DNA from: Bacilli bacterium
GTDB taxonomy: Bacteria; Bacillota_I; Bacilli_A; RFN20; CAG-826
NCBI GenBank assembly: GCA_016302065.1
Contig: JAEDOI010000001.1
Coordinates: 2,754 to 66,753, forward strand
Reading direction: 5' to 3'
DNA length: 64,000 nt
Numbering within the stretch: the first letter of the stretch is position 1; each line of letters opens with the position of its first letter. The notes under the pieces were generated by a model that worked only from the letters and a program-made list of their open reading frames with translations, had not been told where the DNA came from and made no database searches. Shown here piece after piece: positions 1 to 64,000 of this stretch. The position numbers and the translations under genes are program-made.

Positions 1-2154
1 GGTGGAACTTTATATTTTAGAAAACAATTTAAATTAGAAAATAAAAAGATTAAAAAAGCTAGATGCTATGTTTGTGGTATTGGGTATCATGAATTATATA
101 TTAATGGTAGAAAAGTTAAGGATGTTGTATTAAATCCTGGTGTAACAAATTATGATTTAACATTGCTTTACGATACATATGAATTAGAGTCATTCTTAGA
201 AAATGGCGATAACGTAATGGGTGTTGAAGTAGGATATGGATGGTATGGAAGTCGTAAATTATTACTCCAACTTTATGTTACTTATGAAGATGGAACAGAA
301 TATGAAGATCATTCTACATGTAATTATGGTTGGTGGGTAAGTGGAACTCCTATTATTGATAATTCAATATATGGCGGAGAGATTTACGATGCTAGAAAAG
401 AAGAATTAACTTATCCTCATTGGTGTAAAAAAGAATTTCAACCAACATGGGCAAATGGGTGGATGTATACAATTTTAACTCAAAATCCTGTTGGTAAACT
501 TACTCCTCAAGAAATTCCTCCAATTAGAGTAATCAAGGAATTTGATGTATATAAAACAATAAAAATAGATGACAAACATATTGTTTTTGATTTTAATCAA
601 AACATGGCTGGTTGGGCTAAGATATCCTTAAAAGGAGAAAGAGGTAGCAAAGTAACTTTAGTTTATGCTGAAGGATTAAAAGAAGATAATCATGTAAATC
701 AATTAAATTTAAGAAGTGCAAGATGTTCTGATACATATATTCTTAAAGGCGAGGAAATTGAAACGTATTTTCCTAGATTTACATATCATGGTTTTCAATT
801 TGTTGAAGCAATAATTGAAGGCAAAGTAGAAATAATTTCTATAAAAGGAATACATGTTCATAGTGATGTAAATGTTGTTGGTAGCTTTAAATGTAGTGAT
901 GAAATTTTAAATAGATTACATTATATGGCTGTAATCACAGAACAAAATAATCAATATTCAATTCTTACAGATTGTCCACAAAGAGATGAAAGATTTGGTT
1001 GGTTAAATGATGTTTCTAGTAGACAATTCCAGTCGAATTTCAATTTTGATATGGATAGATTCTACAATAAAGTTGTTCATGATATATCAGAAACTCAATC
1101 TAGTGATGGAGCAATAGCTGATACTGCTCCTTACTATACTGGTGGTCAACCAGCTGATACAACGACTGCATCATACTTATTATTAGCCTTATATTCATAT
1201 AAATTATACGGAGATAAAGAGTTAATAATTAGAGAATATGATAATTTAAAAAGATGGGTTGAATATTTATTAACCAGACAAAAAGATTACATAATGGATT
1301 ACTATTACTATGCTGATTGGGTACCACCTCAAACATTAAAAAACAGTAATAGTGATGGAATCTTTGTATCTTCTTTATTCTTACATTGGCATTTAAAATT
1401 AATCGCTGAACTTGCTAAGATTGCTTCAAAAGAAGAAGATTACAATAGATATTCTAAGATGGTAATAGAAAGCAAAGAAGCTATAAATAAAAAGTATTAC
1501 CATGAAGATACTCATTCATATTCTTTAAATACACAATGTGAAAATGCTATGGCAATTTGGCTCGATGTATGTAAAGAAGAAAATAAAAAATTAGTATTTG
1601 AAAATGTTGTCAAAGACATAATTGATAATAATTATCATATTACATGTGGAAACCAAGGATATAGACATGTCTTCTATCTTCTTGCTGAATATGGCTATGG
1701 AGATTTAGCAATAAAAGTATTGAAGAATGAAGAATATCCAGGGTGGGGATATATGGTAAAAATGAATGCTTCTACTATTTGGGAAAGATGGGAAGCAGAA
1801 ATGCAAAATGAAATGCATAGCTTTGATCATCCTATGTTTGGAAGTTTCGATGCTATGTTTTACCATTACTTTGGTGGTATTCAATATGATGGAAATGGGT
1901 GTGATGAGACTATTATTCATCCATATGTTGTTCAATCTTTAGAGTTTGTAGAAACTAGCTTTGAGACTATTAAAGGAACATTTGTTTCTAATTGGAAAAA
2001 AATTGGTACAAAGATTGAATATTATATTGAAATCCCAGTTAATTTGAATATCAAGGTAATAATTGATAGGGATATTGAATCGATAAATGGTACTAAAGTA
2101 AGTGGTAAAGAATTTAGATTAAGTGGAGGACATTATACTATTATTAGTAAATGA
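1..2154 (+). CDS. alpha-L-rhamnosidase (GH78), 5' partial; frame 1 is open from window start
   Basis: N-terminus has the GH78 N-domain signature (LYxNG..V.D..L.PG.T.Y). The catalytic region carries DCPQRDERFGWLND and ends with a TGA stop. There is no signal peptide. Confidence 0.85.
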   Translation, partial: GGTLYFRKQFKLENKKIKKARCYVCGIGYHELYINGRKVKDVVLNPGVTNYDLTLLYDTYELESFLENGDNVMGVEVGYGWYGSRKLLLQLYVTYEDGTEYEDHSTCNYGWWVSGTPIIDNSIYGGEIYDARKEELTYPHWCKKEFQPTWANGWMYTILTQNPVGKLTPQEIPPIRVIKEFDVYKTIKIDDKHIVFDFNQNMAGWAKISLKGERGSKVTLVYAEGLKEDNHVNQLNLRSARCSDTYILKGEEIETYFPRFTYHGFQFVEAIIEGKVEIISIKGIHVHSDVNVVGSFKCSDEILNRLHYMAVITEQNNQYSILTDCPQRDERFGWLNDVSSRQFQSNFNFDMDRFYNKVVHDISETQSSDGAIADTAPYYTGGQPADTTTASYLLLALYSYKLYGDKELIIREYDNLKRWVEYLLTRQKDYIMDYYYYADWVPPQTLKNSNSDGIFVSSLFLHWHLKLIAELAKIASKEEDYNRYSKMVIESKEAINKKYYHEDTHSYSLNTQCENAMAIWLDVCKEENKKLVFENVVKDIIDNNYHITCGNQGYRHVFYLLAEYGYGDLAIKVLKNEEYPGWGYMVKMNASTIWERWEAEMQNEMHSFDHPMFGSFDAMFYHYFGGIQYDGNGCDETIIHPYVVQSLEFVETSFETIKGTFVSNWKKIGTKIEYYIEIPVNLNIKVIIDRDIESINGTKVSGKEFRLSGGHYTIISK

Positions 2155-2161
2155 TAGACGT

Positions 2162-2974
2162 ATGAAAGATATATTAACTTATCCAGTTTTATTAGAGGTT
2201 TGTGATATTATAGATAAAATGTATCAGTTAGGTTGGGATGAAAGAAACGGCGGTAATGTTTCATACCTTCTTGATGAAAATGAGCTCAATGAATATCTTG
2301 ACCTTTCGAAGGTAATTAGAACATATTCATTAAATTTTGATGCAAGTGAACTAAAAGGAAAATATTTCTTAGCAACTGGAACTGGAAAATATTTTAGAAA
2401 CACTAAGAAAGACCCAGAAACTAATCTTGGAATATTTAGAGTTAGTGATGATGGTTTAAATGCAGAATTAATTTGGGGCTATAAAGATGGAGGAAGATCA
2501 ACAAGTGAAACTTATGCTCACTTAATGTGTCATGCAACTAGACTTAAAGTTGATCCAAAACACCGTGTAGTAATTCATTCTCATCCAACAAACATTTTAG
2601 CTTTAACTCATATTCTTCCTAATGATGAGAAAATCTTTACCAAAGAATTGTGGAAAGTAATGACTGAATGTATTGTTGTTTTTCCAGAGGGAATTGGTGT
2701 TCTTCCATGGATGCAATGTGGAACATATGAAATAGGTGTTGAAACATGCAAAAAAATGGTTGATAGAAGATTGGTTGTTTGGGGATTACATGGTATTTAT
2801 GGTGTTGGTGAAACTATAGATGAAGCTTTTGGACTTATTGAAACAGTTGAAAAAGCAAGTGAAGTTTACCTTAAATATCGTAATTTTGAGGAAGTAAATA
2901 CCATTAGTGATGAGAATTTGAAAGGAATAGCTAAATTTTATGGAGGAAAGCCAAGAGATGGCTATTTAGATTAA
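2162..2974 (+). CDS. rhaD: rhamnulose-1-phosphate aldolase (class II aldolase/adducin family)
   Basis: GWDERNGGN is near the N-terminus as in E. coli RhaD, and a HSHP zinc motif is present. Length is about 270 aa. The ATG at 2162 avoids overlap with the upstream gene. Confidence 0.85.
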   Translation: MKDILTYPVLLEVCDIIDKMYQLGWDERNGGNVSYLLDENELNEYLDLSKVIRTYSLNFDASELKGKYFLATGTGKYFRNTKKDPETNLGIFRVSDDGLNAELIWGYKDGGRSTSETYAHLMCHATRLKVDPKHRVVIHSHPTNILALTHILPNDEKIFTKELWKVMTECIVVFPEGIGVLPWMQCGTYEIGVETCKKMVDRRLVVWGLHGIYGVGETIDEAFGLIETVEKASEVYLKYRNFEEVNTISDENLKGIAKFYGGKPRDGYLD

Positions 2975-4293
2975 TGAAAAAATATTATCTTGCTATTGAT
3001 ATTGGTGCTACAAGTGGTAGACACATTCTTGCTCATTATGATGAAAATAATGAATTAGTATATGAAGAAGTATATCGTTTCTTGAATAAAACTATAAAGA
3101 AAGATGGTCACTTATTTTGGGATGTTAATTTATTATTTAAAAACATAATTGATGGATTGAAAGAATGTAAAAAAATAAATAAAATTCCTACCTTTATAGG
3201 AATTGATACATTTGGTGTAGATTACTGTTTGTTAGATGAAAACGATAAATTAGTAAGAGATATTTATTCATATAGGGATTTTAGAACTGATATTTCTAAA
3301 CTTGAATTTGAAAAAGAGATGGGAATTGATACTCTTTTTAAAAAAACAGGTGTATATCCTCACTCTTTTAATACTCTTTATCAATTGTATGATGATAAAA
3401 TGCATGGTTTATTAAAGAGGACAAAAACAATAATGTATTATCCTTGTTATTTGGCTTATTTATTAACTGGTGTAAAGAACAACGAAATATCTATTGCATC
3501 AACTAGTGGAATGCTTTCAAGCAAAACAAAAGATTATGATGATGACATTTTAAATATTTTAGGAATAAATAAAGATATTTTTGCTCCAACTATTGAAGCA
3601 ACTAATATTATTGGAGAATTAAAAAAAGATATTCAAGAAGAAGTAGGATTTAATGCTATTGTTAAACAAGTATATTGCCATGACACTGCAAGTGCAACAA
3701 TTGGTGCTAAAACAAATAAAGATGAAATATTTATTTCTAGTGGGACATGGTCATTAATAGGAGTAATTAATAATAAATATACCAATTCTTTAGAAATCTT
3801 TGATCAAGGATTTACTAATGAATTAAATTCTAAAGAGGAAATTCGTTTCTTAAAAAATATTGTTGGTATGTTTATTATTAATGAAATTGAAAAAGAACAA
3901 AAAGAAAGAATTAATATTCTAACTATTGTTGAAATGGCTAAAAAAGGTACAAATTATAAAGAAATATTTGATCCAACAGAACATAAATTTTTAGCTCCTG
4001 CTTCAATGGAACAAACTATAAAAGAAGATTTTATTGCTCGTAAAATTGAGCCACCAAAAAATTTAGAAGAATTATTCTATTGTGTTTATAACTCATTAGC
4101 TCATGCTTATAAAAAAGCAGTAGAAGATATTGAAGAAATTACCCATAAAAAATACGACACAATTAAAGTGTTTGGTGGAGGAAGTAAAAATAAATTCTTG
4201 AATCAATTAACAGAGGATATAACTAAAAAAAGAGTAATTGAAGGACCAAGTGAAGCAACTGCAATTGGTAATATTTATTCTTTACTTGATTAG
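2974..4293 (+). CDS. rhaB: rhamnulokinase (FGGY carbohydrate kinase)
   Basis: The N-terminus reads AIDIGATSGR, as in the RhaB VDLGASSGR motif. Length is 439 aa. The TAATG overlap suggests coupling to rhaD. Confidence 0.8.
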   Translation: MKKYYLAIDIGATSGRHILAHYDENNELVYEEVYRFLNKTIKKDGHLFWDVNLLFKNIIDGLKECKKINKIPTFIGIDTFGVDYCLLDENDKLVRDIYSYRDFRTDISKLEFEKEMGIDTLFKKTGVYPHSFNTLYQLYDDKMHGLLKRTKTIMYYPCYLAYLLTGVKNNEISIASTSGMLSSKTKDYDDDILNILGINKDIFAPTIEATNIIGELKKDIQEEVGFNAIVKQVYCHDTASATIGAKTNKDEIFISSGTWSLIGVINNKYTNSLEIFDQGFTNELNSKEEIRFLKNIVGMFIINEIEKEQKERINILTIVEMAKKGTNYKEIFDPTEHKFLAPASMEQTIKEDFIARKIEPPKNLEELFYCVYNSLAHAYKKAVEDIEEITHKKYDTIKVFGGGSKNKFLNQLTEDITKKRVIEGPSEATAIGNIYSLLD

Positions 4294-4307
4294 AAAGGAG
4301 TCCATAT

Positions 4308-6230
4308 ATGGCTTTATTTAAAAAATTAACAAAAGAAGAAAAAATACAGGCAAAAGAAAGAGAAAGAATTCATAAAGAAGTTATTAAGGCTGAAAATGAA
4401 TATCGAAAAGAAGATAAGATTCCTCATGAAGGTGCTTTTGTAACTTTGGAGCACATCAATAAGATTTATGATAACCATGTACAAGCTGTATACGATTTTA
4501 ATTTAGATATAAAGCCTAGAGAATTTATTGTTTTTGTTGGACCTAGTGGCTGTGGTAAATCTACTACATTAAGAATGATTGCTGGTCTTGAAAACATCAC
4601 ATATGGAAATCTTTTTATAAATGGAATATATAGTAATGATTTAGAACCAAAAGATAGAGATATAGCTATGGTTTTCCAAAGCTATGCACTTTATCCTCAT
4701 ATGTCTGTTTTTGATAACATGGCTTTTGGTTTAAAAATAAGAAAGCATAAAACATTACATGTTGATAATAAACTTCTAAAAGAAAAACTTAAGGTTGTTA
4801 TTTCTTTAGAAAAAGAATTAGCTAAAAAAGAAAGTGAGTTAAAAGAAGTTGAATTAAAAATCAAAAGAGATAGTTCATTACAAACAGTTTTTGACGGAAA
4901 AATTTCATTACTAAATAACGAAATTTGTGAATTAAAAGATAAATTAAAAATTGCAAATGAAGAATATATCAATGTTAAAACCACTCCTGTTTTAACAAAA
5001 GATACTGATAAGATTAGAAGATTAAATAATGACCTTAAATTTTATAAGAAAAGCTTAGCAAAGTTAGAAAAACAATTAAGTAAAATAGAACTTAAATCTA
5101 ATTTAGATTCAAAAGAAGTTTTAATAGATGAACTAAAGAAAAATATTTCTTTAGCAAAAGAAAATATTGAAAGGACTGAAAAAGAAATTGAATATTTAGA
5201 AAACAATGATGTCGTTGTTTATAAATATAAGCATTTGACAAAAAGAGAAGTTAGGGAACAAGTAGTGAATGCTGCTAAAATTCTTGATTTGGTAGATTAT
5301 TTAGATAGAAAGCCATCAGCTTTAAGTGGTGGCCAATGTCAAAGAGTTGCTTTAGGAAGAGCAATTGTTAGAAATTCAAAATTATTCTTAATGGATGAGC
5401 CTTTAAGCAATCTTGATGCAAAATTAAGAGTCCAAATGAGAAGCGAAATTGTTAAATTGCACAATCAATTACAAACAACAACTATTTATGTTACTCACGA
5501 CCAAACTGAAGCTATGACAATGGCTAGTAGAATTGTTGTTATGTCAAAAGGTTATATCCAACAAATTGGGACTCCTAAAGAAATATATAATCATCCAGCA
5601 AATATTTTTGTCGCTTCCTTTATTGGTAGCCCAGCAATGAATATTTTTGATTGTGAATACGACAATGGAAAATTGCATGTTAGTGATGATTTTATCATTG
5701 AATTACCTTCTTCTTTTGTTGAAGCTCATGATTTATTTATAAAAGATCAAATTGTTACATTAGAAACTAAAAAAGAGCAATTAAGTAAGGAAATTGATGG
5801 ATATTTGAAATATCAAGAACAACTTGCTAATAAAGAAGTTAAGAAGGTTAAGAGCAATATTTTAAATAATAAAGATCATTATGAATACAATAAACTAGAA
5901 CTTCAAAGTATTGAAAATAAATTAGTAAAATACTATGAATATAGTAAAACAAATAAACATAATATTAAGCTAGGTATTAGACCAGAAGATATAGTTAGAC
6001 TTGAAGATAGAACTGCAAAACATAACTTAGGTAAGTCATTTATTTCTTCGGTTATTGTACCTGAATTATTAGGCCATGAATATTATGTTCATTTTAATCT
6101 TGGAGATCATGAATTAATTTCTAAGATTCAAGGAAATGATAATATTCAAATAGGTGATAAGTTAGAATTAGCATTTAATATGGATTTCTTACATCTTTTT
6201 GATGATGTATCAACCAAATTAATTAAATAA
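4308..6230 (+). CDS. sugar ABC transporter ATP-binding protein (MalK/MsmK/UgpC type) with large coiled-coil insertions
   Basis: Walker A GPSGCGKST, Q-loop MVFQSYALYPHMSVFDNMAFGLK, signature LSGGQCQRV and Walker B LFLMDEP are present. A roughly 165-aa K/E/L-rich insertion sits between the Q-loop and the signature. A second insertion lies in the C-terminal regulatory domain. Confidence 0.8.
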   Translation: MALFKKLTKEEKIQAKERERIHKEVIKAENEYRKEDKIPHEGAFVTLEHINKIYDNHVQAVYDFNLDIKPREFIVFVGPSGCGKSTTLRMIAGLENITYGNLFINGIYSNDLEPKDRDIAMVFQSYALYPHMSVFDNMAFGLKIRKHKTLHVDNKLLKEKLKVVISLEKELAKKESELKEVELKIKRDSSLQTVFDGKISLLNNEICELKDKLKIANEEYINVKTTPVLTKDTDKIRRLNNDLKFYKKSLAKLEKQLSKIELKSNLDSKEVLIDELKKNISLAKENIERTEKEIEYLENNDVVVYKYKHLTKREVREQVVNAAKILDLVDYLDRKPSALSGGQCQRVALGRAIVRNSKLFLMDEPLSNLDAKLRVQMRSEIVKLHNQLQTTTIYVTHDQTEAMTMASRIVVMSKGYIQQIGTPKEIYNHPANIFVASFIGSPAMNIFDCEYDNGKLHVSDDFIIELPSSFVEAHDLFIKDQIVTLETKKEQLSKEIDGYLKYQEQLANKEVKKVKSNILNNKDHYEYNKLELQSIENKLVKYYEYSKTNKHNIKLGIRPEDIVRLEDRTAKHNLGKSFISSVIVPELLGHEYYVHFNLGDHELISKIQGNDNIQIGDKLELAFNMDFLHLFDDVSTKLIK

Positions 6231-6232
6231 AT

Positions 6233-8431
6233 ATGAAAAATAATTGGATTAAAAATAACATTAAAATTGATACATTACCTGAATTTAGAAAGGTTGTATC
6301 AATTAAGAAAAGGATTAAAAAAGCAATATTATTTGTTACGTGTATTGGCCTTTATGATGCTTATATTAATGGTAAACCTGTTACAAATTCAATGTTTAAA
6401 CCTGGTTATACTAATTATTATAAAAGAGTTCAATATCAAACTTATGATGTTACAAACAAAATGAAAGAAGGAGATAATAACTTTTCATTTTTACTTGCAA
6501 AAGGCTGGGCAAGTAGTGAACATTTTTCTTGGTGCAAACATCCTTATTATGATGATACATATTTAAATGTTGAAATAAGAATTGAATATCAAGATAAAAC
6601 TAAAGAAATTATTTATAGTGATGAAAGTTTCGATGTTTATACATCTAAAATTATTAGTAGTGAAATTTATGATGGAGAGGAACAAGATTTAAGAATTATT
6701 CCAAAATATGTTGGAAAAGCATCAAAATTTGACTTTAAAATTAGGATGGTTAAACAAGAAGGAGAAGAGGTTATAGAAGATGAAATTATTTATCCTCGAA
6801 ACATCTTTAATACTCCTAAAAATGAATTAATGATAGATTTTGGCCAAAATTTTACAGGCAATATTGTTTTTGAAATAGATGGAAAAGAAGGTGAAATTTT
6901 GTCTTTTTTACCAGCTGAAGTGTTAACAAAAGAAGGTAATTTTTATTTTGATAATTATCGTGATGCTAAATCTTATTTTAAATATACTTTAAAAAATGGA
7001 AAAAATATTCTAAGACCACTATTTTCTTTTCAAGGATTACGATATATAAAACTTGTTGATATTCCAAGTAATTTTGATATTTCATGTGTTAAAGGACATG
7101 TAATTCATTCTAGACTTGAAAGAACATGTTACTTTGATTGTGGTAATGAAAAAATTAATCAACTTTACCATAATATTATTTATGGTCAATTATCTAATTA
7201 CTTAGACATTCCTACAGATTGTCCTCAAAGAGATGAAAGGTTAGGATGGCTTGGAGATGCACAAGTTTTTGTTCGAACTGCTAGTATTAATTTTAATGTT
7301 AAAAAATTCTTCAAAAAATGGTTACATGATTTAAATTTAGGGCAACACGAAGATGGATCTGTAGAAGGTAGTGCACCTATTATTAAAAAGTCTGTAAGAG
7401 AAATTTCTTCTGGTTGGGGAGATGCTATCACAATTTGTCCTTATGAAATATATTTAGCATATGGAGATAAAAAAATATTAAAAGATAGTCTTCCACATAT
7501 GAAAAAATGGGTCGAATATATTAGAAATCAGGGAAGCAATGAATATTTATGGGACAGCGGATTCCATTTTGGTGATTGGGTTAGTTTAGATGCACCATAT
7601 GGTAGTTATATTGGTGCTACTGATGTTAGATTAATTGCTACTGCTTATTATGCAATTTCAACAAAGATTTTAGCTTCTACTTTAAAGATATTAGGCAAGG
7701 ATTCTACTGAATACGATAACTTATATGTAAATATTATTAATTCTTTTCAAGATAAATTCTTAAAAGATGGACTTCCTATAGGACAAAAAGCTATTGAAGG
7801 AAGTGCAAAAGAGCAAACAGGATATACTCAATGTGCTTTATCTTTAATTATCAATTTCGATTTAGGAAAAAAAGAAGATATTAAAAAACAAACCGATGCT
7901 TTAGTTGAACTTATTGAAATGAATGGCATGAGAATGACCACTGGATTTATCGGAACACCATATATTTTAAGAGCTTTAACTAAAGGTGGAAGAAGTGATA
8001 TTGCCTATAAATTATTATTGCAAGAAAAGGCACCATCATGGATTTATTCAATTAATAAAGGCGCTACTACAATGTGGGAACACTGGGATTGTATAAACGA
8101 TAAAGGGGAATTTTGGAGTCCTAATATGAATTCATTCAATCATTATGCTTATGGTAGTGTATTTGATTGGATTTTTAATTATGCTGCGGGGATTAACCCA
8201 CTTAAACCTGGTTATGAAGAAGTTCTTATTAAGCCTTATGTATCAAAAGATTTAGGGCATCTTGATGTAAAATATAAAACAAAATTTGGTTTATTATGTG
8301 TGAGATGGTATTTTCAAGATAATGCAACAATTTATGAAATTTCTATTCCTAAAGGAATTAAAGCTAGAGTTGAAATTAATAATAGTTGCTATAATTTAGA
8401 AGAAGGAAAATATATGTTTTCACATATTTAA
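6233..8431 (+). CDS. alpha-L-rhamnosidase (GH78), second copy
   Basis: DCPQRDERLGWLGDAQVF motif. Length is 732 aa. There is no signal peptide. Confidence 0.85.
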   Translation: MKNNWIKNNIKIDTLPEFRKVVSIKKRIKKAILFVTCIGLYDAYINGKPVTNSMFKPGYTNYYKRVQYQTYDVTNKMKEGDNNFSFLLAKGWASSEHFSWCKHPYYDDTYLNVEIRIEYQDKTKEIIYSDESFDVYTSKIISSEIYDGEEQDLRIIPKYVGKASKFDFKIRMVKQEGEEVIEDEIIYPRNIFNTPKNELMIDFGQNFTGNIVFEIDGKEGEILSFLPAEVLTKEGNFYFDNYRDAKSYFKYTLKNGKNILRPLFSFQGLRYIKLVDIPSNFDISCVKGHVIHSRLERTCYFDCGNEKINQLYHNIIYGQLSNYLDIPTDCPQRDERLGWLGDAQVFVRTASINFNVKKFFKKWLHDLNLGQHEDGSVEGSAPIIKKSVREISSGWGDAITICPYEIYLAYGDKKILKDSLPHMKKWVEYIRNQGSNEYLWDSGFHFGDWVSLDAPYGSYIGATDVRLIATAYYAISTKILASTLKILGKDSTEYDNLYVNIINSFQDKFLKDGLPIGQKAIEGSAKEQTGYTQCALSLIINFDLGKKEDIKKQTDALVELIEMNGMRMTTGFIGTPYILRALTKGGRSDIAYKLLLQEKAPSWIYSINKGATTMWEHWDCINDKGEFWSPNMNSFNHYAYGSVFDWIFNYAAGINPLKPGYEEVLIKPYVSKDLGHLDVKYKTKFGLLCVRWYFQDNATIYEISIPKGIKARVEINNSCYNLEEGKYMFSHI

Positions 8432-8450
8432 TATATTGGAGGAAAATACA

Positions 8451-9026
8451 ATGAAAACTGTAAAAGACAAGTATTTAGTCGTTGGAGCTGATTTTGCTGG
8501 TTATCCATTAAAAGAAGCTGTATGCAAACATTTAAGAGAAAAAGGATGGAAAATCCTTGATTTAGGTGTAACTGATCCTAATGTTGAAGATACTGAAAAT
8601 ATGTTCCATAGAGTTGGATTAAGAGTAGGTGCTAAAATCAGTGAAGGTGAATATGAAAGAGCCTTACTTTTCTGTGGAACCGGTATGGGGATTCATATTG
8701 CTGCTAGTAAATGTCCACATGTTCATGCTGGTGTTGTAGAGTCTGTCCCTGCTGCTTTAAGAGCAATAACTGGAAATGGTGTTAATGTTCTTGCAATGGG
8801 TGCTTTCTATGTTGCTCCACAAATGGGTTGTGATATTGCTGATGCTTACTTAAATGCTGAACTTGGTAGCGGTTATGAATGGTGGCATAATTTTTATGAA
8901 TTCCATAAATTAGCAATTGATGAACTTGAAGCTTTTAATTATGAAGAATATAAAAAGAACGGCTTTAAGATGAAACATCTAGGTGATTATCCTTTGAAAC
9001 TTGAAACAAAACCAGAAGATAAATAA
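8451..9026 (+). CDS. RpiB/LacA/LacB-family sugar(-phosphate) isomerase with a roughly 45-aa C-terminal extension
   Basis: The LFCGTGMGIHIAASK region matches the RpiB CGTGxG active-site region. GGAGG lies 8 nt upstream of ATG 8451. Confidence 0.65.
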   Translation: MKTVKDKYLVVGADFAGYPLKEAVCKHLREKGWKILDLGVTDPNVEDTENMFHRVGLRVGAKISEGEYERALLFCGTGMGIHIAASKCPHVHAGVVESVPAALRAITGNGVNVLAMGAFYVAPQMGCDIADAYLNAELGSGYEWWHNFYEFHKLAIDELEAFNYEEYKKNGFKMKHLGDYPLKLETKPEDK

Positions 9027-9076
9027 AAAACATTTAAAAAATAATTAAAACAATAATAGTCCTTTATATTTAAGGG

Positions 9077-9580
9077 CTATTTGTTTTCCCAATATTGTTT
9101 ACCCCAATTATCATAATCCCATTTAGGATCATATTTATTACATTCATAATCTATATAAAAAATATTATTGTTTTTATCAACAACAAAATTAGAAGGATAA
9201 TAATCAATATTTATTCCTTGATCTTTACACAGTTCTTGCATTGTTTTAACTTGAAAAACATATTGATTTATCGATTCTTTTTCATTAATAAGTTCTAAAA
9301 TTGTTCTTCCTTCAATATATTCTTTAACTATTCTTTCATTATCAAAATCTATATCAATCATTTGTGGAATCCTAATATTAGTACTTAATAAAGTTTGGTA
9401 ATCATTATATTCTGATTGTATTTTATTTCCAAAATTATAATAAGAACAAGGTTCATGATGAATTTGTTTAATTACAAATGACTTATTATTTAGCATAGCT
9501 AAATAAGAATATCCGCCTTTTCCTTTTCCTAAAAGCTTAATTATTTTGTATTCTTTATTATTAACTAAAATTGTATCCAT
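9077..9580 (-). CDS. small protein kinase-like (PKL-fold) protein
   Basis: Glycine-rich loop LGKGKGGYSY, VIKQ lysine, and catalytic-loop-like DYYPSNFVV plus IDYE. At 167 aa it is too short for a classical Ser/Thr kinase. Confidence 0.4.
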   Translation of the reverse strand: MDTILVNNKEYKIIKLLGKGKGGYSYLAMLNNKSFVIKQIHHEPCSYYNFGNKIQSEYNDYQTLLSTNIRIPQMIDIDFDNERIVKEYIEGRTILELINEKESINQYVFQVKTMQELCKDQGINIDYYPSNFVVDKNNNIFYIDYECNKYDPKWDYDNWGKQYWENK

Positions 9581-9665
9581 ACAATTATAATATCAATAAA
9601 ATATTTTAAAAAATATATTATTTCTTATATATTTTAAAAAAATAAAAATAATGTAAAATAATAGT

Positions 9666-10433
9666 ATGAGTATTATTTCTTCGTTTGATAACAAATCTAG
9701 ACCATTTATTAATCCTAATGATTTTTACAAGAAATCAAATAAAGCATATAAAACAATAATAGTTACTTTTTCACATAAATTAAAAAGCAGTTTAATTGAG
9801 AAAGATTTAATTATTCCAATGGATATATGTATTCAAAGTGTCGCTGAATCCATATCTGTTTTTAATATAAAAGATACTAATTTATTATTATTTTTTACAA
9901 ATGTTGGAGCTCCTATTACTGTAGGTTTGCTTCATGAACTAATTTATATTTATGATATTAAAAATGTAGTTATGTTTGGAAGTTGTGGAATCCTTGATAA
10001 ATCTATTAACGAATGTGAATTAATAATTCCTACATTTAGTTATAGAGATGAAGGAACAAGTTATCATTATGTAGAACCTTCTGATTATATAGAAATTAAA
10101 AATAGTGGGGATTTAATAGGGATTTTTGAAGAATCAAAGATTCCTTATAGGAAAGGAAAAATATGGACAACCGATGCAATGTATCGAGAAACTATAAATA
10201 ATATTAATAAAAGAAAGGAGGAAGGCTGTATTGCAGTTGAAATGGAAATAAGTGCAGTTCAAGCATTATGTTCATATCTAAATATAAATTATTTCCCATT
10301 TATATATGGTGCAGATAGATTAGATGAAAATATATATAATCCTTCTATACTAGGAAATTTAAATATAGATAAAAGATTATTTCATTATGAAATTGCTAAA
10401 AAGATCGCATTAATAATTGATAATAGATATTAA
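9666..10433 (+). CDS. nucleoside phosphorylase (PNP/UDP family 1)
   Basis: Motifs VVMFGSCGILD and VEMEISAV are typical of the DeoD/Udp/MTA-nucleosidase fold. Confidence 0.7.
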   Translation: MSIISSFDNKSRPFINPNDFYKKSNKAYKTIIVTFSHKLKSSLIEKDLIIPMDICIQSVAESISVFNIKDTNLLLFFTNVGAPITVGLLHELIYIYDIKNVVMFGSCGILDKSINECELIIPTFSYRDEGTSYHYVEPSDYIEIKNSGDLIGIFEESKIPYRKGKIWTTDAMYRETINNINKRKEEGCIAVEMEISAVQALCSYLNINYFPFIYGADRLDENIYNPSILGNLNIDKRLFHYEIAKKIALIIDNRY

Positions 10434-10435
10434 AA

Positions 10436-10461
10436 AATTCCATATCAATTGATATGGAATT
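10436..10461. terminator. 26-nt perfect palindrome AATTCCATATCAATTGATATGGAATT between convergent genes; bidirectional terminator candidate
   Basis: A perfect inverted repeat read directly from the sequence. It lies between the stop at 10433 and the stop of the minus-strand gene at 10466. Confidence 0.5.
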
Positions 10462-10465
10462 TACA

Positions 10466-10804
10466 TTATTTAGAAATACTATTTACGTTTTCTAATCTTT
10501 CAAGATTTCTTGCTTTTGTTCTCCAAACGGCTTTTGAGACAACAATTAAGGCTACACCAGCCATACCACTCATAAATCCAAATATGTAAAGAAACATATA
10601 AATGTAATAAGTCACAATATCAATAGCCGACATGATTTCTTCTTCTGTTGCTGTAGATGGTAATGAAGAAGCAGCATCAACTATAGAAAAAATAAATAAA
10701 TTTAAAAATATTATAGCGACTAAAAAACCAACAATTGTTAAAACAAGTCCTGAAATGAAAAACTTTTTTTCTAAGGATCTAAATTTTTTAATTCTTTTTT
10801 CCAT
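10466..10804 (-). CDS. small membrane protein (2 TM), hypothetical
   Basis: Two hydrophobic helices, no recognisable motif. Confidence 0.35.
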   Translation of the reverse strand: MEKRIKKFRSLEKKFFISGLVLTIVGFLVAIIFLNLFIFSIVDAASSLPSTATEEEIMSAIDIVTYYIYMFLYIFGFMSGMAGVALIVVSKAVWRTKARNLERLENVNSISK

Positions 10805-10808
10805 TTTG

Positions 10809-11675
10809 TTACCTCACTTTTTTTGAAATGGTAATTGCAAGTGAACCTGGACCAATATGAGTAGCAACTGATAATGATAATTGATCTATCTCAACATTAT
10901 TAGGATTAATATGAAGATATTCACATGCTTCCTTCATAAATATTTTAGCACTTTCAAAATCTTTAGTATAGGCAATAGCAACTCTAAAATCATTTATATC
11001 ATGTGTATCAAATTTAGTTTCTAAATCATGTTTTATAGCTTCTAACATTACTTTTTTTGCTTTTTTTGAACCAATACATTTTTTATAAGCATCAAGTTTT
11101 CCACCATTAATTTGAAGAACAGGTTTAATGTGGAGAGCTTCACCAAGTAATGCTCCAGCCGGAGTTACTCTGCCACCTTTTTTTAAATATTTTAAAGTGT
11201 CAACCATAATAAATATTGATGAGTTACTTGCTTCAGATTCTAAAATTTGTTTGATTTCTTTAGCGGTTTTGCCTTGTTTAACTAAATTTAAAGCATCATA
11301 AACTGAAGATTTAAGAGTTACAGAAATTCTATGGTTATCAACAACAAAAACTTTATCCTTATAATCTAAACTTAAATTTTTTGCTGAATTGCAAGATTCG
11401 CTTAATCCGCTGCTCATTGGAATATAAAGGATTTCATCATATTCTTTTAAAGCCTCATCCCAGGCCTCAATTAATTCGCCTATTGCAGGTTGGCTAGTTC
11501 TAATATCTGCATCATTTTCTTGTAGTTCATAAAATTTATCAAAGTCAATATTCTCGTCTTGAAAATAAACTTCTCCATTAATGAGAATTGGCATACGCAT
11601 CATTTTTAGCCCAAATTTAGATAAATCTATATGTTTAATGCCTGAGTTATCATCAGTCATAATTAAAGTCTTCAT
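10809..11675 (-). CDS. DegV family fatty-acid-binding protein
   Basis: N-terminal TDDNSG and the YLKKGGRV region. Length is 288 aa. Confidence 0.8.
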   Translation of the reverse strand: MKTLIMTDDNSGIKHIDLSKFGLKMMRMPILINGEVYFQDENIDFDKFYELQENDADIRTSQPAIGELIEAWDEALKEYDEILYIPMSSGLSESCNSAKNLSLDYKDKVFVVDNHRISVTLKSSVYDALNLVKQGKTAKEIKQILESEASNSSIFIMVDTLKYLKKGGRVTPAGALLGEALHIKPVLQINGGKLDAYKKCIGSKKAKKVMLEAIKHDLETKFDTHDINDFRVAIAYTKDFESAKIFMKEACEYLHINPNNVEIDQLSLSVATHIGPGSLAITISKKVR

Positions 11676-11809
11676 AATTAAATTCCTCTTATGATTAATA
11701 TTTTATATGAATTCCGCACTAAAAAAAATGTGATACTAATAACTACACAATCTAGTATTTAATATTGTTTTAAAAAATATAAATTTTTTATTAACTTTAT
11801 AATATAATA

Positions 11810-12457
11810 ATGAAGATGAAAAAATTTGTTATATTTGATTTAGATGGAACATTAATTGATACAGTTGAAGGTATTACAATTGCTGCAAATAAATATCTTT
11901 CTTCTCATAATATTCCTTTTGTTTATTCAAGAGATGATATTGAATCTTTTATTGGTAATGGTGCCCCTCTTTTATTTAAAAGAATGATGAAAAATTATGA
12001 ATATAATGAGAATGATTATCAAGAATTTTTAACTTTTTATAGAGATAATCAAAAATATAGTAAGGTTTATCCTGAAGTTGTATCTTCATTAAAAGCATTA
12101 ATATCAAGGGGATATTCTTTATTTATATTAAGTAACAAACCTGATAGTTTGTTACAAATTTTAATTAAAGAATTGCTTAGTGAAATTAAATTTAAATATA
12201 TTCAAGGCCAGGATAATAAGTATCCTACCAAACCAGATGTTACATTATTAAATGAAAAAATTATTAATAATTTTGATTTAGATCCAAATGATGGGTATTA
12301 TGTTGGTGATAGTTACGTCGATGTTTTAACTGGACAAAATGCTAAATTAAAGTCTATATTTGTAACATATGGATATGGAGATTATCAAAAAGCTATGTCT
12401 TATAAACCAGATTATATTATAGATAAATTCGAAGATATATTGGAGATAGTAAAATGA
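11810..12457 (+). CDS. HAD-superfamily hydrolase (phosphatase)
   Basis: DLDGTLIDT motif I, SNKP, and a GDS..D motif. Confidence 0.7.
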   Translation: MKMKKFVIFDLDGTLIDTVEGITIAANKYLSSHNIPFVYSRDDIESFIGNGAPLLFKRMMKNYEYNENDYQEFLTFYRDNQKYSKVYPEVVSSLKALISRGYSLFILSNKPDSLLQILIKELLSEIKFKYIQGQDNKYPTKPDVTLLNEKIINNFDLDPNDGYYVGDSYVDVLTGQNAKLKSIFVTYGYGDYQKAMSYKPDYIIDKFEDILEIVK

Positions 12458-12780
12458 GTGAAAAAGAAGAATTATTATTTGGATTAAGAAGATGGATGAA
12501 TAAAGCTATTTTATATGTTGGGAATTATTCAAGTGATGAATTTTTTGATGATGAACTTGTTTTTGATGCGGTTTGTTATTGTCTTGAAGTAATTGTAGAT
12601 ATATCTTCTAGACTCGTTAATAAATATAAAGAAGTAAATGATGAGTATAAAGATGTAGATTTTAATTTCCTTGCTGATCTAAAAAATAAAATTTATGCTA
12701 ATGACAATATTAACATCTCTTTAATTTATGAGCTTTGTACGAAAGTTTTTAAAGAAATTGTGAATAAATTGAAGAAATAA
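12454..12780 (+). CDS. hypothetical protein (108 aa)
   Basis: An ATGA overlap couples it to the HAD gene. There is a weak resemblance to DUF86/HepT-like helical proteins, but no R(x)4HxY motif. Confidence 0.35.
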   Translation: MSEKEELLFGLRRWMNKAILYVGNYSSDEFFDDELVFDAVCYCLEVIVDISSRLVNKYKEVNDEYKDVDFNFLADLKNKIYANDNINISLIYELCTKVFKEIVNKLKK

Positions 12781-12781
12781 T

Positions 12782-12855
12782 GGGCCTATAGTTTAGTGGG
12801 AGAACGCTCCGTTCGCATCGGAGTAACATGGATTCGATTTCCATTAGGTCCACCA
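12782..12855 (+). tRNA. tRNA-Ala (anticodon read as CGC; G3:U70 present)
   Basis: Cloverleaf by hand: acceptor GGGCCTA/TAGGTCC, D-stem GTTT/GAAC, anticodon stem CTCCG/CGGAG with loop TTCGCAT, T-arm ATGGA-TTCGATT-TCCAT, and an encoded CCA. Confidence 0.8.
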
Positions 12856-12956
12856 ATATTAAATAGAGGCATATTAAATATGTCTTTTTATTTTTAAATA
12901 AATGTTTATGTATAAAATTAATTATTTTATAATTAATTAGTTTAATGGAGATCTGT

Positions 12957-15900
12957 ATGAAAAAGAAAACACCTATTTTATTATTTTCTCTCGCTTTAGG
13001 TTTACTTCCATTATCAGTTAGTGGACTAACTTCATGTGAGACTAAAAAAGCCGTTTATAGTATAAATTTAAATCAAGTTGTTGGAGCAACTTTAAGTGCT
13101 GATAAAATTGAAGCAAGTGAAGGAGAACTTATAACATTAACAATTTCATCATTACAAGTTGGGAAAGAAGTTGACAAAGTTATAATTAGTGATGATATTG
13201 AAGTCTCAAAAGTAAATGATTCGACATATACATTTGTAATGCCAAATAAAGAGGTAAGTGTCACCCTTGTTTTAAAAGATATTGTTTATTCTATTAGTGT
13301 TATTGATGTTACAGGAGTTACATTAGATGTTCCTGCTTCTTCAATTGGTGGTCAAGAAATTGAAATTAATGTTCTTTCCATTCCTACTGGTAAACATATT
13401 AGTGGATTTAATGGGGTAACTACAGAAAAGAAAGAAACAAATAAATATGTATTTGTTATGCCTTTTGAAAATGTTACTATTACACCTTTGCTTGAAGATA
13501 CAATTTATACAATTTCAGTTGGAGAAACTGATGGAGCAACGTTATCAATAAGCAAAGAAACAGCTGTATATAACGAAACAATAACAATTAACGTGACTAA
13601 TCTTCCTAAAGGAAAACAAGTTAAAGCTATTACTGTTTCCGATAATGTTAATGTACAAACAGTAAATGAAACTACATATCAATTTGTAATGCCTGCTAGT
13701 AATGTTACAATTAGTGCCACTCTTGAATATGCTTACGTAAGTGGAACTATTTCTTATGCAAATGAAGCTAATTACCAAGTCAGTATTTCAAATACTGAAT
13801 TAGGAGAAGTTGAAACTACGCCAACAGTTACTGGACTTGCTTTTAGTTTAATTAAGGACTATGAATATACAATTTCTATTACAAATTATGATAAAGAAAT
13901 GTACATTCCTTCATTAATTTTAAATGGTTCATCACTTGAATTAATTAATGATAGAGCAAATTTTGTTGCAAATACTTCGTTATTAACTTTCTCGATTGTA
14001 GATAATGTTATTGAATATAATCTTAATTATAATAGTGAAGATGTAAATGTTTTAAATAATGTTACAAAGTCAACAAAAGGTAGTTTAATTAAGTTTAAAC
14101 CAATAGAAAAAGATGGTTTTAATTATGGAAGTTATCTTGTTTATAGTGGAGAAAAAGACACCTCTACATATGAAGAAATTGTTGTAACAGAAACAAATGA
14201 GGATGAATATCCATATTCTTTTACAATGCCTGCTAAACCAGTTCATATTGAAATAAATTATGATATTAAAAAAGTTGAATTAAATTTTGCTGAAAATTCA
14301 ACATCATTTAAGGGTGTTGTTAAGAGTTCATATTATTTAGTTAATGGAGCTTTAGGAGATTCTAAATATCTTAACTCTAATAATAGCGATATTGATTATG
14401 GAACAACTTTAAGGATATTCCTTAATGATATTATTGTTACTGATAGGAATGGTACTGATCATGTTAAATATTCATTAACCGGAATTAAATTTAATAATAC
14501 TGATGTTACATTAATTGAAACTAGTGAACACGATGCTAAATATTATTGTGATATTACTTTAACTGAAGATATTAATATAATTGAAATTATTGGAAGTGAA
14601 CAAGCATTTATTAAAAACACAGTTTCTCTTGATAATGATGGGGCAGTTAATGTTGATATTTTTACTGATGAGTCATTAAGTGAAGAAAGTAAAACTGAAA
14701 ACTATTATGCAAAGAAAAATCATTATGTAAGAGTAATAGCAATTGAAGGATATGAAGTAGTTTCGGTTAAATTTACTTATTATAAATGGGCATATTCTGG
14801 TGGGAGTTATAGTAAACAAATTGTCACAATTGATCCTAAAGTTAATGGAAATGTGTTTAGTTTTGATACTAATTCAATGTATTTTGAAAACTATTGTGAA
14901 ATTTTATGTACTATAAAAACTAAGAGAATAATGAATTATGCAGGTAAATCTTTTGTTGGAACTTGGTTTGGTCGCAATGTATATAGTAGTAATATGCATG
15001 ATACCAACTTACAAAGTCCAAGTAATAGTTACACTGTATATATTGAAGAAAATGGAACTATTAAGAAAAACACCACTCAATTATGTGTTGCTGAATATTT
15101 AGATGAAGAAAACCATATACTTAAAGAAAATGAATCAACTACCGATTATAAGAAAATTTTTAGTTATGGAAATAAGACTTTAATTGGAAACGATAGTCCA
15201 ATCAATAAATATGATAGAATTTTTGGAATTAAGCAAGAAGAGGGAACAACTTCTAGTGATTATAAATCTATTGCTTATACTTTTGGTGAGACAGGAAGGG
15301 ATTATTCAATCATACAATGGTTTAAGAAAAATAATGAAGGTGAATTTATTCCTTACGCTGGAGCATTTACTAATAATATAGATAATATTGTTTATAATGA
15401 CGTTACTTTTGATTTTATTAGTGGAGAATCATTATTAAGTAGTGGAACAAAATTATTTAATGTTATTGATGAATCGTCTAATACTATTGCAACAATTTCA
15501 GCTGATGATAGTAGTGCTAAATTAGTTAGTGAAGAGGATTTGATTGAAAGAACAATCTCAACTTCATCAGTTACAGGATGTACAATTACACCTAGTAAAA
15601 CAACAGCTTATGCTGGAGAAAATATTACATTAACTGTTAGTAATTTAGATGAAGGAAAAGTAATTGATAAAGTATTTGCTAATGATGTTGAATGTAATAA
15701 AAATAGTGATGGAACATATAGTTTTGTTGTTCCAACAAGTGATGTAGAAATTACTGTAACATATAAAGTAATTTCAAATATTACTGTTACAGAAAGCTTA
15801 GAGGCCACTATTACAGTTGATAAAACTTCAGCTGAAAGTGGAGAAAAAGTGACGATTTCTGTAAGTAACATCATCGATGGTAAAGATGTTGGAGATATCA

Positions 15901-16391
15901 CGGTTAGTGGATTAAATGGAAGTGTCGCCGTAAGCGGAACTAATGGAACATATGAATTTACAATGCCTTCTGAAGATGTAACAGTAACTGTTACATTTGT
16001 TGATTATGTTGCTCCTTCAGTTCCATTTGCTAATAAGTCATATGAGGGAAGTAGAACAACTTCTGATTATGATCCTGAATGGGACGAATATTTATCTATT
16101 ATTGATACGTTAAAATTAGCATTTAGTGAAGATGGTAGTAAAGTAAATGTTTATTTAACAAAGAATTTTAATAGAAGCGAAAATACTGAGCAAATATTAG
16201 ATTTACCATATAATTACACTGAACCAAGCGGAGAAGCTACTACTGGAACAATTACAATTGAGTTAAATTCATCTACTTTAATTACATTAACATATGATCC
16301 AACTGCTGATACATTCCGTATAAGTGATAATGTAACTTATAATGGAACGACCTATTATTTAGGACCTACAACTTTATCGTTAATAGCATAA
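12957..16391 (+). CDS. large surface lipoprotein with repeated roughly 65-aa beta-sandwich-like domains
   Basis: Signal peptide with lipobox LTSC. At least five related repeats of the form ITLTVSNLxxGKxV..V.V.....N.DGTY.FVMP..DV.VTV are present. GGAG lies upstream of ATG 12957. Confidence 0.7.
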   Translation: MKKKTPILLFSLALGLLPLSVSGLTSCETKKAVYSINLNQVVGATLSADKIEASEGELITLTISSLQVGKEVDKVIISDDIEVSKVNDSTYTFVMPNKEVSVTLVLKDIVYSISVIDVTGVTLDVPASSIGGQEIEINVLSIPTGKHISGFNGVTTEKKETNKYVFVMPFENVTITPLLEDTIYTISVGETDGATLSISKETAVYNETITINVTNLPKGKQVKAITVSDNVNVQTVNETTYQFVMPASNVTISATLEYAYVSGTISYANEANYQVSISNTELGEVETTPTVTGLAFSLIKDYEYTISITNYDKEMYIPSLILNGSSLELINDRANFVANTSLLTFSIVDNVIEYNLNYNSEDVNVLNNVTKSTKGSLIKFKPIEKDGFNYGSYLVYSGEKDTSTYEEIVVTETNEDEYPYSFTMPAKPVHIEINYDIKKVELNFAENSTSFKGVVKSSYYLVNGALGDSKYLNSNNSDIDYGTTLRIFLNDIIVTDRNGTDHVKYSLTGIKFNNTDVTLIETSEHDAKYYCDITLTEDINIIEIIGSEQAFIKNTVSLDNDGAVNVDIFTDESLSEESKTENYYAKKNHYVRVIAIEGYEVVSVKFTYYKWAYSGGSYSKQIVTIDPKVNGNVFSFDTNSMYFENYCEILCTIKTKRIMNYAGKSFVGTWFGRNVYSSNMHDTNLQSPSNSYTVYIEENGTIKKNTTQLCVAEYLDEENHILKENESTTDYKKIFSYGNKTLIGNDSPINKYDRIFGIKQEEGTTSSDYKSIAYTFGETGRDYSIIQWFKKNNEGEFIPYAGAFTNNIDNIVYNDVTFDFISGESLLSSGTKLFNVIDESSNTIATISADDSSAKLVSEEDLIERTISTSSVTGCTITPSKTTAYAGENITLTVSNLDEGKVIDKVFANDVECNKNSDGTYSFVVPTSDVEITVTYKVISNITVTESLEATITVDKTSAESGEKVTISVSNIIDGKDVGDITVSGLNGSVAVSGTNGTYEFTMPSEDVTVTVTFVDYVAPSVPFANKSYEGSRTTSDYDPEWDEYLSIIDTLKLAFSEDGSKVNVYLTKNFNRSENTEQILDLPYNYTEPSGEATTGTITIELNSSTLITLTYDPTADTFRISDNVTYNGTTYYLGPTTLSLIA

Positions 16392-16413
16392 TTTTGGATT
16401 ATTATTTAAAATA

Positions 16414-16440
16414 AATAGGAGGATTTTATCCTCCTATTTT
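16414..16440. terminator. hairpin AATAGGAGGA-tttta-TCCTCCTATT followed by a T-run, between convergent genes
   Basis: A 10-bp perfect stem read from the sequence. Confidence 0.6.
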
Positions 16441-16447
16441 AAATATT

Positions 16448-17392
16448 CTATGTATTTCCCTTATCTTTTTTCTTTTTCTTAAATTCAAACCATGATGAAG
16501 GTAATTGACTTAATATTATGGCTATAAACATAACAATACATCCAATAATTTCAGGAATTGTAAGGTTTTGAGGAACATCAGAGAACTTATAGAACTTGTA
16601 AATTATTACACCACAAAGTAAACTAAATACACTTTCTAAACTCATTATTAAACTAGCAATTGTTGGATTAAGATATTTTTGAGTACTAATTTGAATAGTA
16701 TAAGCAATTCCGCTAGAGAATAGTCCTAAAAATAGTAAGGAAATAATACTGTTTTTTAAATTTTCTGCTACAGGAGGTTCAAAAATAAACATTAAAATAG
16801 TAGACAAAATTCCGACAATAGCATTCTGAATCAAAGAGAAAGTAAATAAATTAGCTTTTGGTGAAAAATAATCGATTGTTAATATTTGAGCTGTAAAAAG
16901 CAATGCTCCAATAAATAAAAATAAATCCCCTTTAGACAATGAAAAATCATTACCAAAACATAATAGTCCCATTCCAATCATTGCAATAACAATAGCAATA
17001 ATAATATTAAATCCTATTTTCTTTTTAAATAATAAATAAGCAAATATAGGAACTAAAACAATATAAAAAGCAGTAATAAAGGCGCTTTTTCCAGTAGATG
17101 TTGTTGAAATTCCAATTTGTTGAAATATACTAGCTCCAAAGAGAAATAAACCAGATAATACACCTCCTAAAATAGTAGCTTTTTTATCTATTTTTTTAAT
17201 TTTTCTTTCTTTAATAAGGCTAACTATCGAAAAAGGAGCAAGAAATAATACAGCAATTATCCCCCTAAAAGCATTAACAGTATATGGTCCGATATATTTA
17301 GAGCAAGATGATTGAAAGACAAAAGCTAACCCCCAAATGAAGGCTCCAAGTAATAAAATAAGTGAATATTTAATTTGAGTGTTTTTAGTCAC
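16448..17392 (-). CDS. DMT-superfamily (EamA-like) permease
   Basis: Ten predicted TM helices with a duplicated EamA-like arrangement. Confidence 0.7.
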   Translation of the reverse strand: MTKNTQIKYSLILLLGAFIWGLAFVFQSSCSKYIGPYTVNAFRGIIAVLFLAPFSIVSLIKERKIKKIDKKATILGGVLSGLFLFGASIFQQIGISTTSTGKSAFITAFYIVLVPIFAYLLFKKKIGFNIIIAIVIAMIGMGLLCFGNDFSLSKGDLFLFIGALLFTAQILTIDYFSPKANLFTFSLIQNAIVGILSTILMFIFEPPVAENLKNSIISLLFLGLFSSGIAYTIQISTQKYLNPTIASLIMSLESVFSLLCGVIIYKFYKFSDVPQNLTIPEIIGCIVMFIAIILSQLPSSWFEFKKKKKDKGNT

Positions 17393-17474
17393 GTGTAATA
17401 TTATAAAGTAGTAAAATTAATATTCAAATATGTTACAATAAAAATTAATAATTAATTTATTTTAAGGAGATCAT

Positions 17475-18065
17475 ATGGAAAATCAATTCGATATTTCAAT
17501 AAGTGAGTTTTTTAAAGATTTGATAGAAAAGTTTGGATATAATGGAAAATATGCTGAATTATTAACTGTTGTTTCTGGTTTCTTCTTGTTTTTTATTGTT
17601 TTAGGCATCTTTTTCTCATTAAAAAAAGAACAAAGAGTTTTAGGGTTAATTCTAATTGTATCTGGAATACTAACATTTATAATTAATGATTTAATTTTAA
17701 AAAAATGCTTTATAAGAGAAAGACCATTTCAATATTTTGGAATAGAACCTCCTGGCTTTTATATATATAGTAATTCTTTTCCAAGTGGTCATAGTGCAAT
17801 AAGTAGTGCAGGTGCCTTTTCTATATTATTCTATTTTCTATTTTTAAATAAAAGAAAAAGCAAATCTTTAATGATTTATTCAATAATTTCATTTGTAATA
17901 TGTCTTGGTGTTATGGTTTCTAGAATGGCTTTATTGCATCATTATTTTACTGATTGTATTGTTGGATTTCTTGAAGGTTCTTTAATAGCTTTATTAGTAA
18001 ATTATTTAGCCTTAATAATTGTTAAACAAATTGAAAAGAAAAAGAATATAGTAATTGAATTATAA
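17475..18065 (+). CDS. PAP2-family phosphatase (phosphatidic acid / undecaprenyl-PP phosphatase type)
   Basis: KxxxxxxRP (KKCFIRERP), PSGH (FPSGHS) and SRxxxxxHxxxD (SRMALLHHYFTD) motifs. Confidence 0.75.
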   Translation: MENQFDISISEFFKDLIEKFGYNGKYAELLTVVSGFFLFFIVLGIFFSLKKEQRVLGLILIVSGILTFIINDLILKKCFIRERPFQYFGIEPPGFYIYSNSFPSGHSAISSAGAFSILFYFLFLNKRKSKSLMIYSIISFVICLGVMVSRMALLHHYFTDCIVGFLEGSLIALLVNYLALIIVKQIEKKKNIVIEL

Positions 18066-18118
18066 AAAAAGAAGCGATAAATCATATTAATTTTGATTAT
18101 AATCGCTTCTTTTTTAAA
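18066..18118. terminator. long-loop hairpin AAGAAGCGAT..ATCGCTTCTT followed by a T-run
   Basis: 10-bp stem. Confidence 0.4.
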
Positions 18119-18126
18119 TTTATTTT

Positions 18127-19113
18127 TTAACGTTTTGAAACATCAAAAGGAACACCTTCAGCTTTTGGTGCTCGACTCTTTTTTGATGTAAATATTAATA
18201 AAATTAAACTTGCAATAAATGGTAATATTTTAAATAATTCAGGAGTAACTCCATTTTCTGCAGTTAAACTAATTCCAAATATTGCTTCAAATAATCCATT
18301 ATAAATATAACTAATTGATAAGAATACACTGAATACTAATGAAATAATTGAAATTCTTATTGGCTTCCATTGTCCGAAAATCATAATAGCTAAAGCAAGG
18401 AAACCAAATCCAGCAACACCTGTAGAAGCATTCCAGAATTGTTGTGTAGGAATGACATAAGCTAAAGCTCCAAGTCCACCTAAAGCACCACTAATTCCAA
18501 CACCGAAATAGCGGTAGAATTTAACATTAATTCCAACACTAACGCTTGCATTTGGATTTTCACCACAACTTCTTAGTCTTAAGCCAAATCTTGTTTTATA
18601 AAGAACAAAATAGCTAACAATTATAGTAATAATTGCTAGTAATAAGAAAATATTAACACTTAATGATTTTCCTTCTCCAAATTTGATTGTCCACGTAAAT
18701 AAAGACCCATTATAATTGATTGTATCGCTTGATCCTCCATTTAACCTTTTAGTGAAAATCATTGCAATAGCAGTAGCAATTAAGTTTAATGCTGTACCAG
18801 TAAGTGTTTGATCAGCATTAAACTTAATAGACAAAACAGAAAGTAAACCAGAATATAAAATACCAGTTAGTATCGCTGCTAGTATAGTTAAAACAACAAT
18901 TAAAATTTTTCCAAATGTTGAGTCAGCTAAAATGGTTTTAGATAATGAAACAAGGGTAATAAGTCCAATAAATCCACTCATTACCATTATACCTTCTAAT
19001 CCAATGTTTATGATTCCACTTCTTTCAGAGAACATTCCACCAAGAGCTACAAAAGCAAGTGCAGCGGCAAATATAAGGATATAAGTAAGAAGTAATAGTA
19101 ATTGGCCAGTCAT
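18127..19113 (-). CDS. ABC transporter permease (nucleoside/simple-sugar family)
   Basis: Multi-TM protein. The likely start MTGQLL has AAGGAGGG 8 nt upstream, so the ORF-track start at 19194 probably over-extends. Confidence 0.75.
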   Translation of the reverse strand: MTGQLLLLLTYILIFAAALAFVALGGMFSERSGIINIGLEGIMVMSGFIGLITLVSLSKTILADSTFGKILIVVLTILAAILTGILYSGLLSVLSIKFNADQTLTGTALNLIATAIAMIFTKRLNGGSSDTINYNGSLFTWTIKFGEGKSLSVNIFLLLAIITIIVSYFVLYKTRFGLRLRSCGENPNASVSVGINVKFYRYFGVGISGALGGLGALAYVIPTQQFWNASTGVAGFGFLALAIMIFGQWKPIRISIISLVFSVFLSISYIYNGLFEAIFGISLTAENGVTPELFKILPFIASLILLIFTSKKSRAPKAEGVPFDVSKR

Positions 19114-19114
19114 A

Positions 19115-20410
19115 TTATTTACCCTCCTTAACAATTTTCTTTTGTTTTTTATTGAAACGTTTTTGGCGAATATTTTTAAAAATTCTAATAGCAAAAATAG
19201 TTAAGCCTGAGAAGTAAACAATAATACCTGTGATTAAACTTGAAATTTCGTTTGGGAAAATAATTTGAGTCATAAATCCAGCACCATGACTAATCCAAGC
19301 TGTAAATAATGAAGCAAATATAACGCCTATTGGATTAATTTGAGCAAGGAATGCAACAACAATTCCATTCCATGGAAGGGCAGGAAGAGAATTTGATAAT
19401 TGGGCTTGCCATTGCTCTAAATCTGCTAAATAATAAAGAGCAGCTCCAACAGCAGCTAAAGCACCGCTTATTGCCATTGAAATAACAATGTTTCTTTTTT
19501 CTTTCATACCAGCATATTTTGTAGCATCTTTATTAAATCCACTTGCTTTAAGTTGATAACCTAATGTTGTTTTAGAAAGGATAAACCAACATACAATTGC
19601 TAGTAAAATAGCAATAAATATTGCAATAGTAAAATAGCTTCCTAATTGAGATGATAATCCAAGATCTGGAAGTTTTGCACTTGGATTGAATGAAGTAATT
19701 CGATATGTCTTCATTCCTTGTCTTATGTCTACACAGCCTTTTAAATAAGTTTGAAATGAATAGTTAACGAAGAAAAGTGCAATCCAGTTTAACATAATTC
19801 CTGAAATAACTTCATTAACATTAAATTTTGCTTTTAAAAGTCCAGGAATGGAACCATAAATTGCTCCAAATATAAAAGACATTAATAAACATACATACCA
19901 AGGACATTTAAATTGAAGAGCAAAAATTAATGCTCCAAACATTCCGATAACATATTGACCAGCAACACCTATATTAAACATACCACTTTTATATGAAAAA
20001 ATAACAGATAATCCAACACAAATTAGTGGAGCAGTTTTTGCAAGTATTGCAAATAAATTTTTTATAGCGCTAGGGCCACCATTTAAGACATTCCCAGAAA
20101 GCATTACGAAGAATTCATAGAAAGCATTAGATGGATTCATACAAATAAGAATAATAAGTCCCAAGATTAAGCCAGCAAGGATACATGCAAGAGAAGCATA
20201 TAATTTGTAAGCTCCATCACTAATAAACATTCTTTTAAAATTATCTTTACTTATTATAATTTTCTTGCTTTTATTCGTAGAGATCTCTTTTTTCAAATCT
20301 TTAGAAGAGGAAAGAGTAGATAAAATTTTATCATTATATTTCTTAATAAATAGAAGTGAAATTGCACATATGGCAATCATCATCACAACAAAAACTATAG
20401 CAATTCCCAT
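19115..20410 (-). CDS. ABC transporter permease (nucleoside/simple-sugar family)
   Basis: Multi-TM protein, operonic with the ATPase and the BMP lipoprotein. Confidence 0.75.
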   Translation of the reverse strand: MGIAIVFVVMMIAICAISLLFIKKYNDKILSTLSSSKDLKKEISTNKSKKIIISKDNFKRMFISDGAYKLYASLACILAGLILGLIILICMNPSNAFYEFFVMLSGNVLNGGPSAIKNLFAILAKTAPLICVGLSVIFSYKSGMFNIGVAGQYVIGMFGALIFALQFKCPWYVCLLMSFIFGAIYGSIPGLLKAKFNVNEVISGIMLNWIALFFVNYSFQTYLKGCVDIRQGMKTYRITSFNPSAKLPDLGLSSQLGSYFTIAIFIAILLAIVCWFILSKTTLGYQLKASGFNKDATKYAGMKEKRNIVISMAISGALAAVGAALYYLADLEQWQAQLSNSLPALPWNGIVVAFLAQINPIGVIFASLFTAWISHGAGFMTQIIFPNEISSLITGIIVYFSGLTIFAIRIFKNIRQKRFNKKQKKIVKEGK

Positions 20411-20415
20411 ATATT

Positions 20416-21969
20416 TTAATCTCCTTCCTTAAAATTATAAGTATTTTTACTTCCAGCCATATAAAGTCCAAGTTCTTCTCTTGTAGTATTTTTTGGATCT
20501 AATTCACCTACAATTTGCCCTTTAAACATAACAAGGATTCTATCACTTATTTTTAAAACTTCATCTAATTCATAAGAGACTACAAGAATTGCCTTTCCTT
20601 TATCTCTTTCATTAATCAATTGATTATGAATATTTTCAATAGCCCCAACGTCAAGACCACGGGTAGGTTGAACAGCAACTAAAATTTCAGGGTCTCTTTC
20701 AATTTCACGAGCAATAATTGCTTTTTGTTGATTACCTCCAGACATACTTCTAACAACTGTAGAAGAACCTTGCCCAGATCGAATATCATATTTATCTATC
20801 AATTCATTAGAATTTTCATTAATTGTTTTTTTATTTTGGATAACTTTACCTTTTGTGTATCTTTTTTTCCAATAATTTTCTAATATTAAGTTATTTTGAA
20901 GGTCATAATCTAAGACCATACCATATTTGTGCCTATCTTCAGGAATATGGCAAAGACCTAAATTATTACGTTTAAAAATAGATAATTTAGTTATGTTTTT
21001 GTCCTTTATATAGATATTTCCTTTTTCTACTTTTTCAAGTCCTGTAATCCCAAAAACTAAATCGCTTTGTCCATTTCCATCAATTCCTGCGATAGTAACA
21101 ATTTCTCCGCCTCTTACATCAAAAGAAACATTATTTACGCTTAAAACTCCTTTATGGATTTTATCTAACATTGATAGATTTCTAATTTTTAAAACAGTAT
21201 CTTTAATAATAGGTTCTTTCTTAGAATAAGAAAATGTAATTTCTCTTCCAACCATAAGACGAGATAATTCTTCTTTAGTAGTGCTTTTAACATCAAGTGT
21301 TTGAACTAACTTACCTTTTCTTAAAATTGAACAGGTATCAGCAACTGCTAAGATTTCATCTAATTTATGTGAAATAAATAGTATTGATTTGCCTTCTTTT
21401 GCTAGGTTTTTCATAATTAGTAATAATTCGTCAATTTCTTGAGGAGTTAAAACAGCAGTTGGCTCATCAAAAATTAAGATGTCATTCTCTCTATAGAGCA
21501 TCTTAAGAATTTCTGTCTTTTGTTGCATTGAAACATTAATGTCTTCAATTTTAGCGTTAAAATCAACTTCAAATCCATATTGTTTTGAAAGTTGTTCTAA
21601 TCTCTTTTTAGCATATTTAAATTTTATAAATCCACATTTTGTAGGTTCTACACCTAAAATTATATTTTCTAAAACAGTAAAAACTTCAACAAGTTTAAAG
21701 TGTTGGTGGACCATTCCAATGCCTAATTCGTTAGCTACATTAGGATCTTTAATAACAACTTCCTTGCCTTTAACTTTGATTTTACCACTTGTTGGTTGAT
21801 ACATACCAAAAAGAATACTCATTAATGTTGATTTTCCTGCACCATTTTCACCAAGAAGAGCGTGTATTTCACCTTTTTTTACTTTTAAGGAGATATTATC
21901 GTTAGCAACAATTCCAGGGAATTCTTTAGTAATGTTTTCTAATTCAATGACATATTCTTCATTTTCCAT
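20416..21969 (-). CDS. ABC transporter ATP-binding protein with duplicated NBD
   Basis: Two Walker A and two signature motifs. Length is 517 aa. Confidence 0.85.
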   Translation of the reverse strand: MENEEYVIELENITKEFPGIVANDNISLKVKKGEIHALLGENGAGKSTLMSILFGMYQPTSGKIKVKGKEVVIKDPNVANELGIGMVHQHFKLVEVFTVLENIILGVEPTKCGFIKFKYAKKRLEQLSKQYGFEVDFNAKIEDINVSMQQKTEILKMLYRENDILIFDEPTAVLTPQEIDELLLIMKNLAKEGKSILFISHKLDEILAVADTCSILRKGKLVQTLDVKSTTKEELSRLMVGREITFSYSKKEPIIKDTVLKIRNLSMLDKIHKGVLSVNNVSFDVRGGEIVTIAGIDGNGQSDLVFGITGLEKVEKGNIYIKDKNITKLSIFKRNNLGLCHIPEDRHKYGMVLDYDLQNNLILENYWKKRYTKGKVIQNKKTINENSNELIDKYDIRSGQGSSTVVRSMSGGNQQKAIIAREIERDPEILVAVQPTRGLDVGAIENIHNQLINERDKGKAILVVSYELDEVLKISDRILVMFKGQIVGELDPKNTTREELGLYMAGSKNTYNFKEGD

Positions 21970-22029
21970 ATATTTTCCTATTCTAAGAAAAGAGGAGAGA
22001 ACCTCCTCTTTTTCTTTAAATTATTTTAA

Positions 22030-23136
22030 TTATTGAGCAAATGGAGAAACCCAAGTTACTGTAACTTTTTCAGTAACTGGAGCAGCTTTTACATCACCAC
22101 TAATTGTGATTTCGCCAGATTTAACTTTAGTAAGAACTGCTTCATATTCAGCTTTTGTGAATGTTTTAAATCTCCATGAAGCATCAGCTGTTGGAATTCC
22201 AACATAATCTTTTTTAGTAACAGTACCTAATACAGAATCAAGTCCAAGATTGTAGTCATGTCCACCAATTTCAGTCCATTTATCTTGGCTATAAACTTCA
22301 AGAGCACTTGTAACAGCAGCACTTAAACCTTTCATAGCACTGGTTAAAACTTTCTCTGAAACATATGCTTGATCGGTATCAACACCAATCCATGTAGCCT
22401 TAGTGCTACCTTGTTCACAACCAGCAACGACTGATTGGAAAACTTTTCCACCACAAGCAAATACTGTTTCAGTTCCTTCTGTATACCATGATTTCATTGT
22501 AGCAGTAGCACCATCAGTAGCAGCAAAAGCACCAGCATAATAATATTTAAGAGTTGTATTAATTCCCATTTCTTTACTAGCAGCTTCAGCACCTTGTACA
22601 AATCCGCTTCCATATCTTTGGACTGCAGGAACTGCCATACCACCACAGAAACCTAATTTTGTGTTTCCATCTTTAACAGCAGCATAACCAGCTAAGAAAC
22701 CAGCAATTTCTTCTTTAAAGATAATTGAAACTGTATTAGATTTTGTTTCATATGTTTGATAGTCAGCTGTATGAGGTTGACCATCGATTAAAACAAATTT
22801 GACATCTGGATATGTTGTTTGAGCTTCATAAACAGCATCTTCAAAAAGGAAACCTGGGCAAACAATAACTTTTGCACCTTTGTTGACAGCTTGTTCCATA
22901 GCAGCTAAACGAGCGGCTGTGCTATCTTCTGTTGGTCTATAATAGTTAACAGTTTTTCCGTTTTTTTCTGCAAAATCTTTAGTAGCTTCCCATGAGGTTT
23001 GGTTGAATGATTGGTCATCAATATCACCTACGTCTGTAACTAAAGCATATTCATAGGTTTGAGTTTGACAGCCTGTTAAACCTGTACCCATTAAAACGAG
23101 AGCAGCAGCTGCTAATAATAGTCCTGATTTTTTCAT
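22030..23136 (-). CDS. BMP-family (PnrA/Med-like) substrate-binding lipoprotein
   Basis: Lipobox LTGC. Typical BMP-family length and composition. GC content is higher than the surroundings, which suggests high expression. Confidence 0.8.
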   Translation of the reverse strand: MKKSGLLLAAAALVLMGTGLTGCQTQTYEYALVTDVGDIDDQSFNQTSWEATKDFAEKNGKTVNYYRPTEDSTAARLAAMEQAVNKGAKVIVCPGFLFEDAVYEAQTTYPDVKFVLIDGQPHTADYQTYETKSNTVSIIFKEEIAGFLAGYAAVKDGNTKLGFCGGMAVPAVQRYGSGFVQGAEAASKEMGINTTLKYYYAGAFAATDGATATMKSWYTEGTETVFACGGKVFQSVVAGCEQGSTKATWIGVDTDQAYVSEKVLTSAMKGLSAAVTSALEVYSQDKWTEIGGHDYNLGLDSVLGTVTKKDYVGIPTADASWRFKTFTKAEYEAVLTKVKSGEITISGDVKAAPVTEKVTVTWVSPFAQ

Positions 23137-23214
23137 TATTATAAATTCCTCCTAATAAGACTAAAGTAAATATCTACTAGAGGTTATATGTTTCATTAAG
23201 TCGCTTTAGAATAA

Positions 23215-23295
23215 ATGCGATAATATGTAGTACTAATTTGTAGTTTAGTGTAGAAACGCAACAACTATTTAATGTTGCATATACATATAAACACT
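23215..23295 (-). promoter_or_regulatory. candidate purine (guanine-type) riboswitch in the 5' leader of the BMP/nucleoside ABC operon
   Basis: Minus strand reads ATATGTA-tat-GCAACA-TTAAATAGT-TGTTGC-GTTTCTAC-ACTAA-ACTACAAA-TTAGT-AC-TACATAT. That gives P1 of 7 bp, P2 of 6 bp, the conserved J2/3 GUUUCUAC, P3 of 5 bp, possible L2/L3 pairing UAGU/ACUA, and a C at the J3/1 specificity position. Confidence 0.45.
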
Positions 23296-23459
23296 TTAAT
23301 GAATATTTACACTTTTATATTAGAAAATTATTGAATTGATATTCAATAAGTTAATCGCATTATTAATATAAAAATAATAAAGAAATTATTTTTCCTTAAT
23401 AATGATTTTATAATTTCTTTACTTTTTGTATTTATAAACCTATGTTAAAATAGAAATGT

Positions 23460-24095
23460 ATGAAAAAAGCAATTTTTTTTGATCTAGATGGAACTCTTTG
23501 GGATGCAACTGAGCAAATTGCAACATCATGGAATCAAACAATGGAAAAGCTCAATAAAAAATACAGGTTTACAAAAGATATAATTTTAACTCATATGGGT
23601 TTAACACCTGAAGAGACTGGGCCTATTGCTTTTTTTGATGAAACTTTTAAAGATAGCATGGATTTATTTTATAAATGTGTACATGATGAAATTATTTATT
23701 TAAGAAAACATCCAGGAATTCCATATTATTTTGAAGAAAAAGTATTAGAAATATTATCAAAAAAATATGATCTTTATATTGTTAGTAATGCTGATAAAGG
23801 TTATATTCAAAATTATTTATATGGGTTAAATATGGATAAATATTTTAAAGATTTTGTTCAATATGGAGATACATCATTACCAAAATGGAAGAATATTTTA
23901 TATATGAAAGATAAACATCAAATAGATAAAGTTATATATGTTGGAGATACTATAAAAGATAAAAATGAATGTGATTTAGCACATGTTTTGTTCGTTCATG
24001 CTAAATTTGGATTTGGAAAAATAGATAATGAACAATATTATATTAATTCTCTTTTAGATCTAGAAAGGGTAGCAGATAAACTCTTTAATTTATAG
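23460..24095 (+). CDS. HAD-superfamily hydrolase
   Basis: FFDLDGTLWD motif I and a GDT..D motif. Confidence 0.7.
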   Translation: MKKAIFFDLDGTLWDATEQIATSWNQTMEKLNKKYRFTKDIILTHMGLTPEETGPIAFFDETFKDSMDLFYKCVHDEIIYLRKHPGIPYYFEEKVLEILSKKYDLYIVSNADKGYIQNYLYGLNMDKYFKDFVQYGDTSLPKWKNILYMKDKHQIDKVIYVGDTIKDKNECDLAHVLFVHAKFGFGKIDNEQYYINSLLDLERVADKLFNL

Positions 24096-24125
24096 ATTGA
24101 TTTAGTTTTTAAGGAGGTTATAATC

Positions 24126-25577
24126 ATGAAAACTAATTCGAATAATCAAAGTAGTGGAGGCTTAAAACTTAACTACAAACGTACGTTTATTATTGGATTT
24201 GCTTTCTTTGGTATTCTTTTATTGTGGCAAGTTTATGATAGTTGGGCTCCAACTATGTTAACCGAGTTATTTAAAGAAGCATTTAATACAACAAATGAAA
24301 GAGATGTTCAATATTTAGTAGGAATAATGATGGCTATTGATAATCTTGCTGCCTTAATTATGTTACCTATTTTTGGAAGATTATCCGATAAAACGCATAC
24401 AAAATTAGGAAAGAGAATGCCTTATATTCTTGTTGGAACATTTTGTTGTGCTGTTGCTTTTCCATTTATTCCTGTATTGTTCCATTTTCATAATTTAGCT
24501 GGAACAATCGTAATGATGGCAGTTGTTGTTTTCTTTGCAATGATGTATAGAAACCCAGCTGTTGCTTTAATGCCTGATATCACTCCTAAACCATTAAGAA
24601 GTAAAGCTAATGGCATTATCAATATTATGGGTTATATTGGTGGAGCATTTGCCACTGTTGTTGGCTTAGTATTTAGTTTTTCAAAATATTTAGGAACAAA
24701 AGATAATCCTAATGAATATTGGTTTAATAAAACAGCTAATATTTGGTTAGTTGAAGGGCCTTTCCTCGTTGCTAGTGTTTTGATGGTTATAAGTGCTCTT
24801 GTTCTTTTCTTTACGGTTAAGGAAAATAAAATTGCTGAAGAAGTAAAGGGCGACATGGAACTTGGTGAGAAACTTGCAGCAATCGAAGATTCTGTTGCAA
24901 ATGATGAAGATGAACGTATGTCTAAAGCCAATAAGACTATGTTGTTATTAATTCTTGCTGCTGAATTCTTATGGTTTATGTCTGAGAATGCCGTTGGAAC
25001 TTTCATGGGGAATTATACAATTTATTTCCTTGGATGCGCTCATTCATCTTCCTTAATTAATACAATTGTTGGTGGTGTTGGAAGTGTTGTTGGTTTCTTA
25101 ATTGGTGGTATTTTAGCTGGGAAAATAGGTAGAAAATGGACTATTTTCTCTGGTTTAGGTCTTGCTATTTTATCTACAGTAATTTGGATTATTTGCTCAT
25201 ATACAGTCCCACCTATTACATCTTCAGGATTTAATGTATTTCCAATTTATTTATATTTTGTTTGGTTTATAAAAGGATTAGGAATGAGTCTAGTTCATGT
25301 TAATTCCTTTCCAATGGTTGTTGAACTTTGTTCAAGTAAAAAGATTGGGAAATTCACAGGGTTTTACTATGCTTCAAGCATGGCGGCTCAAACATTAACT
25401 CCTTGTTTATTAGGTTTAATTTTGCTTCCTAAATTTAATTTAGACTTTAGTTTCCTTCCAATTTATTCAGTTATTTGTTTAGCATGTTCTATAATAGTGT
25501 TTGCATTCGTTAAAAATGTTAAACCTAATGCAAAAAATATTAAAAAAGGACTCGAAGCTTTAGACGTGGAGGATTAA
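24126..25577 (+). CDS. MFS transporter
   Basis: About 12 TM helices with a central hydrophilic loop. Substrate unknown. Confidence 0.65.
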   Translation: MKTNSNNQSSGGLKLNYKRTFIIGFAFFGILLLWQVYDSWAPTMLTELFKEAFNTTNERDVQYLVGIMMAIDNLAALIMLPIFGRLSDKTHTKLGKRMPYILVGTFCCAVAFPFIPVLFHFHNLAGTIVMMAVVVFFAMMYRNPAVALMPDITPKPLRSKANGIINIMGYIGGAFATVVGLVFSFSKYLGTKDNPNEYWFNKTANIWLVEGPFLVASVLMVISALVLFFTVKENKIAEEVKGDMELGEKLAAIEDSVANDEDERMSKANKTMLLLILAAEFLWFMSENAVGTFMGNYTIYFLGCAHSSSLINTIVGGVGSVVGFLIGGILAGKIGRKWTIFSGLGLAILSTVIWIICSYTVPPITSSGFNVFPIYLYFVWFIKGLGMSLVHVNSFPMVVELCSSKKIGKFTGFYYASSMAAQTLTPCLLGLILLPKFNLDFSFLPIYSVICLACSIIVFAFVKNVKPNAKNIKKGLEALDVED

Positions 25578-25578
25578 T

Positions 25579-26313
25579 ATGAAAAAAGAAGAACTTTTAA
25601 ATAAAGTTGATAGCCGCATTATTAAGGGCATTGCTCATCGTGGTTTACATAATGAAATTTATACAGAAAATGGTTTAAAAGCATTTAAAAATGCACTTGA
25701 TAATAATTTAGCAATTGAACTTGACATTCATTTAACTAAAGACAAAAAGTTAGTTGTATGTCATGATTCTAATTTAAAACGTACAACAAATAAAGAAGGG
25801 ATAATAGAGGAATTAACTTTAGAAGAAATTGAAAATAATTATACTCTTTTAGATGGAGGTAAAATCCCTACACTTGAAGATGTATTATCTTTAGTTAATG
25901 AACAAGTTCCTTTAGTAATCGAATTAAAAGTAGAAAATAAAAATTATAAGGAATTAGGCGATATTACTAGAATTGAGCTAGGAAAACGTATTAAAAATAA
26001 AAAAATGTATATGTTCATCTCCTTCGATCCTCGTGCCTTAGTGCGAGTTAGAAAAATGGGTGTAATTACTTCCTTCTTAATATGTAAAGCTAAAGAATGG
26101 ACTTATATGTTTAGACATTTATTTGATTCTATCGATATTGAGTGGACTATGGTTGAAGAAAAAAGAGTGAAAAGATATTCTAAAAACCATTTTGTTAATG
26201 TTTGGACAATAGAAAATAAAGAACAAGTTGAGAAGGTTAAGCCTTATTGTTCTACAATGACTTTCCAACATATAAACAAAGATATAATATTTAATGCATT
26301 GAGTGAAAAGTAA
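25579..26313 (+). CDS. glycerophosphodiester phosphodiesterase (GDPD family)
   Basis: HRG motif (GIAHRGL), ELDIH, and a VVCHD region. Confidence 0.75.
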   Translation: MKKEELLNKVDSRIIKGIAHRGLHNEIYTENGLKAFKNALDNNLAIELDIHLTKDKKLVVCHDSNLKRTTNKEGIIEELTLEEIENNYTLLDGGKIPTLEDVLSLVNEQVPLVIELKVENKNYKELGDITRIELGKRIKNKKMYMFISFDPRALVRVRKMGVITSFLICKAKEWTYMFRHLFDSIDIEWTMVEEKRVKRYSKNHFVNVWTIENKEQVEKVKPYCSTMTFQHINKDIIFNALSEK

Positions 26314-26845
26314 AGAATATTATAGATTAATTAATAAAGACAAAATAAAAAAGATATCTAATAAAAAGGATAGAGATTTAGATATCTTTTTTGAATGCAA
26401 AGATATTATTAATTCTAAAAATATTAAAATTATAGCTTTATATTATTCTAAATCTTTAGAAGTTAATTCTATTGAACTAATTAAGTATGCTTTAAGTAAT
26501 AATAAGGTTGTATGTCTTCCTAGAATTAGAGATGGAAATAATATGCATTTTATAAAAATAGAATCGTTAGATAATTTAGAATGGAACAAAACTTTTAATA
26601 TAAAAGAACCCATCTTTGATAAAGAAAATATAATAGATTCTAAAAATATTGATTTAATGTTTGTTCCTTTAATTGGTTTTGATAAATATAATCATAGATT
26701 AGGATATGGAAAGGGATATTACGATAGATATTTGAAGAATAATAACAATATTTTAACTTTTGGATTAGGATATAAAGAAACTAATATAGAAGAAAATATA
26801 TTTGATGAACTAGATATTTCATTACAAAAAATAATATTTAAATAA
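26303..26845 (+). CDS. 5-formyltetrahydrofolate cyclo-ligase family protein
   Basis: Length is 180 aa. The C-terminal region DLMFVPLIGFD..RLGYGKGYYDRYL is typical of the family. Confidence 0.65.
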   Translation: MKSKEYYRLINKDKIKKISNKKDRDLDIFFECKDIINSKNIKIIALYYSKSLEVNSIELIKYALSNNKVVCLPRIRDGNNMHFIKIESLDNLEWNKTFNIKEPIFDKENIIDSKNIDLMFVPLIGFDKYNHRLGYGKGYYDRYLKNNNNILTFGLGYKETNIEENIFDELDISLQKIIFK

Positions 26846-26871
26846 AAATTAATTCCTTTATAATTAAATAT

Positions 26872-27303
26872 ATGGAAAAATTTAAATATTTTTTTAATAA
26901 ATTAGTTAGAAACTATATTTTTAAGATAATTTTTACTTTAATTCTAGGCATAGGTTTATTAATGCTTTTAAGATATGTAGCTTTTAAAGAAAAAGCAGAA
27001 ATTTTTGCTTGGTGTGATTCTTTATTTATTACTTTTGGTGTCCTTTTTGGAATAGGAATATTATCTTTATTAAGTAGTTTTGGAGCTTTTGATTTAATTG
27101 GGTATTCTTTTGCAAATATATTTAGTGTAATTATTAACAAGGATAAAAAGAAATACGTTGACGCTATAGATTATAGAGATAAAAGAGTTGAAAAAAATAC
27201 GAAAACCAGGTGGTCTTTTTTTGTTTATCTTGGTATTTCCTTGCTATTTCTAATTGCAGCGTTAGCAATTTATATTTACATTCGTTATACATATAATTAT
27301 TAA
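26872..27303 (+). CDS. small membrane protein, hypothetical
   Basis: Three predicted TM helices. Confidence 0.35.
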   Translation: MEKFKYFFNKLVRNYIFKIIFTLILGIGLLMLLRYVAFKEKAEIFAWCDSLFITFGVLFGIGILSLLSSFGAFDLIGYSFANIFSVIINKDKKKYVDAIDYRDKRVEKNTKTRWSFFVYLGISLLFLIAALAIYIYIRYTYNY

Positions 27304-27440
27304 TTGACAATTTTTTGGTTGTATTAAATTTATATTAAGATTGTTTTTAATCTTTTTTTAATTTTTATTTTTTTATTTATTATGAGTGTACTTAATAACC
27401 AATTAGTTCTTAATGGTCTTTAAGTAGGGGGATAGAAAAT

Positions 27441-30158
27441 ATGAAAAATTTTAGGAAAAAGTTTTTAGCTTTTTCAGTACTTTCTTTATCAGGAGTACTA
27501 TTAATGGCAGGAGTTACTGGATGTAACTCAAAACCAAAAGCCGAAGTAGCATACGGCGGAACTGCAACATTTAGCAGTGAATATTTTGATTGCTACATGA
27601 CACAAAAACAAGGAGAAATTGAGGAAGAACTTGTTACAACATCTAGAATGACTCTTCTTGAAAGTGGTGCAACAGGAGTTAAAATTCATCCTTATGCTGC
27701 TCCAAAGAATTCTAAGATTTCTTGGGTAGTTGAAGATGCAACAGGGGCAGAGACAAACGAAGTTAAAATTGATGAAAATGGCAATGTTACTCTTCCAACT
27801 GTCACAAGTGGAAGAAAAGATTATAAAGTTTGGTGTGTTGCTAAAGAAGTAGTTGAAGAAGGTGAAGGACATCAAGTTAAGACTGCTATAGATTTAACTG
27901 TTGTTCCAACTGGAAGTATTGCTACCGGTGTTCAAGACTTAAGAGGTTTAACAACAGAAGAAATGTTATCAACATTCTCTGGAGCTGAAGCTTTAGCTTT
28001 AGAAACTGGTTTAGCTGGTATGAACTTTTGGGCTTATGGAGGATATCAAAAGATTTCTTCACGTGTTCATACAACTCGTAGTGAAGATGGTAAAATTACA
28101 AGTGGATTATATGTTCCAGGATTTGGATTTGGAAACACAGTTTACGGTTATTTAGCAGAAGATAATCCACAAGAAACTAATGCTGCTTGGAAACGTTATT
28201 ACCATACAGAAAATTCAAACCAACCAGTTCATGTTAACTACTTTAAATCAAGTGGTAGTGATGTTAGCGATAGATGGTCAACATTTAATGCTCCATTATT
28301 TGGAAAATTATTAAATGATGAAGATTTGGATGTTTATGTTCCATCAATGGCTGCTATTGCTGAACCAATTCCTGTTGATGAAGATGGAAACGAATTGACT
28401 GGAGAAGAAGCTAATGGGGCACACGCTCATTGGAAAGTAAAAGTTAATGTTGGAGAGAAGATTAAGTATGCTAATCTTGGTACAACCAATGGTAATGCGT
28501 ATAATGGAAGAGCAGTTGCATTAGAAGATTATTTAACTCCATATATTCTTAAATATACTCAATATGTAGGATGTGCTAACGTATCTCAAATTTTAGATAC
28601 ATTTGTTGGTGATGCTGATTACTATGAAGCAACAAAAGAACAACCAAAGGTTGATGGAAAACCAGTCAAAATTACAGTCAGTGAATTCTTAAAGAATTTC
28701 CCAGGAATTACCTTAAACGAAGCTGATAATTCTTTAACCTTCCACTTAACCAAGCCTATTACAAGTGACTTTGCTGCATATAGATTAAACGAATCTGGAT
28801 TTATGCCACTTGAATTTATTCAAGATACTTTAGGTGAAGGTGATGTTGTATTAGGTATGACAAGATATGGAACTAAAGTTGAGGCTGAAGGCAAAACATT
28901 ATCAAATCCAGAAGACAATGTCTTATCAACTGGACCATATGTACTTGAAAAAGTTACAGAAGATAAGATTGTCATGAAGAAAAATGCCGATTGGTATGTT
29001 AAAAAGGATCCAGCTGGAAGAGAAGTATATAAACTTGGAGGTTTAATTGAAACAAAGAATACATTATTACAAAAAGATACTACATTTGAACTTGCTTATA
29101 AACAATATACAGAAGGTTATACTGAAGCTTCATCTATTCCAACTACAAAACTTCAAGATATGAAGAATGATCCAGATACATTACATATTGAAAATACTGG
29201 GGAAAAGAATGGTGTTTCATTTAACTGCTTAAATAGAGTTGATTATGATTACTTGTTTGGTGGAGCTGCTTTTGATGCACATGCTCTCTCTGGCCAATTC
29301 TTTGGAGGATATACATTAGGTTCTGCTGGTGATCCAGAAACAAGAGCTGCTATGATGCCAGAAGGAGTAAGTGATTGGACAGTTAAAGCAATTATGGGTA
29401 ATCACAATTTCCAAAAAGGATTAAATAACGGATACAATAGAGACGCTTTTGCTGAAACATTAGGAAGAAAAGGATTCTCTGATTATTTTGGTGATATTAA
29501 TAAAATGACACCAAAAGCCGATACAAGATATAACGATTCTGAAGCTCATACTGCTGCAGTTAAATCTGTCTTTGGTGAAGCAGGAATTCCAACAGATAGT
29601 AAAGAACAAGGTGTTGAATACTTCAAAAAAGCAATTAAAGAAGAATTAGAAGCTGGACGTTTAGTTCTTGGAACAGCTGCAAAACCTACAACTATCAAAC
29701 TTAATGTTAACTGGCAATCACAAAGTTGGGTTGACTTCCAAGGAAATGCAATCTTTAGTGCAATTGAACAAACAATTGATGAAGCTATTAAATCTAATTC
29801 TAGTTGGATGGATGGAACATCTCCATTACTTAAGATTACATTTGAACAAACATATGAAGGAAGTGGTCCAACCGATTGGATGTATGCTTATGCTAAGGTT
29901 GCCTTAGGACAATACGATATTGCTCAAGCATCAATTGATGGCGGTGAATATGAAGTTTTCAATGAAACAGGCTTATGGGAATCATATAACATTGATTATT
30001 CATTAACTATTCATCACGCTTTAGTTACTAATATTCCTTCATCATTCATTACCTTCAATGGTAAGTATTACTCATTAGATTCATTATACTATGGTTATTC
30101 ATATGGTATCGAACTTAATGAATTTGGAAGAATTGATTACAGCCAATTAGGCTTATAA
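27441..30158 (+). CDS. oppA: large oligopeptide ABC substrate-binding lipoprotein (Mollicutes-type OppA)
   Basis: Lipobox VTGC. The 905-aa protein sits immediately upstream of oppBCDF. GC content is elevated. Confidence 0.7.
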   Translation: MKNFRKKFLAFSVLSLSGVLLMAGVTGCNSKPKAEVAYGGTATFSSEYFDCYMTQKQGEIEEELVTTSRMTLLESGATGVKIHPYAAPKNSKISWVVEDATGAETNEVKIDENGNVTLPTVTSGRKDYKVWCVAKEVVEEGEGHQVKTAIDLTVVPTGSIATGVQDLRGLTTEEMLSTFSGAEALALETGLAGMNFWAYGGYQKISSRVHTTRSEDGKITSGLYVPGFGFGNTVYGYLAEDNPQETNAAWKRYYHTENSNQPVHVNYFKSSGSDVSDRWSTFNAPLFGKLLNDEDLDVYVPSMAAIAEPIPVDEDGNELTGEEANGAHAHWKVKVNVGEKIKYANLGTTNGNAYNGRAVALEDYLTPYILKYTQYVGCANVSQILDTFVGDADYYEATKEQPKVDGKPVKITVSEFLKNFPGITLNEADNSLTFHLTKPITSDFAAYRLNESGFMPLEFIQDTLGEGDVVLGMTRYGTKVEAEGKTLSNPEDNVLSTGPYVLEKVTEDKIVMKKNADWYVKKDPAGREVYKLGGLIETKNTLLQKDTTFELAYKQYTEGYTEASSIPTTKLQDMKNDPDTLHIENTGEKNGVSFNCLNRVDYDYLFGGAAFDAHALSGQFFGGYTLGSAGDPETRAAMMPEGVSDWTVKAIMGNHNFQKGLNNGYNRDAFAETLGRKGFSDYFGDINKMTPKADTRYNDSEAHTAAVKSVFGEAGIPTDSKEQGVEYFKKAIKEELEAGRLVLGTAAKPTTIKLNVNWQSQSWVDFQGNAIFSAIEQTIDEAIKSNSSWMDGTSPLLKITFEQTYEGSGPTDWMYAYAKVALGQYDIAQASIDGGEYEVFNETGLWESYNIDYSLTIHHALVTNIPSSFITFNGKYYSLDSLYYGYSYGIELNEFGRIDYSQLGL

Positions 30159-30188
30159 TCATATAAATATTTAAAGTCAAAGCATAAA

Positions 30189-30212
30189 GCCATTTAGGTC
30201 CCCCTAAATGGC
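30189..30212 (+). promoter_or_regulatory. intergenic stem-loop GCCATTTAGG-tccc-CCTAAATGGC between oppA and oppB
   Basis: 10-bp perfect stem with no following T-run. It is a possible transcript-processing or attenuation structure. Confidence 0.4.
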
Positions 30213-30252
30213 ATTATGCATATTTATAGACTTTATTAATGGAGGAAAAAAT

Positions 30253-31299
30253 ATGCCAAAATACGTTCTAAAAAGGTTAATTTTAGTATTATTTACGGCT
30301 TTTATTGTACTAAGTTTAACTTTTTTCTTATATAAATCATTGCCTCTTGACATTCCACTTGCTGGAGGAAAAGATGCTGCTGCAACATATTTACATAACC
30401 AATACATTTTAGGTTATGTAATTAGATTTAATGAAGCTCATCCAGAATATGGTGAATTGCTTGGTGGTAGAGGATTTGAGATTGGTAATACTGGGCAATT
30501 ATATTATTATTATTCACGCCCTATTATTGAACAATACTTTAATTGGTTAAAAAATATATTTACTAAATGGGATTGGGGAGTAAGTTCTAATCTTTATCCA
30601 AATCAATCTGCAATGGGAATAATTGTTAAAAAACTTCCAGTAACAATTGAATTAAACTTAATTTCAATAGTAATTTCCCTTCCACTTGGAATTATTATTG
30701 GAATTATTGCTGCTTTAAATAAAGATAAACCAATTGATCATGTTATTAATACATTAATTATGATCATTATTGCTTTACCTTCTTTTATTACAATTTTATA
30801 TTTAATTATTATATTTGGTTACAATTTACATTGGTTACCTGTTAGATTTGCTGATGCAACTGCACCATTTATTGAACATTTAAAATCACTAGTAATTCCT
30901 GTTTTAGCTCTTTCAATCGGAACTGTTGCAGGCTTTGCAAGATTTGTTAGAGCTGAACTTTGTGAAGTTATGAGTAGTGATTACCTTCTTCTTGCTCGTA
31001 CTAAGGGATTAACTAGAAGACAAGCTATCATTCATCACGCATTAAGAAATTCAATGGTTCCTGTAGTTCCTATGGTTATTGCAGAATTTATAGGGATTTT
31101 AGGTGGTTCAATGGTTCTTGAAAATCTTTACAACATTAGAGGTGTTGGAAATATTTATATGAATGCATATAGTGCAAAAGACTACACCTTACTTTTAGCA
31201 AATACAGCATTTTATACAATTATTGGTCTAGCAAGCAGCGTTTTAGTTGATATTTCATATGGATTTATTGATCCTCGTATTAGAATGGGGGCTAAATAG
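30253..31299 (+). CDS. oppB: oligopeptide ABC transporter permease OppB
   Basis: ABC TM1 permease fold with an EAA-like region (LLARTKGLTRRQ). GGAGG lies upstream of ATG 30253. Confidence 0.85.
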   Translation: MPKYVLKRLILVLFTAFIVLSLTFFLYKSLPLDIPLAGGKDAAATYLHNQYILGYVIRFNEAHPEYGELLGGRGFEIGNTGQLYYYYSRPIIEQYFNWLKNIFTKWDWGVSSNLYPNQSAMGIIVKKLPVTIELNLISIVISLPLGIIIGIIAALNKDKPIDHVINTLIMIIIALPSFITILYLIIIFGYNLHWLPVRFADATAPFIEHLKSLVIPVLALSIGTVAGFARFVRAELCEVMSSDYLLLARTKGLTRRQAIIHHALRNSMVPVVPMVIAEFIGILGGSMVLENLYNIRGVGNIYMNAYSAKDYTLLLANTAFYTIIGLASSVLVDISYGFIDPRIRMGAK

Positions 31300-31300
31300 T

Positions 31301-33382
31301 ATGGAAAAAGAAAAGTTTGAATATCTTGATAGTATGAGCAATCTTCAAGAGATTGAAATTAGTAAAGATGATTTTAAATTTGCTCAACAAGATACAAAGA
31401 TTCATGATATAAAAATTAAAAGTAAACCTGTAACTTTCTTTAAAGATGCAATTAGAAGATTTGTTAAAAATAAATCTAGTGTTGCAGGTGGTGCAATTCT
31501 TGGTTTGATTATTATTAGTGCAATAATTGGACCTGAAATTATGCCTAAATTTGGTTGCTTTGATGTTAATACAACCCATGTTATGTCGGCAGATGGAGTT
31601 AAGAGCGAAATATATCTTCCTCCAAAATTATTTGAAGCTGGTACTGGTTTCTTTGATGGAACGATTTCTAAATCTGATATTGTTTTTGATCAAATTGCAG
31701 AACAACCAGTCGGATATGAAATTAGAACAGTAAGCAACTTGAAAAAAACAGAGCAGTATTTAGATCAAGCTGCTAAATACGGTACTGGGGGATTCATTAA
31801 TCTTACTTATAATAATTTAAGTAATGATGAAATTGCAGATTTCTATTCATACAAATACGATTATGATTTCTTAAATGATTATACAATTGAATATAGATTT
31901 ATTAAACCATATGTAAGTGGATATAAAGAGGCAAAATATAGAATCTCATTAATGACATTATCTGGAAAAGAAAAAACATATTATCCTCTTACTGGAAACG
32001 ATTTAACTTATGTTCCATTCACTCAAGAAACTGATAATAAAGAGGGATTTATTACTACATTATTTGATAAAAACGAACAAGGCACAATATCAATTAATGT
32101 TAGTGAAATAATGTCTACTAAATATGGAATTAGTTCTCTTGAAGGAGGAAGAATTAATATTGATGTATTAACTGATAGAGAAAAAGATAAATCTTCAATC
32201 TTTATTGAAAAATTACTAATTAGTTCAAGTAGCGATACTAATACTGATAGTGTTAGTTTAAGAAGTATTGAATATGCAAATGATTGTGCTATACAAGAAC
32301 AAAAAGTTAGTGAAGATGGGAAAATTGATAAAGTATTTAATAAGAAATATTGGACTTCATTAAGTAGTAGTAGAAGTATTCACGATGTTAAATTTGTTAA
32401 ATGCAGTTTTACTTATGACATTTATGAAGATTGTTATGGAGTAAAATTAATGAAAATTCCCGCATTTAAAATTAATGAATGGATAAACACTGGACTTATT
32501 ACATATGATCCAACTGGTGGACCAACTGAAGATAAGGAAGTATTAGCTTCAAGATATCAATCATTAAGCAAAAAAGATCCAATAGTTGAAATTGTTAGAC
32601 AAGAAGGAAATGCAATTTGGAATAATGAAGATAAAAACTACACTGGATTCTACTTATACTGTAATATTTCTCAATATAAATATTTAGGATATCCATTTAA
32701 ACCAAAATATTTATTTGGCACTGATCAATATGGAAGAGACTATTTAAAAACTATTCTTACATCATTAAGATTATCATTGGTATTAGCATTTGGTTGTGCA
32801 TTATTAAATATTCTTATTGGTATTGTTTGGGGTTCCATTTCTGGATACTTTGGTGGAATTGTTGATATTACAATGGAAAGATTCTGTGATATCGTTAGTG
32901 GTCTTCCATCAATTGCTATCATTACATTATGTTTATTGCATTTTAAAAACGATATGTTAGCCTTTATAATTTCGATGTTTATGACTGGATGGATGGGTGT
33001 TGCTGGAAGAACTAGAACTCAATTCTATAGATATAAAGGTAGAGAATATGTCCTTGCTTCTAGAACTTTAGGTGCTAGAGATGGAAGATTAATCTTTAGA
33101 CATATTTTACCTAATGCTATGGGAACAATTATTACCTCATCAATTTTAATGATTCCTAGTGTTATTTATTCTGAGGCAAGCATTGCTTACTTAGGATTAG
33201 GATTAAAAGGACAACTTATGTTTGGTGTTATTCTTACGGAAAATAGTAATATTTTCCAAGGATATACTATGTATTTGTTAATTATTCCTACAATTATAAT
33301 GGCGTTCTTACTGGTTTCGTTTAACTTATTTGGTAATGGATTAAGAGATGCATTTAATCCTTCACTTAAAGGAGAAGATTAA
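31301..33382 (+). CDS. oppC: oligopeptide ABC transporter permease OppC with a roughly 450-aa N-terminal extracytoplasmic insertion
   Basis: The C-terminal roughly 230 aa is a BPD-type permease. A large hydrophilic domain lies between TM1 and the core, as in Mycoplasma OppC. Confidence 0.8.
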   Translation: MEKEKFEYLDSMSNLQEIEISKDDFKFAQQDTKIHDIKIKSKPVTFFKDAIRRFVKNKSSVAGGAILGLIIISAIIGPEIMPKFGCFDVNTTHVMSADGVKSEIYLPPKLFEAGTGFFDGTISKSDIVFDQIAEQPVGYEIRTVSNLKKTEQYLDQAAKYGTGGFINLTYNNLSNDEIADFYSYKYDYDFLNDYTIEYRFIKPYVSGYKEAKYRISLMTLSGKEKTYYPLTGNDLTYVPFTQETDNKEGFITTLFDKNEQGTISINVSEIMSTKYGISSLEGGRINIDVLTDREKDKSSIFIEKLLISSSSDTNTDSVSLRSIEYANDCAIQEQKVSEDGKIDKVFNKKYWTSLSSSRSIHDVKFVKCSFTYDIYEDCYGVKLMKIPAFKINEWINTGLITYDPTGGPTEDKEVLASRYQSLSKKDPIVEIVRQEGNAIWNNEDKNYTGFYLYCNISQYKYLGYPFKPKYLFGTDQYGRDYLKTILTSLRLSLVLAFGCALLNILIGIVWGSISGYFGGIVDITMERFCDIVSGLPSIAIITLCLLHFKNDMLAFIISMFMTGWMGVAGRTRTQFYRYKGREYVLASRTLGARDGRLIFRHILPNAMGTIITSSILMIPSVIYSEASIAYLGLGLKGQLMFGVILTENSNIFQGYTMYLLIIPTIIMAFLLVSFNLFGNGLRDAFNPSLKGED

Positions 33383-33383
33383 T

Positions 33384-35465
33384 ATGAGTGAAAAAATATT
33401 GTCTGTAAAAGATTTAGTTGTTTCCTTTAAGACGGATAGAGGAATAGTTCATGCAGTAAGAGGCGTTAGTTTTGACCTTTATAAAGGTGAAACATTGTGC
33501 ATCGTCGGTGAAAGTGGAAGTGGAAAATCTGTTACTAATAAAGCAATTATTGGAATTAGTAGTGCTAATGCAATTATTGAAAATGGACAGATTATCTATG
33601 AAGGAGAAGATTTAGTTAAAGTTAGTGAAGAAGAATTCCATCGTATTAGAGGTAAAAAGATTGGAATGATTTTCCAAGATCCATTAAGTGCTTTAAATCC
33701 AACTATGAGAGTTGGTAAGCAAATTATGGAAGCCACTTTAATTAATAAAAATATTCTAAAAAAATATTATGAAGAATTAATTTCTAAAGAACTGTGTGAA
33801 TACCGTAATGCTATTTCAAGTGCTACTTTTGACAACAGAAAATATGAAGAGGAAATTAAAAAGAACAAGGAAATCGTAGAGAATTTAAAAAAACTTGAAA
33901 AGAAAGAATTAACTTTAGAAAAGAAAATTATAATTTTCACAAATAAAATTAATTCTTTATCAACAACTTCTTTAAATTCAAAAGATGAATTAGTAAAAGA
34001 TAAAAAGACTGATAAATTATCTGTTAAATTAAGTGAATTAAAGAATGAACTTGTTGAAACAAGACAAGATATCACCAATATTAAAAATGACATTAAAAAA
34101 GATATTAGTTTAACAAAGAAAAAATTGGAAAACGATATTAATATTAATGATGCTAAAATTAAGTCTATTGAAAACTCAATACCTTCACTTGAAACAGAAT
34201 TAAAAAGAAATATTGCTACTAATCAAATTCAAAAACTTCAAAAATTAAATGGCGAATTTAGTGCTTTAATCGAAAAATACGCAGTATTTACTGGTGATTT
34301 TTATGAATTCTTTAAAATTAGGAAAATTGATTTAAAGAAATTAACTAAGGTAAATGACACCTTATTAAAATCTCAATTACCATTATTAAAGAAAGATCTT
34401 AGTATTAGAAAGAAAGAAGCAAAAAAACTTACTAAAATCCATAAAAAAGAATTAATTGAGAAAAAAGATAAGGAACTAAATGAATTAAAAGTTAAATTAG
34501 ATGCATTAAAATTACAATTAAAAGAATATGAAAGTAGTTTAGATGAAAATAAATTAGCATTAATAAAAGGTGTTATTTTATCTAATAAAAAGAAAGAAAA
34601 ATTAATCGCAAAATTAAATAATAAATATAAAGAAGTTAATCTTTCTAAAGTTAGTAAGGATAATAAATTAGAATTAGATGAAATTCCTGATTCTAAATAT
34701 AAACAACTATTTGAAGAGATTAGAAATGTTGAAAAAGAAATTAAATTAATCCATGAAGAGTTCTTAAAGAATACTAAAATATCGAAATTTGAAGCAAAGA
34801 GAATGGCTTTAAAGGTTATGAAAGAAGTTGGAATTCCTCTTCCTGAAAGAAGATTTAGACAATATCCGTTTGAATTTAGCGGTGGTATGAGGCAAAGAAT
34901 TGTTATTGCAATTGCTCTTATTGCAAATCCTGATATTTTAATTTGTGATGAACCAACAACCGCTCTTGACGTTACAATTCAAGCCCAAATATTAGATTTA
35001 ATTAATGATTTAAAAAAGAAGAGAGGTTTGAGTTGTATCTTTATTACTCACGATTTAGGTGTTGTTGCCCACATGGCTGATAGAGTTGCTGTTATGTATG
35101 CTGGTAAAATTGTTGAATATGGAACAGTTGATGAGATATTCTTTGAACCAAAACATCCATATACATGGGCTTTATTATCTTCAATTCCAGATATTAATAG
35201 TAAGGAAAAGCTTGAATCTATTCCAGGCACTCCTCCAGATATGTTATATCCTCCAGTTGGGGATGCGTTTGCCTTAAGAAGTAAGTATGCTCTTGATATA
35301 GACTTTAAATATGAACCACCATTCTTTAAGGTTAGTGATACGCATTATGCTGCTACTTGGCTCTTACATAAAGATGCACCAGTTGTTGCTATGCCAAAAA
35401 TTGTTGAAGAACGTATTAAAAATGCAAAAAAATTAGATGAGGAGATGGGCTATGGGAAAGAATAA
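33384..35465 (+). CDS. oppD: oligopeptide ABC transporter ATPase OppD with a roughly 350-aa coiled-coil insertion
   Basis: Walker A GESGSGKS, Q-loop IFQDP, a long K/E/L-rich segment, then signature FSGGMRQR, Walker B ILICDEPTTALD and the oligopeptide C-terminal domain. Confidence 0.85.
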   Translation: MSEKILSVKDLVVSFKTDRGIVHAVRGVSFDLYKGETLCIVGESGSGKSVTNKAIIGISSANAIIENGQIIYEGEDLVKVSEEEFHRIRGKKIGMIFQDPLSALNPTMRVGKQIMEATLINKNILKKYYEELISKELCEYRNAISSATFDNRKYEEEIKKNKEIVENLKKLEKKELTLEKKIIIFTNKINSLSTTSLNSKDELVKDKKTDKLSVKLSELKNELVETRQDITNIKNDIKKDISLTKKKLENDININDAKIKSIENSIPSLETELKRNIATNQIQKLQKLNGEFSALIEKYAVFTGDFYEFFKIRKIDLKKLTKVNDTLLKSQLPLLKKDLSIRKKEAKKLTKIHKKELIEKKDKELNELKVKLDALKLQLKEYESSLDENKLALIKGVILSNKKKEKLIAKLNNKYKEVNLSKVSKDNKLELDEIPDSKYKQLFEEIRNVEKEIKLIHEEFLKNTKISKFEAKRMALKVMKEVGIPLPERRFRQYPFEFSGGMRQRIVIAIALIANPDILICDEPTTALDVTIQAQILDLINDLKKKRGLSCIFITHDLGVVAHMADRVAVMYAGKIVEYGTVDEIFFEPKHPYTWALLSSIPDINSKEKLESIPGTPPDMLYPPVGDAFALRSKYALDIDFKYEPPFFKVSDTHYAATWLLHKDAPVVAMPKIVEERIKNAKKLDEEMGYGKE

Positions 35466-36864
35466 AGAAGAAAAAAAGGTAGTATCCACTGATGAAGTTT
35501 ATGATGAAAGTGCTCTCTTTGAATCTAAAGATGATGCTATATTTAAAAGTAATATTCTTCATTCAAAAGAAGAATTAAAAGAAGCATCTTTTTCTAAAAG
35601 TGATGAAAACGAAGCTAAAGAACATACTTTAACAAAAGAAGATGATCTTGATAAACTTTTAGAAAAAGAACATAAATTAAATATAAGAGAACCTAAATTT
35701 AAAGAAGAATATGTAAAAAACAATGTTATTTTGAGTGTTAATCATTTAAAGCAATATTTTTTCTTTGGTGTAGGCCCAAAACGTTTCAAACTAAAAGCTG
35801 TTCATGATGTCTCTTTCCAAGTTCATGAAAAAGAAGTTTTTGGAATTGTTGGAGAAAGTGGATGTGGTAAAACTACAACAGGAAGAAGTATTATTAGACT
35901 TTATGATATTACTAGCGGATCTATTTATTATAAGGGTTATCGAATTGCTGCTGGCAGTAGATGGAATGAAAAAGAAATTAAATATTCTAAAATTAGATTT
36001 AGAAATCTAAAGAAAGAACTCGGCATAAAATTAAAAAAGGGTGAAATTTCATTAGAATCTTATCAAAATCAATTATGTGAAGCTAAAGCTCATTTAGAAA
36101 AAGTAGTAAAACTTCAAAAATTAAAAATTGCTCACATTAAGCATGATCATCGTCATCCAAAAAAAGATTTATTAAAAGAGATACAAATGATTTTCCAAGA
36201 TCCAATTGATTCTCTTGATCCAAGAATGACTGTTGAAACCATTATTAGTGAAGGTCTTCAAATACAAGGTTTCCACAATAAAGAAGAAAATCATAAAAAA
36301 GTTGTTGAAGCTTTAGAAAAAGTTGGTTTAATTGAAGATTATGCTAATAGATATCCACATGAATTTAGTGGAGGTCAAAGACAAAGAATTGGTATTGCAA
36401 GAGCCTTAATTATGAATCCAAAATTATTGATTTGTGATGAACCAATCTCTGCCCTTGATGTTTCAATTAGAGCTCAAATTATTAACTTACTTGAAGATTT
36501 AAAAGAATCGATGGGTTTATCTATTATATTCATTGCTCACGATTTGAGTGTTGTTAAGTACTTCTGTGATAGAATTGCGGTAATGTATTTTGGAGAAATT
36601 GTTGAACTTGCAACAAGTGAAGAATTATTTAAACATCCTCTTCATCCATATACAAAATCATTATTGAGTGCCATTCCTTTACCAAACCCTCATCTTGAAA
36701 AGAAGAGAAAGAGAATTGTTTATAATCCTCAAGATTGTCATGATTACTCGAAGGAAAAGCCTGTTCTTCAAGAAATTCTTCCTGGACACTTTATATTAGC
36801 AAATAGCGAGGAAATGGTTAAATATAACAAGGAAATTGAACAATTAGATTTAAAGAATAAATAA
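35452..36864 (+). CDS. oppF: oligopeptide ABC transporter ATPase OppF with an N-terminal extension and an internal insertion
   Basis: Walker A GESGCGKTT, signature FSGGQRQR and Walker B LLICDEPISALD. A roughly 100-aa charged N-terminal extension is also present. Confidence 0.85.
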   Translation: MGKNKEEKKVVSTDEVYDESALFESKDDAIFKSNILHSKEELKEASFSKSDENEAKEHTLTKEDDLDKLLEKEHKLNIREPKFKEEYVKNNVILSVNHLKQYFFFGVGPKRFKLKAVHDVSFQVHEKEVFGIVGESGCGKTTTGRSIIRLYDITSGSIYYKGYRIAAGSRWNEKEIKYSKIRFRNLKKELGIKLKKGEISLESYQNQLCEAKAHLEKVVKLQKLKIAHIKHDHRHPKKDLLKEIQMIFQDPIDSLDPRMTVETIISEGLQIQGFHNKEENHKKVVEALEKVGLIEDYANRYPHEFSGGQRQRIGIARALIMNPKLLICDEPISALDVSIRAQIINLLEDLKESMGLSIIFIAHDLSVVKYFCDRIAVMYFGEIVELATSEELFKHPLHPYTKSLLSAIPLPNPHLEKKRKRIVYNPQDCHDYSKEKPVLQEILPGHFILANSEEMVKYNKEIEQLDLKNK

Positions 36865-36871
36865 TTTAGTA

Positions 36872-36900
36872 AATTGGTCACTTCATGTGACCAATTTTTG
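36872..36900 (+). terminator. rho-independent terminator after oppF
   Basis: AATTGGTCAC-ttcat-GTGACCAATT followed by TTTT. Confidence 0.6.
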
Positions 36901-36922
36901 TTTATGAAAACACGTGTAAAAA

Positions 36923-37915
36923 GTGTATAATTTTTATATGAATAATAAATTTAAATTACTATTAAGTGTTACATTTATAATTCCTCTTGTAGCATGTTCT
37001 AGTGTTAAACACTATTCGTTAAAAGATTATGAATTAAATATGGAATTTAATAATAATTCCTTTAAGATTATGCAATTAACTGACATACATTTAGGTGTTC
37101 AAGTTGATAATGTTAAAGAAATGAAATTTATTAGATCTTTTATCGAAGAAAATAAACCTGATTTAATTGTCACTACTGGCGACACTTTCTTAGATGCAAA
37201 TAAAAGTATTGTGAAATTTTTCTTTGATAAAATGGATGAAAATGAAATTCCATATGCTTTTACATATGGAAATCATGATTTACAAGGAACATATAATAGT
37301 GAATTTATTCATAAAACAATTTCAAAAGCAAAATATGCAATGTATAAAGATTATCCAGACGATGATTTGTTTGGAAGAACAAACTATTACATTAATTTAA
37401 ATAAAAACAATAATACATTGTATAGACTTTATATAATTGATAGTAATTCATACAGTTATCAAGGAACTAAATATAGTTATGATGTAATTCATGAAGATCA
37501 ACTTGAACATATTTCTAAAATAAATGCAAAAAACCCATGTTTTGGCCTATCTTTTTTTCATATTCCTTTAATTGAATATCAAGAAACATATGATAGATAT
37601 GTTAAAGGAGAGGTTAAAGGAAAAGGTGAAAATAGAGAACCATCATGTCCTGGTTATGCTAATAATGATGTATTAAAGAAATTATATGATGCAAATATTA
37701 GAGCATCATTTGTTGGTCATGATCATATTAATTATAGTGATGTAGTTTATGATGGATTTAGTGATGATTTTATTCTTTCTTATGGTGTAAAAGCTAATAA
37801 AACAATATATGGAAATGATGACATTATGGGTTGTAAAATCATAACTTTAAATAGTGAGAACGTTGGCATTTCTTTAGATAATATTGAGGCAAAATTCTAT
37901 GATTACAGTATATAA
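36923..37915 (+). CDS. metallophosphoesterase (calcineurin-like) lipoprotein
   Basis: Lipobox LVAC. Motifs GDTF, GNHD and GHDH. Confidence 0.7.
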   Translation: MYNFYMNNKFKLLLSVTFIIPLVACSSVKHYSLKDYELNMEFNNNSFKIMQLTDIHLGVQVDNVKEMKFIRSFIEENKPDLIVTTGDTFLDANKSIVKFFFDKMDENEIPYAFTYGNHDLQGTYNSEFIHKTISKAKYAMYKDYPDDDLFGRTNYYINLNKNNNTLYRLYIIDSNSYSYQGTKYSYDVIHEDQLEHISKINAKNPCFGLSFFHIPLIEYQETYDRYVKGEVKGKGENREPSCPGYANNDVLKKLYDANIRASFVGHDHINYSDVVYDGFSDDFILSYGVKANKTIYGNDDIMGCKIITLNSENVGISLDNIEAKFYDYSI

Positions 37916-38807
37916 GCAAAAAGATACAAGAACGAAACATTATATATCTATTACCTTGTTTTTAGTTTTACTATTAATTATTGGTCCTATTTCTTACTTT
38001 TATGGAATCACTTATTTAATTAGTGTTATTACAAATAAATTTTTTGAAATAGTAATGAATTTAGCGCCATTATTATCATATATCGGTGTTTGTTGTTTGA
38101 TAATGTACTATTATTATTTTATTTTTATACATCGAACAAAAATGCCTATCGCATTAAGTGTACTAATTGTTTTAGGTTTATTTTTTCTTGCTTCTAGCGT
38201 AATGTATGTTTTAAATGGTGTTTATTTAGTTAATAACATAAAAGCATTTTTATTTAAAAACTACTATGATTTTCATTTTCTTTTAGGCTTTTTACTTCTT
38301 TTAATTGGAATAGCAGTCTTTATAATTGAGTTGGTTTCGTTTATAAAAGGTAAGAATTCAATAGCTAATCTTCTTGTTGATAAAACATTAATTAAATTTA
38401 AAAAAAGCTATGCTTTCCTATTTATTTTGTTAACAATCCTGTTTTTATACTTATTTTATAGTTTTTTCACATATATATTTATTGGACAAAAAATTAATAT
38501 TGAAAGTGTTTTTGTTGGTTTAATATTGTTTGTTAATATTTTTGATTATTTATTTGCTCTTAATTCTTTTAAACAAAGGATAAGCAATTTTTCTCTTATT
38601 AATCTTTTTGTCTTAAATGTCTTTATGATTGTTTTATTTATTTCTTTAGAAATTGACAATCCATCATTTTTGATTCAATATATAAAACCAATCTGTCCAT
38701 TAGATTATGCTATTTCTTTCCCAGTTTTACCTATTCTTATTCTTTTAAATATGGTAGGAACAACTGCGATTTCGTTGTTATCAGTTTTATCATTTAAACA
38801 AAAATAA
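37899..38807 (+). CDS. polytopic membrane protein, hypothetical
   Basis: At least eight hydrophobic helices. No recognisable motif. Confidence 0.4.
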   Translation: MITVYKQKDTRTKHYISITLFLVLLLIIGPISYFYGITYLISVITNKFFEIVMNLAPLLSYIGVCCLIMYYYYFIFIHRTKMPIALSVLIVLGLFFLASSVMYVLNGVYLVNNIKAFLFKNYYDFHFLLGFLLLLIGIAVFIIELVSFIKGKNSIANLLVDKTLIKFKKSYAFLFILLTILFLYLFYSFFTYIFIGQKINIESVFVGLILFVNIFDYLFALNSFKQRISNFSLINLFVLNVFMIVLFISLEIDNPSFLIQYIKPICPLDYAISFPVLPILILLNMVGTTAISLLSVLSFKQK

Positions 38808-38900
38808 TCGTGATTTCATATACTTTTAAAAGTCTATATTAGTAGTAATATTTAAGGATTTTATGTTAAATATGGCTTATTTCTTATTGTTTTTAGCTTT

Positions 38901-40211
38901 TTAATAAGTTGTTGTAACAGTAAGGTAGTAAGGATAATCAAATAAATCTTTTGAATATCTAAATTCCATATTAGCTCTTTGAGAATCATTATTCCAATCA
39001 ATAAGGAATTGGTCGTATACGCAAGTATAATTATCACTAGATACCATTTTTTCATAATATGTATCAGTTATATATGGGTTATTAGTAACATCGAGATCAA
39101 TATTAATTTTTCCAACTCCAATATTAAAATTAGAATGGACATGAAGTCTTTCAAGTAAATATTTATATTCGTTTTCTCCATGATAATAATATAAATCAGC
39201 ATATACTTTTATTAAGCTTTTAATATTTAAATAACATTGATAATAGTCATTTGTTCCATCGTTTGTAAGTTGAAATGATTTAAAGAAATCAAGAGGATCA
39301 GTATCCTTGCCTAAATTAACAAATTTCTCAATTTCTTTTAATGTTTCACCAGCATTTAAAGAAAAATCAAAAATGTAATACATCATGTCATTTACTATTT
39401 GACCTTGGGTTAATTTTAAATATGTTTCTTCCTTAGTATAAACTGGAGCTGACCATTCACTCCAAGAATTGAATACAGTTTTTCTAGATGCTGTTTGATG
39501 AGAATTAAAATGAGTTTTATTAACATATGCATCTGTATCTTTAATAAAGAAACGAGTTGTATAATTATCTTTATCTAATGTTGCGCTAGTGCCAAATGTT
39601 GGCTTATCTTCCTTAATACTTTCTGGAAGGGTAATTTCAATTAATCCATCGATTGTAAATAAATTATTCTCATCAACTGTGTCACCAACTTTAAGATATA
39701 TATTAACACTTGCATTAATGTCTGCGTTTAAAAGTAAAGTAGCTAGACCGCTTGTTTTGAATTTCAAGTTTCCAGACATTTCATAATCACGTCTATTAGT
39801 TGTAGCAATACCAATTTTTGTAAGTAAAGGTAGAGTTGTTAAATCAACATACCCAATATTATCTTTGGTAGCAAAAGAAGTGGTATTTGAACTATTAAAT
39901 TCTTTTAAAATAGCAAAAGTAATGTCACCACTACAACCATTATACGTCATATCTTTAATAGTTATACTGATCACATTATTTAAGTCTTCAGGATTAAAAT
40001 TAACACTAAATGAAGTAGGATTTTCAGTTTTAGTATTATATGTAAAATCTAGTTGAAAAGAAGTGTTAGCTTCTATTTTTATATTATCTATATTGTTTGA
40101 GACAAAGTTTAAAACAGCACCTACGTAATCTGTTTTAGTGGTTGAATTTTCTACCTCATTTCCTAACATTTGGTTAATTATAGGTAAATAATCTTCTAAA
40201 TAGATATACAA
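38901..40211 (-). CDS. C-terminal portion of a large surface protein; probably a fragment of a frameshifted gene
   Basis: Its reading frame stays open upstream to 40511 and overlaps the end of the 887-aa ORF. No independent signal peptide is present. Confidence 0.5.
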   Translation of the reverse strand: MYIYLEDYLPIINQMLGNEVENSTTKTDYVGAVLNFVSNNIDNIKIEANTSFQLDFTYNTKTENPTSFSVNFNPEDLNNVISITIKDMTYNGCSGDITFAILKEFNSSNTTSFATKDNIGYVDLTTLPLLTKIGIATTNRRDYEMSGNLKFKTSGLATLLLNADINASVNIYLKVGDTVDENNLFTIDGLIEITLPESIKEDKPTFGTSATLDKDNYTTRFFIKDTDAYVNKTHFNSHQTASRKTVFNSWSEWSAPVYTKEETYLKLTQGQIVNDMMYYIFDFSLNAGETLKEIEKFVNLGKDTDPLDFFKSFQLTNDGTNDYYQCYLNIKSLIKVYADLYYYHGENEYKYLLERLHVHSNFNIGVGKINIDLDVTNNPYITDTYYEKMVSSDNYTCVYDQFLIDWNNDSQRANMEFRYSKDLFDYPYYLTVTTTY

Positions 40212-40477
40212 TAAATTTGATTCAGTTATTTTTGTTATCTCTTGTAAAGCATCAACTACATTATAATCATATGTGTAGGCTTGAATTTTATCATTGTATT
40301 GAAGCTTAATTAACGAGTCATTTTCGCTTGTCGATGTATCTTCTTCTTTTTTAATTTGAATTGTATCAGTGGTAGTAACGTTACTACTATCAATCGTAGT
40401 AGTAACGAACTTACCTTCTAATAGTCCACTTACTTCAAGTGGACTATTAGTGTTGTTTAGCCAACCGTCAAGCGTTA

Positions 40478-40512
40478 TTTGCCTCGGATTGGCATCATTG
40501 CCTCGGATTGGT
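40478..40512. repeat. 14-bp direct repeat TTGCCTCGGATTGG x2, period 19 nt, at the junction of the two surface-protein ORFs
   Basis: Read directly from the sequence. It is GC-rich relative to its context. Confidence 0.8.
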
Positions 40513-43158
40513 TAATGTGCCATTAAGAGCAAAGGAAGTTGGTAATCCGTTAATAATATTAATTATTGATTGTACGCTGCCATCCATTGATTTATAGTAA
40601 GCATCAATCTCGCCTTGGTCAATTGTTGGATCAACATAATCGTTAAATGAAAGTGAGAATGTAAATACATCTCCATTTTCATTTGTTAAATAACTACCAC
40701 TAATTGCTACAAGAGAAGGATTCTCACCTTTATCAATTGTATCAAGTATAACTTGAATAGCACCAGTTGAAGTCTTATCAAATAAGGCATTGTTAATATT
40801 TACAACTAGAGCACCTTCGCTAGCACCTTGAGTAATTGAAACATATTCTTTTAATGTATCTAAATATGTGGAATTAAGGATTGTCCAAATTTGCCCATCA
40901 GTTAAATTAAGTAATGCTTCGAAATCAGCATTGATTTCTCCAAATGGGTTTTTAAGTTCAGTGTTTCCAGCATTATTATTAACAAGTCCATTAACAAGAG
41001 TGAAAATATCGTAGAATTTACCTTGAGAAAGACTCATTCTTGTTCTACTAGCTTCGCTATATCCTTGGTAATCTAAATATAAACCTTTATTTTGATAAGT
41101 GATATTAGCATTATGAGGAACATCGTTTACTTTTCCATGCATTGATAAGTTATATAAACCTAAGTTTGCTCCACTAACAACTTCAACAGCATGTTCAAGA
41201 GTTGGGTTTTCTCCAAAATCCATTGCATCAATGTTATTTAAATCAGCATTAATTGCTCCATAAAGATTAACAACAGGAGTGGTTTCACTAGCTTTTGTAT
41301 AACTAAATCCATATGTAACACCTAATTGTTTTGATTTAATTGTTTTGGCAATTGAATTATATAAAGGAGTTACAACTTGGAAGTTAGGATAAGCATTTAA
41401 ATCTCCATAAACTGAAGAAACATCAGTTTCGGCAAATGTATCAAGAGCTAAAGATAAAGTTGCATAGTTAACATGTACTTTACCATCTGTTGTAGTATAT
41501 TGATTAACTGGTAAATCTTTAATTCCAAGTGAATTAAGCTTTCCACTGCTTAAATCTAAGAATAATTTGAAATCTTTATCAGGAAGAGATGAATGTAAAG
41601 CTTTTGCATTAATTACTACATCAAGAATTTGCTTTTCGCTTCCTTCTTCACCCTCAACGATTAAATTTTTAATGATTTTCTTATAGGAATTCCAGTTACC
41701 ATTCATAATGTCATAAATAACTGAATCTTTAAGAATATTATTTAATGCATCCATTGAACTATTTGTTTGTTCTTGGTTTTCATTTGCAAATGTAGCAACA
41801 ATATTAGTTACTAATTCATCAATTGTAGAATCGGCTAAGAAACCAGTTGCTAAACCATTTTGAACATTGAAATAGGTTTTATTATTTTCATATCTAACAT
41901 TAAATTGTGAATATAAATCTTTATCACCACCTAATTTAATATCATAAACTGCCCCATTGTTAATTGCTGTAGCATTTCTTAAATCTCCTTTAAGAGAACC
42001 AGTAATTTCTCTTGATGCGTTATCAAGACCATCAACTGTTTCTTTAAAACCAATTGAGAAGTTAGTATTAAATGCTTTTTCATTAACTAAGGAAGTAACT
42101 GTTGTAAGAAGGTTAGTAGTGCAATCTAAGTTATTGTATTCACCAGCATAATCGCTATTATTGACATATTCCTCATCAAGGCTCATTTCAGTTTCAGCGT
42201 TTAATGAAATAGATACGTTATCAATTGAAAGAGGAGCAACAATAAAGTTTCTTAATAGTCCTTCTTCATTACATTTTAATGTAATTGTTAAATCTTGATG
42301 AATATTAGCGCTCTCAAGTAAACTTTGTTTAAGAACAAGATTATATGTATAAATCTTTTCTCCATTGATTTCTACAGGAGTTTGATTTAAATCGGTATCG
42401 CTTGAAAATGACATTAAAGCATTAGTAACAATTGGAATTAATGGAATAATATCGATATTTTTAATTTCATCAACAATATCTGTGACTGAAGACAAATCTG
42501 TGGAAGTTAAGGTTTCTATTGTAGGTAAAAAATCAAGAACATCATTAATAATTTTTCCTGAAACAGAATATCTAGTATAATTCTCTTCATTATTAAAATT
42601 ATCTCCCCAGTTCCAGTCGATATATAATTTTCCATTACCATTAGCATTAACTAAGAATTTTTCATTGAGCAATGTGTTTGTTGTTTCTAAATCAACGTTT
42701 TCAAGATATTTAAATTCACAAGTTCCAGTAAACTTGGCAGCAATATCATCGGTTGGATCATTTGTTTTTTCTCCATCTATGAAAGCTTTGTAATCGATGG
42801 CTCCTTTAAAGTTTAAATTGATAGAATTACTATACGTATTTCCTAAACCATTTACATTAAGGTCCATATTTTTAACTTTCAAGTTTGAAGATGCAAGGTT
42901 TTCTCCGAGTTTTGCTTTAGCATTCTCGGCTGCTAATTGTTCAGGTGTTTTTGTAGGACCAGATGGATCATCATCCTCATCACCCAAATCGATTGGAGCT
43001 TTTGAATTAATAAAGTAAAGAGTGGATAAACTACCACCAACAATTAATGTGGTCACTAAAGTGCTTGCAAGTACTCTTAATAGTTTAAAATTCATAATTT
43101 TATCTCCTTTTTTGTTATGATGCTCTTTTAATATAATATTAAAAGAATTTATTGTCAA
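40495..43158 (-). CDS. N-terminal portion of a large secreted or membrane-anchored surface protein
   Basis: N-terminal signal-anchor (LRVLASTLVTTLIVGGSL). The 887-aa product is S/T/N-rich and ends in a TGA created inside the direct repeat. Confidence 0.55.
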   Translation of the reverse strand: MTINSFNIILKEHHNKKGDKIMNFKLLRVLASTLVTTLIVGGSLSTLYFINSKAPIDLGDEDDDPSGPTKTPEQLAAENAKAKLGENLASSNLKVKNMDLNVNGLGNTYSNSINLNFKGAIDYKAFIDGEKTNDPTDDIAAKFTGTCEFKYLENVDLETTNTLLNEKFLVNANGNGKLYIDWNWGDNFNNEENYTRYSVSGKIINDVLDFLPTIETLTSTDLSSVTDIVDEIKNIDIIPLIPIVTNALMSFSSDTDLNQTPVEINGEKIYTYNLVLKQSLLESANIHQDLTITLKCNEEGLLRNFIVAPLSIDNVSISLNAETEMSLDEEYVNNSDYAGEYNNLDCTTNLLTTVTSLVNEKAFNTNFSIGFKETVDGLDNASREITGSLKGDLRNATAINNGAVYDIKLGGDKDLYSQFNVRYENNKTYFNVQNGLATGFLADSTIDELVTNIVATFANENQEQTNSSMDALNNILKDSVIYDIMNGNWNSYKKIIKNLIVEGEEGSEKQILDVVINAKALHSSLPDKDFKLFLDLSSGKLNSLGIKDLPVNQYTTTDGKVHVNYATLSLALDTFAETDVSSVYGDLNAYPNFQVVTPLYNSIAKTIKSKQLGVTYGFSYTKASETTPVVNLYGAINADLNNIDAMDFGENPTLEHAVEVVSGANLGLYNLSMHGKVNDVPHNANITYQNKGLYLDYQGYSEASRTRMSLSQGKFYDIFTLVNGLVNNNAGNTELKNPFGEINADFEALLNLTDGQIWTILNSTYLDTLKEYVSITQGASEGALVVNINNALFDKTSTGAIQVILDTIDKGENPSLVAISGSYLTNENGDVFTFSLSFNDYVDPTIDQGEIDAYYKSMDGSVQSIINIINGLPTSFALNGTLTNPRQ

Positions 43159-43468
43159 TAGTTTCTAGTTTGGATGACTAGATTTACTATTGTATTTAGT
43201 ATTGAATACTAGATGTAATAGTTTTGAAAAAATAATTCTGTTATTTTATCGATAATATCGACATTTTTCTTTATTAATATTGAATTAAGATGTTTTTCAT
43301 TAACAATTTTTGGATAAATATTGAACTATATAATTTTTTGATACTGTAAAATTCTAAAAACTATAGTAAATCCTTTGTCTTTTATATTTTTTACAATTAA
43401 ATTATCAGTTATTCATTATTAAATAATTATAGAAATATTGTTAATTTTAAATTATAATAAAAAATACT

Positions 43469-43553
43469 GCAGGCGTGGTGAAATTGGTATACACGTAAGA
43501 CTTAGGATCTTATGCCTTCGGGCGTGAGGGTTCGACTCCCTTTGCCTGCACCA
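43469..43553 (+). tRNA. tRNA-Leu (anticodon TAG), type II
   Basis: Acceptor GCAGGCG/TGCCTGC, anticodon stem TAAGA/TCTTA with loop CTTAGGA, long variable arm, T-loop GGTTCGACTCC, and an encoded CCA. Confidence 0.9.
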
Positions 43554-43625
43554 TCTAGGTTGAAATTTCCCCATAAATTTTGCCAAATTAGGTAGAATGA
43601 AATGGAGAATTTTTTTATGGCATTA

Positions 43626-43736
43626 ACTAAGATGAAAAACCTGAATGTGTCTTGTTTCATCTCAATCACAATTTACCTCTTTACACGATTTGCCACCAAG
43701 CGTGTTAAAAAGGGTGAATTTTCATAATTTATAAAA
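43626..43736 (+). CDS. possible 36-aa hydrophobic peptide (MALTKMKNLNVSCFISITIYLFTRFATKRVKKGEFS)
   Basis: GGAG lies 9 nt upstream. The peptide has one TM segment plus a basic tail. It sits in a locally GC-rich fragment right after tRNA-Leu. Confidence 0.2.
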
Positions 43737-43863
43737 ATGTAATGAGAATTTTATTTTATAAAATATGATTTGTTATTATTAATTTTTATTAAATATATAT
43801 ATCGCAAATTAATTATTTAAAAGTTATATTTAATCTTTTAAAATAATAAGGCAAAGGAATTAT

Positions 43864-45624
43864 ATGAGTAAAAATAAGTATATTACATTAGAAAAAATTA
43901 ATAGCCCAAAAGATTTAAAGAATTTAAGTAAAAAGGAACTTATTTTATTATCTGAAGAGATTAGAGACGTATTAATAAATAAAATTTCAAAAACCGGTGG
44001 ACATTTTGGCTCTAATTTAGGAATTATTGAATTGACAATCGCTTTACATTATGTTTTTTCAAGTCCAATTGATAAAATTGTATTTGATGTATCACACCAG
44101 ACATATACTCATAAAATATTAACAGGAAGAAAAGAATTGTTTCTTGATGAAACAAAATTTAATTTAAATAGTGGATTTACTAATTATTTAGAAAACGAAA
44201 ATGATTGCTTTACTTTGGGCCATACATCTACTTCAATTGGATTAGCCTTAGGTTTAGCAAAAAGTAGAGACTTAAATAATGAACATTTTAATGTTATATC
44301 TTTAATTGGAGATGGATCATTAAGTGGAGGAGTTGCTTTTGAAGCTTTATCCAATGCATCATTATTAAAATCAAATTTTATTGTTATTATTAATGACAAT
44401 GAAATGTCCATAGCTGAAAATCATGGTAATATATACTCAATTTTAGAAAAATTAAGAAATAATAAAGCATATAGAGAAAGTGATAGCAATGTTTTTGTTC
44501 AACTTGGTTATGAATATGACTATATTGAAAACGGAAATAATATTGAGGATTTAATAGATTTTTTAACTAAATATAAAGATACTAATAAACCTACAATTCT
44601 TCATGTTCATACCAAAAAAGGATATGGTTATGAATTAAGTTATAAAGATGAAGAAAAATATCACTATAGAGCACCATTTAATAAAGAAACTGGTGATAAT
44701 CTTTTTGATGTCACTAGAACTTTTGAAGTAATAAATGGTGAATATTTTAAGAAAAAGTTGGAACAAAATGCAAATATTTGTTTAATATGTGCAGGTACTC
44801 CAAAGAACTTTAATTTCTCAAAAGAGCTAAGAAATACATATAAAAATAGATTTATTGATGTAGGAATTAGTGAAGATCTAGCTTTGCTTTATGGTGTTGG
44901 ATTAAGTAAAGGAAATACAAAACCTGTTGTTTCTCTATCTTCTTCATTTATTCAAAGAGCATATGATCAAATTGCTCATGAGGTTGGTTTAAATAAACCT
45001 AATATGATAGTTCTTGTCGATTTTGCAGGTGTTTCAAAAACTAGTGCAACTCATCAAGGGTTATTTGATGTTGCAATGATTTCTGCAATTCCGAATATTA
45101 CATATTTATCTCCATCAAGTGAAGAAGAATATATTTCAATGTTAGATTATTGTTTAAATCATGAAGGAACATTCTTTATAAGATTATATGGTGGTCCACT
45201 TTTACATAATTCTATAACTGTTAATGAGAATAATTTAACTAAGTTTGAATATATAATAAAAGAAAATAATATTGCTATTATTGGTATATCTAAACTTTCT
45301 AATTTTGCCTTAGAATTACATGATAAATTGAAAAAAGAAGGCCTAAATAGTAGTGTTTTTGTTACTCATAATTTATCTTATATTGATAAAGATTTTCTTA
45401 ATGAACTTATAAATAATCATAAACTAATTGTTACAATTGAAGATACATATTTAGAAGGTGGATTTGGAGAGAAAATATCTTCTTATCTTGGAACAAGAGA
45501 TGTTAAAGTTTTAAATTATGGAATTAAAAAGACCTATATTGATAATATAGATCTTAATAATATTTATCATTCAAATAGAATAGATATTAATTTAATAATA
45601 GAAGATATCTTAAAACTTAATTAA
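43864..45624 (+). CDS. dxs: 1-deoxy-D-xylulose-5-phosphate synthase-like TPP enzyme (transketolase superfamily)
   Basis: The N-terminus resembles DXS (INSPKDLKNLSKKELILLSEEIR..GGHFGSNLGIIELTIALHYVF..DVSHQTYTHKILTGR). A TPP motif GDGS..NDN is present. Length is 586 aa. Confidence 0.7.
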   Translation: MSKNKYITLEKINSPKDLKNLSKKELILLSEEIRDVLINKISKTGGHFGSNLGIIELTIALHYVFSSPIDKIVFDVSHQTYTHKILTGRKELFLDETKFNLNSGFTNYLENENDCFTLGHTSTSIGLALGLAKSRDLNNEHFNVISLIGDGSLSGGVAFEALSNASLLKSNFIVIINDNEMSIAENHGNIYSILEKLRNNKAYRESDSNVFVQLGYEYDYIENGNNIEDLIDFLTKYKDTNKPTILHVHTKKGYGYELSYKDEEKYHYRAPFNKETGDNLFDVTRTFEVINGEYFKKKLEQNANICLICAGTPKNFNFSKELRNTYKNRFIDVGISEDLALLYGVGLSKGNTKPVVSLSSSFIQRAYDQIAHEVGLNKPNMIVLVDFAGVSKTSATHQGLFDVAMISAIPNITYLSPSSEEEYISMLDYCLNHEGTFFIRLYGGPLLHNSITVNENNLTKFEYIIKENNIAIIGISKLSNFALELHDKLKKEGLNSSVFVTHNLSYIDKDFLNELINNHKLIVTIEDTYLEGGFGEKISSYLGTRDVKVLNYGIKKTYIDNIDLNNIYHSNRIDINLIIEDILKLN

Positions 45625-47181
45625 TTTAGCTTTATATCCATCATTTACATCAAGATAATATTTAACATTTTCATCTTTTTTATGATCTAAATACCAAAGT
45701 TGAGCATAAATCTTATCTTTTTTGGCAAGTCTATCAAAATCCCAAGCAAGTTCTCTATAAGAAATATTCCACCAATGACCACCTTTTAAAACTGTAAATG
45801 GTCTAGCATAGAAGATCTCATTATCTTGGTTAATCCATTTAACCTTACGATATACATCTCCAGTTGTAAATGTTTCCTCAAGTAAATCACCACCATGAGC
45901 TCTTGCAACGTTTTTTAAATCTTCGATAGTAATTTCGCTTAAAGGTTTATCGTTGTCATAGTAATAATTTAACTTTGTAGTTTCTTCGCTATTTTTTAAT
46001 TTTTCAAAATCTAAATCGTTTCCAAAATAATCTTTTCCCTCAACAAATAAATTAAATTTATTCCAATCAGTTCCTAATTTGTTGTAAGTTTCAAGGTCAT
46101 AATATGTAGCTTTTATTTTGGCTTCGTTATTATCTTTAACCCATCTAGCTGGAGCATTTCCATCTTTTAATAATGGTTTAATCACTAAACCAGAGATAAA
46201 GGATTTAGGTATAATTCTTGCTAATTTAAAGTAGAAGTGACTATCTCCAATGGCTTTAAAATATGAAGCATAATCATCATGAATGTAGTGAAACATATTG
46301 TCTAATTTTAATGAATCACTAAACCAAGTTCCATGGAAATTTCTAATAGCATTATAATTTGGTTTAAAATAATCTTTTGCTGTTCCACCGATTATATTAA
46401 AACCTAAATTTAATGTGTCGTATCCTGTAATTTGATTTTTCTTTCCTCCACCTAAATTAAACATTTGGTTATAGAAATTAGACTCATTAAGTTTTCCTTC
46501 ATATTCTTGTTCAATAATAGCAGCAATTAATTTTCCGCTATCTTCTGCACTTACCCATTCAAGAGGACAATTAAATGCAGTATGGAACATTAACCCATCA
46601 CTAATATTATCCATTAATAAATTTTTATGGACCATAGCTGTTTGTCTAATGATTGTTTTGTATTTAATATCGGATTCTAAAACAATGTATTCACCTCTTG
46701 CTTTAGTTAAAGAATAAATATCAAGTGGAGAGAATAATAATGGATCTCCAATTTGAGCAAATGGATGGTGGTGAGTTCTATTTCCATAAACAGCAACTGT
46801 TGAAATTTGAATCAATTTTGGTTGATTTTCTTTGATTTCTTCAATGCAATTTACTAAGTTTTGAACACCTTCAACATTGCATTTATATGCTTGTTCAGGG
46901 TATTTGTCTGAACGAGGTGGTATAACGCTTGCTAAATTAAAAATTAATGTTGAATCCTTAACGAATTCAATCATCGATTGCTTATCTTCCATCCTTCCTT
47001 CGACGATTTGAACTTTTGGTAAGTATTTCTTATCAATGTTTTTAAGGATTTTTTTAATTCTTTTATTTTTATGGGACACTAAAATTTTAATTTTTTCGAC
47101 ACAATCAAGTTTAACTGCTTCATATAAAGCACATCTCCCCATATTACCTGTTGAGCCAGTTAATGATATTGTTAATTTCAT
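45610..47181 (-). CDS. extended-SDR (NAD-dependent epimerase/dehydratase-like) domain fused to a roughly 280-aa C-terminal domain of unknown function
   Basis: Rossmann motif TGSTGNMG and YxxxK (YSLTK). The C-terminal half has no recognisable motif. Its tail converges on and overlaps dxs by 15 nt. Confidence 0.55.
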   Translation of the reverse strand: MKLTISLTGSTGNMGRCALYEAVKLDCVEKIKILVSHKNKRIKKILKNIDKKYLPKVQIVEGRMEDKQSMIEFVKDSTLIFNLASVIPPRSDKYPEQAYKCNVEGVQNLVNCIEEIKENQPKLIQISTVAVYGNRTHHHPFAQIGDPLLFSPLDIYSLTKARGEYIVLESDIKYKTIIRQTAMVHKNLLMDNISDGLMFHTAFNCPLEWVSAEDSGKLIAAIIEQEYEGKLNESNFYNQMFNLGGGKKNQITGYDTLNLGFNIIGGTAKDYFKPNYNAIRNFHGTWFSDSLKLDNMFHYIHDDYASYFKAIGDSHFYFKLARIIPKSFISGLVIKPLLKDGNAPARWVKDNNEAKIKATYYDLETYNKLGTDWNKFNLFVEGKDYFGNDLDFEKLKNSEETTKLNYYYDNDKPLSEITIEDLKNVARAHGGDLLEETFTTGDVYRKVKWINQDNEIFYARPFTVLKGGHWWNISYRELAWDFDRLAKKDKIYAQLWYLDHKKDENVKYYLDVNDGYKAKLIKF

Positions 47182-47277
47182 GTCAATATTTTAATGATAA
47201 TATGTAAAAAATACAAATAAAACAATAAGACAACAATGTTATTCTTTGATATAATTATATTAAACGGAGGAAATTTT

Positions 47278-48345
47278 ATGAAGAAATCATCAATTTTGTT
47301 ATTGGTAATTTCAATAACTGGATTATTATTGGGAAATATAGCTTCATTTTTAGCAATTAGTAAATTATATAATAATGATTTTAATATTTTACACATTGTA
47401 AATGATTTTAATTTTTCTAATTTAAGTTTTGTTACGTTAATAGCAGTTTTAGTTGCAACTTTTATTTGTGTGTTAATTCATTTAATTTTTGTTTGTATTA
47501 GAAAAAAACCTAAACATCTTGTTTTTACTTTTCTTGTGTTAATTGGTGGAATATGTAGTGCTTATACTCTTCCATTTACATTAATTAAAACTGTTGATTT
47601 TTTAGGAAATATTGAAGCAAATAAATCTGATTCTAACATTGTTAATGCTATTGCTTGTATTGGAACGGCTTTATGTTTAATTCTTGCCTTAATTTCTCTT
47701 GCTTTATCAATTTTATGTATGGGTAAAAAGAAAAAAGAAGTCAAAGTGGCCTTAGCAAAAACAAATAGTGAAACAATTATTCTTGGCTCTTCTAAAGATG
47801 AAAATTTAGTTGTTGCTGAAGAGAAAAAACCTGAAGTAGATGTTTCAAAGAAAGAAGAAGTTTTAAAAGATGAAACAGTTGAAACTAAAGTTGAATCAAA
47901 AGAAGAAATTAAGGAAGAGACAAAAGAAGAATTAATTAAAGATACTATTAAAGAAGAAAAAGAAGCAAAAAATGCTGAAGAAAAGAAAGAAGAATCTATA
48001 GTTGAAGAGGAAAAACCTGTTGCCCCTAAAAAGAAAGCACCAGCTAAAAAGAAAACAACAACATCAAAAGATGTTACAGATAAGAAAGGAACTGAAGTTA
48101 TGGAAAAAACAACTACTGAAAAAGAAGAAAAGAAAGCTTCAACTGCAAAAGCTTATCATGTTGTTAAAAGAAAAGAAGATAATAAGTGGACAGTTAAGTT
48201 AGCAAACGGAGACAAAGTTATTAAAACATTTGCAACTAAAGAAGAAGCTTTAGCTTATTCAAAGGGTTTAGCTGAAAGACAAAACGGAACTTTAAGAGTT
48301 CACGCTTCTAAAGGTAAATCAAAAGGTAAAATTCAAAAACAATAG
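47278..48345 (+). CDS. membrane protein (4 TM) with a K/E-rich linker and a C-terminal DUF2188-like domain
   Basis: The C-terminal YHVVKRKEDNKWTVKLANGDKVIKTFATKEEALAYSKGLAERQNGTLRVHASKGK resembles DUF2188 as I recall it. The low-complexity KE repeat linker is about 130 aa. Confidence 0.55.
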   Translation: MKKSSILLLVISITGLLLGNIASFLAISKLYNNDFNILHIVNDFNFSNLSFVTLIAVLVATFICVLIHLIFVCIRKKPKHLVFTFLVLIGGICSAYTLPFTLIKTVDFLGNIEANKSDSNIVNAIACIGTALCLILALISLALSILCMGKKKKEVKVALAKTNSETIILGSSKDENLVVAEEKKPEVDVSKKEEVLKDETVETKVESKEEIKEETKEELIKDTIKEEKEAKNAEEKKEESIVEEEKPVAPKKKAPAKKKTTTSKDVTDKKGTEVMEKTTTEKEEKKASTAKAYHVVKRKEDNKWTVKLANGDKVIKTFATKEEALAYSKGLAERQNGTLRVHASKGKSKGKIQKQ

Positions 48346-48449
48346 TAAAAACTATTATTTATTTATTTTTAGCAAATTTAGAGAAATTACAAATATTAAT
48401 AAAATTTTTCTTGCTAAAAATATTTTTCCTTGATATATTGTTTAAGCAC

Positions 48450-48525
48450 GGACCAGTGGTGTAGCGGTTAACATGTCGCTCTGTCACAGCGAAGATCGCG
48501 AGTTCGATTCTCGTCTGGTCCGCCA
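48450..48525 (+). tRNA. tRNA-Asp (GTC)
   Basis: Acceptor GGACCAG/CTGGTCC, anticodon stem TCGCT/AGCGA with loop CTGTCAC, T-loop TTCGATT, and an encoded CCA. Confidence 0.9.
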
Positions 48526-48565
48526 ACTTAAATTATTGAGGGTATTTACCTTTTTATATATAAGT

Positions 48566-48642
48566 GGCCCGGTAGCTCAGTTGGTAGTAGCGGAGGACTG
48601 AAAATCCTTATGTCGTGGGTCCGAGTCCCACTTGGGCCACCA
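48566..48642 (+). tRNA. tRNA-Phe (GAA)
   Basis: Acceptor GGCCCGG/TTGGGCC, anticodon loop CTGAAAA, T-arm GTGGG-TCCGAGT-CCCAC, and an encoded CCA. Confidence 0.9.
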
Positions 48643-48657
48643 TTTCTAGAGGTTATT

Positions 48658-48685
48658 CGCAATATTTGAAATATTGCGTTTTTTT
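48658..48685 (+). terminator. rho-independent terminator CGCAATATT-tg-AAATATTGCG followed by T7
   Basis: Perfect 9-bp stem plus T-run. A near-identical copy lies at 57181. Confidence 0.75.
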
Positions 48686-49627
48686 ATGCTTTTTTTTACA
48701 CTTTTTAAACATAAATTTTGAATTATCGGAAAATTTATTAATAATTATTAGTTCGAATAATGAGAAGTTCAAAATTTCTTTTTTCGCATAATGTAGTTGA
48801 AACCACGTATAGGTTTTTAGCAACAATTATGGGGCCGAGTTTTTTTGGACTAGTTTTTATTTGCTGTTGCAGATCCATATTTTGTCTTGAAAGTGGTGCA
48901 TCTTATTTTTAATTATGCTCTCCTTTAAATATAAATTGTGATGCTACAACTATGTTTTAAGTTATCATTACCAATAATAAAAAGTAGGTTATCTCTAGAA
49001 TGTGTGATAATGTGACAGAATAGTTTTCTGAATTTTATATTATTAGCGTTATTTCCTGTTGGCATTTCTTTTAATGCTTAGATGAATTTATCTGCTTTTT
49101 CATTAGGATTCATTTGTGTTAGTAATTTATTTGTAAAGCTTACTTTTTTGATAGTTTTTTATCAATTGTGCTCGTTTAGTTGCTTCTTTGAAATCTCAGT
49201 CATATTTGATATGGATTTAAGTGATTCTCTAGGTTTTTCTACTTCGCAATTTAATTTATTAATTTCTTCTTCTAACTTAGATTTATCTTTTGTAAATGTT
49301 TCTATAGGAGCTTATTCAAATATATAATAATCCGATTGATTTAAAACAAATTGATTATGAACAATTAATTGATAATGCGCTTTAAAGGTTAAGTATATTT
49401 CCTAAAGATAATCTATAAATTAATTTACTAAATATAGGTAATTTAATAATAATAATAATATTTGTATAATTTCATTATCAATAATAATGAATGTAGATTG
49501 AAATACCGTAGCAAAATAAAAAAAGGAAAAAGACTACGCCATTAGGAATTTTTTATGGCTTTTTATAAAGTTTAATTCGTCTATGGATGAAATTGTAAAT
49601 TTCAAAATTGGAAATGCATAAATAGCA

Positions 49628-49656
49628 TTGACAATTGCAAAAACGCAATTTATAAT
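49628..49656 (+). promoter_or_regulatory. consensus sigma70 promoter (TTGACA, 17 bp, TATAAT) with inverted repeat AATTGC-N5-GCAATT in the spacer; putative operator
   Basis: Both -35 and -10 hexamers match consensus exactly, and the spacer is 17 bp. The RBS AAAGGAG lies 13 nt before ATG 49692. Confidence 0.65.
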
Positions 49657-49691
49657 AGAATAGTAAAAAAATAGAAAGGAGAATTATTTAT

Positions 49692-50018
49692 ATGAATTGG
49701 AAAGAAAAAGTGAGTGAATTAATGACTACTAAAAATATAACTCAAAAGGATTTATCACGATTAAGCGGAATTACTGAAACGTCAATATCTAGATATCTAA
49801 ACGGGAGCCAAAGGCCTAGAATTGATGTTTTATTAAACTTTGCGAAAGCTCTAGATGTAAATGTTGAGTATTTATTAGAAGAAGAAAGATCTACTCAAGA
49901 ATCTAGTTTCACCACTATTGCAACAGCTATTGCAAGAAATGGAAGTAATTTAACTATAGAGGAGCAAAATAAATTAATCGCATTGATCCTTGGAAAGGGG
50001 AAAAGTGGCTGTAACTAA
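49692..50018 (+). CDS. XRE-family helix-turn-helix transcriptional regulator (ImmR/Cro-C1-like)
   Basis: HTH TQKDLSRLSGITETSISRYLNGSQRPRIDVLLNFAKALDV. Length is 108 aa. Confidence 0.8.
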   Translation: MNWKEKVSELMTTKNITQKDLSRLSGITETSISRYLNGSQRPRIDVLLNFAKALDVNVEYLLEEERSTQESSFTTIATAIARNGSNLTIEEQNKLIALILGKGKSGCN

Positions 50019-50541
50019 AAAAGATTATGAAGTTATGGATAAACTTGCTATTGATATCTATGTAGATTATGGCATTAGTTCTTTCCCGCTAGATATTTAT
50101 GATTTAGCTAAAAAGATGGGTGTTAAATTAATCAAATATTCATTATTTGATGATGTTCAAAGAGAACTTTTGCAAAAAAAATCTACTGATGGTTTTTTTG
50201 TAGATTCACCAAAGGGACCTCTTATTTTCTACAATGATTGTATAGAATATCAAGGAAAAATTAATTTAACTATTGCTCATGAATTAAAACACTTTATATG
50301 TAATGACGAAAAAGAAGATGAAGACAGCGAAAAACTTGCCGATCATTTTGGAAGATTTCTACTATGTCCAACCCCATATTTGATTTATTCTGGTATTGAT
50401 GATATCTATGAAATAATGGATATGTTTGGTTTGACTTATAGTGCAGCAATAAACGCACTTAATGCAAGTGAAAATAGAAAATATTATTATGGAAATAAAA
50501 TATTTGATTATGAAAAATCATTGGTAGATTTGTTTATATAA
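50005..50541 (+). CDS. ImmA/IrrE-family zinc metallopeptidase (DUF955-like)
   Basis: HEXXH motif HELKH. It overlaps the XRE gene. The GTG at 50005 is preceded by GGAAAGGGG, and other candidate starts lie at 49990 and 50038. Confidence 0.7.
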   Translation: MAVTKKDYEVMDKLAIDIYVDYGISSFPLDIYDLAKKMGVKLIKYSLFDDVQRELLQKKSTDGFFVDSPKGPLIFYNDCIEYQGKINLTIAHELKHFICNDEKEDEDSEKLADHFGRFLLCPTPYLIYSGIDDIYEIMDMFGLTYSAAINALNASENRKYYYGNKIFDYEKSLVDLFI

Positions 50542-50719
50542 AAAAACGCCCATTAAAATGAGCGCTCATCACGATATGTTAAATACCATGATCTGGACAA
50601 TTGTGATTTTAACATAAGCGTGATGATTTTGTCAAATAAACTAAAGGGAAGAACCCTTAGAAAGGAGATGAAATCGTTATGACAAAATTACAATTAGAAT
50701 TTCTTCTTTATGGTGGTTT

Positions 50720-51466
50720 ATGGTAAAGAAGAATAATCTTAAAAAATTTATAAACCTAAATTTTATTGATTTTACAAATCAGACTTATTTAATTGGCAAA
50801 TATGATTTGCCTTATGTTACATGTTCTGATTGTGTAAATCCAAATTATCTTGCTTTATATTCAGAATCTAATAATTATTTTAAGACTGAAAATACCTGTG
50901 TTTGTTTTTATCTTTATGATAATAAATTCGATGGTATTAAAGGTATTTATAACGCAATATATTATAAAGATGAGAAATTATTGGCAAAATATAAAGAAAG
51001 ATTTAAAGGTGTGAAATATGCTATCGCACCTGATTATTCACAATGTGGAGATATTCCTAGATTTGAAAATATTTATCGTTTGGCGAAATCTAGAATAGTA
51101 GCAAATTGGTTATTATTAGAGTGTGATGTTCTTGTCATTCCAAATGTAACATACGCTAATGAAAACTATTTTGATGTTATGCTCGATGGTATGGAAAACA
51201 CTGAGGTGGTAGCTTTTAGTGTAAAAGGATTGTTAAGAGAAACATCAGAAAAAGAATTGTTATTAAAGGCAATTCGATATACGGTAGATAATTTAAAATA
51301 TCTAAAGAAAATTATTGTCTATAGTGTTTCCACAAGTGATGAAAAAGTAATGTCGTTATTTGAATACGCATTATCTAAAGGAATTGAAATTATCATTCCA
51401 AATAATATTTTAAAAGAAAGAAATATTATTAATAAAAAGGTGGTGGTATCTAATGGGAAAGACTAG
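50720..51466 (+). CDS. DUF4417-like protein (assignment from memory, unverified)
   Basis: The blocks VCFYLYDNKFD, YAIAPDYSQCGDIP, IYRLAKSRIVANWLL and VLVIPNVTY match the pattern I recall for DUF4417 (FYxdDxkFe, PDFSxy, NxyRnR, ViPnvsW). Confidence 0.5.
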   Translation: MVKKNNLKKFINLNFIDFTNQTYLIGKYDLPYVTCSDCVNPNYLALYSESNNYFKTENTCVCFYLYDNKFDGIKGIYNAIYYKDEKLLAKYKERFKGVKYAIAPDYSQCGDIPRFENIYRLAKSRIVANWLLLECDVLVIPNVTYANENYFDVMLDGMENTEVVAFSVKGLLRETSEKELLLKAIRYTVDNLKYLKKIIVYSVSTSDEKVMSLFEYALSKGIEIIIPNNILKERNIINKKVVVSNGKD

Positions 51467-51920
51467 TAAAAGTGGATTAGGAGTTGGAACAGGAAGTTCA
51501 CCACAAGGAAGTTTATCACAAGGAAATGTTGATGCAAAAGTTAAAGAGTTAACAAAAAAATTGAAACCATTTGATTCTACCTTATTTAGTTATCAAGAAA
51601 GCATTCCTAAATACGAAGGTTATTTATTGAATTTAGATCATAGTATTGGAGGATCTAAGGCGAAATTTTTAAAAGAAGCTTTAGGGTATAAAACTGGTGA
51701 TGGATTTAAACTTCATATGGCAATTGGTCAAGCTATCAATGGTAAAATACCAAGTAAAGTTGAAACCACACCATTTGGAACAAAGTATAATTTTAATACT
51801 AAACTAAAAGGAAACGATGGGAAATATCATTCAACTAATGTAACTATAGTAGTGCAAAACGATAATGGAAAGACTACATGGAGAATAATCACTTTGACTC
51901 CAGGGAAAAAAGACAGATAG
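51453..51920 (+). CDS. hypothetical protein, DUF6883-like (assignment from memory, unverified)
   Basis: The central motif KYEGYLLNLDHSIGGSKAKFLKEALGY resembles the YLLNPxHPxGxxKAxxFxxALGF signature I associate with DUF6883. The N-terminus is Gly/Ser-rich. Confidence 0.4.
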   Translation: MGKTSKSGLGVGTGSSPQGSLSQGNVDAKVKELTKKLKPFDSTLFSYQESIPKYEGYLLNLDHSIGGSKAKFLKEALGYKTGDGFKLHMAIGQAINGKIPSKVETTPFGTKYNFNTKLKGNDGKYHSTNVTIVVQNDNGKTTWRIITLTPGKKDR

Positions 51921-51929
51921 GAGGACTTT

Positions 51930-52139
51930 ATGAACGAATTGGATTGTGTAAAATTAATTAAACCTTTTAAAGGGTTAAAAGTAGGAACAAAAGGGTGTAT
52001 TGTATTGAAATATACTGAAAATGATTTTGAAGTAGAGTTTTTCGACGAAAATGATGAAACAATAGATGTTTATACAATTTCAAGAGAATATCTAGAGGTT
52101 TATTGGACACCAAAGGATGGATATTTGAACAAAAATTAA
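51930..52139 (+). CDS. DUF4926-like small protein (assignment from memory, unverified)
   Basis: The 69-aa sequence DCVKLIKPFKGLKVGTKGCIVLKYTENDFEVEFFDENDETIDVYTI fits the D.V.L...L.G...G.VV..Y...YEVEF.DE.G pattern I recall for DUF4926. Confidence 0.45.
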   Translation: MNELDCVKLIKPFKGLKVGTKGCIVLKYTENDFEVEFFDENDETIDVYTISREYLEVYWTPKDGYLNKN

Positions 52140-52390
52140 AACTGTTTTATTTGTTGAATGATATATTAGTTGTGTTTTAGTAAACATTCTTATTGAAAAT
52201 ATTAATTATTTGTTTCCTTATCTAAATAAAATAAAAAATGTAGTAATATTCCAATCCCACCTGACGTAATTGGTGGATATATAAATAAGAAATGATTTTA
52301 TATATAATGAAGCGCATTTTAATATTACAAAAACATAATTAAGTGATTTATTACATTTTTAAAACTATTTTTAACAAGAATATATGTTAA

Positions 52391-53140
52391 TTAATGATTA
52401 AGATTCTTTTCTTTAATGATTAATTCTGGTTTAGATAATATTACCTTTGTATTATCTTTAACTGAATCAACTAAAAAGACATTACTACCAATTGTAACAT
52501 TATTTCCAATTACAACATCTCCTCCAAGAATGGAAGCTCCTGAATAAATGGTTACATAGTTTCCAATTGTAGGGTGTCTTTTAGTGTTACTTAATTTATG
52601 ACCTAAAGCAAGAGATAATCCGCCAAGTGTAACGCCTTGATAAATTTTAACGTGGTGCCCAATAATACTTGTTTCTCCAATTACAATACCAGTTCCATGA
52701 TCTATGAAGAAATATTCACCAATTTTAGCGCCAGGATGAATGTCTATTCCTGTTAAATTGTGTGCTTCTTCTCCAATGAATCTTGCGATAATTTTTTTGT
52801 TTTGATTATATAAGATGTGGGCAATTCGATGGTAGTAATTAGCTTTAAATCCAGGATAAGTTAAAATAATTTCTTCAATAGAATCTGCAGCTGGATCGGA
52901 ATCAAAAGTAAATTGTAAATCCTTTTGCAATGTATCTTTTAATTTATCTAATTCATTAAAAAAATATGTTATATCCTGCTTATTTTTTGATACTTCTTTT
53001 TTATATAGCGCCTTAGCTTTATATTTTGATATAAATACAGGTGTTGATGAAAAACAGTTAGGAAATAATATGTTTTTTAGATTTTTAATAAATTTTTTTA
53101 TTTTTTTATTTCTTGGTAAATTTTTAATATTGTATCCCAT
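52391..53140 (-). CDS. cysE: serine O-acetyltransferase
   Basis: Left-handed beta-helix hexapeptide repeats (DIHPGAKIGEYFFIDHGTGIVIGETSIIG) and an N-terminal SATase helical domain. Confidence 0.8.
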   Translation of the reverse strand: MGYNIKNLPRNKKIKKFIKNLKNILFPNCFSSTPVFISKYKAKALYKKEVSKNKQDITYFFNELDKLKDTLQKDLQFTFDSDPAADSIEEIILTYPGFKANYYHRIAHILYNQNKKIIARFIGEEAHNLTGIDIHPGAKIGEYFFIDHGTGIVIGETSIIGHHVKIYQGVTLGGLSLALGHKLSNTKRHPTIGNYVTIYSGASILGGDVVIGNNVTIGSNVFLVDSVKDNTKVILSKPELIIKEKNLNH

Positions 53141-53313
53141 AATAGCTTTCCTTTTTGCTTATTTATTATAATCTAATAAACTTAATATTAATACAAAAAC
53201 GATCTTTCATTTTTCAAGTAAACATAATCTTTACTACTTTTATTACGAAAATAAGTTTAATTATCAATAATTAAGTTGTAAAATATTAAAAGTTAAAAAG
53301 GAGTTTATTTTCA

Positions 53314-54018
53314 ATGGGAAGACATTTTGAAGTAAGAGCTGCAGCAATGGCTGCCACTGCAAAGCAAAAGAGCGCTATTTATATGCGTGCAAGTAAAGAA
53401 ATTTATATGGCAGCAAAAAGAGGCGTTCCTGATCCTAATTCAAATTTAGCATTAAGATCAGCTATTGATAAATATAGAAAATCCTGTCCAAGAGATGTTA
53501 TTGATAGAGCAATTAAAAAAGCTCAAGGTGGAGATGCTGAAAACTACATTGAGGGTTCCTATGAAGCATTTGGTCCAGCTGGAACATTACTTATTGTTGA
53601 TACATTAACTGATAATTCAAATAGAGCTTTAGTAAGTGTTAGAACTATTATAACTAGAAAAGGTGGACACTTAGGAAGTGTTGGATACAATTTTGAAAAT
53701 GCTGGTTTATTCGATTTTAATTATTCTGGAACTGAAGAAAGTTTAGAAGAAGCTTTAGTTTTAGGTGATGTTGATGTTAAGGAAATTTCATTAGAAGATG
53801 GGGTTGCTGAAGTTGTTGTAAGTCCAAGTGATTTTGAAAAAGCTAAAGAAATTCTTAAAGATATTGGTGTAAATGATTTTGAAGTTTCTCAAATTACAAA
53901 GATTGCTAATGAAACCGTTAAGCTCGAAGGTGAAGAATTAACAAAATTTAAAGAATTGTTGTCTTTACTTGATGAATGTGAAGACGTTCAAGCTGTTTAT
54001 CACAACGTAGATTTATAA
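53314..54018 (+). CDS. yebC: YebC/PmpR-family DNA-binding regulatory protein
   Basis: The N-terminus GRHFEVRAAAMAATAKQK..AAKRGVPDPNSNLALRSAIDK is characteristic. Length is 234 aa. Confidence 0.85.
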   Translation: MGRHFEVRAAAMAATAKQKSAIYMRASKEIYMAAKRGVPDPNSNLALRSAIDKYRKSCPRDVIDRAIKKAQGGDAENYIEGSYEAFGPAGTLLIVDTLTDNSNRALVSVRTIITRKGGHLGSVGYNFENAGLFDFNYSGTEESLEEALVLGDVDVKEISLEDGVAEVVVSPSDFEKAKEILKDIGVNDFEVSQITKIANETVKLEGEELTKFKELLSLLDECEDVQAVYHNVDL

Positions 54019-54020
54019 AA

Positions 54021-54905
54021 ATGGGAAAATATGATGTAAAGCGGGCTGTAATTCCTTGTGCTGGAAAAGGCACAAGGTTTTTACCTGTAACTAAGGGAAC
54101 ACCAAAAGAGATGTGTCCAATTGTTGATAAACCTACTTTAGATTATATTGTTGATGAATGTATCGATGGTGGCATCACTAATATATTAATAATTTTGAGT
54201 GAAGGAAAAGATGATATTAGGCGATACTATCATAACGATGTTGATTACGAAAAAGAGTTGATTGAAAAAGGCAAAACTGAATTTGCATCAATTATTCATA
54301 ATGTTGCTAATAAAGCTAATTTTTATTTTACAGTGCAACATGAATTACTTGGGCTTGGTCATGCTGTTTTACAAGCAAAAGAATTTATAAAAAATGAAAA
54401 TTTTATTGTTTGTTGTGGGGACGATATTTGTACATATGAAGGCGATGCTCCTAGCAAGCAATTAATTGAAGCATTTAAGAAAACTAATGGGCATACAATT
54501 GTTGGAGGTCAAAAAGTAAAACATGAAATGATCTCGAAATATGGTTGTATGGATATTAATAGAGAAGAAAGTGCTCGTTTATATTCTCTTAAAGGTATTG
54601 TTGAAAAACCTAATATTGAGGAAGCTCCAAGCGACTTAGCAAGTTTAGGAAAGTGGGTTTTTAATAGTAAAATCTTCGATTATATTGAAAAAACTCCTAA
54701 GGGCAAGGGTGGCGAAATTCAACTTACTGATGCCATTGCCTTAATGATCAAAGATGAACCAGTTTATTTTTACGATTTTGTTGGAAAACGATATGATTGC
54801 GGCGATAAACTAGGATATCTTAAAGCCATTGTTGATGTAGCTTTAAAAAGAGATGATTTAAAAGATTCATTTAAAGAATTTTTAAAAGAAAAAGATTTTA
54901 GGTAG
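54021..54905 (+). CDS. galU: UTP--glucose-1-phosphate uridylyltransferase
   Basis: KRAVIPCAGKGTRFLPVTKGTPKEMCPIVDKP matches the GalU N-terminal signature. Confidence 0.85.
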   Translation: MGKYDVKRAVIPCAGKGTRFLPVTKGTPKEMCPIVDKPTLDYIVDECIDGGITNILIILSEGKDDIRRYYHNDVDYEKELIEKGKTEFASIIHNVANKANFYFTVQHELLGLGHAVLQAKEFIKNENFIVCCGDDICTYEGDAPSKQLIEAFKKTNGHTIVGGQKVKHEMISKYGCMDINREESARLYSLKGIVEKPNIEEAPSDLASLGKWVFNSKIFDYIEKTPKGKGGEIQLTDAIALMIKDEPVYFYDFVGKRYDCGDKLGYLKAIVDVALKRDDLKDSFKEFLKEKDFR

Positions 54906-54928
54906 GATTTCCTACCTTTTTTTGTTTT

Positions 54929-55786
54929 ATGAGAAGTAAAGTATATTATATAAAGAAAATTACACCTGAAAATATTGTTAAAATTTACGAGGCATTAAGT
55001 TTTTCTCTTGAAGGAAATGTAGGAATAAAATTTCATAGTGGGGAAAAAGGAAATCAAAATTATTTAAAACCAGATATGTATGAGCCGATTGTAAAAAGAT
55101 TGAATGCTACTTTGCTTGAATGCAACACAGCTTATCCTGGAAGTAGAAATACCACTGAAAAACATATGAATTTAATGAAAGAACATGGTTGGAGTCCTCG
55201 TTTTAAAGTTGATATTCTAGATGCTGATGGTGATTTAAAACTAGATATTCCTCTTCATAAAATAATTGATAAAAACTATGTTGGAAAGCATATTTTAAAT
55301 TATGATTCAATATTAGTTTTATCTCATTTTAAGGGTCATCCAATGGGAGGATATGGTGGAGCATTAAAACAATTATCCATAGGATTTGCTAGCTCTTTTG
55401 GTAAAAATAATATTCATAGTGCTGGAACAAAAAGCTGGACTAAGAATCAAGATGAGTTTTTAGAAGCAATGGCTGATGCTGCTAAATCAGTTGTAGATTT
55501 ATATAAAAATAAAATTTGTTATATAAATGTTATGGCAAATATGAGTGTCGATTGTGATTGTTGCAGTAAAGCTGAAGATCCTTGTATTCAGGATTTAGGA
55601 ATTCTAGCTTCACTTGATCCAGTAAGTATAGATAAAGCATGTTTAGATTTAGTGTATAATTCAAATCTCAAAGGTAAAGAACATTTCATTGAAAGAGTTG
55701 AATCTCGTCATGGATTAGTAACAATTGAAGCTGCTAGTGAATTAAAAATTGGCAGTACAGATTATGAATTAGTTGAGATAAAATAA
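54929..55786 (+). CDS. conserved hypothetical protein with a CxCxC cysteine cluster (possibly DUF362-like)
   Basis: SVDCDCCSKAEDPC motif. No confident family assignment. Confidence 0.35.
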   Translation: MRSKVYYIKKITPENIVKIYEALSFSLEGNVGIKFHSGEKGNQNYLKPDMYEPIVKRLNATLLECNTAYPGSRNTTEKHMNLMKEHGWSPRFKVDILDADGDLKLDIPLHKIIDKNYVGKHILNYDSILVLSHFKGHPMGGYGGALKQLSIGFASSFGKNNIHSAGTKSWTKNQDEFLEAMADAAKSVVDLYKNKICYINVMANMSVDCDCCSKAEDPCIQDLGILASLDPVSIDKACLDLVYNSNLKGKEHFIERVESRHGLVTIEAASELKIGSTDYELVEIK

Positions 55787-55934
55787 AAAATCTAACTACT
55801 TATTGCTATTACTCATATTTTTTAGTTTTTTATTGCTTTATATATTTAATAAATATATAATTTTAAAGACACGATTTCTAAGAATGAATTTTGTCCCGGT
55901 AAGATAAATTTTCAAAGGAAAGGAAATTGATTGT

Positions 55935-56393
55935 ATGAATAGAGAAACTACAAATTTAAAGAAAGAAGAAATTGTACGTAAGTGGTACGTCGTTGATGCT
56001 GCAAATAAACCATTAGGTAGATTAGCTAGCGAAGTTGCAACTCATTTAATGGGTAAACAAAAACCATCATGGACTCCAAATCAAGATTGTGGAGATTACA
56101 TTATTGTTATTAACTGTGAAAAAGTATCAGTTAGTGGTAACAACGTTATGACTAACAAAAAATACTACAATGTCAGTGGTTACAATGGTGGTATGAGAGT
56201 TAGAACTTTAAAAGAAATGCTTGAAAAATATCCAGAAGAACTTTTCGAAAGAGTTGTTTGGGGTATGTTACCAAAAGGTAGACTTGGAAGAGCAATGGCT
56301 AAGAAGTTATTTGTTTACAAAGGAAGTGAACATAAACACGAAGCTCAAAAACCAGAAGTATTAACTTTTAAAAAATTGGAAGGAGTTAAATAA
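55935..56393 (+). CDS. rplM: 50S ribosomal protein L13 (uL13)
   Basis: [30 protein letters not shown] signature. Confidence 0.9.
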
Positions 56394-56785
56394 TGGCTAG
56401 GAAGATTGAATATTACGGTACTGGAAGAAGAAAAACTAGTATTGCTAAAGTAAGAGTATTTCCTGGAAGTGGAAAATTCGAAGTTAATGGATTAGATGTC
56501 AACGCTTACTTCCCAATGAAAACATTAGTTCTTGATCTTAAGCAACCTTTAGATGTTCTTGGCGCTGCTGAAAAGTATGATGTTAGAGCAGATGTCGTTG
56601 GTGGTGGATATACTGGTCAAGCTGGTGCTATAAGACTCGGATTAGCAAGAGCTTTACTTGAAGCTCATGAAGATAGAGCAGCACTTAAAGCCAACGGATT
56701 ATTAACCCGTAATTCTAGAAGTAAAGAAAGAAAGAAATACGGTCTTAAGAAAGCTAGAAAAGCAAGTCAATTCTCAAAACGTTAA
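56393..56785 (+). CDS. rpsI: 30S ribosomal protein S9 (uS9)
   Basis: [14 protein letters not shown] and the C-terminal [25 protein letters not shown]. Confidence 0.9.
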
Positions 56786-56800
56786 TTTGTTTCTCAATAG

Positions 56801-56829
56801 AAAGGAAGAGCTATTCTCTTCCTTTCTTA
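56801..56829 (+). terminator. hairpin AAAGGAAGAG-ctatt-CTCTTCCTTT after rpsI
   Basis: 10-bp stem with a weak T tract. Confidence 0.5.
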
Positions 56830-56890
56830 GAAAAAAATACTTGATTTTATAGGCATTATTTACTATATTAATTAAGCATCAATTATTTAT

Positions 56891-56967
<77 letters not shown>

Positions 56968-57009
56968 TAAAAAGAAAAATTGATTGCATTGTTTAAGTGT
57001 CTATAGACT

Positions 57010-57084
57010 GGGCGCTTAGCTCAGTGGGAGAGCACTTCCTTCACACGGAAGGGGTCATAAGTTCGATCCTTATAGCGCCCACCA
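57010..57084 (+). tRNA. tRNA-Val (anticodon read as CAC)
   Basis: Acceptor GGGCGCT/AGCGCCC, D-arm GCTC-AGTGGGA-GAGC, anticodon stem CTTCC/GGAAG with loop TTCACAC, and an encoded CCA. Confidence 0.85.
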
Positions 57085-57091
57085 AAACTTT

Positions 57092-57167
57092 GCCTTCTTA
57101 GCTCAGTTGGTAGAGCAACTGATTTGTAATCAGTAGGTCGCTGGTCCGAATCCGGCAGAAGGCACCA
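57092..57167 (+). tRNA. tRNA-Thr (TGT)
   Basis: Acceptor GCCTTCT/AGAAGGC, anticodon stem ACTGA/TCAGT with loop TTTGTAA, and an encoded CCA. Confidence 0.9.
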
Positions 57168-57180
57168 TCTTGAGAATATA

Positions 57181-57208
57181 CGCAATATTAAAATATTGCG
57201 TTTTTTTT
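57181..57208 (+). terminator. rho-independent terminator CGCAATATT-aa-AATATTGCG followed by T8
   Basis: Near-identical to the terminator at 48658. Confidence 0.75.
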
Positions 57209-57528
57209 ATACTTTTATACTTTTTATTCTTACAGAAGATTTGCTTATTAAATTAGGATTCAAAGCGTCTAGTTCTTACATAGTAAACAATCTTTCTAAT
57301 GATAAAATACATTTTAAAATATGCTATTATCTATTCAATTTCCATTTGATTTTATATGTTGCTTGTGATGATATCCATCTATAGTAAATTGTTATATTTA
57401 CATCTATTGATGTCTTTCTTAGCGGATTATTAAAGAGAGGTAAAATAGCCTCATTCACTAATATACTAAAATGTTTTTAATGTTTGTAATGTCTTAAATA
57501 GATATTATTTGAAAGTATTTCAAAGCTT

Positions 57529-58605
57529 TTATTTGTAATTTATAATTAATCTCTTTAATGAATCATCACTTAATAAAGAATCTAATTCATTTTTAGAAGA
57601 TATAGTTAAACAATTTATATTATTAAATATTGTTTTTACTATGTTATTAAATTCATTATCTTTTAGTGAATTATATTTTTTCTCATATTTTTTATAATAT
57701 ATGTTATCTCTTATAATGCTAAGGGTAATTCTTCTAATTAAACATAAAATATTTGTTTCAATCCAATATAAAAATTTAGAATTACAATTTAATTTGTTTT
57801 CAATGTTTTTTATATAATAATAAAATGAAATTCCATCATTAGCATTATGATATAAATCTACATATATATAATCAAAGATAGATAAATCATTATTCTTTAA
57901 ATATTCTAAAGCATCGCATTTTATTATTTTTACTTTGTCTTTGTATTTATAATTAGGCATAATAAATTTAGTAAAAAGTGATATTATTTCCTCATCATTT
58001 TCTAAAATAGTAATGTTTTTTACACTTGCTTTATTACTAATTAAATATGAAAAATAACCAATTCCTAAACCTAATACCAAAACATTGTTTTTTACTATAT
58101 CAATATCTTTTTTCATAGTATTTATTTCATGTGGGATGGTCGACATCCATGTAATATTGTTTTTATTTAACTCAATATATGTAAATGAATCTTTAAAATA
58201 ACCAACATCATATGTTTCTCTAAAATATTCATTTTTATTTACCTTAATTTCATCATAAATAAATAAATAGTAAGGATCATATTTAGAAAAATCTAGTGTA
58301 TATCCTTTACATTTTATTTTTTCTCTTAATTTAATTCCTTTAATGTAGGCGTCATTTTTATATTTTTTAATATCTAATTCTTTGATATTGTTTAGTTCAT
58401 ATTCTTTTTCAAAATTTTTAAAATATGTATCATTTTCATCAATTTCTAGGCATTCTTTTATATAAGAATATAAAGAAATTTCATTGTTAAATTCATAATC
58501 ATTAAAGTAATTAAAGTAGTCATTATAAAAAGATGCAACTTGTTCATTAAGTTCCATTGTATCTAAGTATTTATTGATTAAAGAAATAGGTAAATTAATT
58601 TTCAT
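57529..58605 (-). CDS. class I SAM-dependent methyltransferase / spermidine-synthase-like fold protein with an N-terminal domain of unknown function
   Basis: Motif I VLVLGLGIGYFS, an acidic residue after beta2 (ILENDEE), and an IYVDLY region. The gene is extremely AT-rich and N/K/Y-rich. Confidence 0.4.
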   Translation of the reverse strand: MKINLPISLINKYLDTMELNEQVASFYNDYFNYFNDYEFNNEISLYSYIKECLEIDENDTYFKNFEKEYELNNIKELDIKKYKNDAYIKGIKLREKIKCKGYTLDFSKYDPYYLFIYDEIKVNKNEYFRETYDVGYFKDSFTYIELNKNNITWMSTIPHEINTMKKDIDIVKNNVLVLGLGIGYFSYLISNKASVKNITILENDEEIISLFTKFIMPNYKYKDKVKIIKCDALEYLKNNDLSIFDYIYVDLYHNANDGISFYYYIKNIENKLNCNSKFLYWIETNILCLIRRITLSIIRDNIYYKKYEKKYNSLKDNEFNNIVKTIFNNINCLTISSKNELDSLLSDDSLKRLIINYK

Positions 58606-58709
58606 AATAATAATATTATAAATTATAACTTTTTAATTAACATTACAATTTTCTTATGGATTGAAATGTTTTTTTATAATATAATACATTCGATAAAAGG
58701 AGATTTAAT

Positions 58710-58946
58710 ATGGCAAAAAAGTTCTTTAGTTTACCAAGAATAGTTCAAATTCTCTTACTTCTTATTCCTGTTGTAGGATGGATTATTGAATTAATTATTA
58801 GATGGAGTGCTGTTGCTGAAAAATTCAGTGCTTTAAACCTTGTTGCAGCAATACTTTTTACAGTTGTTGGTTGGGGCTGGGTTTTAAACGTTATTGATAT
58901 TATCTGGATTTTAGCATTCAAACACTTATTTCTTACAAAGGTATAG
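58710..58946 (+). CDS. small membrane protein (2 TM), hypothetical
   Basis: 78 aa with two hydrophobic helices. Confidence 0.3.
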   Translation: MAKKFFSLPRIVQILLLLIPVVGWIIELIIRWSAVAEKFSALNLVAAILFTVVGWGWVLNVIDIIWILAFKHLFLTKV

Positions 58947-58998
58947 TTAAATTAGCCACTATTTAGTGGCTATTTTTTTTATAGAAAGGATAAATTAT

Positions 58999-59625
58999 AT
59001 GTTACATTTAGTAAATCACCCATTAATTACAATGAAATTAAACAAAATGAGAGATGAAAAAACAAATAGTAAAGATTTTAGAACTTTACTTGATGAAATT
59101 TCTTCTCTTATGACTTATGAAGTTTTTAAAGATGTTAATTTAGTCTCTAGTGGAAGAAAAATTAAAACTCCTACTGGATGTGAAATTGATAAATTGAAAT
59201 TGGAACATGATATTATCATAGTTCCTATTTTAAGAGCAGGAATGGGAATGAGTAATGGAGTTGTCAATATGCTTCCAACAGCTCGTATTGGTCATATTGG
59301 ATTGTATAGAGACGAAACAACATTAAAACCTGTTGAATATTTTTGTAAAATGCCTCATGTAACTGACCCACTCGTTCTTGTTTGCGATCCAATGTTAGCA
59401 ACTGGAGGAAGTGCAATTGATGCTGTTACAATTATGAAAGAAAAAGGATTTAAAAACATCAGAATGCTTTGCCTTGTCGGTGCTCCAGAGGGGGTAGAAG
59501 CTTTCCTTAAGGTTCATCCTGATGTTGAATTATATTTAGCAGCTCTTGATGATAAACTTAATGAGAAGGGTTATATCCTTCCAGGTTTAGGAGATGCTGG
59601 TGATAGAATATTTGGTACTTTATAA
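58999..59625 (+). CDS. upp: uracil phosphoribosyltransferase
   Basis: HPLI..KL..MRD, the PRPP-binding loop VLVCDPMLATGGS, and a C-terminal YILPGLGDAGDRIFGT. Confidence 0.85.
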   Translation: MLHLVNHPLITMKLNKMRDEKTNSKDFRTLLDEISSLMTYEVFKDVNLVSSGRKIKTPTGCEIDKLKLEHDIIIVPILRAGMGMSNGVVNMLPTARIGHIGLYRDETTLKPVEYFCKMPHVTDPLVLVCDPMLATGGSAIDAVTIMKEKGFKNIRMLCLVGAPEGVEAFLKVHPDVELYLAALDDKLNEKGYILPGLGDAGDRIFGTL

Positions 59626-60912
59626 ACCCACTTTTTTATAAATTTCTTCAACATTTTGATAATAAAAATCAAAATTCTTAAATGATTCAATCGTTTCTAA
59701 AGAGAATAAAGAATTTAGTTCTTTATTCTTTTTTAAAAGAACAAAGAAATCAATGTTATTTTCGTATGCTTCATAAGCAATTGGTTGAATTAAATCATAA
59801 GCATATTCTCTAGTATATCCTTTATTAATTAGCTCAGTTAATACTCGCTGAGAATAAATAATATTATTTGTTAAAGATATGTTTTTAAGCATATTTTCTG
59901 GATAGATAATAAGTGTAGAAATTATTTTTGTCATTCTTGTAATCATGTATTCAATTAAAGTAATACCATCTGCTAAAGATACTCTTTCTACGCATGAATG
60001 ACTTATATCTCTTTCGTGAAATAAAGCCATATCTTCATAAATAGAAGCCATATATCCTCTTAAAATACGGGCACATCCACAAATATTTTCACTTCCAATA
60101 GGATTATGTTTATGAGGCATAGCTGAAGATCCTTTTTGATTTTTAGAAAAATATTCACTTACTTCATGAACCTCAGTTCTAGCTAAATTTCTAATCTCTA
60201 ATCCGATTTTTTCTAATAAACCTCCAATTAAAGCAATTGTAGAAATATAATAGGCATGTCTATCTCTTTGAAGTACTTGGGTTGAAATATTTGCTTCATT
60301 TATTCCTAATTCTTTACAAATAAAAGATTGAGCTTCTAAAGGAAGATAAATGCTAGTTCCTATAGCTCCAGAAATTTTTCCAGTTTCTATATCTTGCCTT
60401 GCTTCACTAAATCTTTTTAAATCTCTATTTAATTCATCATAGTATAGAGCCCATTTAAGACCAAAAAAAGTAATATCAGCATGAATTCCATGAGTTCTTC
60501 CAATACAAGGTGTCTTTTTATACATTAAAGCTTCTTCTTTTAAAACTTCTTTTAACTTTAAAAGTTTATTATAGATAATATCGTTTGCTTCTTTATATAT
60601 TTTTGCACTGGCTGTATCTACAACATCAGTAGAAGTTAATCCATAATGAATCCATCTTTTTTCTTCTCCTAAATAAGAAGAAACATTTCTAGTAAAAGCA
60701 ATTACATCATGTTTTGTTTCTTTTTCAATTTCTAATATTCCATCTAAATCAAAAGAAGCATTACTTTTAATTTTTTCATATTCATCTTTTGATATTTTAT
60801 TAATTGAATATAAATAATCAACAAGAGCTAGTTCGACATCTAAATATTTTCTAAATTTGTTGTTTAAAGAAAATATTTCTTTCATTTCTTTGCTAGAATA
60901 TCTATCAATCAT
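59620..60912 (-). CDS. purB: adenylosuccinate lyase
   Basis: The N-terminus MIDRYSSKEM and fumarate-lyase family regions match. Length is 430 aa. Confidence 0.85.
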   Translation of the reverse strand: MIDRYSSKEMKEIFSLNNKFRKYLDVELALVDYLYSINKISKDEYEKIKSNASFDLDGILEIEKETKHDVIAFTRNVSSYLGEEKRWIHYGLTSTDVVDTASAKIYKEANDIIYNKLLKLKEVLKEEALMYKKTPCIGRTHGIHADITFFGLKWALYYDELNRDLKRFSEARQDIETGKISGAIGTSIYLPLEAQSFICKELGINEANISTQVLQRDRHAYYISTIALIGGLLEKIGLEIRNLARTEVHEVSEYFSKNQKGSSAMPHKHNPIGSENICGCARILRGYMASIYEDMALFHERDISHSCVERVSLADGITLIEYMITRMTKIISTLIIYPENMLKNISLTNNIIYSQRVLTELINKGYTREYAYDLIQPIAYEAYENNIDFFVLLKKNKELNSLFSLETIESFKNFDFYYQNVEEIYKKVGL

Positions 60913-62188
60913 TGAAAATATCCTCTTTTATAATAGTAGCATCTCTATCTGGTCCAACACTAATGAAAGCAACTTTGCAATTACAATATTCTTCAATAAA
61001 GCTTATATATTCTTTTGTTTCTTTTGGTAAAGAAGCGTAATCTTTAATCTTAGATATATCTTCTTTCCAAGGTTTCATCTCCTTATAAATTGGTTTACAT
61101 CTATTAAGTTCACTAATTGTTGAAGGAATATAATCAATAATTTTTCCATCTAATTCATAGTGTGTACAAATTTTAAGTGGTGAAATGTTAGTTAAAACAT
61201 CAAGAAGCATTAATGATAGATAATTAGTTCCCGATATTTCAATTGCATTTTTAACGACTACTAAATCTAAATATCCGACTCTTCTAGGACGTTTTGTAAC
61301 CGTTCCATATTCGTGGCCTATTTCTCTTATAGTATCTCCAATTTCATTATTTAATTCTGTGACGAATGGACCTTCACCAACTCTTGTCGTGTAAGCTTTC
61401 ATAATACCTACAACTTTTGAAATTGATTGAGGTGGAATAGAAGCGTTAATTGATACAGAATTTGCAAGTGGTGAAGAAGAGGTAACATAAGGATATGTTC
61501 CATTATCTAAGCAAAGCATGGCGCCTTGTGCACCTTCAAAAAGTATATTTTTTCCTTCTTTAATTGCTTTACGAAGAAAAACAGAAGTATCGATGATATG
61601 TTCTTCTAGAATTGGCTTTAAAGAGATTAATTTGTTATAAAGTTCTTCTAAATCATATTCTTTTTTATTTACCATTCTTAAAGTTAAGTTTTTAATTGGC
61701 AAAATTTCTTCTAATCTCTTTTTTAAATATTCAGGTTCTAAAATATCTCCAACCCTAATTCCCAGCCTTGAAGCTCTATCAGAATAACAAGGTCCAATAC
61801 CTTTTTTTGTTGTACCAATTTTACCATTCTTTAATAGTTCTTCATAAGCTCCATCTAAATCGAGATGATAAGGCATAATTATATGAGCTCTTGAAGAAAT
61901 ATAAAGATTAAAGTTTGTAATTCCTTTTTCTTTTAATGTATTAATTTCTTCAATTAAAGAAAATAAATTAACGACACAACCATTAGCAATAACATTAATA
62001 ATTTTAGGATTTATTATTCCACTAGGAAGACTCTTTAATGCATATCTTACACCATTAACAACAAGTGAATGGCCTGCATTGTTACCACCTTGATGGCGGC
62101 AGACAATATCCATATGACTTGCAAGATAATCTGTAATTTTACCTTTACCTTCATCTCCCCATTGTAAACCTTCAAGAACAAAAACCAT
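60905..62188 (-). CDS. purA: adenylosuccinate synthetase
   Basis: GDEGKGKITD P-loop and a GHS region. Length is 427 aa. Confidence 0.9.
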   Translation of the reverse strand: MVFVLEGLQWGDEGKGKITDYLASHMDIVCRHQGGNNAGHSLVVNGVRYALKSLPSGIINPKIINVIANGCVVNLFSLIEEINTLKEKGITNFNLYISSRAHIIMPYHLDLDGAYEELLKNGKIGTTKKGIGPCYSDRASRLGIRVGDILEPEYLKKRLEEILPIKNLTLRMVNKKEYDLEELYNKLISLKPILEEHIIDTSVFLRKAIKEGKNILFEGAQGAMLCLDNGTYPYVTSSSPLANSVSINASIPPQSISKVVGIMKAYTTRVGEGPFVTELNNEIGDTIREIGHEYGTVTKRPRRVGYLDLVVVKNAIEISGTNYLSLMLLDVLTNISPLKICTHYELDGKIIDYIPSTISELNRCKPIYKEMKPWKEDISKIKDYASLPKETKEYISFIEEYCNCKVAFISVGPDRDATIIKEDIFND

Positions 62189-62189
62189 A

Positions 62190-63608
62190 CTATTTAGCCT
62201 CTCTTTCTATAATTGTTGAAGCAATATATACTCCACATGCTCCAGCTTGAGCAAGACCTCTAGTGATACCTGCTCCATCACCTCCAACAAATAGGTTTTT
62301 AATATTTTTAACTTCTAATTCATTATTAATTTCAGGGTGAGCACTATAATATTTTGCTTCAACACCATAAAGTAAAGTATGTTCAGTAGCAATTCCTGGA
62401 GTAATAGAGTCTAAAACTTCGATCATTTCCATAATTGATTTCATAGTTTTATAAGGTAAGCATAAAGCTAAATCTCCTGGAACTGCCTCTTTTAATGTTG
62501 GCTTAATAAATGATTCATTGATACGTTTAACCGTTGATCTTCTTCCTGCTAGAATATCTCCATATCTTTGAACAATAACTGAACCACAAGCTAATTGATT
62601 AGCAAGGGAAGATACTTTTAAAGCATATTCGTTAGGTTTTTTAAATGGTTCTTCAAAGTGGTGAGATACAAGAAGGGCAAAGTTTGTATTTTGGCTTCCT
62701 AATTTTGCATCATTATAGGAATGACCATTAACGTTAACAACACCTTCATAATTTTCCATAACAACATGTCCGCTTGGATTAGAGCAGAATGTTCTAACAG
62801 TAGTGCCTACACTTGTTCTATAAACAAATTTTCCTTCATATAGATTTTGATTAATTTCATCCATAATCAAATTAGATGTTTCGACTCTAACACCAATATC
62901 AACTTGATTTTGACTCATCTTAATATTTCTCTTTTCAAAAATATCGTTAAGCCATTTGCTACCTTCTCTTCCAACAGCTAAAAGCACATACTTAGATTTG
63001 ATTTCCTCATTATTATCTAGTAAAACGCCTTCAATTGCATCATTATTTACAACAATATCTTTTACAGATCTTTGGAAAATCATTGTGATTTTTTCACTTA
63101 AAAATCTATATATTCTCTCTAATATTTTAATATTTTCCTCAGTTCCTAAATGTCTAACTTTACTTCTTAAAAGTTTAACACCTACTGAAATTGCTCTTCT
63201 TTCGATTTCTTTTACTTTTGGAGTATCAGGATTAGTAATAACATTTGTTGCTCCAAATTTAAGGTTAATAGAATCAACATAATTTATTAATTCTAATAAT
63301 TTTTCATCACTAATATAAGAATTTAACCATCCTCCAAATTCATTAGTGATATTAAATTTTCCATCACTATAAGCTCCGCTTCCACCAAACCCATTGGTTA
63401 TTGAGCAAGCTGGAAAGCATTCTCTTCTTCCGTCTTTTGTTTGAGGACATTTTTCTAATTTATGTTGCATAACTGGACATCTTCTTTTAAGAATATCGAG
63501 TCCTCTATCAATTAAGCAAACCTTAAGGTCAGGTCTTTTTGTTGCGAGCTCATACGCACTAAAATACCCACATGGCCCCGCACCAACAATGATTACATCA
63601 AATTCCAT
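62190..63608 (-). CDS. FAD-dependent oxidoreductase of the uncharacterised COG2509-like family
   Basis: The N-terminus has the GAGPCG dinucleotide-binding motif. GFGGSGAYSDGKF and Cys-containing segments are also present. Length is 472 aa. Confidence 0.6.
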   Translation of the reverse strand: MEFDVIIVGAGPCGYFSAYELATKRPDLKVCLIDRGLDILKRRCPVMQHKLEKCPQTKDGRRECFPACSITNGFGGSGAYSDGKFNITNEFGGWLNSYISDEKLLELINYVDSINLKFGATNVITNPDTPKVKEIERRAISVGVKLLRSKVRHLGTEENIKILERIYRFLSEKITMIFQRSVKDIVVNNDAIEGVLLDNNEEIKSKYVLLAVGREGSKWLNDIFEKRNIKMSQNQVDIGVRVETSNLIMDEINQNLYEGKFVYRTSVGTTVRTFCSNPSGHVVMENYEGVVNVNGHSYNDAKLGSQNTNFALLVSHHFEEPFKKPNEYALKVSSLANQLACGSVIVQRYGDILAGRRSTVKRINESFIKPTLKEAVPGDLALCLPYKTMKSIMEMIEVLDSITPGIATEHTLLYGVEAKYYSAHPEINNELEVKNIKNLFVGGDGAGITRGLAQAGACGVYIASTIIEREAK

Positions 63609-63754
63609 ATTTCACTCCTTAATTACTACTTAATTTTATATAATAAAATTATTATTTCAATACTCTTATATAATTCTTAATAGAAATATAATTGTGAGAT
63701 ATTTTATATTATTGATTTAATTTAAATTTTAAAAATTAAGAAAATAAGTGGGAT

Positions 63755-64000
63755 TTAATATAGTTTTTTAAAAATTTCACCTACTTTTCCTTTTATAAAA
63801 AGCTTTATTTTACGGTTTATTATTTGATCATCATTGTTTATCAAGACAATATTATCTCCATAGAAATAATATATTAAGCTATTTGCTGGATAAACATTCA
63901 AACTAGTTCCAGCAATTATTAATAAATCGGCTTGTTCTATTGCAAATCTAGCTTTTAAAAAAGCATATTCATTTACTGGCTCTTCATATAAAGTTACATC
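63755..64000 (-). CDS. Sir2-family NAD-dependent protein deacylase, C-terminal part; the gene continues beyond the window end
   Basis: ADLLIIAGTSLNVYPA matches the sirtuin GTSLxVxPA motif. Confidence 0.65.
   Translation of the reverse strand, partial: DVTLYEEPVNEYAFLKARFAIEQADLLIIAGTSLNVYPANSLIYYFYGDNIVLINNDDQIINRKIKLFIKGKVGEIFKKLY

Follow-up and report, generated by a model that had tools for sequence, protein, structure and literature searches.

A candidate ImmA-derepressed polymorphic RNase toxin–immunity unit built around DUF4417 in a Bacilli bacterium

Analysis of a 64,000-nucleotide stretch of DNA from a Bacilli bacterium (the window) revealed a five-gene unit encoding, in order, an XRE-family repressor, an ImmA-like protease, a DUF4417 protein, a small toxin and its predicted immunity protein. 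We consider it probable that this unit is a polymorphic RNase toxin–immunity system that is derepressed by ImmA, with a DUF4417-docking toxin, three independently recombining blocks and a role in intracellular conflict. The initial annotation of this DNA did not bring out two points: the 155-aa product of the fourth gene is a polymorphic toxin made of two parts, one of them a conserved peptide at the N-terminus, and the unit has DUF4417 as its conserved core. The assignment of the last three genes to DUF4417, DUF6883 and DUF4926 in that annotation was borne out by the Pfam profiles (3e-21, 3e-10 and 7e-13, respectively, all above the gathering scores).

The toxin gene (51453-51920, plus strand; product containing GYLLNLDHSIGGSKAKFLKEALGY) overlaps the DUF4417 gene by 14 nt, and its product scored 40.6 bits against DUF6883 in Pfam (3.4e-10, cut-off 27). 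Residues 1-35 of the toxin (MGKTSKSGLGVGTGSSPQGSLSQGNVDAKVKELTK; 51453-51557, plus strand) form a peptide that is common to all toxin types and is ~90% identical between proteins with unrelated C-termini. This peptide, which carries the motif SGLxxGTxGSPQxSxEQ over ~35 residues, could be aligned across phyla and was disordered in the AF2 model. It had no family matches in Pfam, and a protein database search with toxin residues 1-40 returned two fragments. The remainder of the protein (51558-51920, plus strand) is the DUF6883 domain, which in the structure model has a BECR fold, with helices followed by a four-stranded meander sheet. The nearest solved structure is the tRNase CdiA-CT of Klebsiella pneumoniae 342; a profile search of PDB sequences gave nothing usable. 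The best reading of the model is that the C-terminal domain is a predicted RNase of the BECR fold. Conserved positions in the toxin are K53, Y57, K69, H63/H88, Q135 and T147.

Across loci the toxins are 135-205 aa in length, and the C-termini found on the same peptide fall into twelve clusters. These included DUF6883 (13 of 65), PBECR1 (eight), EndoU_bacteria (seven) and Ntox50 (two), the remainder being unknown types, and all identifiable toxin domains are RNases. No Phage_Mu_F domain was matched in the toxin or its neighbors in Pfam. A programmed frameshift fusing DUF4417 to the toxin was considered and rejected, as the overlaps vary (4, 8, 11, 14, 17 and 20 nt) with no single frame relation.

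The DUF4926 gene (51930-52139, plus strand; 69 aa) begins 9 nt past the toxin stop at 51920, as initially reported. That it encodes the cognate immunity protein of the toxin, one of the possibilities raised in the initial annotation, is supported by the BECR RNase fold, by one-to-one co-variation and by displacement events that left orphan DUF4926 genes. DUF4926 followed every DUF6883-type toxin and no other toxin type, and clusters of toxin C-termini paired one-to-one with clusters of the downstream gene (counts of 14, 12, 9, 7, 5 and 3), with one apparent exception in which a T0 toxin is followed by a protein in a separate cluster (L034). In blastn comparisons of the window with loci L007 and L012, homology ended at approximately toxin codon 35 (51557-51561) and resumed at the start of DUF4926 (51927), the DUF4926 of L012 being 98% identical to the window copy. 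Orphan DUF4926 genes or fragments remaining after cassette replacement were observed in L007, L012, L014 and L015, and orphan copies are decaying (35-59 aa fragments). At another locus, L098, DUF4417 accompanies an array of four I0 immunity domains, and there is no toxin. The unit was rejected as a canonical type II toxin-antitoxin system, since its immunity gene is downstream and encodes DUF4926 only, with no DNA-binding domain, and XRE regulates separately.

This toxin–immunity pairing has been proposed previously. A 2026 preprint (bioRxiv 10.64898/2026.08.28.747851) assigned DUF6883 to the BECR RNase family BECR-Tox3, with downstream DUF4926 as the likely immunity protein, and also described DUF6883 as a C-terminal fusion to Phage_Mu_F. 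The pairs in that preprint combine both Pfam families in the order seen here, read as toxin and immunity, whereas the toxin here is a stand-alone protein of 155 aa with the N-terminal peptide. A term search of the preprint found no mention of DUF4417, XRE or Peptidase_M78, and a shared N-terminal peptide is absent from the passages retrieved. The initial statement that none of the three cargo families has an established function thus holds only in part, and the architecture of DUF4417, leader peptide and XRE-ImmA appears to be undescribed.

The DUF4417 protein (50720-51466, plus strand; 248 aa) is an enzyme-like TIM barrel with many invariant acidic and polar residues. The solved structures closest to its predicted model are TIM barrels of the TGT/DpdA group, at a modest structural score that makes kinship to the TGT/DpdA/Cap10 superfamily a possibility. 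DUF4417 was the only Pfam match, with no match to the TGT family, and a DUF4417 profile searched against PDB sequences gave nothing usable, with no TGT even at E ≤10. Fusions of DUF4417 to immunity domains were found repeatedly: to DUF4926 (P0234 and P0262), to an I0 immunity domain (P0229 and P0241, each after an overlapping PBECR1-like toxin gene) and to two I0 domains (P0254). The DUF4417 clade of phages is at ~25% identity. In Streptococcus phage A25, the gene after DUF4417 has neither the leader-peptide motif nor a toxin domain, and for this reason the phage clade cannot be assumed to work alike. A BFVD viral fold search returned unnamed matches only.

A scan seeded with DUF4417 returned 80 loci from gut and rumen bacteria of several phyla (Bacillota, Bacteroidota, Fibrobacterota, Actinomycetota and Spirochaetota), the hosts being Bacilli/Mollicutes-like bacteria, Clostridia, Veillonellaceae, Fibrobacter, Bacteroidales, Coriobacteriia, Bifidobacteriaceae and Treponema. 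A small gene with the leader peptide followed and overlapped or abutted DUF4417 in 64 of 74 loci, the overlap typically being 4-20 nt, and XRE and ImmA, separate or fused, were upstream of DUF4417 in 50 of 67. The XRE/ImmA pair, initially described as orphaned, is therefore an integral and widely conserved part of the unit rather than an ICE or prophage relic. Flanking genes were mostly housekeeping, with defense and mobile genes modestly enriched. No secretion genes were found among 150 flanking proteins and no secretion signals in the proteins of the unit. The suggested PADLOC check gave a divided result: the regulators had capH/capP-like matches, and the DUF4417, toxin and immunity proteins had none in PADLOC-DB v2 at E ≤0.1. 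A defense role for the unit is possible.

Upstream of the regulators, promoter P1 (TTGACA, 17-nt spacer, TATAAT; 49628-49656, plus strand) matches the consensus at 12 of 12 positions, in agreement with the initial description. Its -35 hexamer spans 49628 to 49633 and its -10 hexamer 49651-49656. P1 is the sole perfect TTGACA/TATAAT match within 48300-53400, where the count of promoter-like sites showed no excess over shuffles, and its layout is also kept in L007 and L012. An operator-like inverted repeat, AATTGCA-AAAA-CGCAATT, occupies the P1 spacer (49633-49650). The initial annotation was correct in placing a repeat there, but gave its core as AATTGC-N5-GCAATT; the spacing is N6, and the sequence is better read as a 7-4-7 repeat with one inner mismatch. 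The repeat occurs once in the window at 0 mismatches, and at ≤2 mismatches the motif is not above chance frequency, so that its significance hangs on comparative data. In those comparisons, the operator was a perfect palindrome in L012 (AATTGCA-AAAA-TGCAATT) and ATTGCG-AAAA-CGCAAT in L007, both being kept via symmetric changes, and a different XRE type was accompanied by a different palindrome (TTTCCA-AAA-TGGAAA) at the same position between -35 and -10. This exchange of palindrome with XRE type upholds the earlier view of an autoregulated-repressor layout, in which XRE would bind the predicted operator palindrome in its own promoter.

The XRE-family HTH repressor (49692-50018, plus strand; 108 aa), whose gene has the SD sequence AGGAG 8 nt upstream, matched HTH_3 in Pfam (4.1e-13, 49.6 bits, cut-off 23) and capH in PADLOC (3e-14). 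Overlapping it is the gene of an ImmA/IrrE-type Zn metallopeptidase, which runs from a GTG at 50005 to 50541 (plus strand; 178 aa) or, with an alternative TTG start at 49990, encodes 183 aa. The protease matched Peptidase_M78 (1.9e-7, 31.3 bits, cut-off 22) and the phrog_87 metallo-protease (1e-15), and its HEXXH motif is intact (HELKH, residues 92-96, 50278-50292). Coordinates, profiles and motif thus confirm the overlapping XRE and ImmA/IrrE genes of the initial annotation. The same order of HTH repressor and overlapping M78 HEXXH peptidase is found in ImmR/ImmA (ICEBs1, phage phi105), CapH/CapP (CBASS) and DdrO/IrrE. In those systems the operator is inside the repressor's own promoter and the pair governs a potentially lethal operon, as is predicted here. 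The cargo differs, being no excision module and no known defense system. A CapH/CapP (CBASS-type) identity was rejected. This is because the capP match (5e-9) is confined to positions 6-114 of the 242-position profile, so that the short protease corresponds to the peptidase half of the profile without the GAF-like C-terminal domain of CapP, and because the regulators are co-directional with the cargo, whereas a divergent orientation relative to the regulated operon is reported for CapH/CapP.

Between ImmA and DUF4417 is a conserved regulatory spacer that travels with DUF4417 (50542-50719; 83% identity over seven loci, even with differing upstream ImmA). Homology to L013-L015 starts at 50542, directly after the ImmA stop, which is the left recombination breakpoint. 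RNA folds gave a hairpin at 50544-50567 and a plus-strand leader hairpin, and a promoter scan gave a minus-strand promoter (TTGACA-18-TAAAAT, 50635-50606). Rfam searches of 48300-52500 returned two tRNAs only, a sau-6072 match at 50540-50591 not being significant (E 0.32). The spacer leads into a 15-codon leader ORF with a strong SD (MTKLQLEFLLYGGLW; 50679-50726, plus strand) that is conserved across loci, being kept as MTKSQ.FLLYGGLW in the window, L007, L012-L016 and L018-L023. Its stop overlaps the ATG of DUF4417, a gene with no well-spaced SD of its own. The P1 operator is absent from the ImmA-DUF4417 gap, and the gap is unchanged when the XRE type changes, meaning that XRE control of the cargo genes depends on putative read-through from P1.

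We propose that block 1 of the unit would be a switch, with the XRE repressor acting on the palindrome in its own promoter alongside the ImmA-type metalloprotease. Block 2 would run from the conserved leader region through the TIM-barrel DUF4417 to codon ~35 of the gene that follows, and block 3 would be a replaceable pair of toxin C-terminal domain (here DUF6883) and cognate immunity protein (here DUF4926). The repressor would hold the operon nearly silent until a DNA-damage or infection-type signal led ImmA to cleave it, by analogy to ImmR/ImmA and CapH/CapP, whose responses are triggered by DNA damage according to the literature. DUF4417, toxin and immunity protein would then be made together by coupled translation. 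The disordered N-terminal peptide may dock the RNase on DUF4417, giving a DUF4417–toxin–immunity complex in which DUF4417, possibly an enzyme that recognizes nucleic acids or nucleobases, would set when or where the RNase acts. In a doubtful elaboration, DUF4417 would be an enzyme or receptor of transglycosylase origin that binds, and may also chemically modify, the conserved peptide of any RNase placed in the cassette, and that releases or aims the RNase on sensing a nucleic acid or nucleobase related to infection or damage. The precedent is Cap10, to which CdnD is bound by an N-terminus bearing a nucleobase modification.

Many of these characteristics are those of polymorphic toxins (CdiA-CT/CdiI, Rhs, LXG and MuF; the Zhang/Aravind concept), which likewise have a constant N-terminus, interchangeable C-terminal EndoU, Ntox50, PBECR1 and DUF6883 domains, a cognate immunity gene immediately downstream and orphan immunity genes left by displacement; the likeness extends to the CdiA-CT tRNase structure noted above. 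In contrast to those toxins, the constant part here is ~35 residues with no recognizable trafficking domain, and MuF toxins differ further in their N-terminal Phage_Mu_F domain. The unit also has a separate, translationally coupled and conserved TIM-barrel DUF4417, an XRE/ImmA switch, RNases as its only identifiable toxin domains and no linked secretion system. The SOS-induced RNase colicin operons (E3/E5/D) similarly pair a BECR-type RNase tightly with immunity under damage induction, which here is predicted, but the unit lacks domains for receptor binding or translocation as well as a lysis gene, is regulated by XRE/ImmA and not LexA, and is chromosomal rather than plasmid-borne. Compared to Cap10-CdnD of type IV CBASS, in which a TGT-family protein sits on its partner's modified N-terminus, there is no QueC-like Cap9 here, the effector is an RNase and not a cyclase, and the likeness of DUF4417 to TGT is a modest structural score from a model.

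The most likely purpose of the unit is intracellular conflict (abortive-infection phage defense or addiction) over secretion, as its proteins have no secretion signal and its hosts have very different envelopes. The lack of PADLOC matches for the cargo, the mostly housekeeping flanks and the dependence of XRE control of the cargo on putative read-through count against our explanation. There is also a minor but appreciable chance that the toxin is damage-induced and destined for other cells, with the neutralized complex exiting via lysis or as a passenger of phages or similar particles. DUF4417 and the peptide would then serve as a loading or delivery adaptor, and immunity would shield kin. Co-induction of toxin and immunity from one operon is no worse a fit to such release or delivery, as in colicins and MuF phage toxins, than to abortive infection. 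The DUF6883, PBECR1 and EndoU domains come from a pool fused to phage MuF/polyvalent proteins, phage homologues of DUF4417 neighbor terminase genes or carry a fused ParB-like domain, and in a Bacteroidales prophage the unit itself is beside terminase/portal genes (L093/L094). Particle delivery would be indifferent to envelope type, and L098 resembles the poly-immunity loci of intercellular toxins, which counts against an intracellular purpose. However, the toxins are tiny and have no receptor-binding or translocation domain, the unit has no lysis or secretion genes, phage structural genes are absent near most loci, this DUF4417 subfamily was found on three of 2.9 million viral contigs versus 82 genome matches, and the orphan DUF4926 copies show decay, not maintenance.

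It is improbable that DUF4417 instead works on its own to modify nucleic acids (as a DpdA/TGT-like enzyme that exchanges bases, or a glycosylase, with DNA or tRNA as substrate), with toxin and immunity as an addiction module and the peptide mainly a recombination landing pad. The TGT/DpdA-group barrel and the invariant acidic and polar residues are in keeping with such an enzyme, as are the phage ParB-DUF4417 fusions, which mirror the partnership of DpdB (ParB-like) with DpdA, and the FolE-QueD-QueE-QueC genes of one unit-bearing prophage. Yet deazaguanine or other precursor genes are absent from the window and from most loci, DUF4417 is near-universally coupled in translation to the toxin gene and repeatedly fused to immunity domains, and the protein sequence of the peptide is conserved even between phyla whose DNA identity has vanished, which indicates constraint as a peptide and not solely as a recombination site. 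Far less credible is that XRE/ImmA is the remnant of a decayed prophage or ICE beside tRNA-Phe, with the three following genes unrelated passengers. Such pairs are typical of ICEs and prophages, the unit is directly downstream of tRNA-Asp and tRNA-Phe and preceded by ~1 kb of non-coding, stop-riddled DNA, and serine recombinases occur near L092 and L007. This scenario is largely refuted by synteny, as the identical five-gene order is seen dozens of times, in unrelated chromosomal settings and phyla. As initially reported, there is no integrase or excisionase near the window unit; 48643-49627 is stop-riddled in all six frames with no integrase remnant, repeats of the tRNA-Phe 3' end were short and at chance level with none att-like, no compositional island coincides with the unit, and just 2 of 150 flanking proteins are integrases.

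The DUF4417 family comprises about 800 clusters at 50% identity and is common in phages and gut bacteria, and its emergence as the partner that stays constant while a polymorphic RNase toxin varies gives it a first concrete functional context. In this toxin family the constant part is a 35-residue peptide and not a secretion domain. If DUF4417 is a sensor, carrier or activator, the unit would represent a compact, modular means of deploying an RNase on a damage or infection signal, and a simple model for toxin cassette exchange. The window copy is small (2.5 kb) and directly testable. Should the reading in which DUF4417 acts on the peptide be true, the unit would define a new and widespread class of tripartite, inducible systems for immunity or conflict in gut bacteria, in which the effector can be exchanged and the inhibitor comes built in.

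Gene calls for the unit at 49628-52139 gave the five co-directional genes that the initial annotation had described, and the families it had proposed for them (HTH_3, Peptidase_M78, DUF4417, DUF6883 and DUF4926) all scored above the Pfam gathering thresholds. All lie on the plus strand. The XRE repressor gene (49692-50018) is overlapped by an ImmA-like protease gene, which has a HELKH motif at 50278-50292 and ends at 50541. The gene for the 248-aa DUF4417 protein (50720-51466) overlaps by 14 nt that of a 155-aa predicted toxin matching DUF6883 (51453-51920), and the gene for the 69-aa DUF4926 immunity protein follows 9 nt later (51930-52139). PADLOC matched the regulators as capH/capP-like but recognized no other gene of the unit. 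The PHROGs matches of DUF4417 were to phage families, among them a “nuclease” family matched over its C-terminal half.

Scanning genomes with a DUF4417 alignment as seed yielded 80 related loci, which were analyzed with ORF calls and iterative profile searches. Their hosts were Bacilli/Erysipelotrichaceae/Anaeroplasma-like bacteria, Clostridia, Veillonellaceae, Fibrobacter, Bacteroidales, Coriobacteriia, Pseudoscardovia and Treponema, nearly all from the gut or rumen. In 64 of 74 loci, DUF4417 is followed by a small ORF that adjoins or overlaps its stop codon, and translational coupling of DUF4417 to the toxin gene is near-universal. The XRE-ImmA pair had been considered orphaned. This is not the case, as 50 of the 67 loci with enough flank encode XRE and ImmA-like (HEXXH) proteins upstream on the same strand, either as two proteins or as a single fusion of ~350–380 aa, and the pair is therefore part of the conserved unit. 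One locus, L007, keeps this order of five genes in another chromosomal context, adjoining a resolvase gene and a D12 methylase/EcoRI pair.

Comparison of the toxin with database proteins revealed ~90% identity across the first ~36 residues only, followed by complete divergence. In an alignment across phyla, the motif M-x(3-5)-SGLxxGTxGSPQxS(L/I)EQxxYxxKVxE always opens the gene after DUF4417, and this N-terminal peptide was disordered in an AF2 model. Judged from these alignments, the 155-aa protein is a predicted two-part polymorphic toxin. The C-termini form 12 clusters, and the domains identified in a set of 65 proteins (DUF6883 in 13, PBECR1 in 8, EndoU_bacteria in 7 and Ntox50 in 2, the remainder being unassigned) were all of RNase type. 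The post-DUF4417 gene of Fibrobacter intestinalis ATCC 43854 (L053, 4975-6489) has the N-terminal peptide and encodes 505 aa; its product may be a fusion or a larger toxin with several domains.

Toxin clusters and clusters of the next gene pair one-to-one (14, 12, 9, 7, 5 and 3 loci), the sole apparent exception being L034, where a toxin of C-terminus cluster T0 precedes a protein that clusters alone. DUF4926 was found after DUF6883 toxins only, and the second recognizable immunity family was DUF7674. This co-variation supports the earlier suggestion that DUF6883 and DUF4926 are a toxin/immunity pair. The breakpoints came from DNA comparison of the window with L007 and L012, to which it is ~90.5% identical from 49500 to 51557-51560 (toxin codon ~35), unrelated beyond that point, and homologous again from 51927, the DUF4926 start (98% in L012). 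These breakpoints indicate that in L012 and L007 a foreign toxin C-terminus with its immunity gene displaced the DUF6883 part and orphaned DUF4926. Orphan DUF4926 genes, whole, fused or truncated, were found in L012, L014, L015 and L007; that of L012 (6414-6839, 141 aa in total) is fused in frame to a C-terminal part that looked nucleotidyltransferase (MNT)-like by eye. In comparison with L013-L015, homology begins exactly at 50542, right after the ImmA stop codon, and XRE/ImmA is therefore an exchangeable block too.

Three lines of evidence point to a physical tie between DUF4417 and the toxin-immunity pair. The first is its near-universal translational coupling to the toxin gene. The second is that the toxin peptide, being conserved yet disordered, should have a partner that is conserved as well, and DUF4417, the sole invariant protein of its recombination block, is the likely one. 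The third is the existence of fusions: among 1.84 billion representatives, a profile search returned 804 DUF4417 family members, a few of them long. In two (P0234 and P0262), DUF4926 is N-terminal to DUF4417, and is 51% identical to that of a bona fide immunity protein (E 3e-19). In P0229 and P0241, DUF4417 is fused to an unrelated immunity domain of PBECR1-type toxins, and an overlapping PBECR1-like toxin gene precedes each. P0254 consists of DUF4417 followed by two immunity domains of PBECR1-type toxins (I0). Its locus (L098, 3502-7002) is toxin-less, with a Fic-domain gene, a stand-alone I0 gene, the P0254 gene and another I0 gene in that order, and looks like a poly-immunity array around DUF4417. 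That DUF4417 occurs fused to immunity domains of two unrelated families points to a putative ternary complex of DUF4417, toxin and immunity protein.

The promoter reported ahead of the XRE gene (P1) is present, with TTGACA at 49628-49633 and TATAAT at 49651-49656 separated by 17 nt. It matches the consensus at 12 of 12 positions and is the sole perfect one within 48300-53400, a region in which promoter-like sites as a class were not enriched. The inverted repeat in its spacer (49633-49650) is also present, but its spacing is N6 (AATTGC-N6-GCAATT) rather than the N5 originally given, and it is better read as AATTGCA-AAAA-CGCAATT. L012 has a perfect palindrome (AATTGCA-AAAA-TGCAATT) and L007 has ATTGCG-AAAA-CGCAAT, while in loci with another XRE, TTTCCA-AAA-TGGAAA occupies the same -35/-10 spacer. 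That the palindrome is kept in L012 and L007 and swapped with XRE type provides comparative support for the operator reading.

The P1 operator was sought in the ImmA-DUF4417 gap and was absent, so XRE control of the downstream genes requires read-through. The gap is typically 105–350 nt in related loci, and within the clade of the window its 83% conservation extends to loci with a different upstream ImmA. A minus-strand promoter (TTGACA-18-TAAAAT, 50635..50606) is followed ~60 nt on by a hairpin with a U-run (50544-50567), which is terminator-like on the minus strand only, and we predict an antisense RNA of ~60 nt between ImmA and DUF4417. This arrangement (50540-50635) is conserved in six related loci with almost no covariation. 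On the plus strand, a 15-codon leader ORF (MTKLQLEFLLYGGLW, 50679-50726), kept in Bacilli-type loci only, has a strong SD, and its stop codon overlaps the DUF4417 ATG. A long hairpin was predicted over the SD and AUG of this leader ORF. All four gap elements are predictions, covariation being too sparse for proof.

The unit lies between tRNA-Asp/tRNA-Phe (48450-48642) and housekeeping genes (a hexapeptide acetyltransferase-like gene, YebC and ribosomal proteins L13/S9). Short metagenome contigs carry identical copies with the same flanks. G+C is ~28% throughout, with no compositional island, and att-like repeats sought around the unit were not found. The ~1 kb between tRNA-Phe and P1 (48643-49627) is T-rich on the plus strand and has stops in all frames, its longest ORF on either strand being ≤81 aa; an integrase relic was sought there, and no recognizable gene relic was found. 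Just upstream of the tRNA pair, 47236-48345 encodes a 369-aa protein rich in lysine and glutamate, with membrane-like segments at its N-terminus and, per the Pfam annotation of an identical contig, a C-terminal DUF2188 domain. DUF2188 has been linked in the literature to defense operons and CapH/CapP-like regulators.

The flanks of related loci were diverse, their 150 proteins matching 152 Pfam families; AAA_14/DUF4143, ResIII, Schlafen-like helicase, TnpV, methylases and integrases were modestly represented. Only three viral contigs carried this DUF4417 subfamily. On one, the unit is beside two large serine recombinases; the others (L093 and L094) are a Bacteroidales prophage, in which a unit with an EndoU toxin lies close to terminase/portal genes and to a FolE-QueD-QueE-QueC cluster. 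By eye, QueE-, QueC-, QueD- and FolE-like N-termini and a possible DpdA were recognized at 15300-19059 (L093) and 17500-20645 (L094). This apparent 7-deazaguanine DNA-modification set is within a few kb of DUF4417, itself possibly TGT-like; their proximity may be a coincidence of one phage lineage. Other phage DUF4417 proteins are distant (~25% identity) and are near terminase genes or fused to ParB-like domains, the latter paralleling the ParB-like DpdB that works with TGT-like DpdA. The peptide motif was absent from the gene after DUF4417 in phage A25.

XRE/ImmA switches are well known, and the DUF6883/DUF4926 pairing was proposed earlier (bioRxiv 10.64898/2026.08.28.747851); a term search of that preprint gave no mention of DUF4417, XRE or Peptidase_M78. 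A full-text literature search, which took in few subscription-journal papers, returned four papers naming DUF4417, and the three that were listed gave no DUF4417-toxin link. We could not find described the combination of DUF4417 as invariant partner, a 35-residue leader peptide common to EndoU, Ntox50, PBECR1 and DUF6883 toxins, a three-block architecture and DUF4417-immunity fusions. Colicin-like or MuF-like delivery of the toxin is a less likely alternative, which would fit both the poly-immunity locus L098 and the induction of toxin and immunity protein together. Overall, we favor a role for the unit in intracellular conflict, given that secretion signals are absent and that host envelopes are of every kind.
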